The notes beneath the pieces are model-generated. The model did no database searches and was not told the origin of the DNA. It saw only the letters and a program-made list of their open reading frames with translations. Source: a virus (Duplodnaviria; Caudoviricetes). From it: a stretch of DNA of 64,000 bases. The stretch covers positions 139,775-203,774 of the IMG/VR virus record IMGVR_UViG_3300023174_000047; one strand, given 5' to 3'. A program made the translations under genes and the position numbers. Shown here one piece after another: positions 1 through 64,000 of the stretch; position 1 is the first letter of the stretch, and each line of letters starts with the position of its first letter.

Positions 1-908
1 AGCAAGCAATTGGCTACTTACAGACAACCTTCAACTACTCAGCACCAGCAGATGATACTTTGGATTTGAGAGGCAACTACAATACTATATTTGCTAGATT
101 TGCTGACTTTGCACGTGATAGAATGGATCACATTTTCATTGCTGACCCAATTCGCCACATTCTTGTAACAGGCATCAACTCAAAGACATTGTATGATTCA
201 AACAAGAGCTGGTCTCAGTATGTGTTTTCACCGCTGCGTCATCAGTTTGAGCTTGCAAACACAAGCTATGCAGCAGCATATGCTAACTGGGCACGTGTCC
301 AAGATACGTTTGCACAAATAAATGTGTGGGTGCCATTTTCGGGATATGTTGCAGCAGATTATGCACGCTCGGATAGAGATTTTGCGTATTGGTCTGCACC
401 AGCAGGATTCCGCCGCGGATTAGTAAGTGAAGTTGATGACATTGCAATCACACCTAATCAGAAACAGCGCGATGATTTGTACAAGTTCAATCTCAATCCA
501 ATTACACAGTTTGTGAGAGAAGGCATTGTGATATACGGTCAAAAAACTATGCTCCGCACACCAAGTGCATTTGATCGAGTTAATGTGCGCCGCTTGTTTA
601 TTATACTTGAGAAGCAAACAAAAGCAATTGCACGTTTTTATGTATTTGAACCAAATTCATTATACACACGCACTCGCTTGGTAGATGACTTGACGCCAAA
701 CTTTGAAGCTGCCAAGACTGCAACAATCAATCAAGGTATTTATGATTACATAATTGTATGCGACGATAGGAATAATACACCTGCAGTCATTGATGCAAAT
801 GAATTGGTTGTCGACATTTACATCAAGCCAGTTCGTACCGCAGAGTTTATCTTGGTAAACTTCCATGCATCAAGAACTGGAGCAAACTTCCAGGAAATCT
901 TACGATAA
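1..908 (+). CDS. gp18: Tail sheath protein (T4 gp18-like), C-terminal part; gene begins before the window
   Basis: Frame open from position 3. Sheath C-terminal motifs LNPITQF...GQKTM...PSAFDRVNVRRLFIILEK...VFEPN and VDIYIKPVRTAEFILVNF. Confidence 0.95.
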   Translation, partial: QAIGYLQTTFNYSAPADDTLDLRGNYNTIFARFADFARDRMDHIFIADPIRHILVTGINSKTLYDSNKSWSQYVFSPLRHQFELANTSYAAAYANWARVQDTFAQINVWVPFSGYVAADYARSDRDFAYWSAPAGFRRGLVSEVDDIAITPNQKQRDDLYKFNLNPITQFVREGIVIYGQKTMLRTPSAFDRVNVRRLFIILEKQTKAIARFYVFEPNSLYTRTRLVDDLTPNFEAAKTATINQGIYDYIIVCDDRNNTPAVIDANELVVDIYIKPVRTAEFILVNFHASRTGANFQEILR

Positions 909-922
909 CAAGCAAATTGAAG

Positions 923-958
923 GGAGCGGAGCTAACAAAGCTTCGCTCCTTTTTTTTT
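923..958 (+). terminator. Rho-independent terminator after sheath gene
   Basis: GGAGCGGAGC-taacaaa-GCTTCGCTCC 10-bp stem (one G-U pair) followed by T9. Confidence 0.9.
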
Positions 959-991
959 GTTAAATCTTTATGTTTATATAGTATTATGCAA

Positions 992-997
992 TAAATA
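992..997 (+). promoter_or_regulatory. T4-late-like promoter core TAAATA, 5 nt before ATG 1003
   Basis: Same motif and 4-7 nt spacing recurs before many structural genes in the window. Confidence 0.6.
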
Positions 998-1002
998 GCA
1001 AT

Positions 1003-2760
1003 ATGTCTTTGATAGAAGAAATACAGAGCAATTTATACACAAAAACAAACAAAATTAATACTGCCATAATAAGGCAAGATTGGTTTAAAAAATCTAATTT
1101 GTATGCAGATATAATGAAAGAGACATCCTTTCTTGACAATGACGTATGCTTTGCAGCGCGAATATTTTGCATAGTCAATAATATCAAGAGCATGCCAGCG
1201 TGCCCTGTAACCGGTAAAAGTGTTAAGTGGTTACCTACAAAACATAGATTTGCCATTGCTGCTGGCAGATCAAATGCATCTAAAATTAAAAAAATTGATA
1301 ATGCAAAACTATCTCAAAGCCTCAAAGCATCAAAAGCATTAATCAAAAGTAACTTCTACAGCCTATACAAAACAAATAAATTTAATATTGTCAGTAGAGA
1401 AAAATGCACAGACTTTATAAAGAGCAGATTGGAACACACCGATCACGGAAGAAAGCATAATTTTGTAGATACATCTATACTTAAAAAATATCATGATGAG
1501 TGTTGCAGCATTATTCTACATACACAGCATCCATTATTAGATGATAATGATATAAACTGGAGTGAAAGGTTTTTTCTTTTGTATAATAATGATGTCCCGA
1601 AACTATGTAATTATGATCCCACACAAAAGGCAAAATTTTGCAATTTCTTAGCTGGGTACAATAACAATAGTTCTGCACAGGCAAGGAATAAAAACACATT
1701 AAAAATAATCAAGCAATCCATTGAGTATCAAAACTTCTCTATTTTAAATGATATAAACTCACATCAACAAGAGTATCAATTGAGATGCAATGTCTGTAAT
1801 AGTATTTTACAGCGAAGATTGACAAATGCGCGCTGGAAAGATATATTTTGTGCCAAATGCAACAATGTTACCGTGGGATCGTCTCGTGCAGAAGCAGAGA
1901 TATCTGCTTTTCTGCAAAATGACTGCAACATGCAGGTTGAGAGATTATATGACTTGCCACCTAGTGGAATAGAAATCGATATATTTCTACCACAGAAAAA
2001 CGTTGGTATCGAGCATCACGGCTTATTGTGGCATAGTTTTGGTTCTTGCTTCCCCGACAATGCAGATGTTGAAAGTGTAAACAAATTTAAGCATAGAAAT
2101 AAGCGGGATATATGCATGAGCAACAATGTACAGTTGTTGCAGATTTTTGAAAATGAATGGATTGATAAAAGAAACATTGTTGAGTCAATGATGCGTAGCA
2201 AGTTAGGAATATTGCAAAATAAAATCTATGCTCGCAATTGCACAATACAATGCATCACAGCAAAACAGAAAAGTATTTTTCTTAATAATAATCACATACA
2301 AGGCAATGACAATTCACAAATTGCAATTGCTCTAATTCATGAAGGTGACATTGTTGCAGCAATGACTTTTGGTAACCGCAAAATAACTGCAAATAAAACT
2401 TTTGAACTCATAAGATTTTGCTGCAAAACAAACACAAGCGTTATTGGAGGTGCCTCTAAATTATTAAAATACTTTACAAAAAAACATAATGTATCATGCA
2501 TTACAACATATGCTGATTTGAGATTTTGCTTTGATGGTTCGTTTTACAAAAACTTAGGCTTTAAGCACATCAGAACAACACCACCTGCATACTGGTACAC
2601 AGATACAAAGACTGTGATGCACCGCTCCAACTTTCAAAAACATAAATTAGTAAAACAGGGTGATGATTTGAGTCTTACAGAATGGGAAATTATGAAAGAG
2701 CGTGGGTGGCGTAGAATATGGGATTGTGGTCACATGGTTTTTGAATATAAATATTCATAA
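1003..2760 (+). CDS. Free-standing Hef-like (PD-(D/E)XK/Vsr-like) homing endonuclease with Zn-ribbons and a C-terminal GNAT/Mom-like domain
   Basis: CxxC pairs; SRAEAEI...EIDIFLP...GIEHHGLLWHS...LLQIFENEW; C-terminal NHIQG...ELIRFC...GGASKLL...TYADLRF...RIWDCG. Confidence 0.75.
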   Translation: MSLIEEIQSNLYTKTNKINTAIIRQDWFKKSNLYADIMKETSFLDNDVCFAARIFCIVNNIKSMPACPVTGKSVKWLPTKHRFAIAAGRSNASKIKKIDNAKLSQSLKASKALIKSNFYSLYKTNKFNIVSREKCTDFIKSRLEHTDHGRKHNFVDTSILKKYHDECCSIILHTQHPLLDDNDINWSERFFLLYNNDVPKLCNYDPTQKAKFCNFLAGYNNNSSAQARNKNTLKIIKQSIEYQNFSILNDINSHQQEYQLRCNVCNSILQRRLTNARWKDIFCAKCNNVTVGSSRAEAEISAFLQNDCNMQVERLYDLPPSGIEIDIFLPQKNVGIEHHGLLWHSFGSCFPDNADVESVNKFKHRNKRDICMSNNVQLLQIFENEWIDKRNIVESMMRSKLGILQNKIYARNCTIQCITAKQKSIFLNNNHIQGNDNSQIAIALIHEGDIVAAMTFGNRKITANKTFELIRFCCKTNTSVIGGASKLLKYFTKKHNVSCITTYADLRFCFDGSFYKNLGFKHIRTTPPAYWYTDTKTVMHRSNFQKHKLVKQGDDLSLTEWEIMKERGWRRIWDCGHMVFEYKYS

Positions 2761-3197
2761 TGCAAAAAGAATATAGACAAGGCATATACAAACCCATCAA
2801 CAATCAAAAATACATTGGTGATAAATTACCTTTTTATCGTTCTGGATACGAGCTCAAATTTATGCGCTGGGCTGATGCAAATCCCAATGTAATCAAATGG
2901 GGAAGCGAGAGCATCATTATTCCATACAAAAGCCCCATTGACGGAAAAATGCACCGATATTTTGTCGATAATGTTGTCATTATTAAAGAAGGTGAGCAAA
3001 TTAAAAAATACCTCATTGAGATCAAGCCATACAAACAGACTCTACCTCCCTCGGAACACGGCAATAAAAAACAATCCACAATATTATATGAGCATGCAAC
3101 ATATGCCATTAACATGCAAAAATGGAAATGTGCTAAAGAATGGTGCAAGCAACACAATTGGGAATTTTTAATATTAACAGAAAAAGAGCTGCCATAA
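2760..3197 (+). CDS. gp4: Head completion protein (T4 gp4-like, TnsA-type nuclease fold)
   Basis: GIYKPIN.QKYIG...YRSGYELKFMRW.D.NPNVIKWGSE.IIIPY.SP.DGKMHRYFVD...YLIEIKP; start overlaps the upstream stop (TAATG). Confidence 0.92.
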   Translation: MQKEYRQGIYKPINNQKYIGDKLPFYRSGYELKFMRWADANPNVIKWGSESIIIPYKSPIDGKMHRYFVDNVVIIKEGEQIKKYLIEIKPYKQTLPPSEHGNKKQSTILYEHATYAINMQKWKCAKEWCKQHNWEFLILTEKELP

Positions 3198-3205
3198 ATA
3201 ATATT

Positions 3206-4114
3206 ATGCAGGATTTTAAGAATTTTTACAAACAAGAGGTTATAAATGAATCAATAAAGGATTTTATTCGCAACCCCAAAGCACTCATTGCAACCGCGTT
3301 ATTTCTCGGCATTGTTGATCAAGCATATGTTATTCCAAGTATAAAAAGAATCAGCAAAGAGGTGCAGGAAAAATTAAATAAAATGCCACCCGAACGAGCT
3401 GCACAGATTCAGCAAAAAGCTATTAAGACTACCAATACACCATTAGTTGATAAGCTGCTCAAGCAAGCCATTGAAGCATCAACAATTAAAAGAGAAACAC
3501 CGCAACATGCCATGCCTATAAAAGATACACAACAAATGTCACAACAAATATTACCCATGGATAAGCAAAAGAGTCAGCAGTTCTATAAAGATGCATTGAA
3601 ATACATCAAACAAAATGAACTTGGTGGTACAAATATTAATTACCGCATGCCATATAAAGACCACAAAGGTTATGAAACCATTGGAGTAGGACACCTCGTA
3701 ACAAGCAAAGAGAAAAAAAATAAAATATTTGATAACGGCATTTCCGAGCAGGAAGTTTTAGATTTATTTGAAAAAGATATTCAATCAAAACTAGCAACAG
3801 CGCGCCGATTGTTTAAAACATATGATGAATATCCTGATTATTTAAAAATTAAACTTTTAGATGGTATTTTTAGAGGTGATGTATCTGGATCCCCAAAAAC
3901 CATTGCGCTCATCAATGCAGGCAAGTGGACACAGGCAGCAGCTGAATTTCTAGACAGCAAAGAATATAAAGATGCAGTCGAAAATGGATATGGAACAGGT
4001 CCGCGCATGAAAAAAATTGCAGATGCAATGTTGAGCATGGCAGAAGAACAAAAATCACCTGATGTACCTGCAACAAATTCACCATTACTACCAGAAACAA
4101 CCCCATTTTTCTAG
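3206..4114 (+). CDS. T4-type lysozyme (GH24-like) with long N-terminal extension; start re-called at 3206
   Basis: E...YKDHKGYETIGVGHLV (D-x5-T catalytic spacing), KWTQAAAEFLDSK; TAAATA at 3195-3200 lies 5 nt before ATG 3206. Confidence 0.8.
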   Translation: MQDFKNFYKQEVINESIKDFIRNPKALIATALFLGIVDQAYVIPSIKRISKEVQEKLNKMPPERAAQIQQKAIKTTNTPLVDKLLKQAIEASTIKRETPQHAMPIKDTQQMSQQILPMDKQKSQQFYKDALKYIKQNELGGTNINYRMPYKDHKGYETIGVGHLVTSKEKKNKIFDNGISEQEVLDLFEKDIQSKLATARRLFKTYDEYPDYLKIKLLDGIFRGDVSGSPKTIALINAGKWTQAAAEFLDSKEYKDAVENGYGTGPRMKKIADAMLSMAEEQKSPDVPATNSPLLPETTPFF

Positions 4115-4135
4115 TAAGCAACAATAAATACTAAC

Positions 4136-4687
4136 ATGGCACAGACTAACCAAACCATTGGAAACTTTTATGAACGCGCAGTATCACGTGAGTTCTCACG
4201 TGATTTCTTGTTCCGAGTCCTCAGCATTAATTTTGCAGGTGGAGCAGTCTTCAACGAAGACGAGCTCATTTATGCAAAGACAGCAAAGCTCCCTGCTCGA
4301 AATATCACTAATACGCAAGCTAAATTCATGGGTCTCAACTTCAACATTGCAGGTACTGCTACATATCCAGGAAGCGAATCTTATATAATTACCTTTTACT
4401 GTGATGCTACTTCTTCACTTAGAAACAAATTTTTGCAAGAATCACGTAGAGTGTTTGATGATGCAACCAGTACAGGTGATTACAACATTGCAGGCCGCGC
4501 CAGCGCAATCACATTGCTGCAGTTAGATAAAGCACTCAACCCTGTCTCAACATTCCGTTTAGTTGGTGCAAGCGTAAGAAATGTTGGTGAAATTGGATAT
4601 AGCATGGCAGATGGAACTGGCCAGCCTGTTACATTTGATGCAACGATTGCATATCACTTCTTTGAAGAGAATGCACCTGTGCAATAA
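4136..4687 (+). CDS. gp19: Tail tube protein (gp19-like)
   Basis: FSRDFLFRV...YAKTAKLPARNI...FMGLNFNIAGTATYPG...ITFY...VTFDATIAYHFF; TAAATA 4125-4130. Confidence 0.85.
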   Translation: MAQTNQTIGNFYERAVSREFSRDFLFRVLSINFAGGAVFNEDELIYAKTAKLPARNITNTQAKFMGLNFNIAGTATYPGSESYIITFYCDATSSLRNKFLQESRRVFDDATSTGDYNIAGRASAITLLQLDKALNPVSTFRLVGASVRNVGEIGYSMADGTGQPVTFDATIAYHFFEENAPVQ

Positions 4688-4695
4688 ATAATTAG

Positions 4696-5403
4696 GTGCC
4701 ACAATCACCTAGAGAAACGTATCTTAGTCTATTTGAAAAATGGGAATACAATCTTGCGCTAAATTCGCAGTGGATTCTTATTATTCATGATTTGCCTCGC
4801 ATCAGAAACATTGTTAGTAAAGTATCAACACTAGAATCATGGGTTCCAAACACAGATTGGAACATAAACACAGCAACATATGAAGCACTCACCAAAGAAC
4901 AGGTGCAGAGTACAGATGCAATGGGTTGCTTTTTTGTAGATAATGTTGTTATTCCTGGTGAAGGCTACAACCAAGAGGAAGCAACTATAAACAACAGTGG
5001 CGGTTTCATTAATGTTGGGGTATCAGGCAAGAGATCGACTTTTTCTGGCAAAAGAATAGCCACATCATTCAGAGAAACAAACATCGACTTTGTGGAGACT
5101 GTTTTGAGGCCATGGGTTATTGCATGCTCACACATTGGATATTTTGCTTTTCAATCTGCGCAAAACAATGTTAAAATTCCGAGAATGCAGCTTATACATT
5201 TTTCCCGCCTAAAACACACACCCATTGCACCATATAGTGATGAAACATTTAGGCCCATCAGAAAAATTTACAATTTTTACAATGTAGCACCTGTTGAGGT
5301 TGACGCAAAGACATATACATATGCTGAAGATCAAGGTACCCCACAGTCCAGACAAGTGGGGTGGATTTTTGATAGTTACAGCATACAATATTCTAAAAAA
5401 TAA
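4696..5403 (+). CDS. Tail-tube-fold baseplate protein (gp54-like tube initiator)
   Basis: VIPGEG...SFRETN.DFVETVLRPWVI...YNFYNVAPV.V...Y.Y; follows gp19; GTG start 5 nt after TAAATA 4685-4690. Confidence 0.65.
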   Translation: MPQSPRETYLSLFEKWEYNLALNSQWILIIHDLPRIRNIVSKVSTLESWVPNTDWNINTATYEALTKEQVQSTDAMGCFFVDNVVIPGEGYNQEEATINNSGGFINVGVSGKRSTFSGKRIATSFRETNIDFVETVLRPWVIACSHIGYFAFQSAQNNVKIPRMQLIHFSRLKHTPIAPYSDETFRPIRKIYNFYNVAPVEVDAKTYTYAEDQGTPQSRQVGWIFDSYSIQYSKK

Positions 5404-6275
5404 TGTTATCTACTTTTTATTCTGCATTGCATTTGCCTGCATGCAAACAAATTGTTCATCTAAAACAGATGAACAGCAATGCATTTTTGCAATTGCAGAA
5501 ATACATCATTGAAGATAGTGATGAACTTATAAACGAATTTTTGATGAATCTCATCAAAGAATGCATGAGAGAGCAGGAGATTTTTGATTCTCTCAACTGC
5601 ATCGATAAGCTTGCATGCTTAATGAAAATACGCAGCATAAGCTGCGGCGATACAGTTGTTTTCAGCAACCAACAGAACGTGCAAGGACAAATAAGCATGA
5701 ATCATATCTTAAATTGCATGCATGATATCAATTTCAATGTAAGTGCATTGCATAACAACAACCAAGTGCAGGTAATGATATCCTTGCCGCATACACTTTT
5801 GCTGCCAAACATTTCATCAGTAATTCAAAGCTGTTTGAATGCAATTATTTTTAATGATTCAAAAATTGAAATGCAAAAAATGCCCAACGAACATGTCGTA
5901 GAAATACTCAACAATTTAGATTCACACACAGCCAGTTATATTTATAAATTTATTAATAATTATGCTGATGATCTCACTTTAACTGTATTTACTGGTAATG
6001 CAACGTTGCAATTGGAAAGCATCATATTATCCCCATTCAATAATTCTATGCTAGATTTTTGTAAATTTATTTTAAAAGATGATTTGCTAAATCTCTACAA
6101 AAACATACACACACTCTGTAGCAAATCACATCTAACACCTGAATTTTTAATGAATATTCCACCCATTGAACAGCAACTCTACACTAAATTATTAATAGAT
6201 GAGATTGAGCAGACTAATAAGCAGTTGACAGAGGAGCACGGAGGAATAAATATGCCAGCATATGGACAAGTATAA
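5403..6275 (+). CDS. Baseplate hub protein, gp26-like N-terminus fused to gp51-like C-terminus
   Basis: DKLACLMKIRSISCGD (gp26-like); C-terminal LLNLYKNIHTL...LMNIPPIEQQLYTKLLIDEIE (gp51-like); synteny. Confidence 0.6.
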   Translation: MLSTFYSALHLPACKQIVHLKQMNSNAFLQLQKYIIEDSDELINEFLMNLIKECMREQEIFDSLNCIDKLACLMKIRSISCGDTVVFSNQQNVQGQISMNHILNCMHDINFNVSALHNNNQVQVMISLPHTLLLPNISSVIQSCLNAIIFNDSKIEMQKMPNEHVVEILNNLDSHTASYIYKFINNYADDLTLTVFTGNATLQLESIILSPFNNSMLDFCKFILKDDLLNLYKNIHTLCSKSHLTPEFLMNIPPIEQQLYTKLLIDEIEQTNKQLTEEHGGINMPAYGQV

Positions 6276-6978
6276 CAGTGTTTTAAGTCACCTCAAAAAA
6301 ATTAATGAAGAGACAGTCATCAGCTGTTTTATTCCATCTTTATTGAGAGAAGTAAATTTTAAACCCATGAATGTTGCGCAACAGCAGCAGCTCATTAAAA
6401 ACATTTCGAATGAAGCAACTGATAATCTTAAAATTGCCAACAGCATCAATGATATGCTGCAAACAAACTGCATGGAAGATATTGATTTGTGTGTGATAGA
6501 TAGAGAGATTGTTTTATTACAGTACAGAATGCATGATGTATCCATTGATGAAAATGAGCGCACAAAAATTGCAGAAGCAATTGAAGCAATCAAGCAAACT
6601 AATGATTTAAACACTAAAAAAACAATTGAAGCATACGGCATCACTGTCAATTGCAGCGCACCATCACTCAGACGCGATGCTGTTATCAATGCTGCAACCA
6701 TCAAAGCCATTGAATCAAATAATAGTAAAAAGCAGCAAGATCTTATACCATTAATATATACACACCAGATAATCAAATACATAAACAACATACACATAGG
6801 TGAAGATGTACTTGTTTCTTTCGATGATCCCACTGATCTCCCCAATTTGACTACAATTGTTAACAACATACCTGTTGATATAAACAATGGTGTTATTTCT
6901 TTTGCAAACAGCATGCAAACAATGTTTAAACACGTGCTCAAAGACAAAAACATCTCTTTGCAGACCCCAACCATGTGA
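6262..6978 (+). CDS. Second gp26-like baseplate hub subunit
   Basis: VNFKPMNVAQQQQLIK...DREIVLLQYR pattern; position before the tape measure gene. Confidence 0.5.
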   Translation: MDKYNSVLSHLKKINEETVISCFIPSLLREVNFKPMNVAQQQQLIKNISNEATDNLKIANSINDMLQTNCMEDIDLCVIDREIVLLQYRMHDVSIDENERTKIAEAIEAIKQTNDLNTKKTIEAYGITVNCSAPSLRRDAVINAATIKAIESNNSKKQQDLIPLIYTHQIIKYINNIHIGEDVLVSFDDPTDLPNLTTIVNNIPVDINNGVISFANSMQTMFKHVLKDKNISLQTPTM

Positions 6979-6998
6979 GTGTCTCATAAATAATCTGG

Positions 6999-8981
6999 AT
7001 GACCCCAGAGGAGATCCAGAATATCCTTGATACACTTAAAAAATCAATTGAGAGCTTTGCTGCTCAAATTGGTACCATTGCTACTGGCGTCGAAAAACCG
7101 AAAACAGTACAATCTGTTATCACAACGCAAGATCAAGGTGATAGTAAAGAGCAAACTGCACGTCTAAACGATAGTATCGGGCTAGGTGATGTAAAATTCA
7201 TTGATGCTCTATACAAAAAGTTTCAGCCCCTGCTTGAGAGTCTTGTTCCCAAAACCGCAGCACCTGCAAATCAATCAGAAGACTCAGCTAGTGATACTGC
7301 TAGCGGTGCAGGGTTTATTGATTATTTTAATAAACAGTTTCAACCGATACTTGAGAGGTTTTTTCCTAAGACAGCTTCACCTGTTAATGAAAAAGAAGAC
7401 TTAGCAGATGTTTTAGCTGGTGATGAGACAGAAAAAGTTACAAAAGTTTCTGTTGTGGGTATTAGTAGTGATGTACTCAAAATGCTCAATGGTGTTACAG
7501 CTCCACCAACCCCCGAAAAGGGTGGTGGCTTTTTAAGTGGTATCATGGGGTTATTAGGCGGTGTTGGTGCAACTGCTGCTGGCGGCGGCATACTTGCAAT
7601 GATTACTGGTCTACCTGCTGCAATACCAGGCATCTTAACAGCGCTAGGTGCCATTGTTCTTGGTGCTGCTGCATTAAGTTTGGCTATTGGCATTGTTGTT
7701 AAAACAATAAGCTTATTAAAGGATGATTTTATAGAAATATTTCCTATCATTGATAAATTCGCCGAATTATTTATTAAGGTTGCTAAAGAAATTATTCCTG
7801 TAGTGTATAAAGCATTGGCTGATTTTGTTGCTACAATATTACCACCGCTACTTGATGGTCTCACAAAGTTTGCTTCTGTTGTAATTCCTGCAATCATTGG
7901 TGCAATAGCTGAACTTATTGGCTCACCTGGCTTTAAATTTATTACCGGTGCACTTGTTCCGGTGCTTTCTCAAATCATTGATGTTATTAGCAATTTGCTG
8001 TCTGAATTAATAGGCGGTATAAAATCCATTTTTACAGATACAAAAGACTTTTTGGTGAGTCTATTTGAAAATATTAAACAAATTGTTGTGCCGATTATAA
8101 ATGGCATCAGGGATATCATCGTTGCCATTGCAGAGCCTGTCAAGGAAGTGTTTATCTCTAGTTTTGAGAATATTAAAAAAGTGGTTCTTGCTGTCTTGCC
8201 CGTTGTTTCATCTGCCATTGACAGGATTTTTGATACCTTTGATAATTTTGTTGGCAAGGCTAAAGAAATACTTGAAGGTTTGCCCACCATCTTAGATAAG
8301 ATTCTAAACAGCATTAAAGATTTTGCAAACAATGTTATAATTGGCAGGATTGGCGCAGTTGCAGTAGAGTTAACAGCACTTGGTGCTGCACTTATAGGCT
8401 TAACTGGAGGTAGCTTAGTCGCAAGCATTACAAATTTCTTTACCGGGGGAGGCCCATTTGAAAAAATCATTGAGTTTCAAAACAATTTAAATGAAAGCAA
8501 ACTCAAATTACTCGAGAATTTAGCACCATCACTGCAAAAACTTACAGACATTGATATAAGCCAACTCAAAGGCTTGTCTACAATCTTAAATGAATTGATG
8601 GATCAAAGCTTGCAAGTTGCATCAACAGTAGAAAAGATTTTTGCCGGAAAAGGATTATTTAACAAGTCAGGTGGAATTCTTGAGTTAGTTGACAAACTCG
8701 AAAAATCAAAACAAGGCGCCGAAAACACCATCTCTAATGTTATTATCAAGACATCTGAAGCACAAAAGCAGATTGCTGAGCTACACCTCAAAGAAGCGAT
8801 GATAACCAACAAAATTCTGTCCGAAATTTACAAAAAGATGGATGCTTTTGCAGATATGCCGCAAAAAAGCAATGTTACTGCAAAGAAGCTTGCTGGCCTC
8901 GATATCGATGCAACCATGGCGCTGCAATTTACATCCAACAACACCAGACAACAAATAGTGCAGTCTGGTAATAGCATATGA
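6999..8981 (+). CDS. Tape measure / baseplate hub protein (gp29-like)
   Basis: 660 aa helical, Gly/Ala/Ile-rich amphipathic repeats; TAAATA 6987-6992; synteny. Confidence 0.7.
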   Translation: MTPEEIQNILDTLKKSIESFAAQIGTIATGVEKPKTVQSVITTQDQGDSKEQTARLNDSIGLGDVKFIDALYKKFQPLLESLVPKTAAPANQSEDSASDTASGAGFIDYFNKQFQPILERFFPKTASPVNEKEDLADVLAGDETEKVTKVSVVGISSDVLKMLNGVTAPPTPEKGGGFLSGIMGLLGGVGATAAGGGILAMITGLPAAIPGILTALGAIVLGAAALSLAIGIVVKTISLLKDDFIEIFPIIDKFAELFIKVAKEIIPVVYKALADFVATILPPLLDGLTKFASVVIPAIIGAIAELIGSPGFKFITGALVPVLSQIIDVISNLLSELIGGIKSIFTDTKDFLVSLFENIKQIVVPIINGIRDIIVAIAEPVKEVFISSFENIKKVVLAVLPVVSSAIDRIFDTFDNFVGKAKEILEGLPTILDKILNSIKDFANNVIIGRIGAVAVELTALGAALIGLTGGSLVASITNFFTGGGPFEKIIEFQNNLNESKLKLLENLAPSLQKLTDIDISQLKGLSTILNELMDQSLQVASTVEKIFAGKGLFNKSGGILELVDKLEKSKQGAENTISNVIIKTSEAQKQIAELHLKEAMITNKILSEIYKKMDAFADMPQKSNVTAKKLAGLDIDATMALQFTSNNTRQQIVQSGNSI

Positions 8982-9015
8982 GCCGCGAGTTACATATGAT
9001 GTTATAAATATATGC

Positions 9016-10116
9016 ATGGCTTTATTTAAAATCGAACCCGCAACAATGCCTGTTACTAAACTGCAATATTATGCAGCAGTACCAGACTCAGTAAATGCAG
9101 GCACGAAATCTGTTGCCTCACCTGTCAATGGACAGCCCGTCATTGCAAGAAAAGTGCCTAGAGCTTTATCTAAAATAGGAAGCATTGATGTATATAATAC
9201 TTTTGACTGGACTGCTTCACCTATTAACAATGCTGGCTTTGCTAATATAACAAAGCCTCCATTTGCTAAATTAACAGAATATAGACTGGATGATAGAGCC
9301 GTAATTAATTCAATCTTGTATTATGTTCAAGCAGCTGGTGATCAAATTGGAGCAATTGCTGGTGTAGTTGCGCCTAGTGTAGCGGGCACAATTAAAAATT
9401 TAGCAGATACAGTGCGTGACGGTGTTCTAGGAGCAACTGGTGTAGATGTTAACAAGGAAAAAATAGAAGAAGCATCGGCAAGCCCATGGATTACACCATA
9501 TGAAGGGCTATACTTGATGAAACCAACACAATTTACTTACTTCTTGCCATACTTCGAGAATGATGCATTTGCACCTGCAAGAAGCTCATATAGTGAAATG
9601 TCATATCCTGGTGTATCAATAATACGCGGAGCCAGGGATACAACTACAGAGATGAGCAGAATAGTTTCACCTGGGCAGTACATTGAATCACCCAAACTCT
9701 TTACATTGAGTGACGGAAACTCTCCATCCTTAGAAATAAATTTTCCTTTACTTAACACCATTTCGTTTGAGAGTGCAGTTAGGAATTATCAATTTCTGTG
9801 GTTGTTAATGTTTCAGAACACACCGCAGCGTGTAACAAAGTCCGTTGTAGAGATGCCTCGCATGTATGATGTACAAATTCCCGGTGTAGCATTTTTAAAA
9901 TATGCATACATTGAAAGCATGGTGGTAAACTTCATAGGTGTTCGTCGCCGTGTAATCATTCCCATGCCAGCATGCCCTAACAATCCTCCAGAGGTTGAAG
10001 TTATTATGCCTGATGCCTATAGTGTCAAATTGACTGTAAAATCTTTAGTCATGAATGCAAATAATATGATGTTAGAAAATTGGAGACTGTCGGACACAAA
10101 ATTCAAAAGCCCATGA
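9016..10116 (+). CDS. Baseplate tail-tube cap (gp48-like)
   Basis: YFLPYFEN...YIESPKLF...INFPLLNT...PRMYDVQIPGV...YAYIESMVVNFIG; TATAAATA 9003-9010. Confidence 0.6.
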   Translation: MALFKIEPATMPVTKLQYYAAVPDSVNAGTKSVASPVNGQPVIARKVPRALSKIGSIDVYNTFDWTASPINNAGFANITKPPFAKLTEYRLDDRAVINSILYYVQAAGDQIGAIAGVVAPSVAGTIKNLADTVRDGVLGATGVDVNKEKIEEASASPWITPYEGLYLMKPTQFTYFLPYFENDAFAPARSSYSEMSYPGVSIIRGARDTTTEMSRIVSPGQYIESPKLFTLSDGNSPSLEINFPLLNTISFESAVRNYQFLWLLMFQNTPQRVTKSVVEMPRMYDVQIPGVAFLKYAYIESMVVNFIGVRRRVIIPMPACPNNPPEVEVIMPDAYSVKLTVKSLVMNANNMMLENWRLSDTKFKSP

Positions 10117-10490
10117 GTAATTTTATTACAGATAGACCCATTGATGCACTAACAGTTCCCGATATTCCAACTGTAGCTGGGGAGTATTATGAAAATATAC
10201 TCAACATGTATCAGACTCAAGATGATAGCAATTACTACTACTATAACATAAGTAACAAAGTAGTCATTAATATTGCTAATATTAATGCTGATTATATCGA
10301 TTATTATTATTTGGATACACCGATGCCTCTTACAACACTGAGCTACAGAATTTTTGGAACACAACACTTGTGGTGGCTCATTGTTGCAATGAATAAACTC
10401 AACCCCATTGATATTCCACCTGCAGGCACAGTCATTGTTGTGCCAAAGACGCAGTACTTGGCAAATGTCTTACAAACCATCAAGCAATGA
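10113..10490 (+). CDS. gp53: Baseplate wedge protein gp53-like (LysM-like); start re-called at 10113
   Basis: YENILNMY...PLTTLSYRIFGTQHLWWLIVAMN...GTVIVVP; ATGA overlap with the upstream stop. Confidence 0.8.
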   Translation: MSNFITDRPIDALTVPDIPTVAGEYYENILNMYQTQDDSNYYYYNISNKVVINIANINADYIDYYYLDTPMPLTTLSYRIFGTQHLWWLIVAMNKLNPIDIPPAGTVIVVPKTQYLANVLQTIKQ

Positions 10491-11929
10491 GCAATATTAA
10501 CGTTGAACGGTTTAATGATACGCCATATAAATTCAATGTAGCAATTTATGATGCGGATGGTAATTATATGACTTTAAATGCAGGTGCATTTCAAAATCTG
10601 ACCATTGAAGACAGTATTTTTATTCCATTTTCCATTGGAACAATGAGTGTCGTTAATGTCAATGAAGTATTGCAATCTTCATCTACTCCTGATTTACCTG
10701 CACTCAATTTTGCAGGTAATAATCATGATTTACTTGCCATTGACATTATGCCTACCATAACCAGCCAGGGCATTGATGCAGACGCATCAAATGAAAAATT
10801 GATGAAAATTTTTAATCTTAATTCTCTGTATTGCATTAATGAATTGCAAGACTCTGATGAAAAAGCTGGTCGAGTCAATAATGTAATGAATTTCCGTGAT
10901 GCATACCAGCAAATAATGTTAGAAAACTCCGCACAGATTAGTTCTGTTGATGTTTTGCAAAAACTAGGCAGACTCAAAGGAGATGTTGAAAATCTCAACA
11001 ATTCCGAGCGTGCTGTTGAAATGGGTGAATTGTTGATGTATTTGCTGGAAAAAACTTTCCCTGATGCTGATGTTATTGATAAACCAAATTTTGACATAGG
11101 ATATGGCAAGCTATTGTTTCACAGCCAAGGCAATTCCAATGCATTTCAGGATATGATGCACATCAACTCCTTACAGATGTCAGAGCAAAATCACGATGCA
11201 TGCATCATTAATCTTGATAGATATACCAAAAAATTTACTAACATAGCATTTAGCAAATACTTCGAACTACAACAAACGAACCCGCAGGAGTATGTGCTTG
11301 AAACTTTCATTGTGTCAGATGGTCAAAGCGGTGCAGGTCAGAACAAGCCACCAGCAAGTTCAGGTGGTTTTGATACAACAAGTAACATCATCGAATATAA
11401 ACTATCACCCATCAATGGCAATGAGTTTACCCGCAAGATAACGAATGCTGTTTATAATGCAACTGCAGGTGCAGATAAAAATCATTATGTCGGAATGAAA
11501 CAAAATAACATGAAGACAATTTTAGAAAAATACAAACAATTGTATGTTGAACCTTTCAACAGCATTGCGCCTAATGCTACACCAAGCATTGATTTTAATA
11601 AATTCATTGATCAAGGTGACAAAAAACAATTGAGACCGCGTGTTGTCAATGCAACGTTGCCTTTCAAATACGAAGAGCAACCAAGAAATTCCATGTTCAT
11701 TGACTTGCTTATATCAGGTGGTGATAACATTGTGTTTAGATCATTAGGCTCAACTCACCGCCGCAGCGGTCGGTTCATTGACATTACTTCCTTGTCTCAA
11801 ATTGCTGATAACAAGCTCGCAGATTCATTGTTGGGTAGATGGTTTGTTGTAAAGGTCAAACACATCTTCTCAGGCAATAAATACTACAACATAATAGAGG
11901 CAGTAAAAACCTACAAACAATCAAAATGA
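10487..11929 (+). CDS. Baseplate hub protein (gp27/late-control-D-like)
   Basis: LTIEDSIFIPFSIGTMSV; C-terminal GSTHRRSGRFIDI...LLGRWFVVKVKHIFSGNKYYNIIEAVKTY. Confidence 0.7.
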   Translation: MSNINVERFNDTPYKFNVAIYDADGNYMTLNAGAFQNLTIEDSIFIPFSIGTMSVVNVNEVLQSSSTPDLPALNFAGNNHDLLAIDIMPTITSQGIDADASNEKLMKIFNLNSLYCINELQDSDEKAGRVNNVMNFRDAYQQIMLENSAQISSVDVLQKLGRLKGDVENLNNSERAVEMGELLMYLLEKTFPDADVIDKPNFDIGYGKLLFHSQGNSNAFQDMMHINSLQMSEQNHDACIINLDRYTKKFTNIAFSKYFELQQTNPQEYVLETFIVSDGQSGAGQNKPPASSGGFDTTSNIIEYKLSPINGNEFTRKITNAVYNATAGADKNHYVGMKQNNMKTILEKYKQLYVEPFNSIAPNATPSIDFNKFIDQGDKKQLRPRVVNATLPFKYEEQPRNSMFIDLLISGGDNIVFRSLGSTHRRSGRFIDITSLSQIADNKLADSLLGRWFVVKVKHIFSGNKYYNIIEAVKTYKQSK

Positions 11930-13476
11930 TTCTCATCAAGACCAACGCACCGTATTTGATTGAAGCTACTGCGCTGCATAGCATTGATTTTGTGCAGAAC
12001 AATACCAATCTATGTACATTTACCAATGTGTTGAGCGCAGAATATGATCTTGCATTTGCATACAATGCAATTAATTCATCTCCTGATCCAGTTGATGCAT
12101 TAAGAAAATACATGCAAAAAATAATGCTTGTTGGAAATCAACTGGATCCACAAACGCTCATTCTACAGATTAATAATGTCCTTGCATATCCATCTCAGAT
12201 GAGAGATCCTCTCATAAGAGAAATTGATGAAGCAATTGCAGCAGCTCAAAAATATAGAAAGCCGCCCGATGATACTGAATTTCCAAGCCTATTATCAAGA
12301 ATCATCAATGACTGTTCTAGCCCATGCAATTACTTCAGCACACTTGGTGATGTTTTAGGACTTATGGGTGCATCCACACAGATGAACACCGACAACACAA
12401 ATGTTGCATGGGATAAAGACTCTACATTTATGCATGCTCCTCTAAACGTTGCTAATACAACGTTTAATAAAATCGCAAATACCACTCAACTAATTTTAGC
12501 TGGTGCTGCTACTGCTGTAAAAAGTATATATAGCAATGGACTTGAGCCGCTATTCAATAACACCCGCCGCGAAACGGAGGAAGAACTTGTCACCCAAGGT
12601 AAAAGCATGAGTTTTGTTTCACATGGCTCGTATCTCGCAACTGATCCTTTTCCATATTTTCAAACACAAAACAATGCAAGTAATATTCTTGCTCGCGCAA
12701 AATCATCTCTTAGAGATTGTGCTAGGCTCAGTGAGTTTAAATACAGATATAATCCTGCAGATCCAGAGATGAATCTTTCTGTTGTATCTCCTGTTACCAT
12801 ATCTGTAAATACTGAAGGAACAACAGTACAGGTTGATGCATTTGGCAAGATTATTTTGCCCGACAAAAAGCCTAATAAGATGAGCATCAAAGAAGCACTT
12901 GACTACAAAGAAAGCAACTATGAAGTTGACGACGAAGAAAATTGGAATACAAACCCTACAACTGGCATGACAGAAAAAGAACCATCTAACCCCAATGCAG
13001 CACAAACTGCGCCTGCCGCAGCTGCGCAAAAAGAACCACGTGCAAATGTGCGAGGCAGCAGGGTAACAGATTACGGCCAGCTAACAGATCCTTATCTTGA
13101 TGCCAACACTGCCAAAGGCATAGGAATTGCAGGCATCGGTGAAGGCAACGGACCAGCAAGCCTGCAAGGAGGCAATTATTTACTCAAAGATTACTCCATG
13201 GCTGTATCACCAGATGTAGAGGCACAAATGAGATCTACTGGCATAAAGCCTGGCGATTGGGTAAGTGTCAGTACATCCAGCGGACAGACACTTACCAAGC
13301 GATGGGATGATGTAACGTCTAGCTCGCTTGCTGGGCGTGTAGATTTTTACAACCCGGTAGGCAAATCACCGCAGTTGGATGCAAATGTTGTTACCATTGT
13401 CAAAGCATCTGGACCACCACTTGGGTATGTGCAGCCGCCGAGATATGTCTATGGTAAACCAGCAGGTTTTAAGTAA
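11926..13476 (+). CDS. Baseplate-associated protein with C-terminal 3D/DPBB-like (lytic transglycosylase-type) domain
   Basis: C-terminal RVTDYG...D...G...SMAVSPDV...IKPGDWVSV...WDDV...GRVDFY; translationally coupled to the hub gene. Confidence 0.5.
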   Translation: MILIKTNAPYLIEATALHSIDFVQNNTNLCTFTNVLSAEYDLAFAYNAINSSPDPVDALRKYMQKIMLVGNQLDPQTLILQINNVLAYPSQMRDPLIREIDEAIAAAQKYRKPPDDTEFPSLLSRIINDCSSPCNYFSTLGDVLGLMGASTQMNTDNTNVAWDKDSTFMHAPLNVANTTFNKIANTTQLILAGAATAVKSIYSNGLEPLFNNTRRETEEELVTQGKSMSFVSHGSYLATDPFPYFQTQNNASNILARAKSSLRDCARLSEFKYRYNPADPEMNLSVVSPVTISVNTEGTTVQVDAFGKIILPDKKPNKMSIKEALDYKESNYEVDDEENWNTNPTTGMTEKEPSNPNAAQTAPAAAAQKEPRANVRGSRVTDYGQLTDPYLDANTAKGIGIAGIGEGNGPASLQGGNYLLKDYSMAVSPDVEAQMRSTGIKPGDWVSVSTSSGQTLTKRWDDVTSSSLAGRVDFYNPVGKSPQLDANVVTIVKASGPPLGYVQPPRYVYGKPAGFK

Positions 13477-13948
13477 CTGCAGTTGTTTCTGCCTCAATGA
13501 TGTTTGTAGAGTGCTGCTCTTTTGCTGCATCAGTAAGCATTTTCATTACCTCATTGCGAGTCAGCATTAGCCGTGTTATATTGTCACGCTCATTGTTTTG
13601 ATTGCGTGATGCAACGTCCATCTCTTTAATTTTAATGGATGTTGCTGCTTTCTTATTAGTTGCCATCACCCTGTTTAGAGTCTCAATTGCTGAAGAAGCA
13701 GCAGTAATGAGACCTGCCATGGCTTCAGCTGATTCTTCAGAAGGTGATGCTGTTAATACAGTTTGGTAATCATCCAATACAGATAAACTTTTGTTGATGA
13801 GTTCGCTTGCCTTGTCAATGACAAATTGTTCTAAATTCTCCGGTAAAACTTGTTCCACAGGCACAATCTGTGTCTCTTTTTTTGTATCAATGCCTTTGAG
13901 TTGACTCAAAATGTTGTCTACAGCATGCTGTGTATCCACATCACTCAT
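13469..13948 (-). CDS. Putative terminase small subunit (gp16-like); start re-called at 13948
   Basis: Helical pattern ELINKSLSVL...ASPSEESAEAMAGLITAASSAIETL...TRNEVMKML parallels T4-like gp16. Confidence 0.45.
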   Translation of the reverse strand: MSDVDTQHAVDNILSQLKGIDTKKETQIVPVEQVLPENLEQFVIDKASELINKSLSVLDDYQTVLTASPSEESAEAMAGLITAASSAIETLNRVMATNKKAATSIKIKEMDVASRNQNNERDNITRLMLTRNEVMKMLTDAAKEQHSTNIIEAETTAVT

Positions 13949-13978
13949 TTTTTTATTATCTTTATTTATTTTTATATC

Positions 13979-14006
13979 TTGAAAACTCAAATGCATATAT
14001 TATATT
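13979..14006 (+). promoter_or_regulatory. sigma70-like promoter for dut (TTGAAA-16-TATATT, 6 nt before ATG)
   Basis: Read directly from the sequence; leaderless geometry. Confidence 0.6.
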
Positions 14007-14012
14007 GTATAG

Positions 14013-14462
14013 ATGAATAAAATCAAACTACCAAATAGTGCACTGACATTTGTTAAAACTCATGAAAATGCAAAGCTACCACAGAAGAACAATCACAATG
14101 ACACAGGATATGATGTTTTTTGTGTAGAAGACAAGGTAATTGCAGCTCGTGGATCTGCAGTTGTTGATGTGGGTCTGAAATTTGCAAACATTCCTGAAGG
14201 TGTTTGGATTAAAGTAGAGGGCCGCTCCGGAATTGGCTTTAAACATGGCATTACACCCCATCCAGGAATTATTGACAATGGCTATAGATCTGATGCGGGA
14301 ATTAAATTGTACAATTTTACAGACACTGACTATCACATTAAAGCCGGTGATCGCATTGCACAATTTGTTCTATATCCCCTAATTCATGCATCATCAGTTG
14401 AATTTGGTGAACCAACTGAATCAAGTCGTGGTGAAAACGGTTTTGGATCTTCTGGGAAGTAA
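14013..14462 (+). CDS. dut: Trimeric dUTPase
   Basis: Motifs DTGYDVF, KVEGRSG, GIIDNGYR, GDRIAQFV, RGENGFGSSG. Confidence 0.96.
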   Translation: MNKIKLPNSALTFVKTHENAKLPQKNNHNDTGYDVFCVEDKVIAARGSAVVDVGLKFANIPEGVWIKVEGRSGIGFKHGITPHPGIIDNGYRSDAGIKLYNFTDTDYHIKAGDRIAQFVLYPLIHASSVEFGEPTESSRGENGFGSSGK

Positions 14463-14585
14463 TATTATGTTGACACAACAACAAGCAAAAGGAATTGTTC
14501 GCATAGGCGATCGCACAGGAGATACAGGTACTACTACAACGACAACCAAGCCAGTATAGAAAACTAAAATACCTCAAACGCAAGC

Positions 14586-15515
14586 ATGAATTTACAAGGA
14601 CTGTGGATCGAGAAATATCGCCCCAAACGAATGAATGATTTATGCTTGAGTGATGAGCTCAAGGATCTCATCATCAATTATACCAACAAGCAGGAAATTC
14701 CTAATTTGCTGCTTGTTGGTAAGCCTGGCATTGGTAAAACAAGTCTTGCACGCATCATTGTGCAAGACTTGTTGGACTGCCAGTATCTATACATCAATGC
14801 TTCTGATGAAAATGGCATTGATACTGTGCGCGGCAAAATCATGAATTTTGCTCAGACCAAAAGCATTGATGGCAAGATCAAAGTGATTCTACTGGATGAA
14901 GTAGATGGTTTTACCGAGCAGGGCCAGAATGCATTGCGCAACACCATGGAGGAGTATGCAAAGTATACTCGATTTATTCTGACTGCAAATTATTTGCATC
15001 GCATCAAACCTGCATTGCAAAGTCGTTGTCAGAGCATTCACGTTGAAACAACCATTGCTGATGTAATTGCTCGCTGTGCACATATTCTCCGGCATGAGAA
15101 CATCAAAATTGGCGAAGATGCCAAGTCACTCAAGCACATCATCAAGTCTCAATATCCTGACATTCGCAAAATTATTGGAAGCCTGCAACGCATGTGTGCC
15201 TCTGGTGAGTTGATTGTTGCTCAAGACAATGCATCAAGCATTGGTATAGATTTAGTCAATAAAATCATTGCACAAACTGACTGTACAACCATCAGACAGT
15301 TCATCATTGATAATGAAGAAAAGTTTGCAAGTGACTATAGCAACCTACTGAAACTAATGCTCAATGAAATTTATGAACATCGACTTTTGCAAGAAAACAA
15401 AAAGCAGATGTTAATTTGCATCATTGCAGATCACATGTATAGATCAGTTAGTGCCATGGATGCAGAAATTAATGCATTTCATTGCTGCTTAAACATGATG
15501 AATGCTCTTACTTGA
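14586..15515 (+). CDS. gp44: Sliding-clamp loader subunit (gp44/RFC small subunit-like)
   Basis: LWIEKYRP, Walker A GKPGIGKT, INASDENGIDTVR, DEVD, RFILTANY, ALQSRC. Confidence 0.95.
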   Translation: MNLQGLWIEKYRPKRMNDLCLSDELKDLIINYTNKQEIPNLLLVGKPGIGKTSLARIIVQDLLDCQYLYINASDENGIDTVRGKIMNFAQTKSIDGKIKVILLDEVDGFTEQGQNALRNTMEEYAKYTRFILTANYLHRIKPALQSRCQSIHVETTIADVIARCAHILRHENIKIGEDAKSLKHIIKSQYPDIRKIIGSLQRMCASGELIVAQDNASSIGIDLVNKIIAQTDCTTIRQFIIDNEEKFASDYSNLLKLMLNEIYEHRLLQENKKQMLICIIADHMYRSVSAMDAEINAFHCCLNMMNALT

Positions 15516-16071
15516 GGTACTTAACATACCCTTTAGCAGAAGATGCTGGTATTTTCTCATTCTTATTTTTGAGTGAGTCATCAGAATCTTTTATTTTGCC
15601 ACCCTGATCTGTCATGCGTGTCTGCTTGTATGTGTCAGTATTAGCATCCATTTCAACTGGCTCTGGTTTAATGGTAATCATGTTGTCTCTCTTTAATGCA
15701 GCTGGAAGCGGTGCATAATTTACACCATAATCTAAGCGAGTAACAACTCCAGTTGGAACAGTAATGACATTGTAGTAACGACCACCACCATAATCCAATG
15801 CGATATCAAGAACTACGCTGCCGTTTGTATTAAATTCATTGCCGGGTGCTCTGGACGGGCTTTCATTCTTTACAGCAACAACACGAAGATTCATATTTTT
15901 GCCCATGTCAGCAACATCGTCAATGGCTTGTTGCATGGTTGGAGGCATTTCCTTGTAACATTTGGTAGATTTATAATTATCAGCAAATTTAACATAATCA
16001 CCCATCAAATAGCCTGCAATTTGATAGCGTCTTTGATGGTTTTCTAATAGACTTAGATATCTGCTTTTCAT
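15508..16071 (-). CDS. Hypothetical late (probably virion) protein; start re-called at 16071 (MKSRYLSLLENH)
   Basis: Long ORF; TAAATA lies 6 nt before ATG 16071. Confidence 0.6.
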   Translation of the reverse strand: MKSRYLSLLENHQRRYQIAGYLMGDYVKFADNYKSTKCYKEMPPTMQQAIDDVADMGKNMNLRVVAVKNESPSRAPGNEFNTNGSVVLDIALDYGGGRYYNVITVPTGVVTRLDYGVNYAPLPAALKRDNMITIKPEPVEMDANTDTYKQTRMTDQGGKIKDSDDSLKNKNEKIPASSAKGYVKYLK

Positions 16072-16108
16072 TAACATTATTTATGGTACTGGCTGTTAAA
16101 TAATAGCA

Positions 16109-16585
16109 ATGGCCAATGTTAATATTACATTTCCTAAAGTGGAAAAAGTGAATGATAATTTCACCTTTTCTGATTTGCATCTCGATTTGCAAATAAAACA
16201 GCTTGTCACCAATGAAGCTGCAAAAAAAGTGCAGCAACAGGATATTGTTGCTGATTATGATTTAGGTGCAATTCGCAACAGCATCGTCAACATCTTTCTT
16301 ACTTCGCCAGGCGACAAACTGCTCAATCCGGTATTTGGCATTGATTTGAGAGATTACTTGTTTGAAGGTGTTACTGACACAATTGCATTTAGCATTTATA
16401 ATGATATATACAATAACATTACTAGATTTGAGCCTAGAATCACACTCAATAACCTTCAGGTGATTCCTGATTATAATAACCATCAGTATACGATAAATAT
16501 GTCCATAGGCGTCCCTTTTCTGCGTGTAGATGAGTATATTCTTAACTTATACCTCAACAGCCAAGGATACGTTGTTTTTGCATAA
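16109..16585 (+). CDS. gp25: Baseplate wedge subunit gp25-like
   Basis: FSDLHLD...AIRNSIVNIFLTSPGDKLLNPVFGIDLRDYLFE...FEPRITL; TAAATA 16097-16102. Confidence 0.93.
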   Translation: MANVNITFPKVEKVNDNFTFSDLHLDLQIKQLVTNEAAKKVQQQDIVADYDLGAIRNSIVNIFLTSPGDKLLNPVFGIDLRDYLFEGVTDTIAFSIYNDIYNNITRFEPRITLNNLQVIPDYNNHQYTINMSIGVPFLRVDEYILNLYLNSQGYVVFA

Positions 16586-16587
16586 TT

Positions 16588-18405
16588 ATGGCTGCTCAAA
16601 ATTTCACAGAATTTAATTTACCTAAAAACGCTTATGCAGCATTTGATGCAGTAAGTTTAAAAAGCCTCATCATTAATAGGCTTAAAACTTCCAATGTGTT
16701 TACGGATCAGGCATATGAAGGCAGTAATTTGTCGAGCATCATTGACATCATTGCATATGCTTATCACGTCTCTTTGTTTTATCTCAACAATCAAGCATCA
16801 GAAGCATATTTTAATCAAGCTACTTTGTATGAGAATATGAACAAGCTTGTTGCACTCATTGGTTATAATCCGCTTGGATCTCAAACTTCCATTGCACCCT
16901 TCAAGGCAACAGCACTCAACGGACTCGACATTGGATCTTATATGATTCCAAGATATTCTTTTGTTGCAATAAATGGCGCAATCTACTCCATAACACAAGA
17001 CATTTTCTTTGACAAGACCATTGCTGGCATTGAAGCAATTGAATCCATTGGTGATCGAAATTTATTATATCAAGGGCAGATTAGAGAATATGCCACACAA
17101 ACAGCCATTGGTGAAGATTTTGAAATTGTAACTCTCACTGTCAATAGTCAAGTTACGACTAATGAACCATTTGTTGACAACAATAGCATTTTTGTGTTTA
17201 TAAAAGATGCTAATACTAAAAAATGGAGTGAATGGAACGCAACAGCTTCCATCTATAGCGAGTCTCCATATGCTAAAGTATTTGAAAAAAGACTCAATGA
17301 TCAAGGTTTATTTGAGCTTAAATTTGGTGATAACATCACAGGTAAAAAGCTAAATGCAGGTGATGAGATAGCGATATACTATTTATTGAGCACAGGATCT
17401 GCAGGTGTAATTTCTGCTGAAGCAATTAGCGATGCAAGATTTGTGAGATATGTTACTCCCAAGTATAGAACCATCATAAGTGACATCTATGATTCTGATG
17501 CTCCTGTGGCTACACAGACACAACTCAATGCTGTAGCAATCACTAATACCAACAGATCAACTGACGTCAAACCACTTGAGAGCATTGCAGACATTAGAAT
17601 AAATGCACCTAAAACATTTGCTTCACAAAACAGAGTTGTAACAGAAGCTGATTTCAATGGCTACATTGAGCGCAATTTTACGAACATCATTAGAGATGTT
17701 CAATCCATCAACAACAGCACATACTTGAATGAATACATCAAGTATTTCTATGACATTGGATTGGCGCAGCCTAATGATGATTCAAATGTATTGCTGAATC
17801 AAGTTACATTTGCTGATGCATGTGATTTCAACAATGTTTATGCATTTGTTGTACCAAGAAACTTCCTGGTAGGTGAAAGTATACCACAGACATTACCAAT
17901 TGCATTCAAGCAGCTCATTGTTAACAGCTTGCAAACTGTCAAGATGCAAAACATTGAAGTTGTTCCATCTGATCCAGTTTATATTGCTGTTGATATTGGC
18001 GTTGCAGCAATAGGAGAGGCATTAAATGAAACTGTGCGGAATGATTCTGTTTTAGTCATTAAAAAGAATTCAAATTCAAGAATTTCGAGCAATCAAATTA
18101 AAACAAGCGTATATAATGCAATTGTGCAGTATTTTTCTGTTGATTCCATGAGACTTGGTCAGCAACTCAATTTTTATGATTTAACAAGAAATATTCTTAA
18201 CATTGAAGGTGTACAAAACATTACTACAACAAGAACTACAGCCAATGCAAGTGCTTCTACACCAGGGTTGAGTTTTGTTTTATGGAACCCACAATATGCG
18301 AAAGAAGATGTTGTGATTACTACACAAAACATCAAGTTACCCCTGTTTAAGTATCCATTTTTGATAAACAAAACAAGCCTACTAAACAAGATTCGTGTTG
18401 AATGA
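16588..18405 (+). CDS. gp6: Baseplate wedge subunit gp6-like
   Basis: FTDQAYEGSNLSSIIDIIAY...LFYLN...ELKFGDNITGKKL...SIADIRINAPKTFASQNRVVT..DF. Confidence 0.93.
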   Translation: MAAQNFTEFNLPKNAYAAFDAVSLKSLIINRLKTSNVFTDQAYEGSNLSSIIDIIAYAYHVSLFYLNNQASEAYFNQATLYENMNKLVALIGYNPLGSQTSIAPFKATALNGLDIGSYMIPRYSFVAINGAIYSITQDIFFDKTIAGIEAIESIGDRNLLYQGQIREYATQTAIGEDFEIVTLTVNSQVTTNEPFVDNNSIFVFIKDANTKKWSEWNATASIYSESPYAKVFEKRLNDQGLFELKFGDNITGKKLNAGDEIAIYYLLSTGSAGVISAEAISDARFVRYVTPKYRTIISDIYDSDAPVATQTQLNAVAITNTNRSTDVKPLESIADIRINAPKTFASQNRVVTEADFNGYIERNFTNIIRDVQSINNSTYLNEYIKYFYDIGLAQPNDDSNVLLNQVTFADACDFNNVYAFVVPRNFLVGESIPQTLPIAFKQLIVNSLQTVKMQNIEVVPSDPVYIAVDIGVAAIGEALNETVRNDSVLVIKKNSNSRISSNQIKTSVYNAIVQYFSVDSMRLGQQLNFYDLTRNILNIEGVQNITTTRTTANASASTPGLSFVLWNPQYAKEDVVITTQNIKLPLFKYPFLINKTSLLNKIRVE

Positions 18406-20531
18406 GTGAAGTACTTTACAGATATGTGTATTTTGACACATTAAATTTTACAAATGCCTCTTCTACAACAGGATATGCATTGAGTATTTGTCCTTTTACA
18501 TTTTCACCAAGAGTACAAAACAGTGTGACGGTATCCAACAAGAGAATTCTGTGGGATTTTGGTGATGGTACAACCTCAACTGCAGTCACTGCACAGCATG
18601 CATATAGTCTGCCGGGTACATATCTTGTTACCATGTATTTGTATGATGCAGAAGGTAATGCTTATTACAATGCATATGACTCAGCAGTTACTGTTTACAA
18701 CTATATAAGCGATTCAATTGTTCTATCAGCAGGTAATCTCAAATACATTGTTTCTGACATTGACAGCAATGCTTTTGATGTGTATAGATTCAATTCATGG
18801 CAGGGTGCAGACAAAGCCAATTCAACTGTTTTATTGTATGTGAGTGGCAACAATGCTCCTTACATTGATGAGCAGCAATACAATCGAGACAAATACAGTC
18901 ACCTTAAAAAGTATAGCCAATTCTACCAGCTTCGTTTTAACAATAATCTTCAAATTTATGAACATGTTCCTACAAACAACATCATTACAACATCTGTTGA
19001 TTTGTATGCTCGTTTGTCAGCAACAGCAATAGTACCATGCGCAAAGCATGATGCAGGAGCAATCTTTGTGGGTACATCTGGCTATGCATCATGTGCTTAT
19101 CGTGACGATATGCCAACAGGTGCATATCCGACATTAATTTTTGCTTCATTTGAGAACATTGATTTTAAGGATCCAAACAATGATGCTTTACCGGTTGATG
19201 TAAATGCAAAACAAACGCTGCAGACTAATGCGCAATCATTTTACTGCACACTCTCTACGCTTGCACCCAACAGCATTTTCATATCTAGCATTGGTCTGAG
19301 TGCTGTGCCTGTTAATGCAGTTCAATTTACAAATGCACGCATACCCTTTGTTGTGCAAATATCCAATGCAGCAGAGGCACCATGCAAATATTGCACCAAT
19401 TTGAAGCGCGTCAATGCAGTGAGCAGTCTTTCTGCAAATACAATTAAATTGTATGCATTTGATGCAACTACTAATGCATCTCTGTCAGTCGCCGTTGTGG
19501 ATGATTTTGGCGAATTTACCAATTACAACACAGGAATATACAAAGGATATTGTGCATTCTCTGCACCCTTAACTGGTGTAAAACTGGCTGCCGTTGCAAG
19601 CGTTTCATCAATTTTTGGCATTGCAACATTATCAGCAACAACCAATGCACTTGAAATTATTGACAGTGATTTTGCCATAACTAAAATAAACGAAAATTTT
19701 GATCAATCTGCAAAATATAAAAGTTATCGCTTCCAAGAAACTCTGCTAGATAAAAATGTATTTTTTGATTCATTTTTAGGCACCATAGTTGGTAATGCTG
19801 AAGCACCACCAAATGTTCTAGGCAAAAGAATACATGAAAAGCAGGCAAATTTTGTAGATAATACACAACTCATTGATGCATGCAACATTGAAGCCTTATA
19901 CTCATTAAAGAGCATGTTAAATGCAAATGTTTATCAATTTGAGCGGTTTAATTTTGGCACACCAGCTGAGATATCACGCATCATGGATATGCTCAGCATC
20001 AAACAGAGCAAGCTCTGGGGCGCAAAAAATGAGTATGCAGAAAACTTTGATAAAAAAGGTTTAGTGCACAGCAATGTATATGGCATTAATTTGGGCAATG
20101 CACTGAATTCTCAGACCACAATTTTAACAGCAGGTTCTGGTGCCGGCTACATTGTTGCTTATGAAAAATTTAGCGGCAATTATAAGCTCATTAACACAGA
20201 CTTGTTGAGTTCAATGTACATTAGGTTCATTGACGCAAACAAACAAACATATGCATTAAGCGCATATAATAATTTCTGGGGATGGGGGTTGGTGATACCA
20301 GATGAATTTGATGCAACAATCTTTGATCATTACTATGATTTTTATGAATATATTGCTACACCACAAGGCTCTATTTTAAATTCCATCGTCAACTGGGATG
20401 ATGATGTAAACACCATCACAAGATCACAAAGTTCGCATGATGCATGGGCTGGAGCCAATGGAACCATGGAGAAACTACTGAGACAATCTTTATTGCAGGG
20501 TCTTACAATTTTTGGTGTAATAACTGGTTAG
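18402..20531 (+). CDS. PKD-domain baseplate/structural protein (gp7-like position)
   Basis: LWDFGDGT...HAYSLPGTYLVTM PKD motif; coupled to gp6. Confidence 0.6.
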   Translation: MSEVLYRYVYFDTLNFTNASSTTGYALSICPFTFSPRVQNSVTVSNKRILWDFGDGTTSTAVTAQHAYSLPGTYLVTMYLYDAEGNAYYNAYDSAVTVYNYISDSIVLSAGNLKYIVSDIDSNAFDVYRFNSWQGADKANSTVLLYVSGNNAPYIDEQQYNRDKYSHLKKYSQFYQLRFNNNLQIYEHVPTNNIITTSVDLYARLSATAIVPCAKHDAGAIFVGTSGYASCAYRDDMPTGAYPTLIFASFENIDFKDPNNDALPVDVNAKQTLQTNAQSFYCTLSTLAPNSIFISSIGLSAVPVNAVQFTNARIPFVVQISNAAEAPCKYCTNLKRVNAVSSLSANTIKLYAFDATTNASLSVAVVDDFGEFTNYNTGIYKGYCAFSAPLTGVKLAAVASVSSIFGIATLSATTNALEIIDSDFAITKINENFDQSAKYKSYRFQETLLDKNVFFDSFLGTIVGNAEAPPNVLGKRIHEKQANFVDNTQLIDACNIEALYSLKSMLNANVYQFERFNFGTPAEISRIMDMLSIKQSKLWGAKNEYAENFDKKGLVHSNVYGINLGNALNSQTTILTAGSGAGYIVAYEKFSGNYKLINTDLLSSMYIRFIDANKQTYALSAYNNFWGWGLVIPDEFDATIFDHYYDFYEYIATPQGSILNSIVNWDDDVNTITRSQSSHDAWAGANGTMEKLLRQSLLQGLTIFGVITG

Positions 20532-20564
20532 AATATAAGCTATATCCCAACCAGCTTTATAGAA

Positions 20565-20981
20565 CTAAATTGATACAACTCTTATTGCTTTAATGTGCAT
20601 GGAATTATCATCGCTACAGCCGCAATCACTATTTTTACTTGTTTCATAGTCCATATACTGAGCAACATCCGTAATGTTGTTATTAGCAATGGTAATTTTA
20701 GCCTGTACCCAGCCTGGAATGCTATGTGCCGTTCTGAGCTGATGCATCAATTGATGTGAGAGCTTTGTAATAGCTTGCAAATCTGCTAATGCCATGTGTA
20801 TTTCTTTTGCTTCGCCTGTTGGCTCACTGTTCATTTGCTCTAAATCTTCGCAGTTTTCATCAACAGCAGGTGAACCACCATATGGCATGCCTAATGCTGG
20901 ATCTGCTTTGAGTGGCAGCCCACCCTCTTTGGGGCTGAGATAATTTTCCCAGATGAGATTCAATTCTTGTGTATATTTCAT
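20565..20981 (-). CDS. Hypothetical virion protein
   Basis: MKYTQELNLIWENY leader; MALADL..I...IPGWVQAKITIA...V..YM motif recalled from T4-like phage structural proteins. Confidence 0.6.
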   Translation of the reverse strand: MKYTQELNLIWENYLSPKEGGLPLKADPALGMPYGGSPAVDENCEDLEQMNSEPTGEAKEIHMALADLQAITKLSHQLMHQLRTAHSIPGWVQAKITIANNNITDVAQYMDYETSKNSDCGCSDDNSMHIKAIRVVSI

Positions 20982-21007
20982 TAATTTAAAATTAGTGAGG
21001 TGTTTTA

Positions 21008-21352
21008 TTATTCTATAATTTCTACCTGTGTTGTTAATGCAGCATCAAGTTGATTTTTTACTGCATTGGCTTGAGTTTGCATTACAATTCCATAATATTT
21101 ATTAACCACAGGTGTTATGATATTCTTTAATCTTTGTGTATAGTCAAGAGATAAAAATGCTTTGATAAATGCATTTGATGATACATCTAAATCATCAGCA
21201 TTAAACTCTACATTATCTGTGCGAGCTTTTTCTCTGGCATCATTTATAGTTGTTAGTCTCCATTGCTCGTATCCAATATCGTTGCTTACTAGAGGTATCA
21301 ATGGTTTATTTTCTTCTGATATATTTAATGTTGTTGTTATTTTTATTTGCAT
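21008..21352 (-). CDS. Hypothetical protein in the fibre operon
   Basis: 114-aa ORF co-oriented with the fibre genes. Confidence 0.55.
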   Translation of the reverse strand: MQIKITTTLNISEENKPLIPLVSNDIGYEQWRLTTINDAREKARTDNVEFNADDLDVSSNAFIKAFLSLDYTQRLKNIITPVVNKYYGIVMQTQANAVKNQLDAALTTQVEIIE

Positions 21353-21361
21353 ATTTTTTAT

Positions 21362-23932
21362 TTATACTGATGTTGCTTTAGTGTAGGTCATTCGTGTGCC
21401 TGCGTAAATTGTAGCTACGTTACTAGTAACTGTTGCACATTGCAATGTAATGTTGCCCGCAGTTGAACCATTTATGACTCGGAACTCTAAGCGGAATGTT
21501 ACCTGGATACCGATACCAGTAGCAAATGTTGTTCCTAATGTATTTATTGCAGTGATTAGAGACGGAGTTTGAAACGCCGCCAATGTAGCAAGGCTACCAT
21601 ATTGTTCACCACTTATAGTACATCCTGTTGGTGCGCCAATAGCAAGTTTTAAACCTGTATTCGTTGTTGCTTTTGATGCTGTTCCGGTAATAGTAACGAC
21701 ATAAGCTTCATTTGCCGCAATCGCAAAACCTAAATTAGTTGATACTGCTGTTGTGCTAGATGTTGTGAAGTCAGATGCTAGAAATTCTGATCCACCAGTT
21801 TGCATTAATTGTAACTGATCATAGACTGCATTTTTAGATGGAGCTATTGCCGATACACCATTCCAACTCGAATCATATGCCGCATCACTTATCATTAATT
21901 GTAACTGATCATAGACTGCATTTTTAGATGGAGCTATTGCCGATACACCATTCCAACTAGAATCATATGTCGCATCACTTATAGCAGAACCACCTACAGA
22001 TGCCCATGAGCCACCACTACTCTTTATTTCTACCGCACCAGCATTATCTCTAAATCCATATCCTGCTGATCCATCAGTTGTTCCGAAGTTATAATAACCA
22101 CTTGCAGGGACTTGAATATTTTCAGAAAATCTATGAACTGCACCAGATCCTACTGCATCATATGTCACTATACCAGTTGATCCAACATCAATATTCAAAT
22201 AATTCGATGTATCATAACCTGCACGGAAAAGATTGCTTGTGTCAATTAGGTGCAGGCGTGTAACTGGTGAGGTAGTGTTGAGTCCCAACTTTCCGCTTAT
22301 GTAATTTTTACCACCCGTTGAGTATAAAGCATAACCTGAAAGACTATATTGCTCTGCAAACAAAGCATAACTATTTGCCGCAATTGCCACGCCTCTAACA
22401 CCTGTACCAAATTCTCTTTCAGATCGGCCTCGCACACCATCGCTTGCACCAAGACCGTATACTCCAATCTGTGTTCCAGCTGAACTTGTAGGGCCAACAG
22501 AAGTTCCTTGAACACCATAAGCAGTTCCATTCCAATTAATATATGCTGAACCGTGAATTCCAGTAATTATTCCAGAAGGTTTAGAGCTGTTGTCGATTGC
22601 CTCTACTCGTAATCCAGTAACATATTCTTCATATAATTCTGGATTTGTCTGTTGTGCTAAAATGTAGGCACCTCTAAGCGATTGGTCTGTGCTATTACCA
22701 TAATAAAATCCCGTTTCAGGATCATAAATCCCTGTTACGTTTTTTATATTTTGAGTTGAGAATTTATAATATTCTTGGATACCACCAACACCTACCTGTT
22801 GATTAGTTGTATCAACTGTAACAATATCAGTTGTGCCGTCAGCTTTCAGAATTCTGACTGCTGATATACTATCTGTTGCTGGATATATTTTAGGAGTAAT
22901 CACACCAACACCATGCACAGTTGACGCAGAATTAAACGTTTGTTGACCTGTCCATGTATTAGCCTTTGCAAGGTTTATATCTGCCGTAAATATACCTGAT
23001 CCAGTGATGGGTGTTGAACCAATTGTAAGTGTTGAATAAACTGAAGACAATCCTACTGATGTAACAGTTCCTGGTGCCCAACCTGCACTATTACTATTAA
23101 CGGTGGTGTATACACTTATATTCTTAGCAGATTGCGTAGAAAAATTGGTGTACGTACCCTGCCAGTTACCTGTTAAACTTTTTATATCTGTTCCTTGATA
23201 ATTCCAATTTGTAGCACTATTAGTTTGAACAGTAGTATAAACAGAAAGATTATTAGCAGATTGCGTAGAAAAATTAGTATATGTATTCTGCCAATTAGCA
23301 CTATTAGAATTTACAGTTGAGTATGTATTTTGCCAATTGCCTGTTAAAGCTTTAATATCTGTTCCCTGGTAATTCCAATTTGTAGCACTACTAGAATTTA
23401 CAGTTGAGTATACACTTAAATTATTAGCAGATTGCGTAGAAAAATTAGTATAAGTATCCTGCCAGTTACCTGTTAAACTTTTTATATCTGTTCCTTGATA
23501 ATTCCAGGCAACACCACTATTTGTATTAACAGTAGTATAAACAGAAAGATTATTAGCAGATTGAGTAGAAAAATTAGTGTATGTATTTTGCCAATTACCT
23601 GTTAAAGCTTTAATATCTGTTCCCTGGTAATTCCAATTAGTAGCAGAGTTAGTATTAACAGTAGTATAAGAACTATTCCACTGGTCACTGTTGCCACCGT
23701 TTGCATATATTACATTTGTTGTGGATAAAACACCTGTTAATGTACCACCAGATAACGGTAAATAAGCACCAGATCCACCACCCCCACCACCTAATGCAGT
23801 TTCCACGCCAGTATCATCCTTAGTATACAAAAACCCATCAGTTTTAGCATAAACAATCACCAATCCAGCATCAGGAGTTGCTGTAGCAGATACTTCCTTA
23901 AAAGCAGCAAAAGTTGAAAAGTTGGGATTCAT
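21362..23932 (-). CDS. Tail-fibre-like protein with WNYQGTDIKxLTGNWQ repeats
   Basis: 4 NYQGTDI repeats, YLPLSGGTLTG motif, KLGLNTTSP, duplicated YDSSWNGVSAIAPSKNAVYD. Confidence 0.75.
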   Translation of the reverse strand: MNPNFSTFAAFKEVSATATPDAGLVIVYAKTDGFLYTKDDTGVETALGGGGGGSGAYLPLSGGTLTGVLSTTNVIYANGGNSDQWNSSYTTVNTNSATNWNYQGTDIKALTGNWQNTYTNFSTQSANNLSVYTTVNTNSGVAWNYQGTDIKSLTGNWQDTYTNFSTQSANNLSVYSTVNSSSATNWNYQGTDIKALTGNWQNTYSTVNSNSANWQNTYTNFSTQSANNLSVYTTVQTNSATNWNYQGTDIKSLTGNWQGTYTNFSTQSAKNISVYTTVNSNSAGWAPGTVTSVGLSSVYSTLTIGSTPITGSGIFTADINLAKANTWTGQQTFNSASTVHGVGVITPKIYPATDSISAVRILKADGTTDIVTVDTTNQQVGVGGIQEYYKFSTQNIKNVTGIYDPETGFYYGNSTDQSLRGAYILAQQTNPELYEEYVTGLRVEAIDNSSKPSGIITGIHGSAYINWNGTAYGVQGTSVGPTSSAGTQIGVYGLGASDGVRGRSEREFGTGVRGVAIAANSYALFAEQYSLSGYALYSTGGKNYISGKLGLNTTSPVTRLHLIDTSNLFRAGYDTSNYLNIDVGSTGIVTYDAVGSGAVHRFSENIQVPASGYYNFGTTDGSAGYGFRDNAGAVEIKSSGGSWASVGGSAISDATYDSSWNGVSAIAPSKNAVYDQLQLMISDAAYDSSWNGVSAIAPSKNAVYDQLQLMQTGGSEFLASDFTTSSTTAVSTNLGFAIAANEAYVVTITGTASKATTNTGLKLAIGAPTGCTISGEQYGSLATLAAFQTPSLITAINTLGTTFATGIGIQVTFRLEFRVINGSTAGNITLQCATVTSNVATIYAGTRMTYTKATSV
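21803..21982. repeat. 90-bp tandem duplication (2 copies, 2 mismatches) inside the fibre gene
   Basis: 21803-21892 matches 21893-21982; encodes ISDA(T/A)YDSSWNGVSAIAPSKNAVYDQLQLM twice. Confidence 0.92.
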
Positions 23933-23935
23933 AAA

Positions 23936-24259
23936 TTATGGGTCTGAAATTACTACTGATCCATCATCCGCAAATACATATGCATAAGGAGGAACTGTAT
24001 ATTTTTCTTCCAATTCAATGCCTTGTGATGTAAGAAATGCAACCGTTTCTGCATGTTGGGTAAATGCGAATATTGCATTATTCCCGAATACATCAGCAAT
24101 TTGCTGAGGTGTTACACCTTCATTTGGATACCAAAAACTATTGAATAAATCGGTGGTAGTTTTTTTAAGTGCATCTAGTGCTGATCTACGACGCTCTTCA
24201 ATAGCAATAGCCTGCTTAGTAGCAAGCGGAACTTCTGGAGGTTCAGGTATTAGGTTCAT
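23936..24259 (-). CDS. Hypothetical protein (possible fibre chaperone)
   Basis: TAAATA 6 nt upstream; sits between fibre genes. Confidence 0.55.
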   Translation of the reverse strand: MNLIPEPPEVPLATKQAIAIEERRRSALDALKKTTTDLFNSFWYPNEGVTPQQIADVFGNNAIFAFTQHAETVAFLTSQGIELEEKYTVPPYAYVFADDGSVVISDP

Positions 24260-24272
24260 AATGAGTATTTAG

Positions 24273-25211
24273 TTAAAAAGCATGTCGATTGAGTCCTGAA
24301 ATGATGCATTTCCATTTCCAAGTTTCAGCAGTAACTCCTGTGACAGTAATGGCTAATGCATCATTGGTATCATCAGCAGTGAGTGTGACATCTGGTGTTG
24401 GCACATCTTTTATATCAGAGCCAATTGTTTCTACTGTTCCAACAATAGAAGTTGTTGAACCCACACGTTTAATACAGAATTTACGTGCAAACATACAGAC
24501 TGCACTACCATCTGATTTAACTCCTGTGATTGTCGCAATACCAGAAACAACTGTGCTGGTATTGATGCTTAGTCTTGTTGAAGTGCCATTAAGGAAAAGT
24601 TCGGTTGGTGTTGTGCCAGTAGATGTGTTAGTCAACCCGACTGAGTTACCTACAGAATATTCATTACCCGCCCCGTCCATGGTGTGCATTTCAGCGGTCC
24701 CATTAATATTTTTAGCGTATATTTGTGCACAATCTGTCAGCGGGTTACTCGGTGTGCTTTGCTGTAAAAATTGATGCGGAGCCTTGGAATAAATATTTGA
24801 GATGTATCTAGAAGAACCTGAACTCTGTCCTAAATCTAAATTACCAATCAATGGATATAATTGACCGCCCAATACGGTAGTTCCTCCACTATGAGTAAAA
24901 AGTATATCTGCTGATGTTGCTTGTATTACCAAGCCATAATTGGTCCACCAATAAAACTTGGCAGAACGGGATAGTGCAGGAAAAGAAAAATTAATCAAAT
25001 CTACATTCACGCCAGTTGTAACATTAATGAATGAAATGTTTACGGGTGAAATTGTGATGTTGTTGGCGGATGATTCGTTTGGTGTATTTCCGATAATTAT
25101 TCTTGAATTTTCTGCTAGTTTTGTATAGCTTTGTCCTTTAAATCGGCCCAATCGACTTTTCACTGTTTGTAATGGGGCAGTTCCCAATGCACCTAGTATT
25201 CCACTATTCAT
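24273..25211 (-). CDS. Fibre/structural protein
   Basis: Thr/Ser/Gly-rich beta-type sequence; QIYAKNINGTAEMHTMDGAG; C-terminal TNTSTGTTPTELF...WKWK domain. Confidence 0.6.
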   Translation of the reverse strand: MNSGILGALGTAPLQTVKSRLGRFKGQSYTKLAENSRIIIGNTPNESSANNITISPVNISFINVTTGVNVDLINFSFPALSRSAKFYWWTNYGLVIQATSADILFTHSGGTTVLGGQLYPLIGNLDLGQSSGSSRYISNIYSKAPHQFLQQSTPSNPLTDCAQIYAKNINGTAEMHTMDGAGNEYSVGNSVGLTNTSTGTTPTELFLNGTSTRLSINTSTVVSGIATITGVKSDGSAVCMFARKFCIKRVGSTTSIVGTVETIGSDIKDVPTPDVTLTADDTNDALAITVTGVTAETWKWKCIISGLNRHAF

Positions 25212-25214
25212 AAA

Positions 25215-25673
25215 TTAAAAGTCTTCCACATTGCATGTAATATACAATGTTCTACCTGATGTAACAGCAGCAGTAATAACACCAACATAGATTTCTTCAT
25301 TAGCTTCTAGTGGTAAAATGGGTCTTCCGCTCTGATCAATGGGTAATCCCTGAACAAATGCATTATTTAAAACATCAACATTAATTGTTGTTCCATTAAC
25401 ACCAGAGGTTGCTGCAACAGGAACAGTAAACAACAAAAATTTTGTAGTTCCTGCATTTGTTGAAATGTAAAATGATATACTGCGAGCAGAAGAATCATCA
25501 CTTGCAACAATAATTGATTTAACAATGCTGCCTTCACTTCCCGCTGTTAAAAGTTTTGTTGTATTAGTAGGAGCTGTTCCGCCATTTGCAGCAATAAATG
25601 AGTTAGCATTAACAAGAGCAAGAGCAGGAGATTTAACTGTTTGCGTAAAAGGATTTGATGTAGTTTTAGCCAT
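25215..25673 (-). CDS. Hypothetical structural protein
   Basis: 152-aa beta-rich ORF; TAAATA 4 nt upstream. Confidence 0.6.
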   Translation of the reverse strand: MAKTTSNPFTQTVKSPALALVNANSFIAANGGTAPTNTTKLLTAGSEGSIVKSIIVASDDSSARSISFYISTNAGTTKFLLFTVPVAATSGVNGTTINVDVLNNAFVQGLPIDQSGRPILPLEANEEIYVGVITAAVTSGRTLYITCNVEDF

Positions 25674-25705
25674 TGTTTATTTACTTATTTATTAAAGGTA
25701 TTATA

Positions 25706-28700
25706 TCAAGACCAGATTGCAGAGATTAAAGGTATTGGGTCTGATGTTGCTGCATTCCCCAGCGTGCTCTGCATTTGCATATTGGTCCCGTCATAAACCA
25801 AATCTACCCACTGACCTACCCTAATATCATTATCAGCAAGTGTCGTAGTAATTCCACCAGCCGCTTTTACAATAGTTTTAGCACCCAGAGAATTAAAATT
25901 GATGGTAGCAGCACCAGTATTGGCTGTATTTGCTTTGAATCTGTAATGAGCACCAGTCGTATAAGCTGATGGAGCGGGGGATAATGTAGCTGCATATGCA
26001 TCAGTGCTTCCTGCATCTGCGGCGAAAGCAACGAGCCGAGTATCATTCGTATTAACCCAACTAGCACTATTTGTATTAACAGTAGTATAAACATTTAGAT
26101 TATTAGCAGATTGAGTAGAAAAATTGGTATATGTATTTTGCCAATTGCCCGTTAAACTCTTTATGTCTGTTCCCTGATAATTCCAATTTGTAGCACTATT
26201 ACTATTGACAGTAGTATAAGAATTATTCCATTGGTCACTGTTGCCACCGTTTGCATATATTACATTTGTTGTGGATAAAACACCTGTAACAGTTCCGCCT
26301 GAAAGAGGCAAATATGCACCTACTGTTGGAACAAGCTGAACATTAGTAACTTGTTTTACTGTTACAATAACACCAGGAGTATCTGGAATTGTTGGGTTGG
26401 TATGTGTAGTAAATGTTTCTACAGTTACTTCTGTAGCATTACAATGCCAATATATTTCTATAAAATCATTAGCAGCTAGAGTAGCTATAAATGGTGTTAC
26501 TGCAATTAACTGTGCAGGTATACCTGCACTTTTTCTTGCTGGTATGGTAAATACAGAACTACTGTCCGATACATCAACACCATTTTTTCTGAACCAGACA
26601 TAAATATCTTCTTGAGTTGCACTTGTATTTTTATACTGAATACTGAAAATTATTTCATAAGTACCAATATTATTGAATACAATTTTATTACTACTTAAAC
26701 TAACTCCGTTAGCTTCAAATGTGTCTGCTATACTAAGTCTTTTAGCCTGATTAGCCCCAGTAAGAGTTTGCGCAGTGGTATCATAAAATGAGCCATAATA
26801 ACCTGTTTGATTTGATGCAGAAGTTGGTGAACCAGTTGTCCATTTTTGTAATACACTACTATATGTTAATACTTGACCATTAGCAGGAGACGGTATATAC
26901 ACATCTTTAAGTGCAGATAGATAACTTACACCTGAAGATCCATTACCACCACTTAATGCTGATAATGAAACTGTATTACCATCACTAATAGTGAGTTGTG
27001 CATTACTTGCATTAAATGATAATGTTTGTCTTCCCCATGTTGCAGAAAAAGAACTAACTGTAGAGTATGTATTCTGCCAATTGCCCGTTAAAGCTTTGAT
27101 ATCTGTTCCTTGATAATTCCAATTTGTAGCAGAATTAGTATTAACAGAACTATATACACTATTCCATTGATTCGAGTTACCACCTGTAACAGTAATGACC
27201 CCATTAACATCCAATTTTGTGGTAGGCGTCATTGTTCCAATACCAACGTTACCGATAGTCTCTGTTAATATTACATTTTCATTAGGATTTATTATAATAT
27301 TATTACTTGACCCTATACCAAAATTTCCATAGGAATTTCCTATATTTGCTGAATCTATATTAAAATATAAAGGATCGTTATTAATTCCTATATTACCATT
27401 TAATTTACCACCAGTTAAAGGGAAAAATTTTGAATCAACATTCCATGTTGCAGAATAAGAATTAACTGTAGAATATGTACTCTGCCAATTGCCTGTTAAA
27501 GCTTTAATGTCTGTTCCTTGATAATTCCAATTTGTAGCACTATTTGTATTAACAGTTGAGTATACACTTAAATTACTAGCAGATTGTGCTAAAAAATTGG
27601 TATATGTATTCTGCCAATTTGAACTGTTAGCATTTACTGTAGTGTATGTATTTTGCCAATTAGCAGTCAATGCACGCACGCCTGCGTCAATGCTGGTACC
27701 ACTTAATGCACTCAATGATATGGTATTACCATTTGAGATAGTTAACTGAGCATTACTTTCATTGAAAGCAATGGTCTGAATCCATGTAGCAGACGATGCA
27801 TTTACTGCAGTATATGTGTTTTGCCAATTAGCGGTTAAGCTCTTGATGTCTGTTCCTTGATAATTCCAACTGCCGCTGTTAGCATTTACCGTAGTGTATG
27901 TATTCTGCCAGTTGCCTGTTAAGCTCTTGATGTCTGTTCCTTGATAATTCCAACTGCCGCTGTTAGCATTTACCGTAGTGTATACACTTATATTATTAGC
28001 AGATTGTGCTGAAAAATTAGTATATGTATTCTGCCAATTAGCGGTTAAGCCCCTTATATCCGTTCCTTGATAATTCCAACTGCCGCTGTTGGCATTTACC
28101 GTAGTATATGTACTCTGCCAATTAGCAGTCAATGCGCGTACACCTGTATCAATGCCTGTACCACTATTTGATGATGTGCCACTTAATGCACTCAATGATA
28201 TGGTGTTTCCGTTTGAGATAGTTAACTGAGCATTACTTTCATTGAAAGTAATGGTCTGAATCCATGCAGCAGACGATGCATTTACTGTTGCATATACACT
28301 AGCATTATTTGCACTCTGCGCATTAAAACTAGTATATGTACTCTGCCAATTAGCGGTTAAGCTCTTGATGTCTGTTCCTTGATAATTCCAACTGCCGCTG
28401 TTAGCATTTACTGTTGCATATACACTAGCATTATTTGCACTCTGCGCATTAAAACTAGTATATGTATTCTGCCAGTTGCCTGTTAAGCTCTTGATGTCTG
28501 TTCCTTGATAATTCCAACTGCCGCTGTTAGCATTTACTGTAGTGTATGTACTCTGCCAATTAGCAGTCAATGCACGCACACCTGTGTCAATGCCAGCACC
28601 GCCACCTGTTGAAGCACCACTCAATGCACTTAGTGAGATTGTATTACCGTTGGGTGCAATGGTTAATGCAGCTGTATTTGCATTAAATGCAAGAGTCTGA

Positions 28701-29896
28701 TAACCAGATGCACCTGTTGTAGAAAAGATGTTGAGCAAATCAATGCCGCCTGATAGAATCTGACCTGTAGAGACATTAAGCGTACCGTTCATGTTGCCAC
28801 CATCAGCAAACTGTACTGCTACTGATCCTCCACCTGCATATGACTGAGCATAAATTGCAAACTTTTTGTAAAGATCTTGCTGTAAATTTGCAACATGAGC
28901 TTTCATCTCTGAAGACATTTCAGTCTTGATGTTACTAATAGTATCTTTGAATAAATTTTTCTGCGTACCACGAGCTTCTGTGACAATGACTTCAGTTGCA
29001 GGCTGTAGCGTTGTAATCTGCTCGGAAAGAACCTGATCTACACACTGCCGTACATTTTGCAAATGCTCTTGATGCAGTGTTTTCGTTTCTTCTATAATTT
29101 TATTAGAAACAGATGCAATAACTACTTCGACGTGCTCAGTTAATTTTTGAGCAAGTGAATCCTGTTGTTGCTCTTGAACAAGTACTTCAAACTGGCTTTC
29201 AATTGCATTACGCGCTTCATCAATTGCATCAATGATGTAGCTAGATATCTTAGCTTCTGCGGCGTGCTCCCATTGTGATATGCTTTCATTGAGTTTATTA
29301 GAAGTTGACTCAAGCTTGCTACCAATGGCATTCTGTGCATTGTTTTGAATGTTAATGTATTCAGCAAGGATGCTCTGACGCGCAGCATAAAGAGAGTCGT
29401 CAATGCGGTTAGAAAGTTGCTGTTCAATTTGCTTGATTAAACCTGCAATTTTGTTTTCATTAATTTGTCTAGACTGCTGCTTAATGCTGCTCCAATTAAC
29501 TTCAGGCTGCATGCGTTCGTCAATCTCAACAGACACATCAACAGTCTCTGAAAGCAATTCAATTTGTTCCTCAATAGTTGCAACTTTTGGTTTTGCAGGC
29601 TCAAAAATACATCCATTGTCTAATGTGTATTCATCAAGAAAAACACACGGCTCATCTCCGTTTGCTGCAACAACTCTGAATTCTACATCTTCATATAATA
29701 TGCCACCATATTCAACATTGAGTCTAACAATGGGACACCCATCAATGTATTTCTCTGCAGGCTTGATGAATGAAATCTGTTCATCAAGAGTAATGTTAAA
29801 AATATTAAAAAACGCTTCTTCTACTTTACTGCAGCGAATAATATTTTCACCCGTTTTGATGAAATTGAAATTATACTCTTGATTATCCAGACGCAT
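25706..29896 (-). CDS. 1396-aa protein: N-terminal coiled-coil region plus fibre-like repeat region
   Basis: About 350 aa Glu/Gln-rich helical, GGGSVAVQF junction, 8 WNYQGTDI repeats, KVGIG-type motif; TATAAATA 7 nt upstream. Confidence 0.7.
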   Translation of the reverse strand: MRLDNQEYNFNFIKTGENIIRCSKVEEAFFNIFNITLDEQISFIKPAEKYIDGCPIVRLNVEYGGILYEDVEFRVVAANGDEPCVFLDEYTLDNGCIFEPAKPKVATIEEQIELLSETVDVSVEIDERMQPEVNWSSIKQQSRQINENKIAGLIKQIEQQLSNRIDDSLYAARQSILAEYINIQNNAQNAIGSKLESTSNKLNESISQWEHAAEAKISSYIIDAIDEARNAIESQFEVLVQEQQQDSLAQKLTEHVEVVIASVSNKIIEETKTLHQEHLQNVRQCVDQVLSEQITTLQPATEVIVTEARGTQKNLFKDTISNIKTEMSSEMKAHVANLQQDLYKKFAIYAQSYAGGGSVAVQFADGGNMNGTLNVSTGQILSGGIDLLNIFSTTGASGYQTLAFNANTAALTIAPNGNTISLSALSGASTGGGAGIDTGVRALTANWQSTYTTVNANSGSWNYQGTDIKSLTGNWQNTYTSFNAQSANNASVYATVNANSGSWNYQGTDIKSLTANWQSTYTSFNAQSANNASVYATVNASSAAWIQTITFNESNAQLTISNGNTISLSALSGTSSNSGTGIDTGVRALTANWQSTYTTVNANSGSWNYQGTDIRGLTANWQNTYTNFSAQSANNISVYTTVNANSGSWNYQGTDIKSLTGNWQNTYTTVNANSGSWNYQGTDIKSLTANWQNTYTAVNASSATWIQTIAFNESNAQLTISNGNTISLSALSGTSIDAGVRALTANWQNTYTTVNANSSNWQNTYTNFLAQSASNLSVYSTVNTNSATNWNYQGTDIKALTGNWQSTYSTVNSYSATWNVDSKFFPLTGGKLNGNIGINNDPLYFNIDSANIGNSYGNFGIGSSNNIIINPNENVILTETIGNVGIGTMTPTTKLDVNGVITVTGGNSNQWNSVYSSVNTNSATNWNYQGTDIKALTGNWQNTYSTVSSFSATWGRQTLSFNASNAQLTISDGNTVSLSALSGGNGSSGVSYLSALKDVYIPSPANGQVLTYSSVLQKWTTGSPTSASNQTGYYGSFYDTTAQTLTGANQAKRLSIADTFEANGVSLSSNKIVFNNIGTYEIIFSIQYKNTSATQEDIYVWFRKNGVDVSDSSSVFTIPARKSAGIPAQLIAVTPFIATLAANDFIEIYWHCNATEVTVETFTTHTNPTIPDTPGVIVTVKQVTNVQLVPTVGAYLPLSGGTVTGVLSTTNVIYANGGNSDQWNNSYTTVNSNSATNWNYQGTDIKSLTGNWQNTYTNFSTQSANNLNVYTTVNTNSASWVNTNDTRLVAFAADAGSTDAYAATLSPAPSAYTTGAHYRFKANTANTGAATINFNSLGAKTIVKAAGGITTTLADNDIRVGQWVDLVYDGTNMQMQSTLGNAATSDPIPLISAIWS

Positions 29897-29919
29897 GTCT
29901 GTTTATTTATACACCTTTT

Positions 29920-30132
29920 CTATAAACTACACGGCAAAACCTCAAATGAATCATCATCCAGCCACTGTATTTCATAGTTTTCACGGAACGATTTTAATTG
30001 TTCTGCAGTAGGAGCTTTCTTGATGCGCATGATGCGTTCGCATTGAGCCCGTGCAACCATAAATTTGTGTGGATGAGCTACAAACTCACACCACATTACT
30101 AAATCATCATAATCAACTTTACATTTAGTCAT
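29920..30132 (-). CDS. Hypothetical protein
   Basis: 70-aa ORF coupled (ATGA) to the upstream gene. Confidence 0.55.
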   Translation of the reverse strand: MTKCKVDYDDLVMWCEFVAHPHKFMVARAQCERIMRIKKAPTAEQLKSFRENYEIQWLDDDSFEVLPCSL

Positions 30133-31019
30133 ACAAACGATAGATTATATGCAAGCTCTTCAATTGCAATGTTAATCGCATCTTCTATGGGAGTTAATTT
30201 TACCCCACAGCTAAGAGCATATGAAACATCCAATGCACAGTTGGATCGCGGAGCCTTAATTGCTGCACCGATGTCTTCTAAGCTCTTAAAAAACGATTTG
30301 CTCTCAGTTACTTTATGCTTGATGAGTGCATCTACAACTTGTGCTGTAGTCATGAAACCGGGCTGCGTCATGTTGAATATTCTTTTGTTCTCTGGTGCTT
30401 CAACATTACGTGCAATGTGCACTATGCCTTGTGAAAATTCTTGCAGCTGCGAAAATGAATTTGTTACATTGAGCAGCATTTTGTAATTTTTCATTTTGCA
30501 TAAATAGTTGCGTTCACTAACCTTGCCATCAAACGGAATTCGCAGTCTACAGATGTATGCTTGCTTACACAATGCTTCGCCTAGTGCTTTGGTGCCGCTA
30601 TACCATGAGCACTTGCCTGTTGTGAAGCTAAAATTCGGTGCATCTGTTTCTTTGTAAATAACTGTAGGTAATTGTGCTTGTTCGCATGCATAATCATTGT
30701 ATATACAGCCTGATGAAACATGAATGAATTTAATATGCAACTCATTACAAATATTCATGACTTGTAGCGGTAAGAATGCATTTGACTCAATGCAAGGCTG
30801 CTTATTTTGTTGCAGCTCACATGCATCTATGTTTGGAAACCCTGTATAGCCTGCACAATTAATCACCACATTAATTTCATTGTTAATCAATAGCCGCTCA
30901 AATTGTTGTTTATCAAAGCAATATCGAACAGATGTGCATATAAAATTTGCATTTATGTTTGTCAATGCCCGTTTAACAGCATTGCCTACATAACCAGAGG
31001 ACCCTAAAAGAAGTATCAT
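30129..31019 (-). CDS. NAD(P)-dependent NDP-sugar epimerase/reductase (RmlD / NRS-ER type)
   Basis: GSSGYVG, NCAGYTG.PNIDACE, SSGCIY, YSGTK (YxxxK), RLRIPF. Confidence 0.88.
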   Translation of the reverse strand: MILLLGSSGYVGNAVKRALTNINANFICTSVRYCFDKQQFERLLINNEINVVINCAGYTGFPNIDACELQQNKQPCIESNAFLPLQVMNICNELHIKFIHVSSGCIYNDYACEQAQLPTVIYKETDAPNFSFTTGKCSWYSGTKALGEALCKQAYICRLRIPFDGKVSERNYLCKMKNYKMLLNVTNSFSQLQEFSQGIVHIARNVEAPENKRIFNMTQPGFMTTAQVVDALIKHKVTESKSFFKSLEDIGAAIKAPRSNCALDVSYALSCGVKLTPIEDAINIAIEELAYNLSFV

Positions 31020-31068
31020 ATATGAATGATACTATTTACCGCTGCAACAAAAGAGATCAAGCTTGCAT

Positions 31069-33765
31069 CTAAAATCTAATTTTCTCAATCAAAAATGCAA
31101 ATGTATTTTTTGCTGGTTTTTTGTGAGTGTATTTTTCAAACATCTGTCCACGCAACTGTTGTTCGTATTCACCATATGAATCAGCAGAAGAATATAATTC
31201 ATTGCCCGGTTTTGTGAAAATAATGATTCCATTTTCGTCAACGGCAATTTTGTTATCACCGATTGTTCCAATGACCACCATTTTTATTTCATCAAATTCT
31301 TTGCGTGTTGTTCCAGCAAGGCGCATAATAGTTTCAAGTCTAGCATCGGAGGTGGTATCCCTGTAAGCACCTCGCAAATAAATATAAAGGTGTTGTGGAA
31401 TGAAATTTTCATTGCTCATTAACAACGTAATACTTCCAGTAAAATTATAAAATTTGCTCACATTATAAGAACGATTTAACATATCATAACAGCTCTGCAG
31501 ATTTTCCGATGTTGCAGGTACTTTGAGTGTATATAAATCTGATAATATTGCCTCACTGTATGGGTCTGGCAGCAGGCGAGCATCATCTTCATCACGCTTA
31601 ATACTACCATTGGGTGATTGCCGTATAAGAGACTTAGCTGCCTGCAATCGTTTTGCTGCAACTACAGCTCTACGAATTGCACTAAATTTTGCAATATTAG
31701 GATACTGCTTATTAAACACAGATTTTGGTAAAAAAGATGCTAAGATTTGCGCAACAAATGGTGTTTTTTTTATTATGTATTTGTAATGTTTTGTAATGTC
31801 ATCAGTAATATCATTATAATTTATCAAATAGTTAATTGATTCAACAGCAGTAGTTACTGATGCTTTGTTTGAAACACCAAAGATGTTATTCAACATTTTA
31901 AACGCATTACCAACGCTATCTTCAAATGATATGTTTAGCTTTTTAGCTGATTTGTATAAATCCACAATTGTTGTGACTCTGTATGATTGCGGAAGACGTC
32001 TCATATTATTAACGTTGCCGCTAAAAAGTGTGTTGAAGAATTTTTTCTTTGTGTCATCAGATGCACCAGAGGCTAACTCAATGAGGTTTTCATGAGCAGG
32101 TGTATCGAATATTGCCTCATTTGCCTCATCTGTCCAGTTAAGCAGCCCACCTAAATTTAAATAAGTAGTAAATGATTCCATTAGTGCCTTGTATGCTGCA
32201 CTGCTTGTAGCTTTAGTACTTTCTAGTTTCATAGTTGCGAGCGTTGCAATGTAACTAAGTGTAGCTAGCTCTATCTTTGATTCAAAGTATAAACGATCTT
32301 GCTCAATTAATGACGCAATCTGTTTATCAATCTTATCACCAACTGTTGTGTTTACGTCTTTGATTATGGGTAAACTATTGTATATGAATTTGATGAGTTC
32401 TTTAAATCCAAAACCATCATTAGCAAGCAAGTCAGTATCTTGCGTAAAAGATTGTTTGAACGATGCAAGCAATTGTGGTATGTATGATGCTGCATATGAT
32501 GCATAGCTGAGTTCACCTGTGAGTAGGTCTTCTCGAGGCACTGCTAGTGCTTTAATCAGAGGAAAATTGGAAAGATTGCGTGGAAATTTTTTAAAAGCAG
32601 ATATAACAGCATCACTTGCTGTTGAAATTACTCGTTCATAATCTCCACGATCCAACATTCTCCCCAATGAGTTAACCCCACTGGCTCTCATAATAACCTG
32701 AAATGCAGAAGTAAAATCTGTTTGTGCAAGATTATTAAAGATGTTTAAATTTTTAGATCTCAATAAGAACTGATGATAATCACCTGATATGCTTGGTATC
32801 TTTTTATTATCTGCAGTAGGTACAAAAATACTTATCTGCAATGACCTGAATGATTTAAATCTATCTCTTAGTATGTTACTGAACTCACCGTTATAATTTG
32901 CAATGAAATCATAAATAGAATCATAATCTTTTTCCTCCATGGATAGACAGCTAGTTGGGGAGTTGGTACGGTTTTTTATTTCTCCCAAAGCCCACTCACC
33001 ACTCTTTGGAACTATAGCATAATCAAAAAATCCATAAACATCCATGGCAAGCCATGCAGGAAAATAAGAATCGCCTATGTTCGGCAAACACCAATACCCC
33101 GAACATCTGTTCGGTTTTTGGCTCGTTTTAAAATCAGGATCTTTCAAGCCACCCAATGCAATTTTACTGCGTGCGAGATTTTCTATCAAATAAAATTTAT
33201 GCTCAGTTGTTTCATAAACCATCTTAAAATCATTGTCACGCATAAACGTCTCCGTTTCAACAAGATTAGGAATTTTATTATTATAAAAATCATAAGGCAT
33301 AGTAAATGCCTTCATAACTTTAAACAATCCAGGCAATACATTTCCTTGACGATCTTTTACATTAGGATCTTCATTAAATACTTTGTAGCTATGAAATTCT
33401 TTGCTGATGGTTGGATTGTTTCTTGCAGTCTGTGCTCTATATGCTTCAAGTGTATCATATACCTCCTTAGCATCGCCTAAGCTAATATTACCACTGAACA
33501 AATTATCAAATATAAAATCCAGGTATTTTGAATCACCACTAATAATCTCTTTTGTTGTACCGTCAGCTTGTGGTTCATTAATAATAGAAATGCTCTTGGC
33601 AGTTGGATCAAATTTTTTAGCAATGGTATTAATAAACTCTTCTCTAGTAAATGCTTCACCACCAAAAATTTGTGATGTATTTTCATCCCAAAAATCTCTA
33701 AATTGTGAGGTATTGAGAATTTTTATTCTTTTGGTTTTATAGTCTTCTAAAAGCAAGTGATCCAT
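31069..33765 (-). CDS. Large hypothetical late protein, possibly an internal head protein; start re-called at 33765 (MDHLLLEDY)
   Basis: TAAATA 5 nt before ATG 33765; N-terminal LLLE; CSGYWC motif. Confidence 0.6.
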   Translation of the reverse strand: MDHLLLEDYKTKRIKILNTSQFRDFWDENTSQIFGGEAFTREEFINTIAKKFDPTAKSISIINEPQADGTTKEIISGDSKYLDFIFDNLFSGNISLGDAKEVYDTLEAYRAQTARNNPTISKEFHSYKVFNEDPNVKDRQGNVLPGLFKVMKAFTMPYDFYNNKIPNLVETETFMRDNDFKMVYETTEHKFYLIENLARSKIALGGLKDPDFKTSQKPNRCSGYWCLPNIGDSYFPAWLAMDVYGFFDYAIVPKSGEWALGEIKNRTNSPTSCLSMEEKDYDSIYDFIANYNGEFSNILRDRFKSFRSLQISIFVPTADNKKIPSISGDYHQFLLRSKNLNIFNNLAQTDFTSAFQVIMRASGVNSLGRMLDRGDYERVISTASDAVISAFKKFPRNLSNFPLIKALAVPREDLLTGELSYASYAASYIPQLLASFKQSFTQDTDLLANDGFGFKELIKFIYNSLPIIKDVNTTVGDKIDKQIASLIEQDRLYFESKIELATLSYIATLATMKLESTKATSSAAYKALMESFTTYLNLGGLLNWTDEANEAIFDTPAHENLIELASGASDDTKKKFFNTLFSGNVNNMRRLPQSYRVTTIVDLYKSAKKLNISFEDSVGNAFKMLNNIFGVSNKASVTTAVESINYLINYNDITDDITKHYKYIIKKTPFVAQILASFLPKSVFNKQYPNIAKFSAIRRAVVAAKRLQAAKSLIRQSPNGSIKRDEDDARLLPDPYSEAILSDLYTLKVPATSENLQSCYDMLNRSYNVSKFYNFTGSITLLMSNENFIPQHLYIYLRGAYRDTTSDARLETIMRLAGTTRKEFDEIKMVVIGTIGDNKIAVDENGIIIFTKPGNELYSSADSYGEYEQQLRGQMFEKYTHKKPAKNTFAFLIEKIRF

Positions 33766-33884
33766 GCAGTTATTTATGCATGGATCATTCAAAATAAATA
33801 AATTGTGATGGACTTATATGAACTGTATTGTCAATATTCTTTGCTCTTCTTCAGAGTTTCTAAATTAAATTTGCTACCTATTAT

Positions 33885-34343
33885 TCATATATTTAAAAGT
33901 TCTTTATTTTCCATAATATTTCCAACCACTTCCATAGTTGGCAGCGAAGTAAGTGGCCATGAACTACTTTCCGTTCCATCAAAATGAAGAAGCACCCAAC
34001 CATAATGCTCCCATGCTACTAAGTCAACAAAATCCGCTTTTGGATCATCAAAATAGTATTTCACAATGTCACCTTCATAAATCTCAACTCCTTTGGGGTC
34101 TTTTAATCCAGTGTATTGCTGGATAACATATCTTGGTTCTTTGATTAGTTTTCCATCTTCCCAATAATAATCAGCAGCAGGGGTAGATGTAAAGTGATCG
34201 CAGGTATATTCTCCAACATAATCTGCAACATTGCCTGTGAATGGGCAGATTGTCCAACGGCTAAAACAATGAAGACTGCTGCTGTTTTCTATCCACTTTT
34301 TATTCTGTTTATCCCAGATTCGGAATTTAATTTCTCTATTCAT
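33885..34343 (-). CDS. YopX family protein (copy 3)
   Basis: MNREIKFRIWD...QQYTGLKD.KG.EIYEGDIV...EVVGNIMEN. Confidence 0.92.
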   Translation of the reverse strand: MNREIKFRIWDKQNKKWIENSSSLHCFSRWTICPFTGNVADYVGEYTCDHFTSTPAADYYWEDGKLIKEPRYVIQQYTGLKDPKGVEIYEGDIVKYYFDDPKADFVDLVAWEHYGWVLLHFDGTESSSWPLTSLPTMEVVGNIMENKELLNI

Positions 34344-34768
34344 TTATTTTTAAAATAGTCAGGATTTTCAAAAATGTTGCCAATAATTTCTGGACAAAAT
34401 TCATCACCAAGAGCGAAAAACATATCATTGAATCCTTTTAAATCAAATCCAAATTGCCCATTATAAAAATAAACAACCGACTTTAAAATTAAATCGTAGG
34501 CAGAGTCACAACGATCGTACTGGATAATATCACCTTCGTAGATTTCTTTTTCATTTTTGTCTTTCAATCCAGTGTATTGCTGTAGAACGAAACGATCGCC
34601 ATGATCTTGCAGAATAATATCTCCATCATAAGAGCCATCTTCTCTTTGAACTCTTTCCCAAAAGAAAATTTGACCATGCGAGGTATCAAAAAATGGATCA
34701 CGGTTTGTCCATTCGGCAAATTGTTTTAATTGTTTATCCCAAGTGCGGAATTTTATTTCTCTATTCAT
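34340..34768 (-). CDS. YopX family protein (copy 2)
   Basis: MNREIKFRTWD...QQYTGLKDKN.KEIYEGDII...EIIGNIFEN. Confidence 0.92.
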   Translation of the reverse strand: MNREIKFRTWDKQLKQFAEWTNRDPFFDTSHGQIFFWERVQREDGSYDGDIILQDHGDRFVLQQYTGLKDKNEKEIYEGDIIQYDRCDSAYDLILKSVVYFYNGQFGFDLKGFNDMFFALGDEFCPEIIGNIFENPDYFKNK

Positions 34769-35150
34769 TTGTTTTAATTAGTTCAGGATTTTCCATGATA
34801 TTTCCGACGATTTCAATAGGAAAGCCGCTCTCTACAATTCCTAAGAATGTTCCGTTTAAAGATTTAGAATTAAAGCAGAATCCTCCTCGGTCAAAAGTAA
34901 TCTCACCAATTTCTTCGGTTTTTAGATACACTTTCACTAAGTCGCCCTCAAAAATAGGAATTCCATTCTTATCCTTCAATCCAGTGTATTGCTGAATTAT
35001 ACATTTACCACTTTCAGCAGCAATAAAAACACTCTCCAAACTTAATGCAGTAGATTCATTGTGAATAAAATAACTAAATCCACCACAGTATTCCTGCATA
35101 TAAAGTTTATTTTTATAAAATGCTCGAAATTTTAATTCTCTATTATTCAT
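34761..35150 (-). CDS. YopX family protein (copy 1)
   Basis: RELKFRAF...QQYTGLKDKNG.PIFEGDLV...EIVGNIMEN. Confidence 0.92.
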   Translation of the reverse strand: MNNRELKFRAFYKNKLYMQEYCGGFSYFIHNESTALSLESVFIAAESGKCIIQQYTGLKDKNGIPIFEGDLVKVYLKTEEIGEITFDRGGFCFNSKSLNGTFLGIVESGFPIEIVGNIMENPELIKTNE

Positions 35151-35436
35151 TTGTTTCCCCCTTTATTGGCCATTCAAACATAGAGCGGTGAAAGAAATGA
35201 TCACCTTCGATTTCATCTAACCAAATTGCACACCAGCTAGAGTAAACTTCACAATTGTGAACTGTATAAATTTCTCCAGTCTTCAAGTTGTCTTTGGCAA
35301 ATTGAATGACGTTGGTGTAATGTGGATAGAACATTCCTTCAGCATTTTTGAATTTTACTTTATCACCAACATTAGGCCATTTGCTTTCTTGCAAATGCTT
35401 AAACATTTTTAGGTTGTTATTCATTTGTTCAGTCAT
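35143..35436 (-). CDS. Hypothetical protein
   Basis: 97-aa ORF overlapping the YopX start. Confidence 0.6.
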   Translation of the reverse strand: MTEQMNNNLKMFKHLQESKWPNVGDKVKFKNAEGMFYPHYTNVIQFAKDNLKTGEIYTVHNCEVYSSWCAIWLDEIEGDHFFHRSMFEWPIKGETNE

Positions 35437-35479
35437 CGGTCAAAAGGATTAAAGTTTTTAAATTAGCGTCACAAAAGTT

Positions 35480-35869
35480 TTAAATTAAATTCGTTGTATA
35501 TTTTTCTAAGATACCGGATAAACCTTCTACGTCAGTCTTATAGTCAATAAGCAACTGACTACCCTTTTTAATATCTTTTGACGCTTGAAACCTCATTATT
35601 TTTCTATTATTCCATTCAATCAAATTATAGAGTACGTTTGCATCATCACTGTGATTAAATATCTCACCAATACCCAAGACTAAGCAGTCTTGTTTTGTAT
35701 TTTTGTCAAAAATAAAGGTATAACACTTTAAATCGGTTTCATTAACTCTTGCGGTATCATTTGGTGATAGGACTAAAATCTCACAATCTGATATAATCTC
35801 GCCTTGCTTGATGTTTCTCTCAGCAATAATGCCTCGTCCCATGCCTTCAATTATTTGAATAGAATGCAT
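35480..35869 (-). CDS. SET-domain protein (lysine methyltransferase family)
   Basis: GMGRGIIA.RNIK.GEII, IFNHSDDANV, FQASKDIKKGSQLLIDY. Confidence 0.9.
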   Translation of the reverse strand: MHSIQIIEGMGRGIIAERNIKQGEIISDCEILVLSPNDTARVNETDLKCYTFIFDKNTKQDCLVLGIGEIFNHSDDANVLYNLIEWNNRKIMRFQASKDIKKGSQLLIDYKTDVEGLSGILEKYTTNLI

Positions 35870-35924
35870 AAGTCATTTGTTTTTCTTTGAGTTCTCTGTT
35901 TCTGTTCATAATCGTAGTAAATCA

Positions 35925-36533
35925 CTAAGAATTATCCTTTTTTACGGGAATAAATCTTTTGTAGATCTCCGTGTTGCGAGCGTTACTTGAAAGAGTCTTA
36001 TACCACCCACCACTAGAGCAAAGCTCTCCTTTCTCACCCGAAACTTCACAGGTTCTTTCACAGAGATATTCTGTTAATCGCACCATGCCCGCTACCTCTT
36101 TATCACCACCAGTGTAGTAGAATCTCAATCCTCCAAATTTTTCTTTGATCTGATTAATTTTTACAGCAGGAGGATATTCATTATAAAATTTAGCACACTT
36201 AAGCTCTTTATTTCTAATGTAGCGAATAAATGCATTAATATGACTATTGAACCAATTTTTATTTAAACACGGTGCAATTTTTTTAATAAGTACCATATGG
36301 CTGCTTTCAACAACACTTTTAAAATAATGCCAGAAATAATATTGCGGGTTCGCAGCTTTGCGCTTTATTACAAATACTCGTCTCGTATAGTCAGAAATGC
36401 AACCACATAATTCTTCTATATTGGATTCCCAACCCGGCGGTACCCATACACCACCAGAACATGTAGGAGACCCATCTTCGTCTACATAAAAAAGACTGGG
36501 ATAGTTTTTCATTAATTTTTGTTCTAGGTCCAT
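35925..36533 (-). CDS. Conserved phage hypothetical protein
   Basis: QIKEKFGGLRFY...RTCEVSGEKG...WYKTL motif common in phages. Confidence 0.75.
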   Translation of the reverse strand: MDLEQKLMKNYPSLFYVDEDGSPTCSGGVWVPPGWESNIEELCGCISDYTRRVFVIKRKAANPQYYFWHYFKSVVESSHMVLIKKIAPCLNKNWFNSHINAFIRYIRNKELKCAKFYNEYPPAVKINQIKEKFGGLRFYYTGGDKEVAGMVRLTEYLCERTCEVSGEKGELCSSGGWYKTLSSNARNTEIYKRFIPVKKDNS

Positions 36534-36547
36534 ATTATATTTATATA

Positions 36548-37297
36548 TTAGTTTTGAATAACATCTCTATGCTCATAATGCTCATTAATATCAAGGCATC
36601 TAAAGATGGTACCATTTGTTTCAATTGAATTGCTGTCATGAAAATGACCGTAATACCAGTATGCTGGTTTAGTTTTATTCCACAGACGTTCTACATCTTC
36701 GCTCTCTTTGATTAGTTCTTCTTTGAGAGTATCATTATTAGCAATAAACCGCTCGATGTTATCAAAACCCTTGTACATACCGCAGTTAGCCGGGCGTGTA
36801 TGAGTCACTACAATGTCATACTGCTTGTATTCAAAATCATCATTATAAATAAATGGCTCATCAGCCCACCAAAGACGTTTGGCTTCGTTCTGTTGCTGCA
36901 TCTTATTATTTTCAATGATGCGCCAATTTCTATCGATGCTAATTGCACCACCTACTAACAATATATTCTTGCCAAGCATATTCAATTCTGAATAATCTTT
37001 AAGCAAAGTAATGTTGATGTAATCAAAAGGGTTGTGTGTTTCTTTAAACCATTCGGGATCATCGTGATTGCCGCGAATAGCATATAAATGGCAGTTCGCA
37101 TTTTGTAGAGTCTGATCTAGTTTCTTAAAGGATTGCTCATAATAACCTCGCTTGTGGAAGCCAGCTCCAAAATCACCCACTTGAATGATGTATGCATCTT
37201 GGTAAAGGCGGCGAATATCATAAGAGAGTTGATTAAATTCACCGTGCACGTCACCTACGACAACAATCTTATTTTTTTGTGGTATGTTACTGCTCAT
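36548..37297 (-). CDS. Calcineurin-like metallophosphoesterase
   Basis: GDVHG, GDFG, GNHD, GGAISID, THTRP, GHFH. Confidence 0.93.
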   Translation of the reverse strand: MSSNIPQKNKIVVVGDVHGEFNQLSYDIRRLYQDAYIIQVGDFGAGFHKRGYYEQSFKKLDQTLQNANCHLYAIRGNHDDPEWFKETHNPFDYINITLLKDYSELNMLGKNILLVGGAISIDRNWRIIENNKMQQQNEAKRLWWADEPFIYNDDFEYKQYDIVVTHTRPANCGMYKGFDNIERFIANNDTLKEELIKESEDVERLWNKTKPAYWYYGHFHDSNSIETNGTIFRCLDINEHYEHRDVIQN

Positions 37298-37432
37298 TCA
37301 AATAAATATATGTATGAAAAACGATTTATCAACTGAAAAATCATTCATTATTTGATCATTAAGTAATTGTGCAGCATGATCTTTGGCATATTTTTTCGCA
37401 TCAGTGATGTTAGTGTGGTGGTTGGTTGTCAT
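37298..37432 (-). CDS. Small hypothetical ORF (44 aa, below the ORF-track cutoff)
   Basis: ATG 37432 to TGA abutting the phosphoesterase start. Confidence 0.35.
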   Translation of the reverse strand: MTTNHHTNITDAKKYAKDHAAQLLNDQIMNDFSVDKSFFIHIFI

Positions 37433-37460
37433 TTACAGGTGCATTTTTGCTTTTCCAAAA

Positions 37461-38045
37461 TCATGTCCACATGAATTCACGGTAATCAATCATCTGCTTA
37501 ATGATGCGTGTATCTGTTTCGGAAATGAGGCTCTCCAAGCGATTAACTTCACCATAAAGCTTATCATAGCTACAGTCTTCTAAATCATGAACAAGTGGAT
37601 ATTTCGGATAAGAGTTATCCCGCTGCTTTTCTAATTCAGGTCGCTGAGTTGAAATCCAATGTGCAGCATCATCTAGCCAGTTCTTAAACTCGCGATGACC
37701 TGTAGAACTGTCCCAGTTTATACAAGATGCATCTGCTTCTTTTTTGAATGAAATAATCATTACAAAATTAAGGCTCACTACAAGGCTTGTAATATCAGCC
37801 CATGTGCGAGGTATTGCTTTGTGTATTTCTGAATGTTTGGGAAAGAAAAAACACTGAATGTTGTACTTGATGCTCTTGATTTGCGCCCATTTGCGTTGAA
37901 ATAACATGCGCACATTTTCTCTAAGAAAATACTGAACGGGATAGTTTTTGCGCGTTTCTTTTTCCCATGCGCCCCAGCCTATTGTTTCATCAAAAGGATT
38001 CCACTCTAAACTATTAGGTACGCTATACCAAAAAGGCTTTTTCAT
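37461..38045 (-). CDS. Hypothetical protein; start re-called at 38045 (MKKPFWY)
   Basis: Preceded by TTGATT-17-TATTAT, 6 nt before ATG. Confidence 0.65.
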   Translation of the reverse strand: MKKPFWYSVPNSLEWNPFDETIGWGAWEKETRKNYPVQYFLRENVRMLFQRKWAQIKSIKYNIQCFFFPKHSEIHKAIPRTWADITSLVVSLNFVMIISFKKEADASCINWDSSTGHREFKNWLDDAAHWISTQRPELEKQRDNSYPKYPLVHDLEDCSYDKLYGEVNRLESLISETDTRIIKQMIDYREFMWT

Positions 38046-38076
38046 ATCTTTATAATAGAGGCTGTTGGAGTGAAAA

Positions 38077-38736
38077 TCAACTATGAAGGAACATTTTCCA
38101 ATCACTTCTCATGTCTTCAAAGACAAGACTCTCAACACCATTGGCAGGCTTAGTTGGCTTCCACAGCAGCTTAAGACCACATTCTTCTGGTGTTCTATCG
38201 TCTTTAAATGTGTTGGTTGACTTAGAACATGTGATTAGATTTTCCCATTCATTCTTACCGCCTCGGCTTTGCGGCAAGATATGATCTACAGAAAGCTCAT
38301 GTTTCTGAAGTTTTCTGCCAGTGTAACCGCAAGTATATTTATCACGTTTAAAGATATTTTGTTTGGTAGGAAACACTACATTCTTATACACAACACGATT
38401 GAAACGTGCACACACTGCAACACTTGGCAGGCGAACTGGTCCGCTGGTGGTATGCAAATAATCATCACATGAGCGAATGGGCAACTTGCTCCATTCTTTC
38501 CAATTTCTTATTACGGCAAATCCCTCGACTATGCCATCATCGAGGTGACCATCACTATTTTCACCATAGTAAATGTCAAGTGGATGTGCAGCACCAGAAA
38601 AAATATTGACTACAATATCATCCCAGTTACCAACGCCAATAGGAAAGAAGCTTGCATTGAGCCGCAGAATGGGACGTTTATGCTTTAAACTACTGAGCAT
38701 TAGCATGTTTAGGAAAAAAAGTATTTGCATCTGCAC
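38077..38736 (-). CDS. HNH endonuclease (McrA-like); true start probably near 38700-38706
   Basis: NIFKRDKYTCGYTG...SVDHILPQSRGGKNEWENLITC...N..K.DRTPEECGL. Confidence 0.88.
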   Translation of the reverse strand: MQMQILFFLNMLMLSSLKHKRPILRLNASFFPIGVGNWDDIVVNIFSGAAHPLDIYYGENSDGHLDDGIVEGFAVIRNWKEWSKLPIRSCDDYLHTTSGPVRLPSVAVCARFNRVVYKNVVFPTKQNIFKRDKYTCGYTGRKLQKHELSVDHILPQSRGGKNEWENLITCSKSTNTFKDDRTPEECGLKLLWKPTKPANGVESLVFEDMRSDWKMFLHS

Positions 38737-39199
38737 TCCACAGCATTTGCGCTTGATAAATTTCCGGAGAATTTTCTTTGTGTCTCAGAGCAATGTCCCT
38801 AAACCAGCCCATTTGATAATCGTGCTTGCGGATCTTGAGTTTTGGTCGATTTGCATCATCAAACTTAATGCTTTCCTCTTTATCTCGAGCAACAATGAGG
38901 TGATGAAGCTCATGATCAATGAGAGCAATGCGCTGCAAATCATTCATTGCATTGTATGCATCACCATCAATGGTGATTTCCGCATCAGCCATGCCCTTGA
39001 TTCTGTTCTTCAATGATGTGATTTTGATGTATGCAAGTGCGGGGTAGCCACCATGTTTAATAGGATTTTCACCCTTGTCATCAAATGCAAACATTGCATC
39101 AACAGTTACACCTGCATTATGCAATTCTTCATGGTGTTGCTCCATGGTGCTCTTGATGGTGTCAAGTACTTCAGAAGGTGGGGTATCATATGTGGTCAT
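38690..39199 (-). CDS. Putative phage metallopeptidase (HExxH)
   Basis: DAEITID...ALIDHELHHL...IRKHD. Confidence 0.8.
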   Translation of the reverse strand: MTTYDTPPSEVLDTIKSTMEQHHEELHNAGVTVDAMFAFDDKGENPIKHGGYPALAYIKITSLKNRIKGMADAEITIDGDAYNAMNDLQRIALIDHELHHLIVARDKEESIKFDDANRPKLKIRKHDYQMGWFRDIALRHKENSPEIYQAQMLWSADANTFFPKHANAQ

Positions 39200-39258
39200 A
39201 ATAGAGTTTATACGCTAATGCACGATGTTCAACTTTTTTAATGCATTGTATTTATGAG

Positions 39259-40134
39259 TTAAAAATCTCCCAACTGTACTTGCAGGCATTTGAGACCGAT
39301 TTCACGCCATTTAGCGCAAACCGAATTTCTATCGTCAAGTACAAACTCCACATTGAATCTATCTCTAATGAGTGTATTGTAAATTTCCTCCTTGACAATA
39401 GAATCTCGGCGATGGTCACCCTCGTTGCGCATATAGAGAGCATGATGCTTAAACCCATTTTCGTTGAGCCAGCGCTGTGTAAGCTCTTTACACACTTCTG
39501 TTCCCTCTCTACCTGAAACAAACAGAATTGTATACCCCTTGTCATAAAAAGCATTCACAATATTTCTCACTGCAAAATCTGGCTCATCAGCCATGACTTT
39601 TTCATACTCAAACCAGTTGCGATTAGTCCTGTGAGCTGCACAGCCGTCGATGTCACAAATGATTGCATTGCCATTTTTTACATTAATAAACCGATCTTGT
39701 AGGGTTGGAAGAATGTATCGATGATGCATGTCTTTAATGACCCTCTCACCAACAGGCTTGGCTCGTAATGCATCACGCTCAATGCACGTATCGAGTGTCA
39801 CATCCAAAAAGTCTTTGTATTCAACTGCAACATTAGAATAAAGCTGCGCAATATTCGTCATTGTTTCAAAATGCTTTTCTTCAAAATTAGTATCATCAAC
39901 AATTACAGTCTCAACACCGTTATCGAGCCAGAGACTTACCATCTCATTACGAACCCCAATAATCATCTGCTCGCTAACCCTGGAGTAAATTCCTGCATCA
40001 ATCATTTCGCGAAGCGAATCCTTATTCACTCGCTTTGCTCTGCCATTTGATTTGTTTACATATTCAATGGCCCATGTACTTTTTCCCGAACCTGGGAGCC
40101 CTCTTGTGAGTATAATTTTTTGTTGTTTGCTCAT
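39259..40134 (-). CDS. pseT: Polynucleotide 5'-kinase/3'-phosphatase (T4 PseT/Pnk-like)
   Basis: GLPGSGKSTWA, RVNKD.LR, DDTN, HAD motif DIDG, SGRE, DDR. Confidence 0.95.
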   Translation of the reverse strand: MSKQQKIILTRGLPGSGKSTWAIEYVNKSNGRAKRVNKDSLREMIDAGIYSRVSEQMIIGVRNEMVSLWLDNGVETVIVDDTNFEEKHFETMTNIAQLYSNVAVEYKDFLDVTLDTCIERDALRAKPVGERVIKDMHHRYILPTLQDRFINVKNGNAIICDIDGCAAHRTNRNWFEYEKVMADEPDFAVRNIVNAFYDKGYTILFVSGREGTEVCKELTQRWLNENGFKHHALYMRNEGDHRRDSIVKEEIYNTLIRDRFNVEFVLDDRNSVCAKWREIGLKCLQVQLGDF

Positions 40135-40163
40135 GCCTTACAGTATAAGCATATAGAATTTAT

Positions 40164-40928
40164 TCAACGTTTTTTTGCAATTTGTTGCAATTCAGAGAGC
40201 GGTGCTACAGTTGCTCCCTGTTTAGCATCATATGATGCGCCTTCGAGCCAATCATTGTTGAAGAAGAACATTCCCTTTTTGTTGGTGAGAAGCTTAATTG
40301 CTGCAGCTTCTGTATAGCCGCAATTTTTAACTACATAGTCAATGACAGGAAGTTTTTCAAAGTTGTTTGCTTCAATTGGTTTAATTGTAGCAGGTACATC
40401 AAAAGCAGTATCAATGAGGTTGAGCAACCACTTCTTTGTAATCTTGGTACCAGGGCATGTTTTGCTTGTTTTGGGATCCTCTCTGTGAAATCTTATGGTT
40501 GTTTCATTGATTGGAAGCTTTAGCCACTCCATGATCACTTTAATTGTTTCTGCAGTCATTGACCAGCATGCTGCACCGCGACCCGAGAATGGATCTTCAT
40601 AGTCATAATCACCCAACACTTCAACGCCAATGGAGTTAGAATTAAATGCAATTGCGTGCACCCCCTTTATTGTAGGTGGTGTCATGCCCCATATTTGATC
40701 ATCATCTGTGTAAAAGTGCGGCCCTGCAGACCACCCCCTGTCATGCACATAACCATATTTCATGTTTTCAATGTGCTGTGCCGTATATCCCTGAGGTCTT
40801 TGCTTTAAAGATGGTGCTGCTGTATGATGAATGCATATGCCTGTACACCATTTAGGTGGTGAAATTTTGCTAAGATACTCTTTAAGACCACTAGCAGTCC
40901 ATACCTTGCCGACATTTGCAAAACTCAT
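40164..40928 (-). CDS. N-acetylmuramoyl-L-alanine amidase (endolysin)
   Basis: ICIHHTAAP, WSAGPHFY, GVHA..FNSNSIGVEVLGDYD, FHRE...KTCPG. Confidence 0.88.
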   Translation of the reverse strand: MSFANVGKVWTASGLKEYLSKISPPKWCTGICIHHTAAPSLKQRPQGYTAQHIENMKYGYVHDRGWSAGPHFYTDDDQIWGMTPPTIKGVHAIAFNSNSIGVEVLGDYDYEDPFSGRGAACWSMTAETIKVIMEWLKLPINETTIRFHREDPKTSKTCPGTKITKKWLLNLIDTAFDVPATIKPIEANNFEKLPVIDYVVKNCGYTEAAAIKLLTNKKGMFFFNNDWLEGASYDAKQGATVAPLSELQQIAKKR

Positions 40929-40936
40929 GATGATGT

Positions 40937-41194
40937 TTAAACGCGCTTAGATTTTTTTCTACCTGCAGCAGGGATAGCTTTAATTTTTGCAACTGCTTTT
41001 TTAACTTTTTGATTATGCACAAACACATCTACATCTTTGGATTCATCTGCAGAGTTATCAACGATGGCTTGCTCGTGTGTATCCTTAGATAATGCTTTGG
41101 TTACAACACTATCAGTGATTTTGTGGCTAAGCTTATGCACTACAGCAGCAGTGATTATAAAACAAACTACTAAAAGTATAATGGCGGATGTCAT
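40937..41194 (-). CDS. Small membrane-anchored late protein in the lysis cassette
   Basis: N-terminal TM AIILLVVCFIITAAVV; basic tail; TATAAATA 5 nt upstream. Confidence 0.55.
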   Translation of the reverse strand: MTSAIILLVVCFIITAAVVHKLSHKITDSVVTKALSKDTHEQAIVDNSADESKDVDVFVHNQKVKKAVAKIKAIPAAGRKKSKRV

Positions 41195-41198
41195 ATTA

Positions 41199-41483
41199 TT
41201 ATTTATAGTAAAGCTGTCGTTCTAACTCCCTAAATCGTCGATCAGAGTGCCAAATTTCTTCTCCACATGGTGTATTTTGTGTATTATATACACCATCGCA
41301 TGTTTTAATTTGCTGATAAGGTAGGAGTCGTAGCATAGGCGGCTGATATATGCTTATAGAACCGCTTTTCTTCGAGCAATTGCATTCGCATGAAGTCAGC
41401 ATCATCAGCATCATAAGGACTGCGACTGTTGCGCAATTTCTCAATCTGCAAAATATAATCTTTTTGTTTGTCGCGTGATTCAT
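41199..41483 (-). CDS. Putative lipoprotein / o-spanin-like
   Basis: Hydrophobic VAVLMMLMM followed by lipobox LTS-C; overlaps the next gene in another frame. Confidence 0.5.
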   Translation of the reverse strand: MNHATNKKIIFCRLRNCATVAVLMMLMMLTSCECNCSKKSGSISIYQPPMLRLLPYQQIKTCDGVYNTQNTPCGEEIWHSDRRFRELERQLYYK

Positions 41484-41574
41484 TTAATACCTTATAATAA
41501 AAGCTCCTATTTTTTAGCTCAAAATATAGAGCTATAGCACGCAGCAAATTTGCAATTGCCGCAGTCCAGCTCAT
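41305..41574 (-). CDS. Putative i-spanin-like protein
   Basis: Hydrophobic N-terminus then charged coiled-coil; overlapped by the lipoprotein ORF. Confidence 0.45.
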   Translation of the reverse strand: MSWTAAIANLLRAIALYFELKNRSFYYKVLNESRDKQKDYILQIEKLRNSRSPYDADDADFMRMQLLEEKRFYKHISAAYATTPTLSAN

Positions 41575-41795
41575 TGAGCTGCAATCTTAGAAGCAAGCTT
41601 AGAGAGCACAAGCTCTAACCCACCAGCTATACCTGCAATTGCTCCGGCTACGATGGTAGTAGCATGCTCTGCACCATACCCTTGCGCAACGAGCCATGTT
41701 GTAGCTGCAGCTGCACTGACTGTTGTATATTTGAGTACCTGACGGACTATCCAACCTCTATTAGTTGAAATTACGGAAAAGATTATTGATTTCAT
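41571..41795 (-). CDS. Putative holin; start re-called at 41795
   Basis: Two small-residue hydrophobic segments; TAAATA 7 nt upstream; heads the lysis cassette. Confidence 0.45.
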   Translation of the reverse strand: MKSIIFSVISTNRGWIVRQVLKYTTVSAAAATTWLVAQGYGAEHATTIVAGAIAGIAGGLELVLSKLASKIAAQ

Positions 41796-41805
41796 ATAAA
41801 AGTAT

Positions 41806-42066
41806 TTAATCTCCTTTTGTGGCATTATTCCATTTTATTACCCAAAAATCAAATCCTCTCTCATTATTATCATAATAAACTTCATAACCGTGCGTTTCTA
41901 GCTCACGCATTATATCCAATGTAATATTAGCATCACATGTAATGGCAGTAAGGCCCTTCAAACATGCTTCATATATTTTGTTAAAGATAAATTGAAGGGT
42001 ATTTTCGAATGCATCTTCTGCAAGTAGCTTTGCTTCATATGCAGATATGTTAAGCGCTGTTGTCAT
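41806..42066 (-). CDS. Hypothetical protein
   Basis: 86-aa ORF with TTGCAA-15-TAAATT upstream. Confidence 0.55.
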   Translation of the reverse strand: MTTALNISAYEAKLLAEDAFENTLQFIFNKIYEACLKGLTAITCDANITLDIMRELETHGYEVYYDNNERGFDFWVIKWNNATKGD

Positions 42067-42129
42067 ATATGTTAATTTATGACAACAGCGCTATTTGCAA
42101 TGTAAGGAGTGTTAATAATGATCAAATAC

Positions 42130-42567
42130 TTAATCCAATATACTTGATGATGTCACTCGCTGCATTACATCACTAATATCATCTTCAGATGGGTTGTTAT
42201 TACCTTTTAATTCGAGCAATGCTTTGGTCCATTCATATACATTTTCATACTTTTTATTATGTAAAAACCATGATTTATGTCCGTCTGCCCGTACAATGGC
42301 AGGTCCATCTTCTCTATGCCGCATGTCATTTAAATACCATGATTTACTTCCATCTGCCCATTCATCAGCAGGTCCATCTTCTCTATGCCGCATGTCATTT
42401 AAAAACCATGATTTACTTCCATCTGCCCATTCAATAGCAGGACCATCTTCTCTATGCCGTTTGCCATTGAGCATCCATATTTTATTGCCATATCTATCAA
42501 CAGTCATAGTTGGCCGCTGCATTGCATTTTCATATAACATTACAATGTTTTTACAGTCTTTGTTCAT
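42130..42567 (-). CDS. HREDGPA-repeat protein, class A (late promoter + leader), 3 repeats
   Basis: MNKDCKNIVMLYENAM...TSSSILD; TAAATA-tacgcat-ATG. Confidence 0.9.
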   Translation of the reverse strand: MNKDCKNIVMLYENAMQRPTMTVDRYGNKIWMLNGKRHREDGPAIEWADGSKSWFLNDMRHREDGPADEWADGSKSWYLNDMRHREDGPAIVRADGHKSWFLHNKKYENVYEWTKALLELKGNNNPSEDDISDVMQRVTSSSILD

Positions 42568-42577
42568 ATGCGTATAT

Positions 42578-43123
42578 TTAATCCAATATACTTGATGAAG
42601 TCACTTGCTGCACTACATCATTGATTTGATCTTCAGAAGGTTTTTTGATGCCTTTTAATTTTAAAAGTGCTTTAGCCCATGCAAATACATCTTCATATCG
42701 GCTGCTGTTCAAATACCAACCTTTGTATCCATCTGCACGTTCAACAGCGGGCCCATCTTCTCTATGCACCTTGCCATGCAAATACCACGCTTTATCTCCA
42801 TCTGCTTGCTCAACAGCAGGACCATCCTCTCTATGCGCCTTGTCATTCAAATACCAATATTTATCTCCATTTGCACATTCAATGGCAGGACCATCTTCTC
42901 TATGCAACCTACCGTGTAAAAACCATTCTTTACGTCCATCTGTAAACTCAACAGCAGGACCATCTTCTCTATGAAACTCTCCATGCAAATACCATGCTCT
43001 ATTTCCATTTGTATATTCATGAGCAGGTCCATCTGTTCTATGCAATTTGTTTTTGATCATCCATTTTGTATTACCATGCTTATCAACAGTCATAGTTGGC
43101 TGCTGCATTATATTTTCATTCAT
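42578..43123 (-). CDS. HREDGPA-repeat protein, class B (sigma70-like promoter, no leader), 5 repeats
   Basis: TTGAAC-17-TATATT-7-ATG (MNENIM). Confidence 0.9.
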   Translation of the reverse strand: MNENIMQQPTMTVDKHGNTKWMIKNKLHRTDGPAHEYTNGNRAWYLHGEFHREDGPAVEFTDGRKEWFLHGRLHREDGPAIECANGDKYWYLNDKAHREDGPAVEQADGDKAWYLHGKVHREDGPAVERADGYKGWYLNSSRYEDVFAWAKALLKLKGIKKPSEDQINDVVQQVTSSSILD

Positions 43124-43164
43124 TGCTTTCAATATAAAGTATATGTTGTAGATGTTCAAGCACT

Positions 43165-43533
43165 TTAATCCAATATACTTGAAGATGTTACTTGCTGCAC
43201 TTTATCATTGATCTCATCTTCAGAAGGATCATTAATGCCTTTTAATTTAAGTAAGGCTTCAGCCCATGCAACTACATCTTCATATCGGCTGTTGTTCAAA
43301 TACCAACTTTTGTATCCATCTGCATGCTCAACGGCAGGACCATCTTCTCTATGCCGCATGTCATGCAACCACCACGCTTTACTTCCATCTGCATATTCTA
43401 CAGCAGGTCCATCTTCCCGGTGCCATTTGCCATTGAGTCTCCATATTTTAGTGCCATCTTTATCAACAGTCATAGTTGGCTGCTGCATTGCATTTTCATA
43501 CAGCATCGCAATGTTTTTGTTGTCTCTGTTCAT
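43165..43533 (-). CDS. HREDGPA-repeat protein, class A, 2 repeats
   Basis: MNRDNKNIAMLYENAM; TAAATA-tacgcat-ATG. Confidence 0.9.
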   Translation of the reverse strand: MNRDNKNIAMLYENAMQQPTMTVDKDGTKIWRLNGKWHREDGPAVEYADGSKAWWLHDMRHREDGPAVEHADGYKSWYLNNSRYEDVVAWAEALLKLKGINDPSEDEINDKVQQVTSSSILD

Positions 43534-43582
43534 ATGCGTATATTTAACCTAATATGCTTGATTAAATCGCATGATATACTCA

Positions 43583-44320
43583 TTATTGTTGCATTTCGGT
43601 GGGAATTTGAATAGGCATTGGAGCTCCTGAGGCCTTCCATGCAGATATACGAGTCTCATCAGCATCAGAAATTACATAGTCTTTATCGTTGATATTGATT
43701 GCTACGATGCTTGCAAGGCTTATATTTCGAATATGTACGCCAGTCTGTAACCCTTGATACACCCCCGGGTTAATACGGTTGATGTACTGCTCATAATCAG
43801 CCTTGTCTACTACTTCAAAATTGTCATTACCATTATTTTTAAGCAATACAGGCTTAAAGGAGGCTGCAACAGCAATGGGCTTATATCGGAGATACAACTG
43901 ACCATCCAACTCGACGAAAGCATCTGTATCTGGAATGGACTTATACTTGCTGTCTTTTGCAACAAAATTAGCTTCTGCACCTTCTCGCTCGCGTTGTTTG
44001 TTGACCTCTACAGAATATGAATGACCATACATGCCATTGAGTTGCGATACCTTGATTAGATATGTTTTACTAACTTTAAGCCCTGTCAAAACAAAAGGCG
44101 CGATGTTAGGAATTTTATTAGTATTTTCTCTGGTCACTTGAGTGACACTAAAGAAATTAGTACCAGGGTGGCTGGTTTTGAGCTGTTTAGTAAGATCAAC
44201 CAAGCCCTGCTGTGTAATGCTGTGCTGCGACTGCGGTGTTTGTGCGATGCCAAATGCCATTTCAGTATATAGGTTGTAAATGTTTGTGCTGTCAGTATTA
44301 TTCAGCAATGATGTATTCAT
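43583..44320 (-). CDS. Hypothetical protein, possibly late/virion
   Basis: N-terminal NIYNLYTEM resembles the class A leader; TAAGTA 6 nt upstream. Confidence 0.6.
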   Translation of the reverse strand: MNTSLLNNTDSTNIYNLYTEMAFGIAQTPQSQHSITQQGLVDLTKQLKTSHPGTNFFSVTQVTRENTNKIPNIAPFVLTGLKVSKTYLIKVSQLNGMYGHSYSVEVNKQREREGAEANFVAKDSKYKSIPDTDAFVELDGQLYLRYKPIAVAASFKPVLLKNNGNDNFEVVDKADYEQYINRINPGVYQGLQTGVHIRNISLASIVAININDKDYVISDADETRISAWKASGAPMPIQIPTEMQQ

Positions 44321-44385
44321 ATGCTTTACTTATTATATGTCACTTAAAGATACAGGCAACTATAATTCTTAAATAAAAAATAGTT

Positions 44386-44414
44386 GCACAAAACCTGAAA
44401 CACATATAAGATGC
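44386..44414 (+). promoter_or_regulatory. sigma70-like promoter TTGCAC-17-TAAGAT, 6 nt before ATG 44419
   Basis: Read directly from the sequence; leaderless geometry. Confidence 0.6.
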
Positions 44415-44418
44415 ACAC

Positions 44419-45363
44419 ATGAACCTACTCGCTGAATTCACTGCTCTTGCAACTGTATCGGATATTAATATTCCTGCTGAATATTTTAATCGAATTAAAA
44501 CTAATCGCGTTAATGTTGATAATATTTTTGGTGATGGCATCCTCCCTGGCAGCATATTCACAGTTGCTGCTCCTGGTGGCACTGGCAAATCAGTGTTTTT
44601 GCTTCAAATCTGTCAGAATCTCGCTCAAAATTACCGCGTCGGTTACATGAGTGGTGAAGAAAACATTTATATGATTGCCATTGCTGCCCGACGCTTGCAA
44701 TGCAATGATGTCCGTGTTGCGTCTGAGAGTCGGTTGTCAAAGATTCTTGAATGCATTGAAAATCATGATGTGTTGATTTTGGATAGCTTTCCGTGCATTG
44801 TGTATGATTTGCCAGATGCAGATGAATACAGCAAAGTTAAACAAAGTACACGTAATCTCGAGCTCATTATTAAAGCAGCTAAAAAGCACAAGTGTGCCAT
44901 TGGATTGGTACTACACATGACCAAGGACGGCAATTTTAAAGGCAGTACTGATCTCAATCATGCTGTTGAATGCAACATCTTCATTACCAAAGATGAAGAA
45001 GATGAAAGCATCCGAGTAATTGAAACACGTAAAAATCGTCTGGGTGCATGCGGTACATGGCGCTTTTCATTTGATATGCACGGCTACAACTTTGATGCAT
45101 TGCGTACAGAAGAGCAAGATGCATCACAAGAATTGCAGCAAACAGCTCGCGGCAAAAATCGCAACAATCAAATCCAAATGATTATGGAAATGCGCGAGCC
45201 ACCGCATATTACTGTGGAGCGTGTGTGTAATGAGCTTGACTGTGATGCCCAGCGTGCTAAGTATTTGTTGTGGTTGCTGGTTAGCGAAAATAAACTGGTT
45301 AAATTTGGTCGGGGGGCAGACTGTGTGTGGAAGCACAACATTCACGTCGAGCAATGTGTTTAA
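44419..45363 (+). CDS. RadA/Sms-like AAA+ ATPase with C-terminal winged-helix-like extension
   Basis: GILPGS...GGTGKS, YMSGEE, LILDS, LHMTKDGNFKGSTDLNHAV, KNRLG. Confidence 0.8.
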   Translation: MNLLAEFTALATVSDINIPAEYFNRIKTNRVNVDNIFGDGILPGSIFTVAAPGGTGKSVFLLQICQNLAQNYRVGYMSGEENIYMIAIAARRLQCNDVRVASESRLSKILECIENHDVLILDSFPCIVYDLPDADEYSKVKQSTRNLELIIKAAKKHKCAIGLVLHMTKDGNFKGSTDLNHAVECNIFITKDEEDESIRVIETRKNRLGACGTWRFSFDMHGYNFDALRTEEQDASQELQQTARGKNRNNQIQMIMEMREPPHITVERVCNELDCDAQRAKYLLWLLVSENKLVKFGRGADCVWKHNIHVEQCV

Positions 45364-45403
45364 TGTTGCAAATAATAGCAGCGCAGATATAAATTATGTC
45401 AAT

Positions 45404-45649
45404 ATGACGTTTGATAAATATTTTGCCATCAAGCTCAAGGACGATACGCTTGTATATGTTTCCTTAAGCATCCAAGGCATCAACATGCAGAGTGTGGATG
45501 ATAGTGACTTTACATATGAATTTGATGACGCAGGATTATCTGAGCAGCAAATCTGTGAAGCAGAAGAATATATTAATGCCAACATTAACTATTGGGTTGA
45601 ATTAATCATTGCAGGAGAGGATATTGAAGATTATGAATGCATTCGTTAA
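45404..45649 (+). CDS. Small acidic hypothetical protein; start re-called at 45404
   Basis: MTFDKYF...; strongly acidic, 81 aa. Confidence 0.55.
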   Translation: MTFDKYFAIKLKDDTLVYVSLSIQGINMQSVDDSDFTYEFDDAGLSEQQICEAEEYINANINYWVELIIAGEDIEDYECIR

Positions 45650-45856
45650 TTGCCTAATGTATATAATGTGCTTGTTTGCATATTTTATAATAACCTGCCT
45701 ATACAACATCATTGACGTGCTGGCATATTTTCTGTGGTGTGCCATTCAGCTTGTGAATACGTGCTGCGAGAAGCTTGATAGTATATTGAGTAGATATTCA
45801 GATTAACTAAATGCATTTTTAAGTTGATTTTATAATATTCACAAGCATCATTAAAG

Positions 45857-46408
45857 ATGAAAAAAATTCTATTTATACACATTAAAGATCCCACTACTGA
45901 TTTTCTTGAAACAGTATATGAAGATCGTAGAGATTGCACCATTGTACGTGGCAACCTATCCGTTACATTAATGAACGACCTCATTGATTATCATGATCAA
46001 GTAGTTATGATGGGACACGGCTCATCTAATGGCCTGTTTGGCGTAAATGGTCAATACATCATTAATTACAGTAATGCTGAAGCTCTCCGTAGTAAAAATA
46101 ACAATATTTTTATTTGGTGCTATGCCAAAGCTTTTGCTAAACAATTTAATCTGCCAGGCTTTTGCACCAATATGTTCATTTCTGAAGATGCAGAGGCTCG
46201 ATATATTCTTGGTAAAGACAAATATGTTGAAGCGCCTGAGAGCATTCTGGAGTCAAATAATTTGTTTGTTACACTTGTGAAGCGATATCTCGATAGTCCA
46301 ATTGCAGTTATGAGTGAGAGTATTATTAGAGAATACTGCGCTGAAAATCTTGCATCTGAATATAAAGAGGTTATCAATTACAACAATCATGGTCTAACAC
46401 TTTTTTAA
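45857..46408 (+). CDS. Hypothetical protein
   Basis: 183-aa ORF, MMGHGS...IFIWCYA motif. Confidence 0.7.
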   Translation: MKKILFIHIKDPTTDFLETVYEDRRDCTIVRGNLSVTLMNDLIDYHDQVVMMGHGSSNGLFGVNGQYIINYSNAEALRSKNNNIFIWCYAKAFAKQFNLPGFCTNMFISEDAEARYILGKDKYVEAPESILESNNLFVTLVKRYLDSPIAVMSESIIREYCAENLASEYKEVINYNNHGLTLF

Positions 46409-46412
46409 TAAC

Positions 46413-46586
46413 ATGGCAGGCAAAGGAGACAAATTAAGAAAAGGCGCTAATATGCAAGCATTTTGGAATAATTATGATAATATTTTTCATAAAAAAAATA
46501 TTAAGTTATTACCAGCAGATCATAAAACAGAACACATCAAATATGAAAAACAACCCACATCACAACCTGCAACAAAAACCAAATAA
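46413..46586 (+). CDS. Small phage protein (57 aa, MAGKGDK...NYDNIF), missed by the ORF track
   Basis: Resembles the short MxKGxK...N(Y/W)D.IF proteins recalled from T4-like phages. Confidence 0.6.
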   Translation: MAGKGDKLRKGANMQAFWNNYDNIFHKKNIKLLPADHKTEHIKYEKQPTSQPATKTK

Positions 46587-46725
46587 ACTTTTTCTCTTGT
46601 TGTTTATTTGTATTTTTTCTCTATCCCTAGCCATATACATTGGATACAATTCAATCCTGCCAGTTCATATGGATCCAATCGAATTTGATAACATCTACAC
46701 CAACGACATTGCACGTATATCTTAA
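46543..46725 (+). CDS. Possible small membrane protein
   Basis: Hydrophobic stretch LFLLLFICIFSLSLAIYI; overlaps the previous ORF. Confidence 0.35.
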   Translation: MKNNPHHNLQQKPNKLFLLLFICIFSLSLAIYIGYNSILPVHMDPIEFDNIYTNDIARIS

Positions 46726-46774
46726 CATGCACATCAGTTATTTGCTAAAATAAATTTATTAAAATTTAAATTTC

Positions 46775-47119
46775 ATGAACGATCATAATACATCAGATGT
46801 TCCCACACCACCTAAAACTACTAGAGTAATGCACGGCATCCATGCAGACGCTCACTTGTGGATAGGGATTATAGTAGGTGTTTTAATATGTGTAGGTGTA
46901 TACTTAAACACCGAAATTAATCGCAGTGCTCAACAGTCACCACCATATAACATTGATACCATTGTCGAATATGTATCAAAAGATATGACAGATAGCCCTT
47001 TGCGTAATAATCTGCTCATTGTATTTGGTACAGAATACAATGGCGATTCACAAGAGCTCAATAAATTGCTGAGCAAGTATGCAGAAATAAAGCTGAGCCA
47101 GATTAACCCTAGCATTTAA
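46775..47119 (+). CDS. Hypothetical membrane protein
   Basis: Single TM LWIGIIVGVLICVGVYL. Confidence 0.6.
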   Translation: MNDHNTSDVPTPPKTTRVMHGIHADAHLWIGIIVGVLICVGVYLNTEINRSAQQSPPYNIDTIVEYVSKDMTDSPLRNNLLIVFGTEYNGDSQELNKLLSKYAEIKLSQINPSI

Positions 47120-47129
47120 TAATACATCT

Positions 47130-47249
47130 ATGTCTCATACTGACTGCCCCGAATGCGCGGCCAGATCCTCCGCGCAATGGGTAAAAGCATACAGCACAGC
47201 AAACCTCGGAGTCGAGCGAGCATTGCCAGAACACGGATTAAACATATGA
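47130..47249 (+). CDS. Small CxxC peptide (39 aa) coupled to the RNA ligase
   Basis: MSHTDCPECAA...; its stop overlaps ATG 47246 (ATGA). Confidence 0.35.
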   Translation: MSHTDCPECAARSSAQWVKAYSTANLGVERALPEHGLNI

Positions 47250-48427
47250 ATTACATATCACAACACTTCTGGAATACTGAAACTAATTGCATTGATGGTT
47301 TTAAGCTATGGAGCGCTCTGCAGCTTCATATTAAAAGGGGCGAGCTTATTGTTAATGCTGGTAAAGGTGAACGTGAAGGTCTCGAGCTTGTAACTTATTC
47401 TAAAACTTATCAATATGAGCACAATTCCGTGCCTTGGGATCCTCTTGTACAGCATTGCCGTGGCATCATCTTTGATGCTGCTGATGACTATAAGATTGTA
47501 GCACTTCCTTTCTCCAAGTTTTTCAACTACGGCGAGGGTGGTATTCATTACCCGTCTGCAGATGCAGATATTACCAGCGTATATGAAAAAATGGATGGGT
47601 CTCTTGGTATTTGTTTCTTCTGGCACGGCAGATGGCACTTGACTACTCGTGGTTCTCTTAACTCTGATATTGGAGTTGTGGGTCAAAAGCTACTTGACCT
47701 TGCTCTTACGCGTAAAACTGCAGGAGTCTGGGATGAGACTCCTGGTGTTGAACTTGATATACATCGCACATACTTATTTGAGATCATCGATCCAATCTGT
47801 CAAATTGTCGTGAAATATAATTCGAGCATGCTTGTTGCTCTCGGTTCACGCAACAAGCATACAGGTGTGTGTTCTTATGGACGCTACAGCATTTATAATT
47901 GGCCAGACTATGCTACATCGTATCATTTTACAAACAAAGAAGAAATGACTGCATGGCTTAGTCTGACCAAGGGAACCGACTTTGAAGGCTTTGTGGTTCA
48001 TTTTTCAGACGGATCCATCTTTAAGTTTAAGTCTGAAGACTACATGCATCTACATCGCATCATTTCTCATTTCACATTCAAGCGGGTGCTTGAAGCTGTA
48101 CAAAAAAATGAACAAGAAGAAATTCGCAAAGTATTGCCAGAAGAGCTCATTCCTGAGTTTGATCGTTACTGCCGAATGATTGAAGATAAAGTAGAACACA
48201 TCATTGCTAATGTTGATAAGGCAGTTAGCAGTGCACCAAAAGATTCACGCAAAGAGTTTGCACTTTATATGCAGCAGTTTTATAGAGGTACAGATGCATA
48301 TAAATATGCATTCAAACTCTTGGATTTTGAAATGAACATTGACAAGCTTTACAAACACATTTTGCAAAGTCTCCACAAAGATGATTTTGTAGTTGAAGAA
48401 GGCAAAAATAAAGGTGATATTGACTAA
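47246..48427 (+). CDS. rnlA: RNA ligase 1 (T4 RnlA-like); start re-called at 47246
   Basis: CRGIIFD, PFSKFFNYGE, motif I EKMDGSLG, TRGS, TYLFEII, EGFVV, KFKSEDY. Confidence 0.92.
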   Translation: MNYISQHFWNTETNCIDGFKLWSALQLHIKRGELIVNAGKGEREGLELVTYSKTYQYEHNSVPWDPLVQHCRGIIFDAADDYKIVALPFSKFFNYGEGGIHYPSADADITSVYEKMDGSLGICFFWHGRWHLTTRGSLNSDIGVVGQKLLDLALTRKTAGVWDETPGVELDIHRTYLFEIIDPICQIVVKYNSSMLVALGSRNKHTGVCSYGRYSIYNWPDYATSYHFTNKEEMTAWLSLTKGTDFEGFVVHFSDGSIFKFKSEDYMHLHRIISHFTFKRVLEAVQKNEQEEIRKVLPEELIPEFDRYCRMIEDKVEHIIANVDKAVSSAPKDSRKEFALYMQQFYRGTDAYKYAFKLLDFEMNIDKLYKHILQSLHKDDFVVEEGKNKGDID

Positions 48428-48735
48428 TGAAAACAAATAGCCGCTCCGGATCAGACACGCGAGCTCAAGACATCAATATGACAACGAAGCTCATGGAGCG
48501 TCGCCTGCACCCTGCTTGTTCGGGCTTGCTACCATGTCCATTTTGTGGATGCCGGGCGGTTACTACTCGCCGATACATCGGATCTGACACCACCGCGGTC
48601 ATCGTGCGTTGCTGCTCTCGCCGCTGCCCAGTTCATCCCGAAACGACGCCATGCGACGAGAAGGGCACCCTGCGCGGAAAGGTCGGCGCGTGGGAAGTGT
48701 GGAGCCGTAGACTGACCAATGACATCGCACGTTAA
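48427..48735 (+). CDS. Lar-like restriction-alleviation Zn-finger protein in a GC-rich island
   Basis: LLPCPFCG...VRC...C...WSRR; counted GC 146/240 over 48481-48720. Confidence 0.6.
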   Translation: MKTNSRSGSDTRAQDINMTTKLMERRLHPACSGLLPCPFCGCRAVTTRRYIGSDTTAVIVRCCSRRCPVHPETTPCDEKGTLRGKVGAWEVWSRRLTNDIAR

Positions 48736-48834
48736 TCGATATGAATATACATCCAATTTGTTATTTTGATATGACGCAACAAGAAATTGAAACATTTTTG
48801 TTGCAAGTTTCTCAAAGACAACTACAATAGCGAC

Positions 48835-49113
48835 ATGAACAACGAAAATATTATTTGTGGATGCGGCAAGGCCGTAGAAATCGAGCGCATTCAGCTCATC
48901 AACAGTCGCATTTGTGCATCATGCGCATTTGAAACTCAAAAGAATCATCAAAAGCCGCGAGGTGTAATGATTTATGGTCATAAGACCGGTGCTGAAATTC
49001 AAGTACTTACGCATGAGCAATTCACGAATCACCGCAAATATAACCCATATGGCCGTCACACTGGTCATGGATCAGGTATACATCGAGTGACCAGAACTAC
49101 CTCCTGTATGTAA
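48835..49113 (+). CDS. Zn-finger hypothetical protein (C4-type N-terminus); start re-called at 48835
   Basis: ICGCG...ERI...ICASCA; TTGCAA-16-TACAAT-6-ATG. Confidence 0.65.
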   Translation: MNNENIICGCGKAVEIERIQLINSRICASCAFETQKNHQKPRGVMIYGHKTGAEIQVLTHEQFTNHRKYNPYGRHTGHGSGIHRVTRTTSCM

Positions 49114-49122
49114 TAACTCCAT

Positions 49123-49157
49123 AACACTATTTGTAATATATAATTACAAATAGTGTT
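49123..49157. repeat. Perfect 15-bp inverted repeat with 5-nt loop
   Basis: AACACTATTTGTAAT-atata-ATTACAAATAGTGTT, intergenic. Confidence 0.9.
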
Positions 49158-49188
49158 GATTTTATTAAAATAGACACCATCATAACAT

Positions 49189-49392
49189 ATGAATAAAAAT
49201 AAACAAAGCCGTAGTTTTGATATCAGCGAAAACATTGAATTTTATCATCGCCGCTGGATTGGTGGCGGGCTACACACACTTGGCAATAATATTGCTGGAG
49301 CATTTGGTATTACAAAAAAAGAATGGAATCGCAAGATTGAAGAGCGCAACCGCAGCAACAAGACTCTCAAGAAAAAATCTGCAACTAAGTGA
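49189..49392 (+). CDS. Small basic hypothetical protein
   Basis: 67-aa ORF with promoter-like TTGATT-16-CATCAT upstream. Confidence 0.55.
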   Translation: MNKNKQSRSFDISENIEFYHRRWIGGGLHTLGNNIAGAFGITKKEWNRKIEERNRSNKTLKKKSATK

Positions 49393-49401
49393 GCAATCAT
49401 T

Positions 49402-49878
49402 ATGAATGCAATGTTTTTAGTGCTAGGTGACTGGTATAGCAATGTTTCTTTCAACTATGAAAGAATACTTGTTTTAAGCAACAAGACAGTCATTGAAATT
49501 CAAAATGCCTATAAAACATCCTGCAAGCTAACGGGTGTATCATTTCATCGCAGCAACGACCCCTCTGATCAAAAAGAAGCATATGATCATTTCATTGCTA
49601 CAGACCGCGATCAGGGTTTTGAAGTCTCTGACGAGACTAAGCAAGCACTCAATCTGCATGGCTATAATTTTGATGAACATTTGGCTTTTGGATTCAATGA
49701 AGATAATATGCAGGTGAAGTTAAACAGTGCTATCTTTTTGCATCTCTGGACAGAATTCGTTAAGCTGAGTCTTCCAGATCTAATCATTACCGCATATGAT
49801 GGTACAACTGCGATACCTGTAATTAATGGGTACTGGGATGATGAACTCAATGTGTATTTTGCCCGTGGATTGTATTAA
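49402..49878 (+). CDS. Hypothetical protein
   Basis: 158-aa ORF, VLGDWY...H-like N-terminus. Confidence 0.65.
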   Translation: MNAMFLVLGDWYSNVSFNYERILVLSNKTVIEIQNAYKTSCKLTGVSFHRSNDPSDQKEAYDHFIATDRDQGFEVSDETKQALNLHGYNFDEHLAFGFNEDNMQVKLNSAIFLHLWTEFVKLSLPDLIITAYDGTTAIPVINGYWDDELNVYFARGLY

Positions 49879-49882
49879 AAAT

Positions 49883-50866
49883 ATGAAATTAGCTTCTATT
49901 GAAATCATTACTGACATTCAGCCTCATTCAAATGCTGATAAGTTAGAGCTGGCAAAAGTACTAGGATACACTTGCATCGTTGAAAAAGGTAAATACAAAA
50001 TTAATGATGCTGTTGTGCTCATTCAGCCAGATACTGTTTTGCCTAATGAACCGTGGTCAGAAGTGTTTAGAAAACGCAGCAGTAGAGTACGCGCTTTGAA
50101 ATTGCGCGGCGTGTGGTCGTTGGGGATTGTAATGCCTCTGAGTATTTGGTTTAATGATAACATCCCTACAGTTGGAGATGAAGTGTCTGACTTGATTGGT
50201 ATTACCAAGTACGAAGCTCCTGCACCACAGCAGCTAGATGCCAAGGGAAACTTGCCTTATGGACTTGGTCGCACAGATGAGGAAAGATGGCAAAATATTG
50301 TTAACCTTCCCTTTGGTGAATCAATTGATGTAACACACAAGGTGGATGGAAGCTCAGTAACTTTTTACTGTCGCAAAGATCGAGAGACAGGTGAATGGAA
50401 CACTGGTATATGCTCTCGCTCTCTTGAACTCAAGCCAGAATGCAACAATAATTATACACGCATCAATGCTAAGTACGATGTTATCAACAAGCTAATGCAG
50501 TATTGCAAGGCTCATGATGATGTGAGTTTGGCTTTGCGTGGGGAGATTTTTGGGAACGGAATTCAAGGTCATGCTGCTAACCCTCATGCCAAAGTGTCTC
50601 TCAATTTTGCTGCCTTTAGTGTATACAACTTTGACACCCTGCAGTATGAGAACTTCGGTAGTAATCATTACGTGTATAAACTGTGTTCTAAAATTGAAAT
50701 TCCTACTGTAGACATCATTGAAACTACTATTCTAACTCCAGAGCTTATCAAGAGATATGCTGAAGAGATGACTGAGATCAACGGCAAGCCCTTTGAGGGG
50801 GTAGTAATTAAACACAGTCAGGGCTCATTTAAGATTATAAACTTGAGTTATGATGAACGCAAATGA
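49883..50866 (+). CDS. RNA ligase, DRB0094/Rnl5 family; start re-called at 49883
   Basis: KLASIE.I.DI.PH.NADKLELAKV.GY.CIV.KG.Y, KLRG.WS.G, TDEER.QN, HKVDGSS, GEIFG.GIQ, EGVV.K, SFKIIN. Confidence 0.9.
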   Translation: MKLASIEIITDIQPHSNADKLELAKVLGYTCIVEKGKYKINDAVVLIQPDTVLPNEPWSEVFRKRSSRVRALKLRGVWSLGIVMPLSIWFNDNIPTVGDEVSDLIGITKYEAPAPQQLDAKGNLPYGLGRTDEERWQNIVNLPFGESIDVTHKVDGSSVTFYCRKDRETGEWNTGICSRSLELKPECNNNYTRINAKYDVINKLMQYCKAHDDVSLALRGEIFGNGIQGHAANPHAKVSLNFAAFSVYNFDTLQYENFGSNHYVYKLCSKIEIPTVDIIETTILTPELIKRYAEEMTEINGKPFEGVVIKHSQGSFKIINLSYDERK

Positions 50867-51059
50867 AATGAAAAAACATCAGCAAAATATGGAAGAATTG
50901 AAAGAGCTTAAGGATGTTGATGCCTTGCGCCTCTTGATTGCAGGACTCATTACAGCAAACATGAATCAGTTTGATCCACTTACAGAAGCTAAAATTGCAT
51001 GGGATCGCACAGATGCTCTGTTCAGTGAATTTCAAAATCGAAAAACAAAAAAGAGTTGA
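50850..51059 (+). CDS. Hypothetical protein
   Basis: 69-aa ORF. Confidence 0.5.
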   Translation: MMNANEMKKHQQNMEELKELKDVDALRLLIAGLITANMNQFDPLTEAKIAWDRTDALFSEFQNRKTKKS

Positions 51060-51088
51060 TTATTCTCTATTGCAATATACAATGAGTT

Positions 51089-51319
51089 ATGTACAATCCA
51101 AGTTCAATTACACATAAAAACAAAACACAGTTCATTGCATTAATCCATGAATACATCGCTGAAGGTGAGCACATGGATGATGCACACTTTTGGGATAATT
51201 TTCACGACGGTCTGCAAGTTGCAGGCGACTTTAATCGATTCATTGCAGATAAAATTAAACCGCAGCTCACCGTACACGATATGAATGATTGTGTAGGCAA
51301 GCCAAGTGTTTATTGTTAA
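51089..51319 (+). CDS. Hypothetical protein
   Basis: TTGATT-16-TACAAT-5-ATG. Confidence 0.6.
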   Translation: MYNPSSITHKNKTQFIALIHEYIAEGEHMDDAHFWDNFHDGLQVAGDFNRFIADKIKPQLTVHDMNDCVGKPSVYC

Positions 51320-51361
51320 CGTCTGTGTTGCATAATTCGTAATTCATGTTACAATAAAACT

Positions 51362-51589
51362 ATGAATAAGCTTAGCTATGAAACAGAATCTGTCATTAGA
51401 CTCGCCCTTGAGAATCGAATACTCGAAACTTCAAAGCGAATGACAAGTTGTTACGAAGAACAACAAATGTATGGTGATGCTGATGGCTACTGGCAGACTA
51501 GTTTTGATTTTTGGAAAAACAAGCTTGAGAAGACTCTTAGCGCCAAAGAAGAATTTATCAAATTCTGTGCATGGAGTTCGCCTCAATGA
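51362..51589 (+). CDS. Hypothetical protein
   Basis: TTGCAT-16-TACAAT-6-ATG. Confidence 0.6.
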   Translation: MNKLSYETESVIRLALENRILETSKRMTSCYEEQQMYGDADGYWQTSFDFWKNKLEKTLSAKEEFIKFCAWSSPQ

Positions 51590-51613
51590 AGAAATTAAAT
51601 AGAATATTGAACC

Positions 51614-52147
51614 ATGAGTGATGAAGTAATTGAACAGGATAGCCCCACGAGGTCGGCTGCATCTGATTGGTATGCGCTTGTGCGTCGATGTAATGTATGC
51701 GGCAAGGTAAATGCTGTCGACCTTAACGCATCACCGGAAGCTGAGCGAGACATGCACGAGCTAGACCATAGTGTGGAGAGATTAACACGAGAAGAAGCTA
51801 TTGAGGCATGGAAGGGTGCCGGTCGCTGCGACCACAAGGCACTGATCGAATCTCTTCGTGCTCAACTTGCTGCGCATAACACCACGATGAGCTGCACAGC
51901 CCCGAAAGAAAAACTAAGAAAAACTATGAAAACCACTCAAGACTCCAACGGGGCTGTGTTAGCTCCATCGACTGTTCGGCTTTCGTGCGACGGGCGATGC
52001 GGACAATACGGAACATGCAAAGGCGAGATAAGACCCGTCGCTGTGAAAAGCGCCAACGGTCGTAGAACGTGGGGGAAATACAACTATTGCGATGCGGCCA
52101 AAGCCGAGGACGAGAAAAGCGGATATATTGTTTTGCCGGACAAGTAA
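51614..52147 (+). CDS. Cys-rich hypothetical ORF; probably two cassette-type genes (51614 and 51926) joined in frame through an attC-like site
   Basis: GC-rich; second ATG (MKTTQDS) lies in the loop of the attC-like hairpin. Confidence 0.55.
   Translation: MSDEVIEQDSPTRSAASDWYALVRRCNVCGKVNAVDLNASPEAERDMHELDHSVERLTREEAIEAWKGAGRCDHKALIESLRAQLAAHNTTMSCTAPKEKLRKTMKTTQDSNGAVLAPSTVRLSCDGRCGQYGTCKGEIRPVAVKSANGRRTWGKYNYCDAAKAEDEKSGYIVLPDK
51874..51980 (+). mobile_element. Integron attC-like recombination site (107 bp)
   Basis: GCATAAC ... CGATG AGCT G CACAGCCCCG (loop) CGGGGCTGTG TT AGCT C CATCG ... GTTCGGC: AAC/GTT ends, 10-bp perfect inner stem, unpaired bases. Confidence 0.65.
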
Positions 52148-52162
52148 ATTACTCAATTTTAC

Positions 52163-52238
52163 GGCTGGGTAGCCCAACGGCAGAGGCATGAGACTTAAAA
52201 TCTCATAAGTGTGGGTTCGAGTCCCATCCCAGCTACCA
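52163..52238 (+). tRNA. tRNA-Leu(UAA), 76 nt, encoded CCA, short variable loop
   Basis: Acceptor GGCTGGG/CCCAGCT, anticodon arm TGAGA-CTTAAAA-TCTCA, T arm GTGGG-TTCGAGT-CCCAT, discriminator A, CCA. Confidence 0.93.
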
Positions 52239-52253
52239 TTTATACATCACATT

Positions 52254-52637
52254 ATGCAAAAACTCATTGATTCAATCATCAGCAACAAACAAGCAATAAT
52301 ATGCGAACATCATACCTTTACCCGTAGTGCTGTATTATATACAGGAATAATTGCAAATGGATTATCTTTCATTGCGTGTTTGCACAACAACCTTTACACT
52401 GGCGCAGTTTTAACCATTACCATGTTGATTGTATGTAGCATTGAATTTTATTTTGGTAAAAGTTACTATATCTTAAAATTTCCAAAAACTTCATCAGCAA
52501 ATGCTTTATATAAAGTTAAAGATGTATATTTCATTGGTAGTAGCATAGAAGAAGCACATTTATTTGCCAATCTACATGGCGCAGGTGCATTAGAGGTAGA
52601 ACAAGTGCCAGAAGCACAAGCATACAAGTTTGATTAA
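52254..52637 (+). CDS. Hypothetical membrane protein; start re-called at 52254
   Basis: Two hydrophobic segments; the longer ORF call overlaps the tRNA. Confidence 0.55.
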   Translation: MQKLIDSIISNKQAIICEHHTFTRSAVLYTGIIANGLSFIACLHNNLYTGAVLTITMLIVCSIEFYFGKSYYILKFPKTSSANALYKVKDVYFIGSSIEEAHLFANLHGAGALEVEQVPEAQAYKFD

Positions 52638-52677
52638 AAATAAGTTGATAGTAGGTTAAAATATATTAATATAAAAT

Positions 52678-53055
52678 ATGGAACAAACACAACGTCTCGC
52701 AAGTGAATTGGCTGCAGCTCAACGCTACATTTTTCGTGATGTACTGCCTGTATTAGGCAACTCTCCACATCTCACCGTTGTCATTAATAAGCTGAACATG
52801 CCTGCTCTCCCTCGTCTCATGAGCAACATTGAGGAACGAAAAAAACTCATCAAAAATGGTATTTTTCGCACCTTTATACAAGGAGCTAACGGTCGCATTC
52901 AAATTATTAAGAAGGTCATTGGCGAAGCAATTGAACAGGAGAGACATAAGTCTTTCTATGTTCCTCTGTATTCTCTCGAAGAAGCATTGCCACACGAGCA
53001 GGTACATCAAGAGCCCATGACCTATGAAGAGTTTCAAAAAATGTGTACATATTAA
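52678..53055 (+). CDS. Hypothetical protein
   Basis: 125-aa ORF with TTGATA-16-TAATAT upstream. Confidence 0.6.
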   Translation: MEQTQRLASELAAAQRYIFRDVLPVLGNSPHLTVVINKLNMPALPRLMSNIEERKKLIKNGIFRTFIQGANGRIQIIKKVIGEAIEQERHKSFYVPLYSLEEALPHEQVHQEPMTYEEFQKMCTY

Positions 53056-53149
53056 TTAGTGATATACTAATGCATATTGTAGATTGCTGATTAAAATATC
53101 AATCAGCAATCTACTTTTATTTAATATTCCATATAAATATGCATATACT

Positions 53150-54364
53150 ATGCATAAAATTTTATTAACAGAAATGAACAGGAAAAGTCGAATCATCGAA
53201 ATGTGGAAAGGTACAGGTCTGTGGGAAAAATGTTCAGAAGCAAGACGCAATAAGCTTTTAGCTACAATACAAAAAATGATTGAAGCGACTGGCGGTGGTA
53301 CAGAAGAATATGCAGAGTATGTTATGTGGCTTGCACGCATCATTAAACGTGGATTGTTATCCGTTGCCGGTAAACAAGGGCTAAAAAGAATTCAAGCAGA
53401 TGTATATGAAGGTAGACACACCACTGGTCAGGCGATAATGCGTGCACAAAACGATTATTACGCTTTTGTGGGGGATAGAACAATTGCTTTCTTTCAGATG
53501 CTTAAAACTATTAAAGAGGCTGCTGAAGAATGTAAAATCGATCCGAAATTCATTGAAGTTATGGACATTCGCAAAGGAAAGCAGCAATTCAATGCAGACG
53601 GTACACCAAAGGTTAAGCGCATAGAATTCAAACCTATGGAAGAACTCCTAAAAGTTAAAGTCACCAGAACGTCAGCGGCAGGCCGTCAAATTGATCGCCC
53701 TGTAGTACTAGATAGAGCGGAACCAGCAGCAGGTTCAGTTTATGATGACATTAATAAAGTATTGGCACCCCTGGGTGATGCAAGCCGTTTGCCTAAAGGT
53801 GAAAAATTAATGACGTTTGAAGATGGTACATACTGGACATTTGTTGATCAAATAACTTGTAAAGTTGAAGGCCGACTAGGGGGTCACTGCGGCAATGCTG
53901 ATCCTGATGCAGGTGATTCTATTATTTCCTTACGCAAGCCTAATGGAGTAGGGATGGGTGTACCTGCAGCCACCTTCATTTATAATAAAAACCGAAATGA
54001 TCTTTCAGAGATGAAAGCCAACCACAACCTGAAGCCTAATGATGCTGAACATAAATATATAGTTGAGTTATTATCAAAATCCAAATTTACAGTAAGCGAT
54101 ATAAATATAAATATAAAATATTTGAAAGGTGCCAGAGCCCTACCGCACATGGATTTTTCGCTCAATGATTTGTCAGAGCAAATGTTTAAGCAATTATGCC
54201 AAGAAAATCCCACATTGATAAAAACTCAAATTCAAAACGCAGAAAAAGTAAATATTCAACAAAAGCTTGATAAAGAGCATATAAAATGGTTTAACGAAAC
54301 TAATAACCCAAATACAAACAATCAAAATGAAACTAATTCTACTATAAAATATATGCAGGATTAG
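53150..54364 (+). CDS. PcfJ-like-domain late protein, possibly an internal head protein; start near 53150
   Basis: EGRLGGHCGN...IISLR...EMKANHNLKP resembles the PcfJ-like EG..MGHCVG pattern; TATAAATA 53132-53139; N-terminal ILLTE. Confidence 0.55.
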   Translation: MHKILLTEMNRKSRIIEMWKGTGLWEKCSEARRNKLLATIQKMIEATGGGTEEYAEYVMWLARIIKRGLLSVAGKQGLKRIQADVYEGRHTTGQAIMRAQNDYYAFVGDRTIAFFQMLKTIKEAAEECKIDPKFIEVMDIRKGKQQFNADGTPKVKRIEFKPMEELLKVKVTRTSAAGRQIDRPVVLDRAEPAAGSVYDDINKVLAPLGDASRLPKGEKLMTFEDGTYWTFVDQITCKVEGRLGGHCGNADPDAGDSIISLRKPNGVGMGVPAATFIYNKNRNDLSEMKANHNLKPNDAEHKYIVELLSKSKFTVSDININIKYLKGARALPHMDFSLNDLSEQMFKQLCQENPTLIKTQIQNAEKVNIQQKLDKEHIKWFNETNNPNTNNQNETNSTIKYMQD

Positions 54365-54426
54365 CGGGAATAATATCTAATGATTTGTTGTGCATTTGCA
54401 TAAAGCGCATATTATTAAATACAAGC

Positions 54427-54861
54427 ATGAACATGGACTGCAAAAATATTACAAAGCTATATGAGAATGCAAAACAGCAGCCAATTTTAGATATCCTACC
54501 CAATGGAACTAAAATGTGGTGGTTGCACGGTGTGTGGCATAATGAAAATGAACCAGCCGTTGTTTATCCTAACGGAACTGAAGAATGGTATCTGCATGGT
54601 AAGTTGCACAATGCAAATGGACCAGCCGTTAAAAGTCTTCTCGGTTCCTCGTGGTACTTGCACGGCAAAGTTCACAGAGAAGATGGACCTGCTGTTGAAC
54701 GTGCAGACGGATATAATTCTTGGTGGTTGAATAATAAAAAATATAAAGATGTATTTGAATGGGCTAGAGCTCTACTTAAAATGAAAGGCATCAATGATCC
54801 TTCTGAAGATCAAATTAATGATAAAGTGCAGCAAGTGACTTCTGCAAGTATATTGGATTAA
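54427..54861 (+). CDS. Array gene 1, class A, 3 repeats (most divergent copy)
   Basis: MNMDCKNITKLYENA; HNENEPA/HNANGPA/HREDGPA; TAAATA 54416-54421. Confidence 0.88.
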   Translation: MNMDCKNITKLYENAKQQPILDILPNGTKMWWLHGVWHNENEPAVVYPNGTEEWYLHGKLHNANGPAVKSLLGSSWYLHGKVHREDGPAVERADGYNSWWLNNKKYKDVFEWARALLKMKGINDPSEDQINDKVQQVTSASILD

Positions 54862-54869
54862 ATATATCC

Positions 54870-55445
54870 ATGAACAAAGACAACAAAAACATCATGATGC
54901 TGTATGAAAATGCAATGCAGCAGCCAACTATAACTGTTGATACAGGTGGTAATAAAAGGTGGATGCTCAATGGCAAGATGCATAGAGAAGATGGTCCTGC
55001 TTTTGAAAATGCACATGGATATAAATCATGGTATTTGCATGGCGAGATGCATAGAGAAGATGGACCTGCTGTTGAACGTGCAGATGGAGGTAAAGCATGG
55101 TACTTGCATGGCATGCGGCATAGAGAAGATGGCCCTGCCATTGAACGTGCAAATGGAGATAAAGAATGGTATTTGCATGGTAGGTTGAATAGAGAAGATG
55201 GACCTGCTGTTGAACGTGCAGATGGAGGTAAAGCATGGTACTTGCATGGCATGCGGCATAGAGAAGATGGGCCTGCCGTTGAATGGGCTGATGGACGCAA
55301 AGGTTGGTATTTGCATGGCAAATGGTATGAAGATGTATTTGCATGGGCTAAAGCACTTTTTAAATTAAAAGGCATCAATAATCCATCTGAAGATGAGATC
55401 AATGATAAAGTGCAGCAAGTGACTTCATCAAGTATATTGGATTAA
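54870..55445 (+). CDS. Array gene 2, class A, 5 repeats
   Basis: TAAATA-tatcc-ATG; 191 aa. Confidence 0.92.
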   Translation: MNKDNKNIMMLYENAMQQPTITVDTGGNKRWMLNGKMHREDGPAFENAHGYKSWYLHGEMHREDGPAVERADGGKAWYLHGMRHREDGPAIERANGDKEWYLHGRLNREDGPAVERADGGKAWYLHGMRHREDGPAVEWADGRKGWYLHGKWYEDVFAWAKALFKLKGINNPSEDEINDKVQQVTSSSILD

Positions 55446-55455
55446 ATATACGCAT

Positions 55456-56100
55456 ATGAACAAAGACTGTAAAAACATTGCGATGTTATATGAAAATACA
55501 ATGCAGCAGCCAACTATGACTGTTGATAGATATGGCAATAAAACATGGATGCTCAATGGCAAATTGCACAGAGAAGATGGTCCTGCTGTTGAGCGTGCAA
55601 ATGGAGATAAATTTTGGTATTTGAATGGCAAGATACATAGAGAAGATGGACCCGCTGTTGAGTATGCTGATGGATATAAAGCATGGTATTTGCATGACAA
55701 GTTGCATAGAGAAGATGGCCCTGCTGTTGAACGTGAAAATGGAGATAAAGAATGGTATTTGCATGGTAGGTTGAATAGAGAAGATGGTCCTGCCTATGAA
55801 GGTGCAGATGGAGATAAATCATGGTATTTGAATGACAAGTTGCATAGAGAAGATGGGCCTGCCATTGAACGCGTAGACGGATATAAAGCATGGTATTTGC
55901 ATGGCGAGTTGCATAGAGAAGATGGGCCTGCCGTTGAATATCCTAATGGATATAAAGCATGGTGTTTGAACAACAGCCGATATGAAGATGTAGTTGCATG
56001 GGCTAAAGCACTTTTAAAATTAAAAGGCATCAAAAAACCTTCTGAAGATGAGATCAATGATAAAGTGCAGCAAGTGACTTCTGCAAGTATATTGGATTAA
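55456..56100 (+). CDS. Array gene 3, class A, 6 repeats
   Basis: TAAATA-tacgcat-ATG; 214 aa. Confidence 0.92.
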   Translation: MNKDCKNIAMLYENTMQQPTMTVDRYGNKTWMLNGKLHREDGPAVERANGDKFWYLNGKIHREDGPAVEYADGYKAWYLHDKLHREDGPAVERENGDKEWYLHGRLNREDGPAYEGADGDKSWYLNDKLHREDGPAIERVDGYKAWYLHGELHREDGPAVEYPNGYKAWCLNNSRYEDVVAWAKALLKLKGIKKPSEDEINDKVQQVTSASILD

Positions 56101-56110
56101 ATATACGCAT

Positions 56111-56479
56111 ATGAACAGAGACAACAAAAACATTGTGATGCTGTATGAAAATGCAATGCAGCAGCCAACTATGACTGCTGATGAAGGTGGTACTAAATGG
56201 TGGAGGCTCAATGGCAAATTGCATAGAGAAGATGGTCCTGCTGTTGAATATGAAAATGGATATAAAGCATGGTTTTTAAATGACGTGCGGCATAGAGAAG
56301 ATGGACCTGCTGTTGAATGGGCAGATGGAAGTAAATCATGGTATTTGCGTGGCAGCCGGTATGAAGATGTATTTGCATGGGCTCGAGCACTACTTAAAAT
56401 GAAAGGCATCAAAAAACCTTCTGAAGATCAAATCACTGATAAAGTGCAGCAAATAACATCTTCAAGTATATTAGATTAA
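56111..56479 (+). CDS. Array gene 4, class A, 2 repeats
   Basis: TAAATA-tacgcat-ATG; 122 aa. Confidence 0.92.
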   Translation: MNRDNKNIVMLYENAMQQPTMTADEGGTKWWRLNGKLHREDGPAVEYENGYKAWFLNDVRHREDGPAVEWADGSKSWYLRGSRYEDVFAWARALLKMKGIKKPSEDQITDKVQQITSSSILD

Positions 56480-56487
56480 ATATACAC

Positions 56488-56994
56488 ATGAGCAAAGATA
56501 ACAAAAACATCATAATGCTATATGAAAATGCAATGCAGCAGCCAACTATGACTGTTGATAAGAGCGGCAATAAAATATGGAGACTTAATGACAAATTGCA
56601 TAGAGAAGATGGCCCTGCCTATGAAGGTGCAAGTGGATATAAAGCATGGTTTTTAAATGACATGCGGCATAGAGAAGATGGCCCTGCCATTGAACGTGCA
56701 AATGGAGATAAAGAATGGTATTTGCATGGCAAGTTGTATAGAGAAGATGGCCCTGCCGTTGAGTATGCAAATGGAAATAAAGCATGGTATTTAAATGGCA
56801 GGTTGCATAGAGAGGATGGCCCTGCCGTTGAGTATGCAGATGGATATAAAAGGTGGTATTTGTATGGCAGAAAGTATGAAGATATATTTGAATGGGCCAG
56901 AGTATTACTTAAATTAAAAGGCATCAATGATCCTTCTGAAGATGAAATCAATGATGTAGTTCAGCAAGTAACTTCATCAAGTATACTGGATTAA
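56488..56994 (+). CDS. Array gene 5, class A, 4 repeats
   Basis: TAAATA-tacac-ATG; 168 aa. Confidence 0.92.
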   Translation: MSKDNKNIIMLYENAMQQPTMTVDKSGNKIWRLNDKLHREDGPAYEGASGYKAWFLNDMRHREDGPAIERANGDKEWYLHGKLYREDGPAVEYANGNKAWYLNGRLHREDGPAVEYADGYKRWYLYGRKYEDIFEWARVLLKLKGINDPSEDEINDVVQQVTSSSILD

Positions 56995-57035
56995 AATACT
57001 TGAACATCTGCAACATATACTTTATATTGAAGGCA

Positions 57036-57443
57036 ATGAATGAAAATGCAATGTACCAGCCAACTATGATTGTTGATAAGAACGGCAATAAAAGATGGAG
57101 GCTCAATGGCAAATATCATAGAGAAGATGGACCTGCCGTTGAAAATGCAAATGGATGTAAATTGTGGTTTCTGCATGGCAAATTGCATAGAGAAGATGGA
57201 TCTGCCTATGAAGGTGTAGATGGAACTAAAGCATGGTTTTTAAATGACATGCGGCATAAAGAAGATGGCCCTGCCGTTGAGTATGCAGATGGAGATAAAG
57301 AATGGTGGTTGCATGGCAGAATTTATGAAGATGCAATTACATGGGCTGAAGCACTTCTCATATCAAAAGGCATTAATGATCCTTCTGAAGATGAGATCAA
57401 TGATAAAGTGCAACAAGTAACATCTTCAAGTATATTGGATTAA
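57036..57443 (+). CDS. Array gene 6, class B, 3 repeats
   Basis: TTGAAC(57000)-17-TATATT(57023)-7-ATG. Confidence 0.9.
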   Translation: MNENAMYQPTMIVDKNGNKRWRLNGKYHREDGPAVENANGCKLWFLHGKLHREDGSAYEGVDGTKAWFLNDMRHKEDGPAVEYADGDKEWWLHGRIYEDAITWAEALLISKGINDPSEDEINDKVQQVTSSSILD

Positions 57444-57451
57444 ATATATCC

Positions 57452-58030
57452 ATGAGCAAAGACAACAAAAACATCATGATGCTGTATGAAAATGCAATGC
57501 AGCAGCCAACTATGAAGTTTGATGATAATAGTGGCAATAAAATATGGAGGCTCGATGGCAAATGGCACAGGGAAGATGGCCCTGCCGTTAAATATGCAGA
57601 TGGAAGTAAAGCATGGTATTTGCATGGCAAGCAGCATAGAGAAGATGGACCTGCCTATGAAGGTGCAGATGGATATAAATCATGGTTTTTACATGGCAGG
57701 CGGCATAGAGAAGATGGACCTGCCATTGAACATGCAAATGGAGATAAAGAATGGTTTTTACATGGCAAGTTGCATAGAAAAGATGGCCCTGCCTATGAAG
57801 ATGCAAATGGAACTAAAGCATGGTATTTGCATGGCGAGTTGCATAGAGAAGATGGTCCTGCTTTTGAATATGCAGATGGACGCGAAGAATGGTATTTAAT
57901 TGGCAGCCCATATGAAGATGTATTTGAATGGGCTGAAGCATTACTTAAAATGAAAGGTATCAATGATCCTTCTGAAGATCAAATCAATGATGTAGTGCAG
58001 CAAGTAACTTCATCAAGTATATTGGATTAA
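57452..58030 (+). CDS. Array gene 7, class A, 5 repeats
   Basis: TAAATA-tatcc-ATG; 192 aa. Confidence 0.92.
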   Translation: MSKDNKNIMMLYENAMQQPTMKFDDNSGNKIWRLDGKWHREDGPAVKYADGSKAWYLHGKQHREDGPAYEGADGYKSWFLHGRRHREDGPAIEHANGDKEWFLHGKLHRKDGPAYEDANGTKAWYLHGELHREDGPAFEYADGREEWYLIGSPYEDVFEWAEALLKMKGINDPSEDQINDVVQQVTSSSILD

Positions 58031-58071
58031 AATGCTTGAACATCTACAGTAAAGACATTATATTGAAAGCA

Positions 58072-58479
58072 ATGAATAATAATACAATGCAGCAACCAAC
58101 CATGACTGTTGATACAGGTGGTAATAAATGGTGGAGGCTCAATGGCGAGTTGCATAGAGAAGATGGACCCGCCATTGAACATGCAGATGGAGATAAAGCA
58201 TGGTATCTGCATGGTGAGTTGCATAGAGAAGATGGCCCAGCCTTTGAATATGCAAATGGATTTAAATTATGGTATTTGCATGGCAAGTGTCATAGAGAAG
58301 ATGGGCCCGCCGTTGAACATGCAAATAGATATAAAGAATGGTGGTTACATGGCAACTGGTATGAAGATGTATTTGAATGGGTCAGAGCATTACTTAAAAT
58401 GAAAGGCATCAATGATCCTTCTGAAGATCAAATCAATGATAAAGTGCAGCAAATAACATCTGCAAGTATATTGGATTAA
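58072..58479 (+). CDS. Array gene 8, class B, 3 repeats
   Basis: TTGAAC(58036)-17-TATATT-7-ATG. Confidence 0.9.
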   Translation: MNNNTMQQPTMTVDTGGNKWWRLNGELHREDGPAIEHADGDKAWYLHGELHREDGPAFEYANGFKLWYLHGKCHREDGPAVEHANRYKEWWLHGNWYEDVFEWVRALLKMKGINDPSEDQINDKVQQITSASILD

Positions 58480-58519
58480 AATGCTTGAACATCTGCAATA
58501 GAGACATTACATTAAAGCA

Positions 58520-58858
58520 ATGAATGAAAATGCAATGCAGCAGCCAACTATGACCGTTGATGAGTCTGGCGTTAAAAAATGGAGGCTCAATGGCAAATTG
58601 CATAGAGAAGATGGTCCTGCTGTTGAATATGCAAATGGAAATAAAGCATGGTATTTGAATGGTAGATATCATAGAGAAGATGGCCCTGCTTTTGAAAATG
58701 CAAGTGGACACAAAGGTTGGTATTTGAATAATAGACTATATGAAGATATACTTGAATGGGCTAGAGCATTACTCACATCAAAAGGCATCAATGATCCTTC
58801 TGAAGATCAAATTAATGATAAAGTGCAGCAAGTGACTTCATCAAGTATATTGGATTAA
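58520..58858 (+). CDS. Array gene 9, class B, 2 repeats
   Basis: TTGAAC(58485)-17-TACATT-6-ATG; 112 aa. Confidence 0.9.
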   Translation: MNENAMQQPTMTVDESGVKKWRLNGKLHREDGPAVEYANGNKAWYLNGRYHREDGPAFENASGHKGWYLNNRLYEDILEWARALLTSKGINDPSEDQINDKVQQVTSSSILD

Positions 58859-58866
58859 ATATACAC

Positions 58867-59373
58867 ATGAATAAAGACAACAAAAACATCATGATGCTGT
58901 ATGAAAATGCAATGCAGCAGCCAACTATGACTGTTGATAGATATGGCAATAAAATATGGAGACTCGATGGCAAATGGCACCGGGAAGACGGACCTGCTTA
59001 TGAATATGCAAATGGAGATAAAGAATGGTATTTGCATGGCAAGTTGCATAGAGAAGATGGTCCTGCTGCTGAACATGCAGACGGAACTAAGGCATGGTAT
59101 TTGAATGGCTTCTATCATAGAGAAAATGGCCCCGCCGTTGAAAGAGCAAATGGAACTAAAGCATGGTGGTTGCATGGCAAGTTGCATAGAGAAGATGGCC
59201 CTGCTATTGAACGCGCAGACGGATATAAATCATGGTATGTAAATGACATTAAATATGAGGATATCTTTGCATGGGCCGAGGCATTACTTAAAATGAAAGG
59301 CATCAATGATCCTTCTGAAGATCAAATCAATGGTAAAGTGCAGCAAGCAACATCTGCAAGTATATTGGATTAA
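58867..59373 (+). CDS. Array gene 10, class A, 4 repeats
   Basis: TAAATA-tacac-ATG; 168 aa. Confidence 0.92.
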   Translation: MNKDNKNIMMLYENAMQQPTMTVDRYGNKIWRLDGKWHREDGPAYEYANGDKEWYLHGKLHREDGPAAEHADGTKAWYLNGFYHRENGPAVERANGTKAWWLHGKLHREDGPAIERADGYKSWYVNDIKYEDIFAWAEALLKMKGINDPSEDQINGKVQQATSASILD

Positions 59374-59414
59374 AATGCTTGAACATCTGCAATGGAGACA
59401 TTATATTGAAAGCA

Positions 59415-59891
59415 ATGAATAATAATACAATGCAGCAGCCAATTATGATTGTTGATGAGTATGGCACTAAAAGATGGAAGCTCAATAGCAAACGGCATAG
59501 AGAAGATGGTCCTGCTGTTGAATGTGCAAATGGAGATAAATATTGGTTTTTGAATGACAAGGCGCATAGAGAGGATGGTCCCGCCGTTGAGCTTACAGAC
59601 GGAACTAAGGAATGGTACTTGCATGGCAAGATGCATAGAGAAGATGGACCCGCTGTTGAGTATGCTAATGGAGATAAATATTGGTATTTGAATAGCAAAG
59701 CGCATAGAGAAGATGGACCTGCCATTGAATATGCAGATGGAACTAAAGCATGGTACTTGCATGGCAACTGGTATAAAAATGTATTTGCATGGGCCAAAGC
59801 ATTACTTAAAATGAAAGGCATCAATGATCCTTCTGAAGATGAGATTAACGATAAAGTACAGCAAGCAACATCTGCAAGTATATTGGATTAA
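59415..59891 (+). CDS. Array gene 11, class B, 4 repeats
   Basis: TTGAAC(59379)-17-TATATT-7-ATG. Confidence 0.9.
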   Translation: MNNNTMQQPIMIVDEYGTKRWKLNSKRHREDGPAVECANGDKYWFLNDKAHREDGPAVELTDGTKEWYLHGKMHREDGPAVEYANGDKYWYLNSKAHREDGPAIEYADGTKAWYLHGNWYKNVFAWAKALLKMKGINDPSEDEINDKVQQATSASILD

Positions 59892-59931
59892 AATACTTGA
59901 ACATCTACAGTAAAGACATTACATTAAAGCA

Positions 59932-60339
59932 ATGAATGAAAATGCAATGCATCAGCCAACTATGACTGTTGATAGATATGGTAATAAAATATGGATGCTC
60001 AATGGCAAGCGGCATAAAGAAGATGGACCTGCCGTTGAAAATGCAAATGGATGTAAATTGTGGTATTTGCATGGCGAGGTGCATAGAGAAGATGGTCCTG
60101 CCGTTGAATATGCAAATGGAGATAAAGCATGGTATTTGAATGGCGTGTGGCATAGAGAAGATGGTCCTGCCATTGAACGTGCAAATGGATTTAAATCATG
60201 GTGGTTGCATGGCAAATGTTATGAAGATGCATTTACCTGGTCTAGAGTCCTACTTAAAATGAAAGGGATCAATGATCCGTCTGAAGATGAGATTAACGAT
60301 AAAGTACAGCAAGCAACATCTGCAAGTATATTGGATTAA
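59932..60339 (+). CDS. Array gene 12, class B, 3 repeats
   Basis: TTGAAC(59897)-17-TACATT-6-ATG. Confidence 0.9.
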   Translation: MNENAMHQPTMTVDRYGNKIWMLNGKRHKEDGPAVENANGCKLWYLHGEVHREDGPAVEYANGDKAWYLNGVWHREDGPAIERANGFKSWWLHGKCYEDAFTWSRVLLKMKGINDPSEDEINDKVQQATSASILD

Positions 60340-60379
60340 AATGCCTGGATATCTATAATAAAGACATTACATTAAAGCA

Positions 60380-60787
60380 ATGAATGAAAATGCAATGCAC
60401 CAGCCAACTATAATTGTTGATAGGCGCGGCAATAAAACATGGATACTCAATGGTAAATATCATAGAGAAGATGGCCCTGCCTTTGAATATCCTAATGGAA
60501 CTAAAATATGGTTTCTATATGGCAAGATGCATAGAGAAGATGGCCCTGCCATTGAATATGCAGATGGAAGTAAAGCATGGTACTTGCATGGCGTGTGGCA
60601 TAGAGAAGATGGACCTGCCATTGAATATGCAGATGGAACTAAAGCATGGTACTTGCATGGCAACTGGTGTGAAGATGTATTTGCATGGGCTCGAGCATTA
60701 CTTAAAATGAAAGGCATCAAAAAACCTTCTGAAGATGAGATCAATGATGAAGTGCAGCAAGTGACTTCTGCAAGTATATTGGATTAA
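60380..60787 (+). CDS. Array gene 13, class B, 3 repeats
   Basis: CTGGAT(60345)-17-TACATT-6-ATG (degenerate -35). Confidence 0.9.
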   Translation: MNENAMHQPTIIVDRRGNKTWILNGKYHREDGPAFEYPNGTKIWFLYGKMHREDGPAIEYADGSKAWYLHGVWHREDGPAIEYADGTKAWYLHGNWCEDVFAWARALLKMKGIKKPSEDEINDEVQQVTSASILD

Positions 60788-60828
60788 AATGCTTGAACAT
60801 CTGCAATGGAGACATTATATCGAAAGCA

Positions 60829-61443
60829 ATGAATGAAAATGCAATGCACCAGCCAACTATGACTGTTGATAGAGACGGCACTAAATGGTGGGAGCTCAAT
60901 GGCAAACGGCATAGAGAGGATGGCCCTGCCATTGAATGTGCAAATGGAGATAAATATTGGTTTTTGAATGACAAGGCGCATAGAGAGGATGGTCCCGCCG
61001 TTGAGCTTACAGACGGAACTAAGGAATGGTACTTGCATGGCAAGATGCATAGAGAAGATGGACCCGCTGTTGAGTATGCTAATGGAGATAAATATTGGTA
61101 TTTGAATAGCAAAGCGCATAGAGAGGATGGCCCTGCCGTTGAGCTTACAGACGGAACTAAGGAATGGTACTTGCATGGCAAGATGCATAGAGAGGATGGT
61201 CCCGCCGTTGAGCTTACAGACGGAACTAAGGAATGGTACTTGCATGGCAAGATGCATAGAGAAGATGGACCCGCTGTTGAAAATGCAAATGGAGATAAAG
61301 AATGGTATTTGCATGGCAAATATTATGAAGATGTATTTGCCTGGGCTAGAGCATTACTTAAAATGAAAGGCATCAAAAAACCTTCCGAAGATCAAATCAA
61401 TGATATAGTGCAGCAAGCAACATCTGCAAGTATATTGGATTAA
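60829..61443 (+). CDS. Array gene 14, class B, 6 repeats
   Basis: TTGAAC(60793)-17-TATATC-7-ATG; 204 aa. Confidence 0.9.
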   Translation: MNENAMHQPTMTVDRDGTKWWELNGKRHREDGPAIECANGDKYWFLNDKAHREDGPAVELTDGTKEWYLHGKMHREDGPAVEYANGDKYWYLNSKAHREDGPAVELTDGTKEWYLHGKMHREDGPAVELTDGTKEWYLHGKMHREDGPAVENANGDKEWYLHGKYYEDVFAWARALLKMKGIKKPSEDQINDIVQQATSASILD

Positions 61444-61483
61444 AATACTTGAACATCTACAATGGAGACTTTATATTAAAGCA

Positions 61484-61891
61484 ATGAATGAAAATGCAAT
61501 ACATCATCCAACTATGACTGTTGATACGAGTGGCACTAAATGGTGGAAACTCAATGGCAAATTGCACCGGGAAGACGGACCTGCCATTGAACATGCAGAT
61601 GGATATAAAACATGGTATTTGCATGGCGAGTTGCATAGAGAAGATGGACCAGCCTTCGAGTGGGCAAATGGAGATAAAGTATGGTGTTTGCATGGCAAGC
61701 GGCATAGAGAAGATGGTCCTGCCGTTGAGTATGCAAATGGACGCAAAGGTTGGTATTTGAACAACAGCCGATATGAAGATGTATTTGCATGGGCCAAGGC
61801 ATTACTTAAATTAAAAGGCATCAATGATCCGTCTGAAGATCAAATTAATGATAAAGTACAGCAAGTGACTTCATCAAGTATATTGGATTAA
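61484..61891 (+). CDS. Array gene 15, class B, 3 repeats
   Basis: TTGAAC(61449)-17-TATATT-6-ATG. Confidence 0.9.
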   Translation: MNENAIHHPTMTVDTSGTKWWKLNGKLHREDGPAIEHADGYKTWYLHGELHREDGPAFEWANGDKVWCLHGKRHREDGPAVEYANGRKGWYLNNSRYEDVFAWAKALLKLKGINDPSEDQINDKVQQVTSSSILD

Positions 61892-61901
61892 ATATACGCA
61901 T

Positions 61902-62615
61902 ATGAACAAAGACAACAAAAACATCATGATGCTGTATGAAAATGCAATGCATCAGCCAACTATGACTGTTGATACGAGTGGCACTAAATGGTGGAAGCTC
62001 AATGGCAAATTGCATAGAGAAGATGGTCCTGCCGTTGAATATGCAAATGGAGATAAAGCATGGTATTTGAATGGCAAATTGCATAGAGAAGATGGTCCTG
62101 CCGTTGAATATGCAAATGGAGATAAAGCATGGTATTTGAATGGCAAATTGCATAGAGAAGATGGTCCTGCCGTTGAATATGCAAATGGAGATAAAGCATG
62201 GTATTTGAATGGCGAGTTGCATAGAGAAGATGGTCCTGCTGTTGAACATGCAAGTGGAACTAAAGCATGGTACTTGCATGGCAAGATGCATAGAGAAGAT
62301 GGACCTGCTGTTGAGTATGCTAATGGATATAAAGCATGGTGGCTGAAAGGCAAATATCATAGAAAAGACGGCCCTGCCTATGAAGATGCAAATGGAACTA
62401 AAGCATGGTATTTGCATGGCAAGCGGCATAGAGAAGATGGACCTGCCATTGAATATGCAGATGGAACTAAAGCATGGTACTTGCATGGCAACTGGTATAA
62501 AAATGTATTTGCATGGGCCAAGGCATTACTTAAAATGAAAGGCATCAATGATCCTTCTGAAGATGAGATTAACGATAAAGTGCAGCAAGCAACATCTGCA
62601 AGTATATTGGATTAA
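61902..62615 (+). CDS. Array gene 16, class A, 7 repeats
   Basis: TAAATA-tacgcat-ATG; 237 aa. Confidence 0.92.
   Translation: MNKDNKNIMMLYENAMHQPTMTVDTSGTKWWKLNGKLHREDGPAVEYANGDKAWYLNGKLHREDGPAVEYANGDKAWYLNGKLHREDGPAVEYANGDKAWYLNGELHREDGPAVEHASGTKAWYLHGKMHREDGPAVEYANGYKAWWLKGKYHRKDGPAYEDANGTKAWYLHGKRHREDGPAIEYADGTKAWYLHGNWYKNVFAWAKALLKMKGINDPSEDEINDKVQQATSASILD
62001..62207 (+). repeat. Three identical 69-bp tandem copies
   Basis: aatggcaaattgcatagagaagatggtcctgccgttgaatatgcaaatggagataaagcatggtatttg x3. Confidence 0.93.
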
Positions 62616-62655
62616 AATGCTTGGATATCTGCAAAGAGACTTTATATTAAAAGTA

Positions 62656-63135
62656 ATGAATGAAAATGCAATGCAGCAGCCAACTATGATGGTTGATGAA
62701 AAAGGCACTAAATGGTGGACGCTCAATGGCAAATATCATAGAGAAGATGGACCTGCCATTGAACATGCAAGTGGATCTAAAGCATGGTGGTATTTGCATG
62801 GCAAGTTGCATAGAAAAGATGGCCCTGCCATTGAATATACAAATGGAGATAAAGAATGGTATTTGCATGGCAAGCGGCACAGAGAGGGTGGACCTGCTAT
62901 CGATTGGGTGAGCGGAACTAAAGCATGGTGGTTGAATGATAAATATCATAGAGAAGATGGCCCTGCTATTGAATATGCAGATGGAAATAAATCATGGTAT
63001 TTGAATGATGCATGGTATGAGGATGCAGTTGAATGGGCAGAAGCATTGCTTAAATTAAAAGGCAACAAAAATCCTTCTGAAGATGAGATTAACGATAAAG
63101 TACAGCAAGCAACATCTGCAAGTATATTGGATTAA
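62656..63135 (+). CDS. Array gene 17, class B, 4 repeats
   Basis: TTGGAT(62621)-16-TATATT-7-ATG; one-residue insertion (KAWWYL). Confidence 0.9.
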   Translation: MNENAMQQPTMMVDEKGTKWWTLNGKYHREDGPAIEHASGSKAWWYLHGKLHRKDGPAIEYTNGDKEWYLHGKRHREGGPAIDWVSGTKAWWLNDKYHREDGPAIEYADGNKSWYLNDAWYEDAVEWAEALLKLKGNKNPSEDEINDKVQQATSASILD

Positions 63136-63175
63136 AATGCTTGGATATCTATAATAAAGACATTACATTAAAGCA

Positions 63176-63583
63176 ATGAATGAAAATGCAATACATCAGC
63201 CAACTATGACTGTTGATGTGGGTGGCAATAAAATATGGAAGCTCAATGGCAAATATCACAGAGAAGATGGACCTGCTGCAGAATATGCTGATGGAGATAA
63301 AGCATGGTACTTGCATGGCATGCGGCACAGAAAAGATGGCCCTGCCTATGAAGGTGCAAATGGAGATAAATCATGGTATTTGCATGGTATGTTGCATAGA
63401 GAAGATGGACCTGCCTTTGAACATGCAAGTGGACGCAAAGGTTGGTATTTGCATGGCAAATGGTATGAAGATATATTTGAATGGGCTAGAGTCCTACTTA
63501 AAATGAAAGGCATCAATGATCCTTCTGAAGATCAAATCAATGATGTAGTGCAGCAAGTGACTTCTGCAAGTATATTGGATTAA
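63176..63583 (+). CDS. Array gene 18, class B, 3 repeats
   Basis: TTGGAT(63141)-17-TACATT-6-ATG. Confidence 0.9.
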   Translation: MNENAIHQPTMTVDVGGNKIWKLNGKYHREDGPAAEYADGDKAWYLHGMRHRKDGPAYEGANGDKSWYLHGMLHREDGPAFEHASGRKGWYLHGKWYEDIFEWARVLLKMKGINDPSEDQINDVVQQVTSASILD

Positions 63584-63593
63584 ATATACGCAT

Positions 63594-63962
63594 ATGAACA
63601 GAGACAACAAAAACATCATGATGCTGTATGAAAATGCAATGCAGCAGCCAACCATGACTGTTGATAAAGGTGGCACTAAATGGTGGAGGCTCAATGGCAA
63701 ATTGCATAGAGAAGATGGCCCCGCCGTTGAGTATACAAATGGAGATAGAGAATGGTATTTGAATGACAAGTTGCATAGAGAAGATGGCCCTGCTTTTGAA
63801 GGTGCAGATGGAGATAAAGAATGGTATTTGAATGGCAAATGGTGTAAAGATATATTTGCATGGGCTCGAGCATTACTTAAAATGAAAGGGATCAATGATC
63901 CGTCTGAAGATGAGATTAACGATAAAGTACAGCAAGCAACATCTGCAAGTATATTGGATTAA
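63594..63962 (+). CDS. Array gene 19, class A, 2 repeats
   Basis: TAAATA-tacgcat-ATG; 122 aa. Confidence 0.92.
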   Translation: MNRDNKNIMMLYENAMQQPTMTVDKGGTKWWRLNGKLHREDGPAVEYTNGDREWYLNDKLHREDGPAFEGADGDKEWYLNGKWCKDIFAWARALLKMKGINDPSEDEINDKVQQATSASILD

Positions 63963-63967
63963 AATGC

Positions 63968-63996
63968 CTGGATATCTATAATAAAGACATTACATT
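63968..63996 (+). promoter_or_regulatory. Class B promoter of a 20th array gene that starts just beyond the window
   Basis: CTGGAT-17-TACATT, same linker sequence as before gene 13. Confidence 0.8.
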
Positions 63997-64000
63997 AAAG

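Follow-up and report, generated by a model that had tools for sequence, protein, structure and literature searches.

A recombining array of MORN-type repeat genes with two alternative 5' modules, putatively early and late, in a T4-like phage

The genome of an uncultivated freshwater T4-like myovirus, distant from T4, contains the HREDGPA genes, which probably form a recombining array of MORN-type genes with two discrete 5' modules, one for late (class A) and one for early (class B) expression. The window, that is, the whole stretch of 64,000 nucleotides analyzed here, is the final 64 kb of a 203,774-bp contig. By a motif scan and ORF extraction, we found 22 HREDGPA genes in the window, 19 on the + strand (54427-63962) and three on the - strand (42130-43533). 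They are divided into 11 class A and 11 class B genes, exactly as the initial annotation had described; its coordinates, 54416-63996, fit the main array with 19 of the 22 genes, but left out the three minus-strand genes at 42130-43533. The start of the contig, outside the window, holds four further HREDGPA genes and one fragment, and at least 26 intact genes, 6.5% of the 204-kb genome, are present genome-wide. Because the contig breaks within the array, these counts (at least 12 class A and at least 14 class B genes across the contig) are minimum values.

Two 5' modules and a common pool of gene bodies

Each of the 11 class A genes in the window has TAAATA before the ATG, with a gap of 5 nt in five genes and 7 nt in six. 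Inside the array, the TAA of this box is the stop codon of the preceding gene. The genes with the 5-nt gap are, on the + strand, 54427..54861 (144 aa, degenerate repeats, the first gene of the main array; TAAATA at 54416-54421), 54870..55445 (191 aa; 54859-54864, TAA being the upstream stop), 56488..56994 (168 aa; 56477-56482), 57452..58030 (192 aa; 57441-57446), and 58867..59373 (168 aa; 58856-58861). Those with the 7-nt gap are 55456..56100 (214 aa; 55443-55448), 56111..56479 (122 aa; 56098-56103), 61902..62615 (237 aa, seven repeats; 61889-61894), and 63594..63962 (122 aa; 63581-63586) on the + strand, and 42130..42567 (145 aa, three repeats; 42575-42580) and 43165..43533 (122 aa; 43541-43546) on the - strand. 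By eye, the sequence upstream of 43165..43533 resembles a remnant of the 3' end of a family gene.

The 11 class B genes of the window have a -35 hexamer (TTGAAC in eight, TTGGAT in two, and CTGGAT in one), a spacer of 17 nt (once 16 nt), and a -10 hexamer (TATATT in six, TACATT in four, and TATATC in one), followed by ATG after 6-7 nt. TTGAAC-N17-TATATT precedes 42578..43123 on the - strand (181 aa; 43131-43159, 7 nt to ATG) and, on the + strand, 57036..57443 (135 aa; 57000-57028, 7 nt to ATG), 58072..58479 (135 aa; 58036-58064), 59415..59891 (158 aa; 59379-59407), and 61484..61891 (135 aa; 61449-61477). TTGAAC-N17-TACATT precedes 58520..58858 (112 aa; 58485-58513) and 59932..60339 (135 aa; 59897-59925), both on the + strand, as are the remaining genes: 60380..60787 with the weakened -35 element CTGGAT-N17-TACATT (135 aa; 60345-60373), 60829..61443 with TTGAAC-N17-TATATC (204 aa; 60793-60821), 62656..63135 with TTGGAT-N16-TATATT (159 aa; 62621-62648), and 63176..63583 with TTGGAT-N17-TACATT (135 aa; 63141-63169). 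A further class B cassette (TAAAATGCCTGGAT...TACATTAAAG) at 63960..64000 of the + strand is truncated by the contig end, and the array resumes at the contig start. The strict sigma70 pattern (-35 TTGxxx, 16-18 nt spacer, -10 TAxxxT) is found in 9 of the 11 class B genes in the window, the exceptions being the one with CTGGAT and the one with TATATC, and in 12 of the 14 genome-wide.

Class A proteins start with M(N/S)xDxKNIxxLYEN, and class B proteins with MNENAM or MNNNTM. In the alignment, class A is class B extended by 10 residues at the N-terminus, LYE being opposite MNE; the earlier claim that class B lacks these residues is thus borne out. The extension is tied strictly to the late promoter (12/12 class A vs 0/14 class B), and the split of the cassettes is exact both in the window (11 A and 11 B) and genome-wide (12 A and 14 B). 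In contrast to the 5' modules, the gene bodies are not separated by class. On the trees of the N-region and the C-cap, the class labels change 9 and 8 times, as compared with shuffled means of 8.9 and 8.6, and gene-body identity is the same within a class as between A and B. For example, the N-region of the class B gene 61484..61891 groups with that of the class A gene following it (61902..62615). Since the class labels are scattered on these trees, the "one shuffled repertoire" proposed in the initial annotation is supported.

The HREDGPA unit has 23 residues, and the family also has an N-terminal helix and a two-helix C-terminal cap. The AlphaFold2 model of the class A protein encoded by 58867..59373 (mean pLDDT 91.8) has a confident repeat core, preceded by a helix of residues 3-16 with lower confidence (59-74). 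Foldseek matched this model to MORN1, MORN4, and junctophilin (E 1e-4 to 1e-3, probability up to 1.0). In Pfam, the score for DUF6745 was 41.7, over the cut-off of 27, and that for MORN_2 was 19.5, under the cut-off of 29.6; some sources call the relatives YwqK antitoxin. As modeled, the family has a MORN-type fold of single-layer beta-hairpin repeats. From this fold and the YwqK-immunity-like annotation of relatives, it is likely that the variable repeat faces bind host proteins.

Promoters adjoining the start codon

The two cassettes have counterparts throughout the genome. TAAATA is located at -14 to -9, with peaks at -11 and -12, in 53 of the 240 non-family genes, vs 0.33% of control ATGs (P about 1e-78). 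A sigma70-like form, with the consensus aGTTGAwt-N16-TAtAwT-N5-6-ATG, precedes 32 of the 240, vs 1.2% of controls (P about 1e-23), and none of the 240 has both forms. The genes preceded by TAAATA are, where annotated, mostly structural (portal, tail sheath stabiliser, tape-measure-like, tail fibre-like, baseplate, and also holin-like genes), and the sigma70-like form is located upstream of DNA polymerase, a helicase, UvsY, DnaB, dut, and the RadA-like gene. This genome scan agrees with the earlier claim that TAAATA precedes tube, baseplate, and lysis genes and the sigma70-like form precedes dut and the RadA-like gene. A homologue of the late sigma factor gp55 (phrog_234, E 8.3e-25) is encoded at genome positions 81109-81528, adjoining genes that we take to be gp47/gp46, and the gp46 homologue is SbcC-like, as confirmed by PHROG. 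The genome has gp44, and no gp45 homologue was detected in it. In class A, a TATAAATA-like late box, as in a T4-type late promoter, lies at the -10 position. The earlier reading of the cassettes as promoters is supported, as they are cases of two mutually exclusive genome-wide architectures in a phage with gp55.

The TAAATA core is present in 12/12 class A cassettes genome-wide, 5 or 7 nt from ATG. The base just 5' of it is T in class A, unlike the majority A (the genome consensus is ATAAATA), and this variant was found in just 7 of the 53 non-family late genes. The gap from the -10 element to ATG peaks at 5-6 nt genome-wide, and the 7-nt gap of most class A copies is in the tail of the distribution. 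Strict SD motifs were found before 0 of the 83 promoter-bearing genes and before 3% of the other genes, and an SD-like motif in 0 of the 23 family cassettes. A promoter abutting the start codon, without SD, is the phage-wide rule for both promoter types. Since SD motifs are nearly absent, transcripts probably start at the AUG or adjacent to it; the early and late transcripts of this phage are probably leaderless or have a leader of 1-2 nt. With promoters placed directly at the start codon and SD lacking, each HREDGPA gene is probably translated mainly from its own transcript.

Early expression of class B and late expression of class A are well supported as a reading of the sequence, because the gene bodies are fully shuffled between the classes. 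No terminators were found on the + strand within the array, and thus read-through may blur the timing of A and B. The lack of internal terminators would also agree with a quite different explanation, that the array is a polycistron, TAAATA a by-product of the stop codon, and the sigma70 match a coincidence in AT-rich sequence. The upstream stop codon does supply the TAA, both cluster-leading A genes seem by eye to keep remnants of family 3' ends, and sigma70-like matches in a generic scan are only modestly enriched (60 vs 44 +/- 7). However, 53 and 32 unrelated genes show the same geometry, split by function and mutually exclusive. Furthermore, 59 of the 65 TAAATA-N5/6-ATG sites (91%) mark the start of an ORF of 45 aa or more, vs 21% of random ATGs; the phage encodes gp55; and the two cluster-leading copies keep TAAATA despite diverged flanks. 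Because SD is absent, internal initiation on a polycistron would have no obvious signal. We therefore consider the polycistron very improbable.

The class A leader and capsid targeting

In the 12 class A copies, the leader residues D4, K6, N7, I8, L11, Y12, and E13 are invariant, although several of their codons, those of I8, L11, and E13 among them, vary synonymously, and all 12 have a propeptide-like end (L/I)-x-E, L11-Y12-E13. The phage has a gp21-family protease (phrog_207, E 1e-60). Its capsid protein carries a conserved CLSE|ANVGG, presumably the position of the gp23 cut site according to our manual alignment to T4 gp23 (LTE|AEIGG), and its scaffold protein starts with MGNTNNNFVDIIKE|A. 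We infer that the specificity of the gp21-type protease is conserved in this phage. T4-like leaders (MITFEQVYKELLAE, MITFDKFYMLSE, and MQFDDLYQKLME; compare MKTYQEFIAE of T4) are present on three adjacent late genes, and late proteins starting with MITFEQVY... and MITFDKFY... fit T4 positions 4 and 7. The fourth gene in this CTS-like late cluster, for an unrelated small late protein, has the A-like leader MQHDNEKIFILYE. In one relative (L015), an A-like leader is found together with TAAATA-N5-ATG; in another (L022), HREDGPA genes with the leaders MQFNNLYNLLME and MNFNKLYHLLVE are located directly upstream of the protease, scaffold, and capsid genes. In contrast, in lineage L016, the leader is present without TAAATA. 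The L/I-x-E cleavage rule and the 10-residue CTS are those of T4 (PMC9026906). Judging from these sequences, it is quite possible, although less than even, that the class A leader is a prohead-targeting propeptide cut after L-Y-E and that the A copies are packed and injected.

Other observations speak against capsid targeting. Aromatic or hydrophobic targeting residues are absent at leader positions 4 and 7, where class A has D4 and N7. The frequency of [LIM]xE at positions 9-18 is 27% among late N-termini, 22% among early ones, and 15% among the rest (Fisher P 0.10). Because distant homologues read LYQE, LYVE, or LHAE, P3 is not L there. The family proteins are acidic (pI 5.0-6.5); T4 internal proteins are basic. 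The departure from the T4 CTS, the chance occurrence of LxE, and the acidity all favor an alternative, which we regard as rather unlikely, that the cassettes are early and late but class A is unpackaged, the extension being an ancestral N-terminal cap helix or having another late role, and B a truncated derivative. A-like leaders (xDxxKIxxLYxE) in distant homologues also agree with it, since the helix would then be an old part of the family, as does the AlphaFold2 model, in which residues 3-16 form a single helix running on into ENAM. However, judging from the 14 intact B copies, the fold does not require the extension, and the strict coupling of the extension to the late promoter argues against this alternative, as do the A-like leader of the unrelated small late protein in the CTS-like cluster and the leader-bearing HREDGPA genes in the head module of L022.

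In the explanation that we prefer, the family would have been amplified in tandem, with bodies drawn from a single recombining pool. Module A would supply a gp55-type late box, (T)TAAATA, 5 or 7 nt from ATG, and ten added codons, the protein beginning with MNKDNKNIMMLYE-N. Module B would supply a host sigma70-type promoter, TTGAAC-N17-TATATT, 6-7 nt from ATG, the protein beginning with MNE-N. From this architecture, unmodified host RNA polymerase would transcribe the B copies early, and gp55-programmed polymerase the A copies late. Less certainly, the A-specific N-terminal helix would target the protein to the prohead and then be removed by the gp21-type protease after L-Y-E, and the A copies would be packed in the head and injected, analogously to T4 internal proteins and Alt; the B copies, made early, would then correspond to ModA and ModB. 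In its full form, which we propose tentatively, a swappable 5' cassette would choose between the injected and the early-synthesized route for a single hypervariable binder repertoire, with bodies recombining freely, in a leaderless T4-like phage.

Comparison with known systems

Alt, ModA, and ModB of T4 are paralogues, three ADP-ribosyltransferases. Alt is a late product that enters the head and is injected, and ModA and ModB are produced early (PMC2988021); the proposed double deployment of one family has this precedent, and the earlier statement that no such system had been described was overstated. However, the T4 genes are three and dispersed, and have no interchangeable promoter/leader cassette before a shared recombining pool of bodies. 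Class A resembles IPI, IPII, and IPIII of T4 in the short N-terminal propeptide-like leader ending with (L/I)-x-E and in the proposed injection with DNA to counter host defences (PMC9026906), and also as small, fast-evolving late proteins of a phage with a gp21-family prohead protease. In contrast, MNKDNKNIMMLYE has no aromatic residues at positions 4 and 7, on which targeting in T4 depends, and the predicted HREDGPA proteins are acidic MORN-type repeats from a tandem array of about 26 copies.

PeSL cassettes of T4-type phages consist of an early promoter and a stem-loop (PMC2839356, PMC4122927). Like them, the HREDGPA cassettes are repeated conserved intergenic modules between small variable genes and substrates of recombination and modular shuffling. 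However, PeSLs are of a single kind, with a terminator-like hairpin, whereas here two alternative modules exist, one of which alters the protein N-terminus, and no significant hairpin was seen in the class B linker (z about 0), which folds no better than shuffles (z 0.1-0.4). The single-layer beta-hairpin repeats are shared with MORN proteins (TbMORN1, MORN4, and junctophilin) and the YwqK-type variant, from which the family differs in the 23-residue unit, its own N-terminal helix, and the two-helix C-terminal cap. The T4 genes e, soc, and I-TevI are translated only late: early read-through RNA has its start site masked by a hairpin, and the late promoter is located inside this hairpin. The class A junctions similarly have an inverted repeat, GTATATT/AATATAC, spanning the TAAATA box, but this hairpin has little stability (-4.4 to -8.3 kcal/mol), the junctions have no SD that it could mask, and the AUG is not always included (at least partly paired in 7 of the 12 copies, with all three bases in 4).

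If the proposed scheme is true, the array is a natural case of regulatory and targeting information acting as an exchangeable module before a diversifying protein family, and shows how a phage times and routes counter-defence or host-takeover proteins. It would also mean that capsid targeting as in T4 exists in a distant lineage and with a new leader sequence, and the class A leader could serve as a short tag by which cargo is loaded into heads. This T4-like genome clearly exemplifies sigma70-type and gp55-type promoters located directly at the start codon, with SD almost absent, and thus leaderless translation in such phages and their hosts is directly testable. Arrays of HREDGPA/DUF6745 MORN-variant repeats were also found in many IMG/VR phage contigs.

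Two cassette classes in one gene array

A motif scan and ORF extraction identified 22 HREDGPA genes in the window, with products made of 23-residue units of the form xKxWYLxGxxHREDGPAxExxxG. Nineteen of them are arranged head-to-tail on the plus strand without interruption (main array, 54427-63962), and three form a small cluster on the minus strand (42130-43533). The initial annotation divided these genes into two classes by their 5' cassettes, and this split proved exact, with 11 class A and 11 class B genes in the window. In class A, TAAATA precedes the ATG by 5 nt (five copies) or 7 nt (six copies), the TAA doubling as the preceding gene's stop in array-internal copies, and the product begins with M(N/S)xDxKNIxxLYEN. 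Class B genes have a linker of 40-41 nt with a sigma70-like promoter, in which the -35 hexamer is TTGAAC (8 copies), TTGGAT (2) or CTGGAT (1), followed by a spacer of 17 nt (once 16) and by TATATT, TACATT or TATATC, 6-7 nt from the ATG; the products begin with MNENAM or MNNNTM. Protein alignment showed that the class A product equals the class B product plus ten N-terminal residues, with LYE aligned over MNE. Weakened hexamers were found in two class B copies in the window and in the copy cut by the contig end.

The window covers the last 64 kb of one viral contig of 203,774 bp. Both contig ends fall within the family: the first bases belong to a repeat and the last to a class B cassette. Four further family genes, including one that encodes a 559-aa in-frame fusion, are located at the contig start. 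As the array is also present there, the genome has at least 12 class A and at least 14 class B genes, these counts being lower bounds with the contig broken inside the array; the family genes occupy 6.5% of the genome length. The fusion (1514-3193 of the whole contig) has three class B units in frame, joined as ...ALLKLKAMNEN... via in-frame reading of the B linker, and an extra C-terminal domain with a different repeat, YFENS.GYW.K.EYDEKGN. Thus, cap/linker recombination creates multi-unit proteins. Just before the gene that precedes the array (53150-54364; its 404-aa product matched no family), there is a strong 14-bp hairpin with a T-run, an intrinsic terminator (53079-53114).

Two other readings of the B linker were rejected. 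An in-frame TTG start of some B genes (MNICNGDIILKA-MNEN) does not fit a linker whose length differs between copies (40 or 41 nt), and among the 10 plus-strand B copies, ORF listing found such a start only in 4. By inspection, AATGCTTGA in class B was not accepted as a MotA box; it is about 19 nt from the -10 element, and its TGC is not conserved. The corresponding distance in T4 is about 12 nt.

Trees were constructed for two gene regions, the 96 nt that follow the cassette and the 3'-terminal 132 nt. On them, the class label changed 9 and 8 times, compared with shuffled means of 8.9 and 8.6, and identity within a class was the same as that between classes (0.79 and 0.83 for the two regions). 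Furthermore, the adjacent genes at 61484 and 61902 belong to different classes and have closely related N-regions. The unclustered labels, the equal identities and the N-regions common across classes show that the cassette is a discrete module on recombining bodies, in agreement with the earlier proposal of one shuffled repertoire. Both classes are also present in a closely related strain (independent assembly, ENA and JGI contigs), in which the order of the small cluster is A, A, B, B, A versus A, B, A here. Between A and B cassettes, ATGAAC aligns by eye with TTGAAC, and ACATCATGATG with ACATTATATTG, which is suggestive of homology. However, the alignment scores were not significant against shuffles (P 0.05-0.36), and we thus do not propose that the two cassettes share an ancestor.

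Late-type and early-type promoters at the start codon

The phage is an uncultivated, distant T4-like myovirus. PHROG profiles identified T4-type genes for portal, major head protein, prohead protease, tail sheath stabiliser, baseplate wedge, UvsX, UvsY and an SbcC-like gp46 homologue; the prohead protease (genome 32763-33452) matched phrog_207 (E 1e-60), and both the DNA polymerase and the terminase are split. Against its nearest relatives in the phage collection (cyanophages), the capsid protein shows about 33%, at most about 34%, identity to gp23. The INPHARED phage collection gave no match to the window DNA or the tape-measure-like protein, in either near or protein-level searches. Several studies of lakes and fresh water have near-identical DNA in their metagenomes; no RNA run with it was listed. 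Two genes that resemble homing endonucleases and have Mom-like C-terminal matches (phrog_3339, phrog_1384) are located at window 1003-2760, where a TAAATA late-type box drives the gene, and at genome 134646-135872.

Both promoter forms recur outside the family. TAAATA starts at -14 to -9 in 53 of the 240 non-family genes, compared with 0.33% of control ATGs (P about 1e-78), with a sharp peak at -11 and -12, that is, 5-6 nt to the ATG. Genome-wide, 59 of the 65 TAAATA-N5/6-ATG sites begin ORFs of 45 aa or longer, compared with 21% of random ATGs. The genes with this box include those for portal, sheath stabiliser, tape-measure-like, tail fibre-like and holin-like proteins, and for several very large, probably structural proteins that lack annotation. 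The other form, aGTTGAwt-N16-TAtAwT-N5-6-ATG, was found in 32 non-family genes (1.2% of controls; P about 1e-23), including those for DNA polymerase, a helicase, UvsY, DnaB, dut and the RadA-like ATPase, the last two as the initial annotation had stated. No gene has both forms. In T4, late promoters consist of an 8-bp TATA box at -10 (PMC2988020). The present genome encodes a late sigma factor of the gp55 type at 81109-81528 (phrog_234 profile, E 8e-25); single-sequence phmmer searches with T4 gp55 and gp45 gave no match, PHROG scans of candidate small proteins gave no gp55 before the phrog_234 profile found it, and a gp45 homologue was not found. The gp55 homologue adjoins genes that we take to be gp47/gp46, as in T4. 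The architecture gives good support to class A cassettes as late-type and class B as early-type. In class A, the base before TAAATA is T, not the majority A (T in 7 of the 53 late genes), and most copies use the 7-nt gap, which is less common genome-wide.

For either promoter type, transcription is expected to start at the A of the ATG or 1-2 nt upstream of it. Promoters of both classes are 5-7 nt from the ATG at 85 non-family genes, for example at window 14013 (dut), 44419 (RadA-like), 4136, 6999 and 9016. Strict Shine-Dalgarno (SD) motifs were found before none of 83 promoter-bearing genes, before no family gene, and before only about 3% of the rest. From the expected start at the ATG and the near-absence of SD motifs, both early and late units appear to be on leaderless or near-leaderless transcripts, a usage that hints at a host with SD-independent initiation. 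In the literature covered, no description of leaderless early and late transcripts in T4-like phages was found, which is not proof of novelty. There is no plus-strand terminator within the array; thus, read-through from upstream promoters is likely, and protein-level timing would then depend on translation mainly from the 5'-terminal AUG. At class A junctions (54835-54875, 55420-55465, 61870-61910 and others), an inverted repeat, GTATATT-GGATTA-AATATAC, overlaps the TAAATA box. In read-through RNA it would form a fold of -4.4 to -8.3 kcal/mol (z down to -3.5); among 12 copies, the AUG is paired at least partly in 7, with all three bases paired in four. T4 gene e, soc and I-TevI have a device for late-only translation. 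The inverted repeat could be a device like that of gene e; it is weak, and we regard this as no more than a lead.

The class A leader as a possible capsid-targeting propeptide

One possible explanation of the class A leader is packaging and cleavage, with the cut predicted after L-Y-E, to which we give somewhat less than an even chance. In T4, the prohead protease gp21 cleaves after L/I-x-E, and for internal protein IPIII the first ten residues are enough for packaging; positions 4 and 7 serve in targeting, and positions 8 and 10 in processing (PMC9026906). In the T4 record, IPII and IPIII start with MKTYQEFIAE/A and IPI with MKTFKEF...ITE/A (slash, cleavage point). The present phage encodes a prohead protease homologue, its scaffold protein has the N-terminus MGNTNNNFVDIIKE/A, and its capsid protein has CLSE/ANVGG, which presumably corresponds to LTE/AEIGG of T4 gp23 (manual alignment). 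Across 12 copies, the leader has D4, K6, N7, I8, L11, Y12 and E13 without exception, and several of the corresponding codons, including those for I8, L11 and E13, vary synonymously; judging from the 14 intact B copies, the leader is dispensable for folding. Furthermore, a late-gene cluster at 14.8-19.0 kb of the genome (14810-18996) has three T4-like leaders, MITFEQVYKELLAE, MITFDKFYMLSE and MQFDDLYQKLME, and its fourth gene has an A-like leader, MQHDNEKIFILYE. All four leaders end in L-x-E, the proteins (812, 116, 167 and 90 aa) have no Pfam or PHROG match, and the cluster is a candidate internal-protein locus. Such T4-like or A-like leaders, by patterns chosen post hoc, are absent from 32 early genes. 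Among related viral contigs, two of three genes of a more distant array (L015) have the leader MHNDATNIFNLYQE and TAAATA-N5-ATG. In another, T4-like contig (L022, IMGVR_UViG_3300013137_000468; 155-2542), two HREDGPA genes with CTS-like leaders (CTS, capsid targeting sequence), MQFNNLYNLLME and MNFNKLYHLLVE, immediately precede the genes for prohead protease, scaffold and capsid, beside a gene for a very acidic 284-aa protein starting with MNKIQSDWELLAE. The T4 prohead core genes have the same position. The L022 phage has ordinary SD sites and distal TATAAATA boxes.

On the other hand, the two positions used for targeting in T4 are D4 and N7 in class A, and the family proteins are acidic. [LIM]xE at residues 9-18 is common, occurring in 27% of late, 22% of early and 15% of other genes, which is not significant (P 0.10). 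P3 is not conserved, as LYQE, LYVE or LHAE are found in distant homologues, and one lineage has the leader without TAAATA.

Known systems and the repeat-protein family

The nearest known systems are the T4 internal proteins with their CTS, the T4 trio of Alt (packaged and injected) versus ModA and ModB (early) (PMC2988021), and the PeSL cassettes, which mediate shuffling in T4-type genomes (PMC2839356, PMC4122927). The observation of the two-cassette array is solid, and its temporal reading, early and late, is well supported by the architecture. Its new feature is the form: a single tandem array intersperses two alternative 5' modules, both of which front a common recombining pool of repeat-protein bodies, and one module changes promoter class and N-terminus together. 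Moreover, promoters of both classes lie against the start codon throughout this genome.

AlphaFold2 with a 71-sequence alignment gave a confident model with a mean pLDDT of 91.8 (a first model from 13 sequences, pLDDT 54, was discarded), in which a less confident helix at residues 3-16 (pLDDT 59-74) is followed by beta-hairpin repeats and two C-terminal helices. Foldseek matched it to MORN1, MORN4 and junctophilin and, in a viral library, to proteins of uncultured tailed phages, giant viruses and jumbo phage Atu_ph07. In Pfam, DUF6745 was above the cut-off and MORN_2 below it; relatives are named YwqK antitoxin in some sources. The repeat unit has 8 near-invariant and 5 highly variable positions (entropy 2.4-3.0 bits), a sequence pattern that fits a binding scaffold.

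As a phage multigene family, HREDGPA is widespread and unexplained. Its arrays are present in many IMG/VR contigs, and most of them have ordinary SD sites and N-termini that are short. Tandem arrays, with 3-12 HREDGPA/MORN-variant genes each, were observed in many unrelated viral contigs (among L017-L095), for example L024, L025, L036, L053, L070, L071 and L084, each with its own conserved intergenic linker.

What the first reader, a model, noticed from the sequence alone, without database searches (positions are those of the whole stretch)
54427..64000. At least 9.5-kb tandem array of 19+ variable-length beta-hairpin-repeat proteins with fixed caps
Seen: each gene is an N-cap (PTMxVDxxGxKxWxLN), 2-7 copies of a 23-aa unit H-R-E-D-G-P-A-x-E-x-A-[DN]-G-x-K-x-W-[YFW]-L-[HN]-[GD]-x-x, and a conserved ~39-aa C-cap (YEDVFxWAxALLK(M/L)KGIxxPSEDxINDxVQQxTS(A/S)SILD). 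Lengths step by 23 aa: class A 122/145/168/191/214/237, class B 112/135/158/181/204. All frames are intact, so there are no pseudogenes among 22 copies. Diversity concentrates at about five positions per repeat. Established: MORN-like hairpin repeats form binding surfaces. Inference: a modular binder repertoire under selection, for example for anti-defence or antitoxin mimicry, rather than neutral duplication.
Basis: partly seen in the sequence, partly recalled or inferred. Interest (0 to 1): 0.85.

Follow-up and report, generated by a model that had tools for sequence, protein, structure and literature searches.

The report
Phage array of variable hairpin-repeat binders
A 204-kb lake phage devotes at least 13 kb to some 27 intact sister genes for small MORN-like beta-hairpin repeat proteins that keep a fixed scaffold and tail but differ at six surface-type positions per repeat, most likely a ready-made library of protein binders used against its host; similar arrays turn up in other big phages and in bacterial mobilisable elements.

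Summary
Window 54427-63962 (+) carries 19 tightly packed, intact paralogues (112-237 aa), and three more lie on the minus strand at 42130-43533. The array runs off the record end and resumes at its start with five more genes.

Each protein has a half-repeat N-cap, 2-7 units of 23 aa, and a 39-aa two-helix C-cap. AlphaFold models are confident (pLDDT about 90), and their best structural matches are MORN proteins and YwqK-type immunity proteins.

Six unit positions (8, 10, 14, 16, 22, 23) are hypervariable. Their pN/pS is 1.0-1.5 between paralogues, against 0-0.15 for the scaffold. Between orthologues in a 96%-identical relative it falls to 0.34, so each copy's variable residues are maintained.

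The array itself turns over fast. Only 3 of the relative's first 8 array genes have orthologues here, and an orthologue in the minus-strand cluster has 7 repeats against 5.

Arrays built the same way, with other caps, occur in other large uncultivated phages. They also sit inside or beside MobC-relaxase operons of Burkholderiales elements, which argues for a role in element-host conflict rather than in the virion.

Function is inferred, not shown. The scan noted similar arrays on other DNA before.

The parts
54427..54861 (+). g08, first array gene, 144 aa, 3 units (two degenerate: HNENEPA, HNANGPA)
   Evidence: The orthologue in the relative is 96.5% identical, dN/dS 0.12.
54870..55445 (+). 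g09, class A, 191 aa, 5 units
55456..56100 (+). g10, class A, 214 aa, 6 units
56111..56479 (+). g11, class A, 122 aa, 2 units
56488..56994 (+). g12, class A, 168 aa, 4 units
57036..57443 (+). g13, class B, 135 aa, 3 units
57452..58030 (+). g14, class A, 192 aa, 5 units (one extra residue in the N-cap)
   Evidence: The orthologue in the relative is about 96% identical (96.2% by BLASTP; 95.8% global), dN/dS 0.30.
58072..58479 (+). g15, class B, 135 aa, 3 units
   Evidence: The orthologue is 94.6% identical, and its differences cluster in the C-cap.
58520..58858 (+). g16, class B, 112 aa, 2 units
58867..59373 (+). g17, class A, 168 aa, 4 units (query of most searches)
59415..59891 (+). g18, class B, 158 aa, 4 units; shares a 193-nt exact tract with g21
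59932..60339 (+). g19, class B, 135 aa, 3 units
60380..60787 (+). g20, class B, 135 aa, 3 units
60829..61443 (+). g21, class B, 204 aa, 6 units, including recent internal unit duplications
61484..61891 (+). g22, class B, 135 aa, 3 units
61902..62615 (+). g23, class A, 237 aa, 7 units (the first three are near-identical tandem copies)
   Evidence: AlphaFold model m346f71d5c71b, pLDDT 89.4.
62656..63135 (+). g24, class B, 159 aa, 4 units (one inserted residue)
63176..63583 (+). g25, class B, 135 aa, 3 units
   Evidence: AlphaFold model mae1069787f60, pLDDT 90; fold searches
63594..63962 (+). g26, class A, 122 aa, 2 units; last complete gene before the record end
63963..64000 (+). 38 nt of a class-B-type spacer at the record end. 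The last 127 nt of the record recur exactly at window 60251.
   Evidence: This is typical of a short-read assembly graph breaking at a repeated k-mer.
42130..42567 (-). g05, class A, 145 aa, 3 units (second, small cluster)
42578..43123 (-). g06, class B, 181 aa, 5 units. The orthologue in the relative has 7 units.
43165..43533 (-). g07, class A, 122 aa, 2 units
53150..54364 (+). Upstream neighbour, 404 aa, PcfJ-like by language-model and structure look-alikes. TATAAATA sits 10 nt before its ATG. Conserved beside the array in the relative.
   Evidence: No link to the array beyond adjacency.

Best explanation
This is a germline repertoire of small cytoplasmic binding proteins carried by a T4-like freshwater phage.

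Architecture (shown). Each gene encodes a single-layer beta-sheet of MORN-like 23-residue hairpins. A half-repeat caps it at the N-end. At the C-end a helix caps it, followed by a strongly conserved acidic second helix. The scaffold residues (H-R-E-D-G-P-A, G13, K15, W17, L19) are fixed.

Variation (shown). Six positions per hairpin differ from unit to unit, giving 89 different six-residue combinations in 99 units. These positions are rich in Tyr, Arg and Asp.

Evolution (shown for the pattern, inferred for the mechanism). The array changes by homologous recombination between the 69-nt units and between the C-cap-spacer-N-cap junctions. This changes repeat number in steps of 23 aa, moves units between genes, and adds, removes or replaces whole genes. 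Selection then keeps each copy's variable residues.

Function (inferred). The proteins bind and neutralise or redirect a varied set of host proteins, or proteins of rival elements. Defence or toxin effectors are the most likely targets, in the way YwqK-type MORN immunity proteins bind their toxins. The constant C-tail serves a common function such as a shared partner or a delivery signal.

The architecture, fold, selection pattern, turnover and spread on other mobile elements are shown. The targets and the role of the tail are inferred.
For: Reality of the array:
- 22 intact genes in the window and 5 more at the record start.
- Unique array pieces are present without any difference in contigs of two independent lake studies. 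Their depth equals the flank depth (X1 27-41 against 39; X2 5-9 against 5-7).

Fold:
- AlphaFold pLDDT 90 and 89.4.
- The top PDB matches are all MORN proteins (MORN1, junctophilin, MORN4).
- AlphaFold DB matches are 'MORN repeat protein' (TM 0.72/0.86, 48% identity) and several 'YwqK family antitoxin' entries at E 1e-7 to 1e-9.
- MORN repeats are 23-residue hairpins that begin with a half-repeat and act as protein-protein modules (PMC7725318).
- YwqK is the immunity protein that forms a tight complex with the YwqJ deaminase toxin (bioRxiv 10.64898/2026.09.29.755374).

Selection:
- Scaffold pN/pS 0-0.15; hypervariable sites 1.0-1.54.
- Among nearest-neighbour units, 1.54 and 1.27 against 0.2-0.3 for the scaffold.
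- Between orthologues, hypervariable sites 0.34 (8 changes where about 24 are expected if neutral), scaffold 0.15, flank genes 0.17.

Turnover:
- The flanks of the relative are 95.5-96.9% identical and colinear, yet only 3 of its first 8 array genes have orthologues here. It has 4 genes where this phage has 5, and 5 where this phage has 3. One orthologue has 7 repeats against 5.
- 86 of 99 units have their nearest relative in another gene. Exact tracts reach 193 nt.

Generality and context:
- Arrays with other caps but the same variable positions occur in other large phages, with 104 matches on one 128-kb fragment.
- Seven-gene arrays lie between a MobC/NikA-like gene and an MbeA-like relaxase in Janthinobacterium and Duganella. 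Related genes lie beside MobC-relaxase pairs in four more Burkholderiales genomes.
- No signal peptide-like N-terminus; all copies are acidic (pI 4.9-6.5).
Against: - No target, no expression data and no binding evidence were obtained.
'Surface' therefore rests on residue chemistry and on the MORN analogy.
- pN/pS of 1.0-1.5 is only modestly above 1 and was computed on recombining paralogous units. It does not prove positive selection.
- No toxin or defence gene lies next to the array, unlike true YwqK loci.
- Sequence membership in MORN_2 fails Pfam's threshold (19.5 against 29.6 bits).
- PADLOC gives nothing.
- The orthologue test rests on four gene pairs from one relative.
- Gene order inside the array could not be verified with long reads.
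Confidence: 0.5

Rival explanations
1. The proteins travel with the DNA. The fixed caps are packaging or export signals, so that the binders are loaded into the capsid and injected, as T4 internal proteins such as IPI* are, or displayed on the virion. They would act at the moment of entry or in adsorption.
For: - The class A N-extension ends in L-Y-E, which resembles the L/I-x-E site cut by the T4 prohead protease (own knowledge). It is predicted as a short helix of low confidence.
- Class A junctions carry a TAAATA core 5-7 nt before the ATG. This is the same geometry as the TATAAATA late-type promoters of this phage.
- The upstream neighbour has a perfect TATAAATA, and no terminator-like site on the + strand separates it from the array.
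- In the bacterial mob-operon arrays the C-caps end in basic tails (K-P-K-P-T-Q-K-R-S-K-I type). These recall type IV secretion signals (own knowledge).
Against: - Class B genes (10 of the 19 main-array genes; 11 of 22 in the window) lack the N-extension, and arrays in other phages start directly with the half-repeat.
- The class A junction motif deviates from TATAAATA at two positions.
- The same kind of array on mobilisable elements, which have no virion, speaks against a structural or adsorption role.
- No similarity to known capsid or tail proteins in PHROGs.
Confidence: 0.2
2. The proteins are adaptors rather than inhibitors. The variable sheet picks a host protein, and the constant acidic C-tail hands it to one common machine such as a protease, a modifying enzyme or the replication compartment. 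Poxvirus ankyrin proteins work this way with their C-terminal F-box-like domain.
For: - The last 23 residues are the most conserved part of the protein. 16 of the 39 cap positions are invariant in 22 copies and the C-cap dN/dS is 0.27.
- The tail is kept in distant relatives that share only about half of the cap residues (P0123, P0125).
- The fusion gene at the record start drops the tail between modules but keeps a C-terminal domain at its end.
Against: - No partner is known.
- Synonymous sites in the tail are also unusually conserved. Part of the conservation may therefore be homogenisation by recombination, or may serve the start of the next gene.
- Other lineages have quite different, shorter caps.
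Confidence: 0.15
3. The proteins are immunity proteins in the strict sense. Each copy protects the infected cell or the phage against one contact-dependent or phage-borne polymorphic toxin, as in orphan immunity gene clusters.
For: Fold likeness to YwqK family antitoxins. Arrays of orphan immunity genes are known next to polymorphic toxin loci (own knowledge).
Against: - No toxin gene lies beside the array in the window, nor in the flanks read in the phage loci and the two mob-operon loci.
- The sequence does not reach the MORN_2 threshold.
Confidence: 0.08
4. The array is a functionless expansion of repetitive DNA, or an assembly artefact.
For: - The record ends inside the array at a 127-nt repeated word.
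- One 193-nt exact repeat exceeds that length.
- Short-read contigs fragment here.
Against: - 27 open frames with strong purifying selection on the scaffold.
- Orthologues are conserved in a relative.
- Unique pieces are found identically in two studies at single-copy depth.
- The related contig starts its array at the same place.
Confidence: 0.03

Closest known systems
MORN repeat proteins (MORN1, MORN4/retinophilin, junctophilins; PF02493) and the MORN_2 variant (PF07661)
   Same: 23-residue unit forming a beta-hairpin. Elongated single-layer sheet. Half-repeat at the N-end. A helix following or packing on the sheet. Use as a protein-binding module.
   Different: The consensus differs (H-R-E-D-G-P-A-x-E-x-A-x-G-x-K-x-W-Y-L-x-G-x-x against the YEGEW/GxG type). 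Pfam MORN gives no hit and MORN_2 is below threshold. PDB matches are weak (E about 1e-3, TM about 0.4). These are tiny stand-alone phage proteins in a tandem gene array.
YwqK-family immunity proteins of LXG/T7SS toxins (Bacillus subtilis YwqJ-YwqK)
   Same: Small cytoplasmic MORN-variant repeat proteins whose known job is to bind and block a toxin. Predicted structures match at E 1e-7 to 1e-9, TM 0.35-0.6.
   Different: There is no adjacent toxin gene. The copies are many and diversified rather than one cognate partner. The genes are carried by a lytic-type phage. There is no significant sequence match.
Multigene families of repeat proteins in large DNA viruses (MORN, ankyrin, FNIP and BTB families of giant viruses; poxvirus ankyrin/F-box host-range genes)
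   Same: Tandem paralogues of a repeat scaffold. Fast gain and loss between close relatives. Copy number is largest in the largest genomes: 104 matches on a fragment estimated at 28% of a genome (PMC5753266 listed). Giant-virus MORN proteins are structural matches.
   Different: The host is bacterial. The genes are much smaller. The array has strict cap-unit-cap modularity with length steps of exactly one unit, and the same six variable positions recur across lineages.
Variable lymphocyte receptors of jawless fish and designed repeat binders (DARPins, repebodies)
   Same: The design principle is the same: an N-cap, a variable number of near-identical modules with a few hypervariable positions on a sheet, and a C-cap and constant tail. 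Modules are shuffled by recombination (own knowledge, compared).
   Different: The fold is unrelated (leucine-rich or ankyrin repeats). Diversity here is germline, as many genes side by side, not somatic assembly.
Pfam DUF6745 (PF20530)
   Same: The whole-protein score exceeds the family threshold (41.7 and 45.6 against 27 bits). Many homologues are flagged with it.
   Different: Only profile positions 63-88 of 206 are matched, repeatedly, and no single stretch passes. The shared element is the HREDGPA hairpin, not the domain.

Membership tests
MORN repeat / MORN_2 (PF02493, PF07661) | Repeat period of 22-23 residues forming a beta-hairpin sheet | tested here: met
   69-nt/23-aa period. AlphaFold strands recur every 23 residues. 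MORN structure definition from PMC7725318.
MORN repeat / MORN_2 (PF02493, PF07661) | Sequence score above Pfam's gathering threshold | tested here: not met
   MORN_2 scores 19.5 bits against a cut-off of 29.6. There is no PF02493 hit.
MORN repeat / MORN_2 (PF02493, PF07661) | Structural similarity to solved MORN proteins | tested here: inconclusive
   All top PDB hits are MORN proteins, but E is about 1e-3 and TM 0.3-0.4. Predicted 'MORN repeat protein' models match strongly (E 2e-14, TM 0.72/0.86).
YwqK-family antitoxin / immunity protein | Gene paired with a toxin gene (LXG or other polymorphic toxin) | tested here: not met
   No toxin domain appears among the neighbours examined in the window or at the record start.
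YwqK-family antitoxin / immunity protein | MORN_2-type fold | tested here: met
   Six AlphaFold DB entries with that name match at E 5.7e-9 to 2.4e-7, TM by query 0.35-0.60.
YwqK-family antitoxin / immunity protein | Binds and neutralises a cognate toxin | not testable with these tools
   This needs a known target. No partner candidate was identified.
DUF6745 (PF20530) | Match along the 206-position domain | tested here: not met
   Only positions 63-88 are matched, and 0 stretches pass on their own.
Viral multigene family of repeat proteins | Tandem paralogues with rapid copy-number and content change between close relatives | tested here: met
   Flanks are 96% identical but only 3 of the relative's first 8 array genes are orthologous. 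Gene counts differ: 4 against 5, and 5 against 3.
Diversity-generating retroelement target | Reverse transcriptase and template repeat in the genome | tested here: not met
   No RVT_1 match in the 203,774-bp record, while the controls respond.
T4-type internal (capsid-targeted) proteins | N-terminal capsid-targeting sequence ending in L/I-x-E | tested here: inconclusive
   Class A copies have M-N-K-D-N-K-N-I-M-M-L-Y-E. Class B copies and other lineages lack it. Cleavage and packaging are not testable here.
Known anti-phage defence or anti-defence families (PADLOC, PHROGs) | Profile match | tested here: not met
   PADLOC gives none. PHROGs gives only weak matches to families of unknown function.

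The most novel reading that the evidence does not exclude
HREDGPA arrays may be a widespread, so far undescribed class of germline binder libraries of mobile genetic elements, found in large phages and in mobilisable or conjugative elements alike. Cap-delimited MORN-like modules would be shuffled by recombination to keep pace with variable host defence effectors. The lineage-specific caps would be delivery or partner signals: an acidic two-helix tail in this phage, and basic secretion-like tails in relaxase operons. The binders would then arrive with the incoming DNA.
Probability: 0.2. Interest if true: 0.85.

Novelty: new variant of a known kind. Interest (0 to 1): 0.62.

Why it matters
If these arrays are binder libraries aimed at host proteins, they would be a large and unexplored reservoir of counter-defence or host-takeover factors in environmental phages and mobilisable elements. 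One family yields more than 7,700 homologues in a single capped search, up to about a hundred matches on one phage fragment, and no paper in the library searched.

The strict cap-module-cap design, with six defined variable positions on a small, confidently folding scaffold, is also a natural analogue of engineered repeat binders and could serve as one.

The arrays break short-read assemblies. This fits the reported 37-fold enrichment of MORN-repeat proteins in long-read viromes (PMC9238414), so their abundance is probably underestimated.

Tried and rejected
- Homodimer prediction of the 135-aa copy: no verdict (score 0.10, mark 0.42). It is not evidence either way.
- RNA evidence: no RNA holder listed for the array or for g14-g15.
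- Megablast of 16 kb against cultured phages: no match.
- tblastn against cultured phages: only Celeribacter phage P12053L and Agrobacterium phage Atu_ph07, both 'hypothetical'. The Atu_ph07 paper does not mention MORN.
- Literature: no paper holds 'DUF6745' or 'HREDGPA'.
- PDB by sequence: nothing meaningful.
- NCBIfam: only a spurious weak dioxygenase match.
- PADLOC: nothing.
- Sigma-70-type promoter scan of the array: 57 sites against 43 +/- 7 expected, so not informative. The TTGAAC-N17-TATATT in the 41-nt class B spacers scores only 9 of 12.
- The metagenome scan with the last repeat plus C-cap found the same cap only on four 1.1-kb contigs of one sample.
- The C-cap profile against 1.84 billion representatives found only the family itself, two distant members, and weak hits to long helical-repeat proteins, one of them flagged Nif11. 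I do not read the Nif11 likeness as homology.
- Contig joints inside the array (for example 56009 to 56905 in two runs) have short anchors and may be repeat paths. They were not used.
- Placing the variable residues on one face of the sheet from strand parity alone gave contradictory answers, so I dropped it.
- Diversity-generating retroelement: rejected, no reverse transcriptase.

Full report
**What is there**

Between 54427 and 63962 the + strand carries 19 back-to-back open frames of 112-237 aa. Three more lie on the - strand at 42130-43533.

Parsing by the H-R-E-D-G-P-A motif shows one plan for every copy:
- an N-cap, M-N-E-N-A-M-Q-Q-P-T-M-T-V-D followed by a half-unit G-x-K-x-W-x-L-N-G-K-x;
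- 2-7 units of exactly 23 aa (69 nt);
- a 39-aa C-cap.

Class A copies have ten extra N-terminal residues and follow the previous stop codon after 8-10 nt. Class B copies start at the inner ATG after a 40-41-nt spacer that occupies the same length as the class A spacer plus its ten extra codons. Class B is therefore class A with a decayed extension; only the 41-nt versions keep an in-frame TTG.

Long frames on the other strand and in other phases are a side effect of the repeat.

**The array is larger than the window**

The window is the last 64 kb of a 203,774-bp IMG/VR record rated 96% complete. The record ends 38 nt into a class-B spacer. It begins in the middle of another copy, followed by four more. 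The last of these is a 559-aa protein made of three cap-unit modules fused head to tail plus a different C-terminal domain.

The final 127 nt of the record recur exactly inside the array. This is what a short-read assembler does at a repeated k-mer, so the two ends most likely join across a gap inside the array. The minimum is 24 genes and about 12.8 kb in the main array, and 27 genes and 103 units in the genome.

**Is it an artefact?**

Contigs of two runs from different studies (lake water 2018, freshwater 2019) contain the gene-specific pieces without a single difference. Examples are 57486-57729, 58065-58381, 59017-59308, 60382-60626 and 63169-63459. Their depth is close to the flank depth: 27-41 against 39, and 5-9 against 5-7. 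So the individual copies exist at one per genome.

Their order cannot be checked from these fragmented contigs. One 193-nt exact repeat (59518 and 60932) is longer than the likely k-mer.

A related 35-kb contig from another sample starts its array at the same place and also breaks off inside it. The only other contigs with this cap are 1.1-kb fragments. A long-read virome study reports MORN-repeat proteins 37 times enriched over short-read assemblies (PMC9238414). That fits this behaviour.

**Fold**

AlphaFold2, run on alignments of the paralogues, gives confident models for a 135-aa copy (pLDDT 90, pTM 0.77) and for the 237-aa copy (pLDDT 89.4). Short strands recur with the 23-residue period, followed by two helices in the C-cap. 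In the 237-aa class A copy, the N-extension is a low-confidence helix.

- Foldseek against the PDB returns only MORN proteins at the top, weakly (E about 1e-3).
- Against AlphaFold DB clusters the best matches are a 113-aa 'MORN repeat protein' (E 2e-14, TM 0.72/0.86, 48% identity) and several 'YwqK family antitoxin' entries.
- Against viral models the matches are uncharacterised proteins of uncultured tailed phages, at least eight proteins of Agrobacterium jumbo phage Atu_ph07, Celeribacter phage P12053L, and MORN proteins of giant viruses.

By sequence the family is not MORN_2 (19.5 bits against 29.6). It trips DUF6745 only through 26 of that profile's 206 positions.

**Variation and selection**

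In 99 clean units, positions 1-7, 9, 13, 15, 17 and 19 are almost invariant. Positions 8, 10, 14, 16, 22 and 23 carry 1.9-3.1 bits of entropy.

Per-column Nei-Gojobori counts, relative to the mean synonymous difference, give:
- pN/pS of 0-0.15 at the scaffold;
- 1.00-1.54 at the six variable positions;
- dN/dS of 0.27 for the C-cap.

Restricting to nearest-neighbour unit pairs, to limit saturation, gives 1.54 (90-95% identical) and 1.27 (85-90%) at the variable positions, against 0.20-0.28 at the scaffold.

These values are at or modestly above neutrality. They are computed on recombining paralogues, so alone they cannot separate positive selection from absence of constraint.

The orthologue comparison helps here. 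In four gene pairs shared with the relative (synonymous difference 0.092), the variable positions show 8 non-synonymous changes where about 24 would be expected if unconstrained. That is pN/pS 0.34, against 0.15 for the scaffold and 0.17 for flank genes. The positions that differ between copies are therefore kept within a copy, as expected for specificity-determining residues.

The variable positions are rich in Tyr (14.5%), Arg, Lys, Asp and Glu.

I could not map the positions on the model, because the tools do not give coordinates.

**Dynamics**

- The relative's flanks are colinear and 95.5-96.9% identical to the window.
- The first array gene and the pair g14-g15 are orthologous (95-97% protein identity). 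The other five of the relative's first eight array genes have best matches of only 72-82% here.
- Four genes stand where this phage has five.
- The small cluster has five genes against three.
- The orthologue of g06 has seven units against five.
- Within the genome, 86 of 99 units have their closest relative in a different gene. 22 units have a neighbour at least 95% identical, and 91 unit sequences are distinct.

This indicates frequent unequal exchange between units and between the conserved C-cap-spacer-N-cap junctions. Synonymous sites are also unusually conserved at those junctions. There is no reverse transcriptase in the genome, so this is not a diversity-generating retroelement.

**How general is it**

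Other IMG/VR phages carry their own arrays with different caps, for example:
- M-Q-E-I-K-I-D ... Y-W-R-L-V-K-L-K-A-L-W;
- ... F-L-D-F-L-K-N-K-I-K-K-E-I-H-F-E;
- ... E-E-F-E-E-Q-I-K-L-A-M-F-W;
- ... I-A-A-K-F-G-V-D-V-S-K-L-K-I-V-K.

A 128.5-kb fragment estimated at 28% of its genome has 104 matches, and a 239-kb fragment has 26.

The first cap helix is recognisably the same across lineages. The second, acidic helix of this phage is found only in its own clade and in two distant relatives.

The variable positions are the same (10, 14, 16, with 22/23, 8, 11 or 18) in five independent arrays. Earlier first-stage notes of this scan describe such arrays in other genomes. I saw the same caps in L005 and L013.

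**Context outside phages**

A scan of species-representative prokaryote genomes found 253 relatives across many phyla.

In Janthinobacterium sp. RB2P8 and Duganella qianjiadongensis, seven overlapping HREDGPA genes sit between a MobC/NikA-like gene and an MbeA-like relaxase (Pfam and NCBIfam, E 5e-33 and 1e-31). An AAA_13 ATPase follows.

Homologous MobC-relaxase pairs lie beside HREDGPA genes in four or five further Burkholderiales loci, including a second relaxase lineage only 31% identical.

The caps of the mob-operon arrays end in basic tails.

The same kind of array on elements that make no virion argues against a structural or adsorption role. It argues for a role in the conflict between a mobile element and the cell it enters. 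Anti-defence genes are known to cluster on plasmids where they are expressed first (PMC11541004). I did not establish on which side of the origin of transfer these arrays lie.

**Surroundings in the window**

The phage is T4-like: baseplate wedge, tape-measure-like protein and RNA ligases.

The array follows a PcfJ-like gene. That gene lies downstream of two RNA ligase genes. A polynucleotide kinase-phosphatase gene lies on the far side of the small minus-strand cluster, as seen in the relative's annotation.

None of 32 genes has a Shine-Dalgarno-like motif. TATAAATA or a TAAATA core lies 5-10 nt before many start codons. Class A junctions have a TAAATA core in that position, and the 41-nt class B spacers have TTGAAC-N17-TATATT. 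Neither can be called a promoter on this evidence.

**Reading**

The most economical explanation is a germline library of small MORN-like binders. It is diversified by unit shuffling and maintained by selection, and it is used inside the infected cell against a varied set of host or rival proteins.

The YwqK precedent makes toxin-type defence effectors the leading candidates. The constant tail may recruit a common partner or act as a delivery signal.

I put about 0.5 on this overall:
- near certainty on the architecture and its evolution;
- well under even odds on any specific target class.

Packaging or injection, an adaptor function, and strict toxin immunity are live variants. Neutral expansion and assembly artefact are effectively excluded.

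Noticed in passing
window 9003-9010, 29904-29911 (-), 36538-36545 (-), 53132-53139: TATAAATA (T4 late-promoter consensus) lies only 5-10 nt before start codons. None of 32 genes has a Shine-Dalgarno-like motif. This suggests near-leaderless late mRNAs and a host that does not use Shine-Dalgarno pairing, possibly Bacteroidota.
   Followed up: partly
window 53079-53114: Perfect 14-bp stem with an 8-nt loop followed by a T-run. It sits directly before the TATAAATA of the PcfJ-like gene, forming a terminator-promoter pair at the left border of the array region.
   Followed up: no
L037 (record start) 1514-3193: A 559-aa protein made of three cap-unit modules. They are joined where the second C-cap helix and the spacer are deleted. 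It ends in a different hairpin repeat (Y-F-E-N-S-x-G-x-W ... E-Y-D-E-K-G-N) and a tail resembling the ...E-I-A-E-K-F-G-V-S-V-D-Q-L-K-I-K-K caps of arrays in other phages and in a Flavobacteriaceae bin (L010-L012, L085).
   Followed up: partly
L082 4902-12371 and L084 3361-11635: Mobilisable elements of Janthinobacterium and Duganella share the order MobC/NikA-like gene, seven HREDGPA genes with overlapping stops and starts, MbeA-like relaxase, a 232-240-aa gene, and an AAA_13 ATPase.
   Followed up: partly
G001 = record of L007 (128,541 bp, estimated 28% complete): 104 matches to one array protein are spread over the whole fragment of what should be a phage of roughly 450 kb. This is a far larger expansion of the same family.
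   Followed up: no
L071 21-6025: A 6-kb contig binned as Anaerolineales consists entirely of 11 overlapping HREDGPA genes with their own caps (M-K-I-A-S-L-K-F-S ... F-E-Q-W-K-K-E-H-G-L). It may be a phage fragment mis-binned.
   Followed up: no
protein P0124 (680 aa): A secreted-looking protein has many copies of a helical motif, A-A-K-A-F-I-A-A-G-K-x-D-P-S-x-D-Q-I-N-A-W-V, flagged Nif11. It resembles the C-cap core W-A-K-A-L-L-K-M-K-G-I-N-D-P-S-E-D-Q-I-N. Probably convergence.
   Followed up: partly
window 1003-2760: A 585-aa HNH or homing-endonuclease-like gene (PHROG 3339, E 3e-91) lies next to tail genes.
   Followed up: no
window 54100-54113: Two overlapping TATAAATA motifs lie inside the 3' part of the PcfJ-like gene, about 310 nt before the first array gene.
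   Followed up: no
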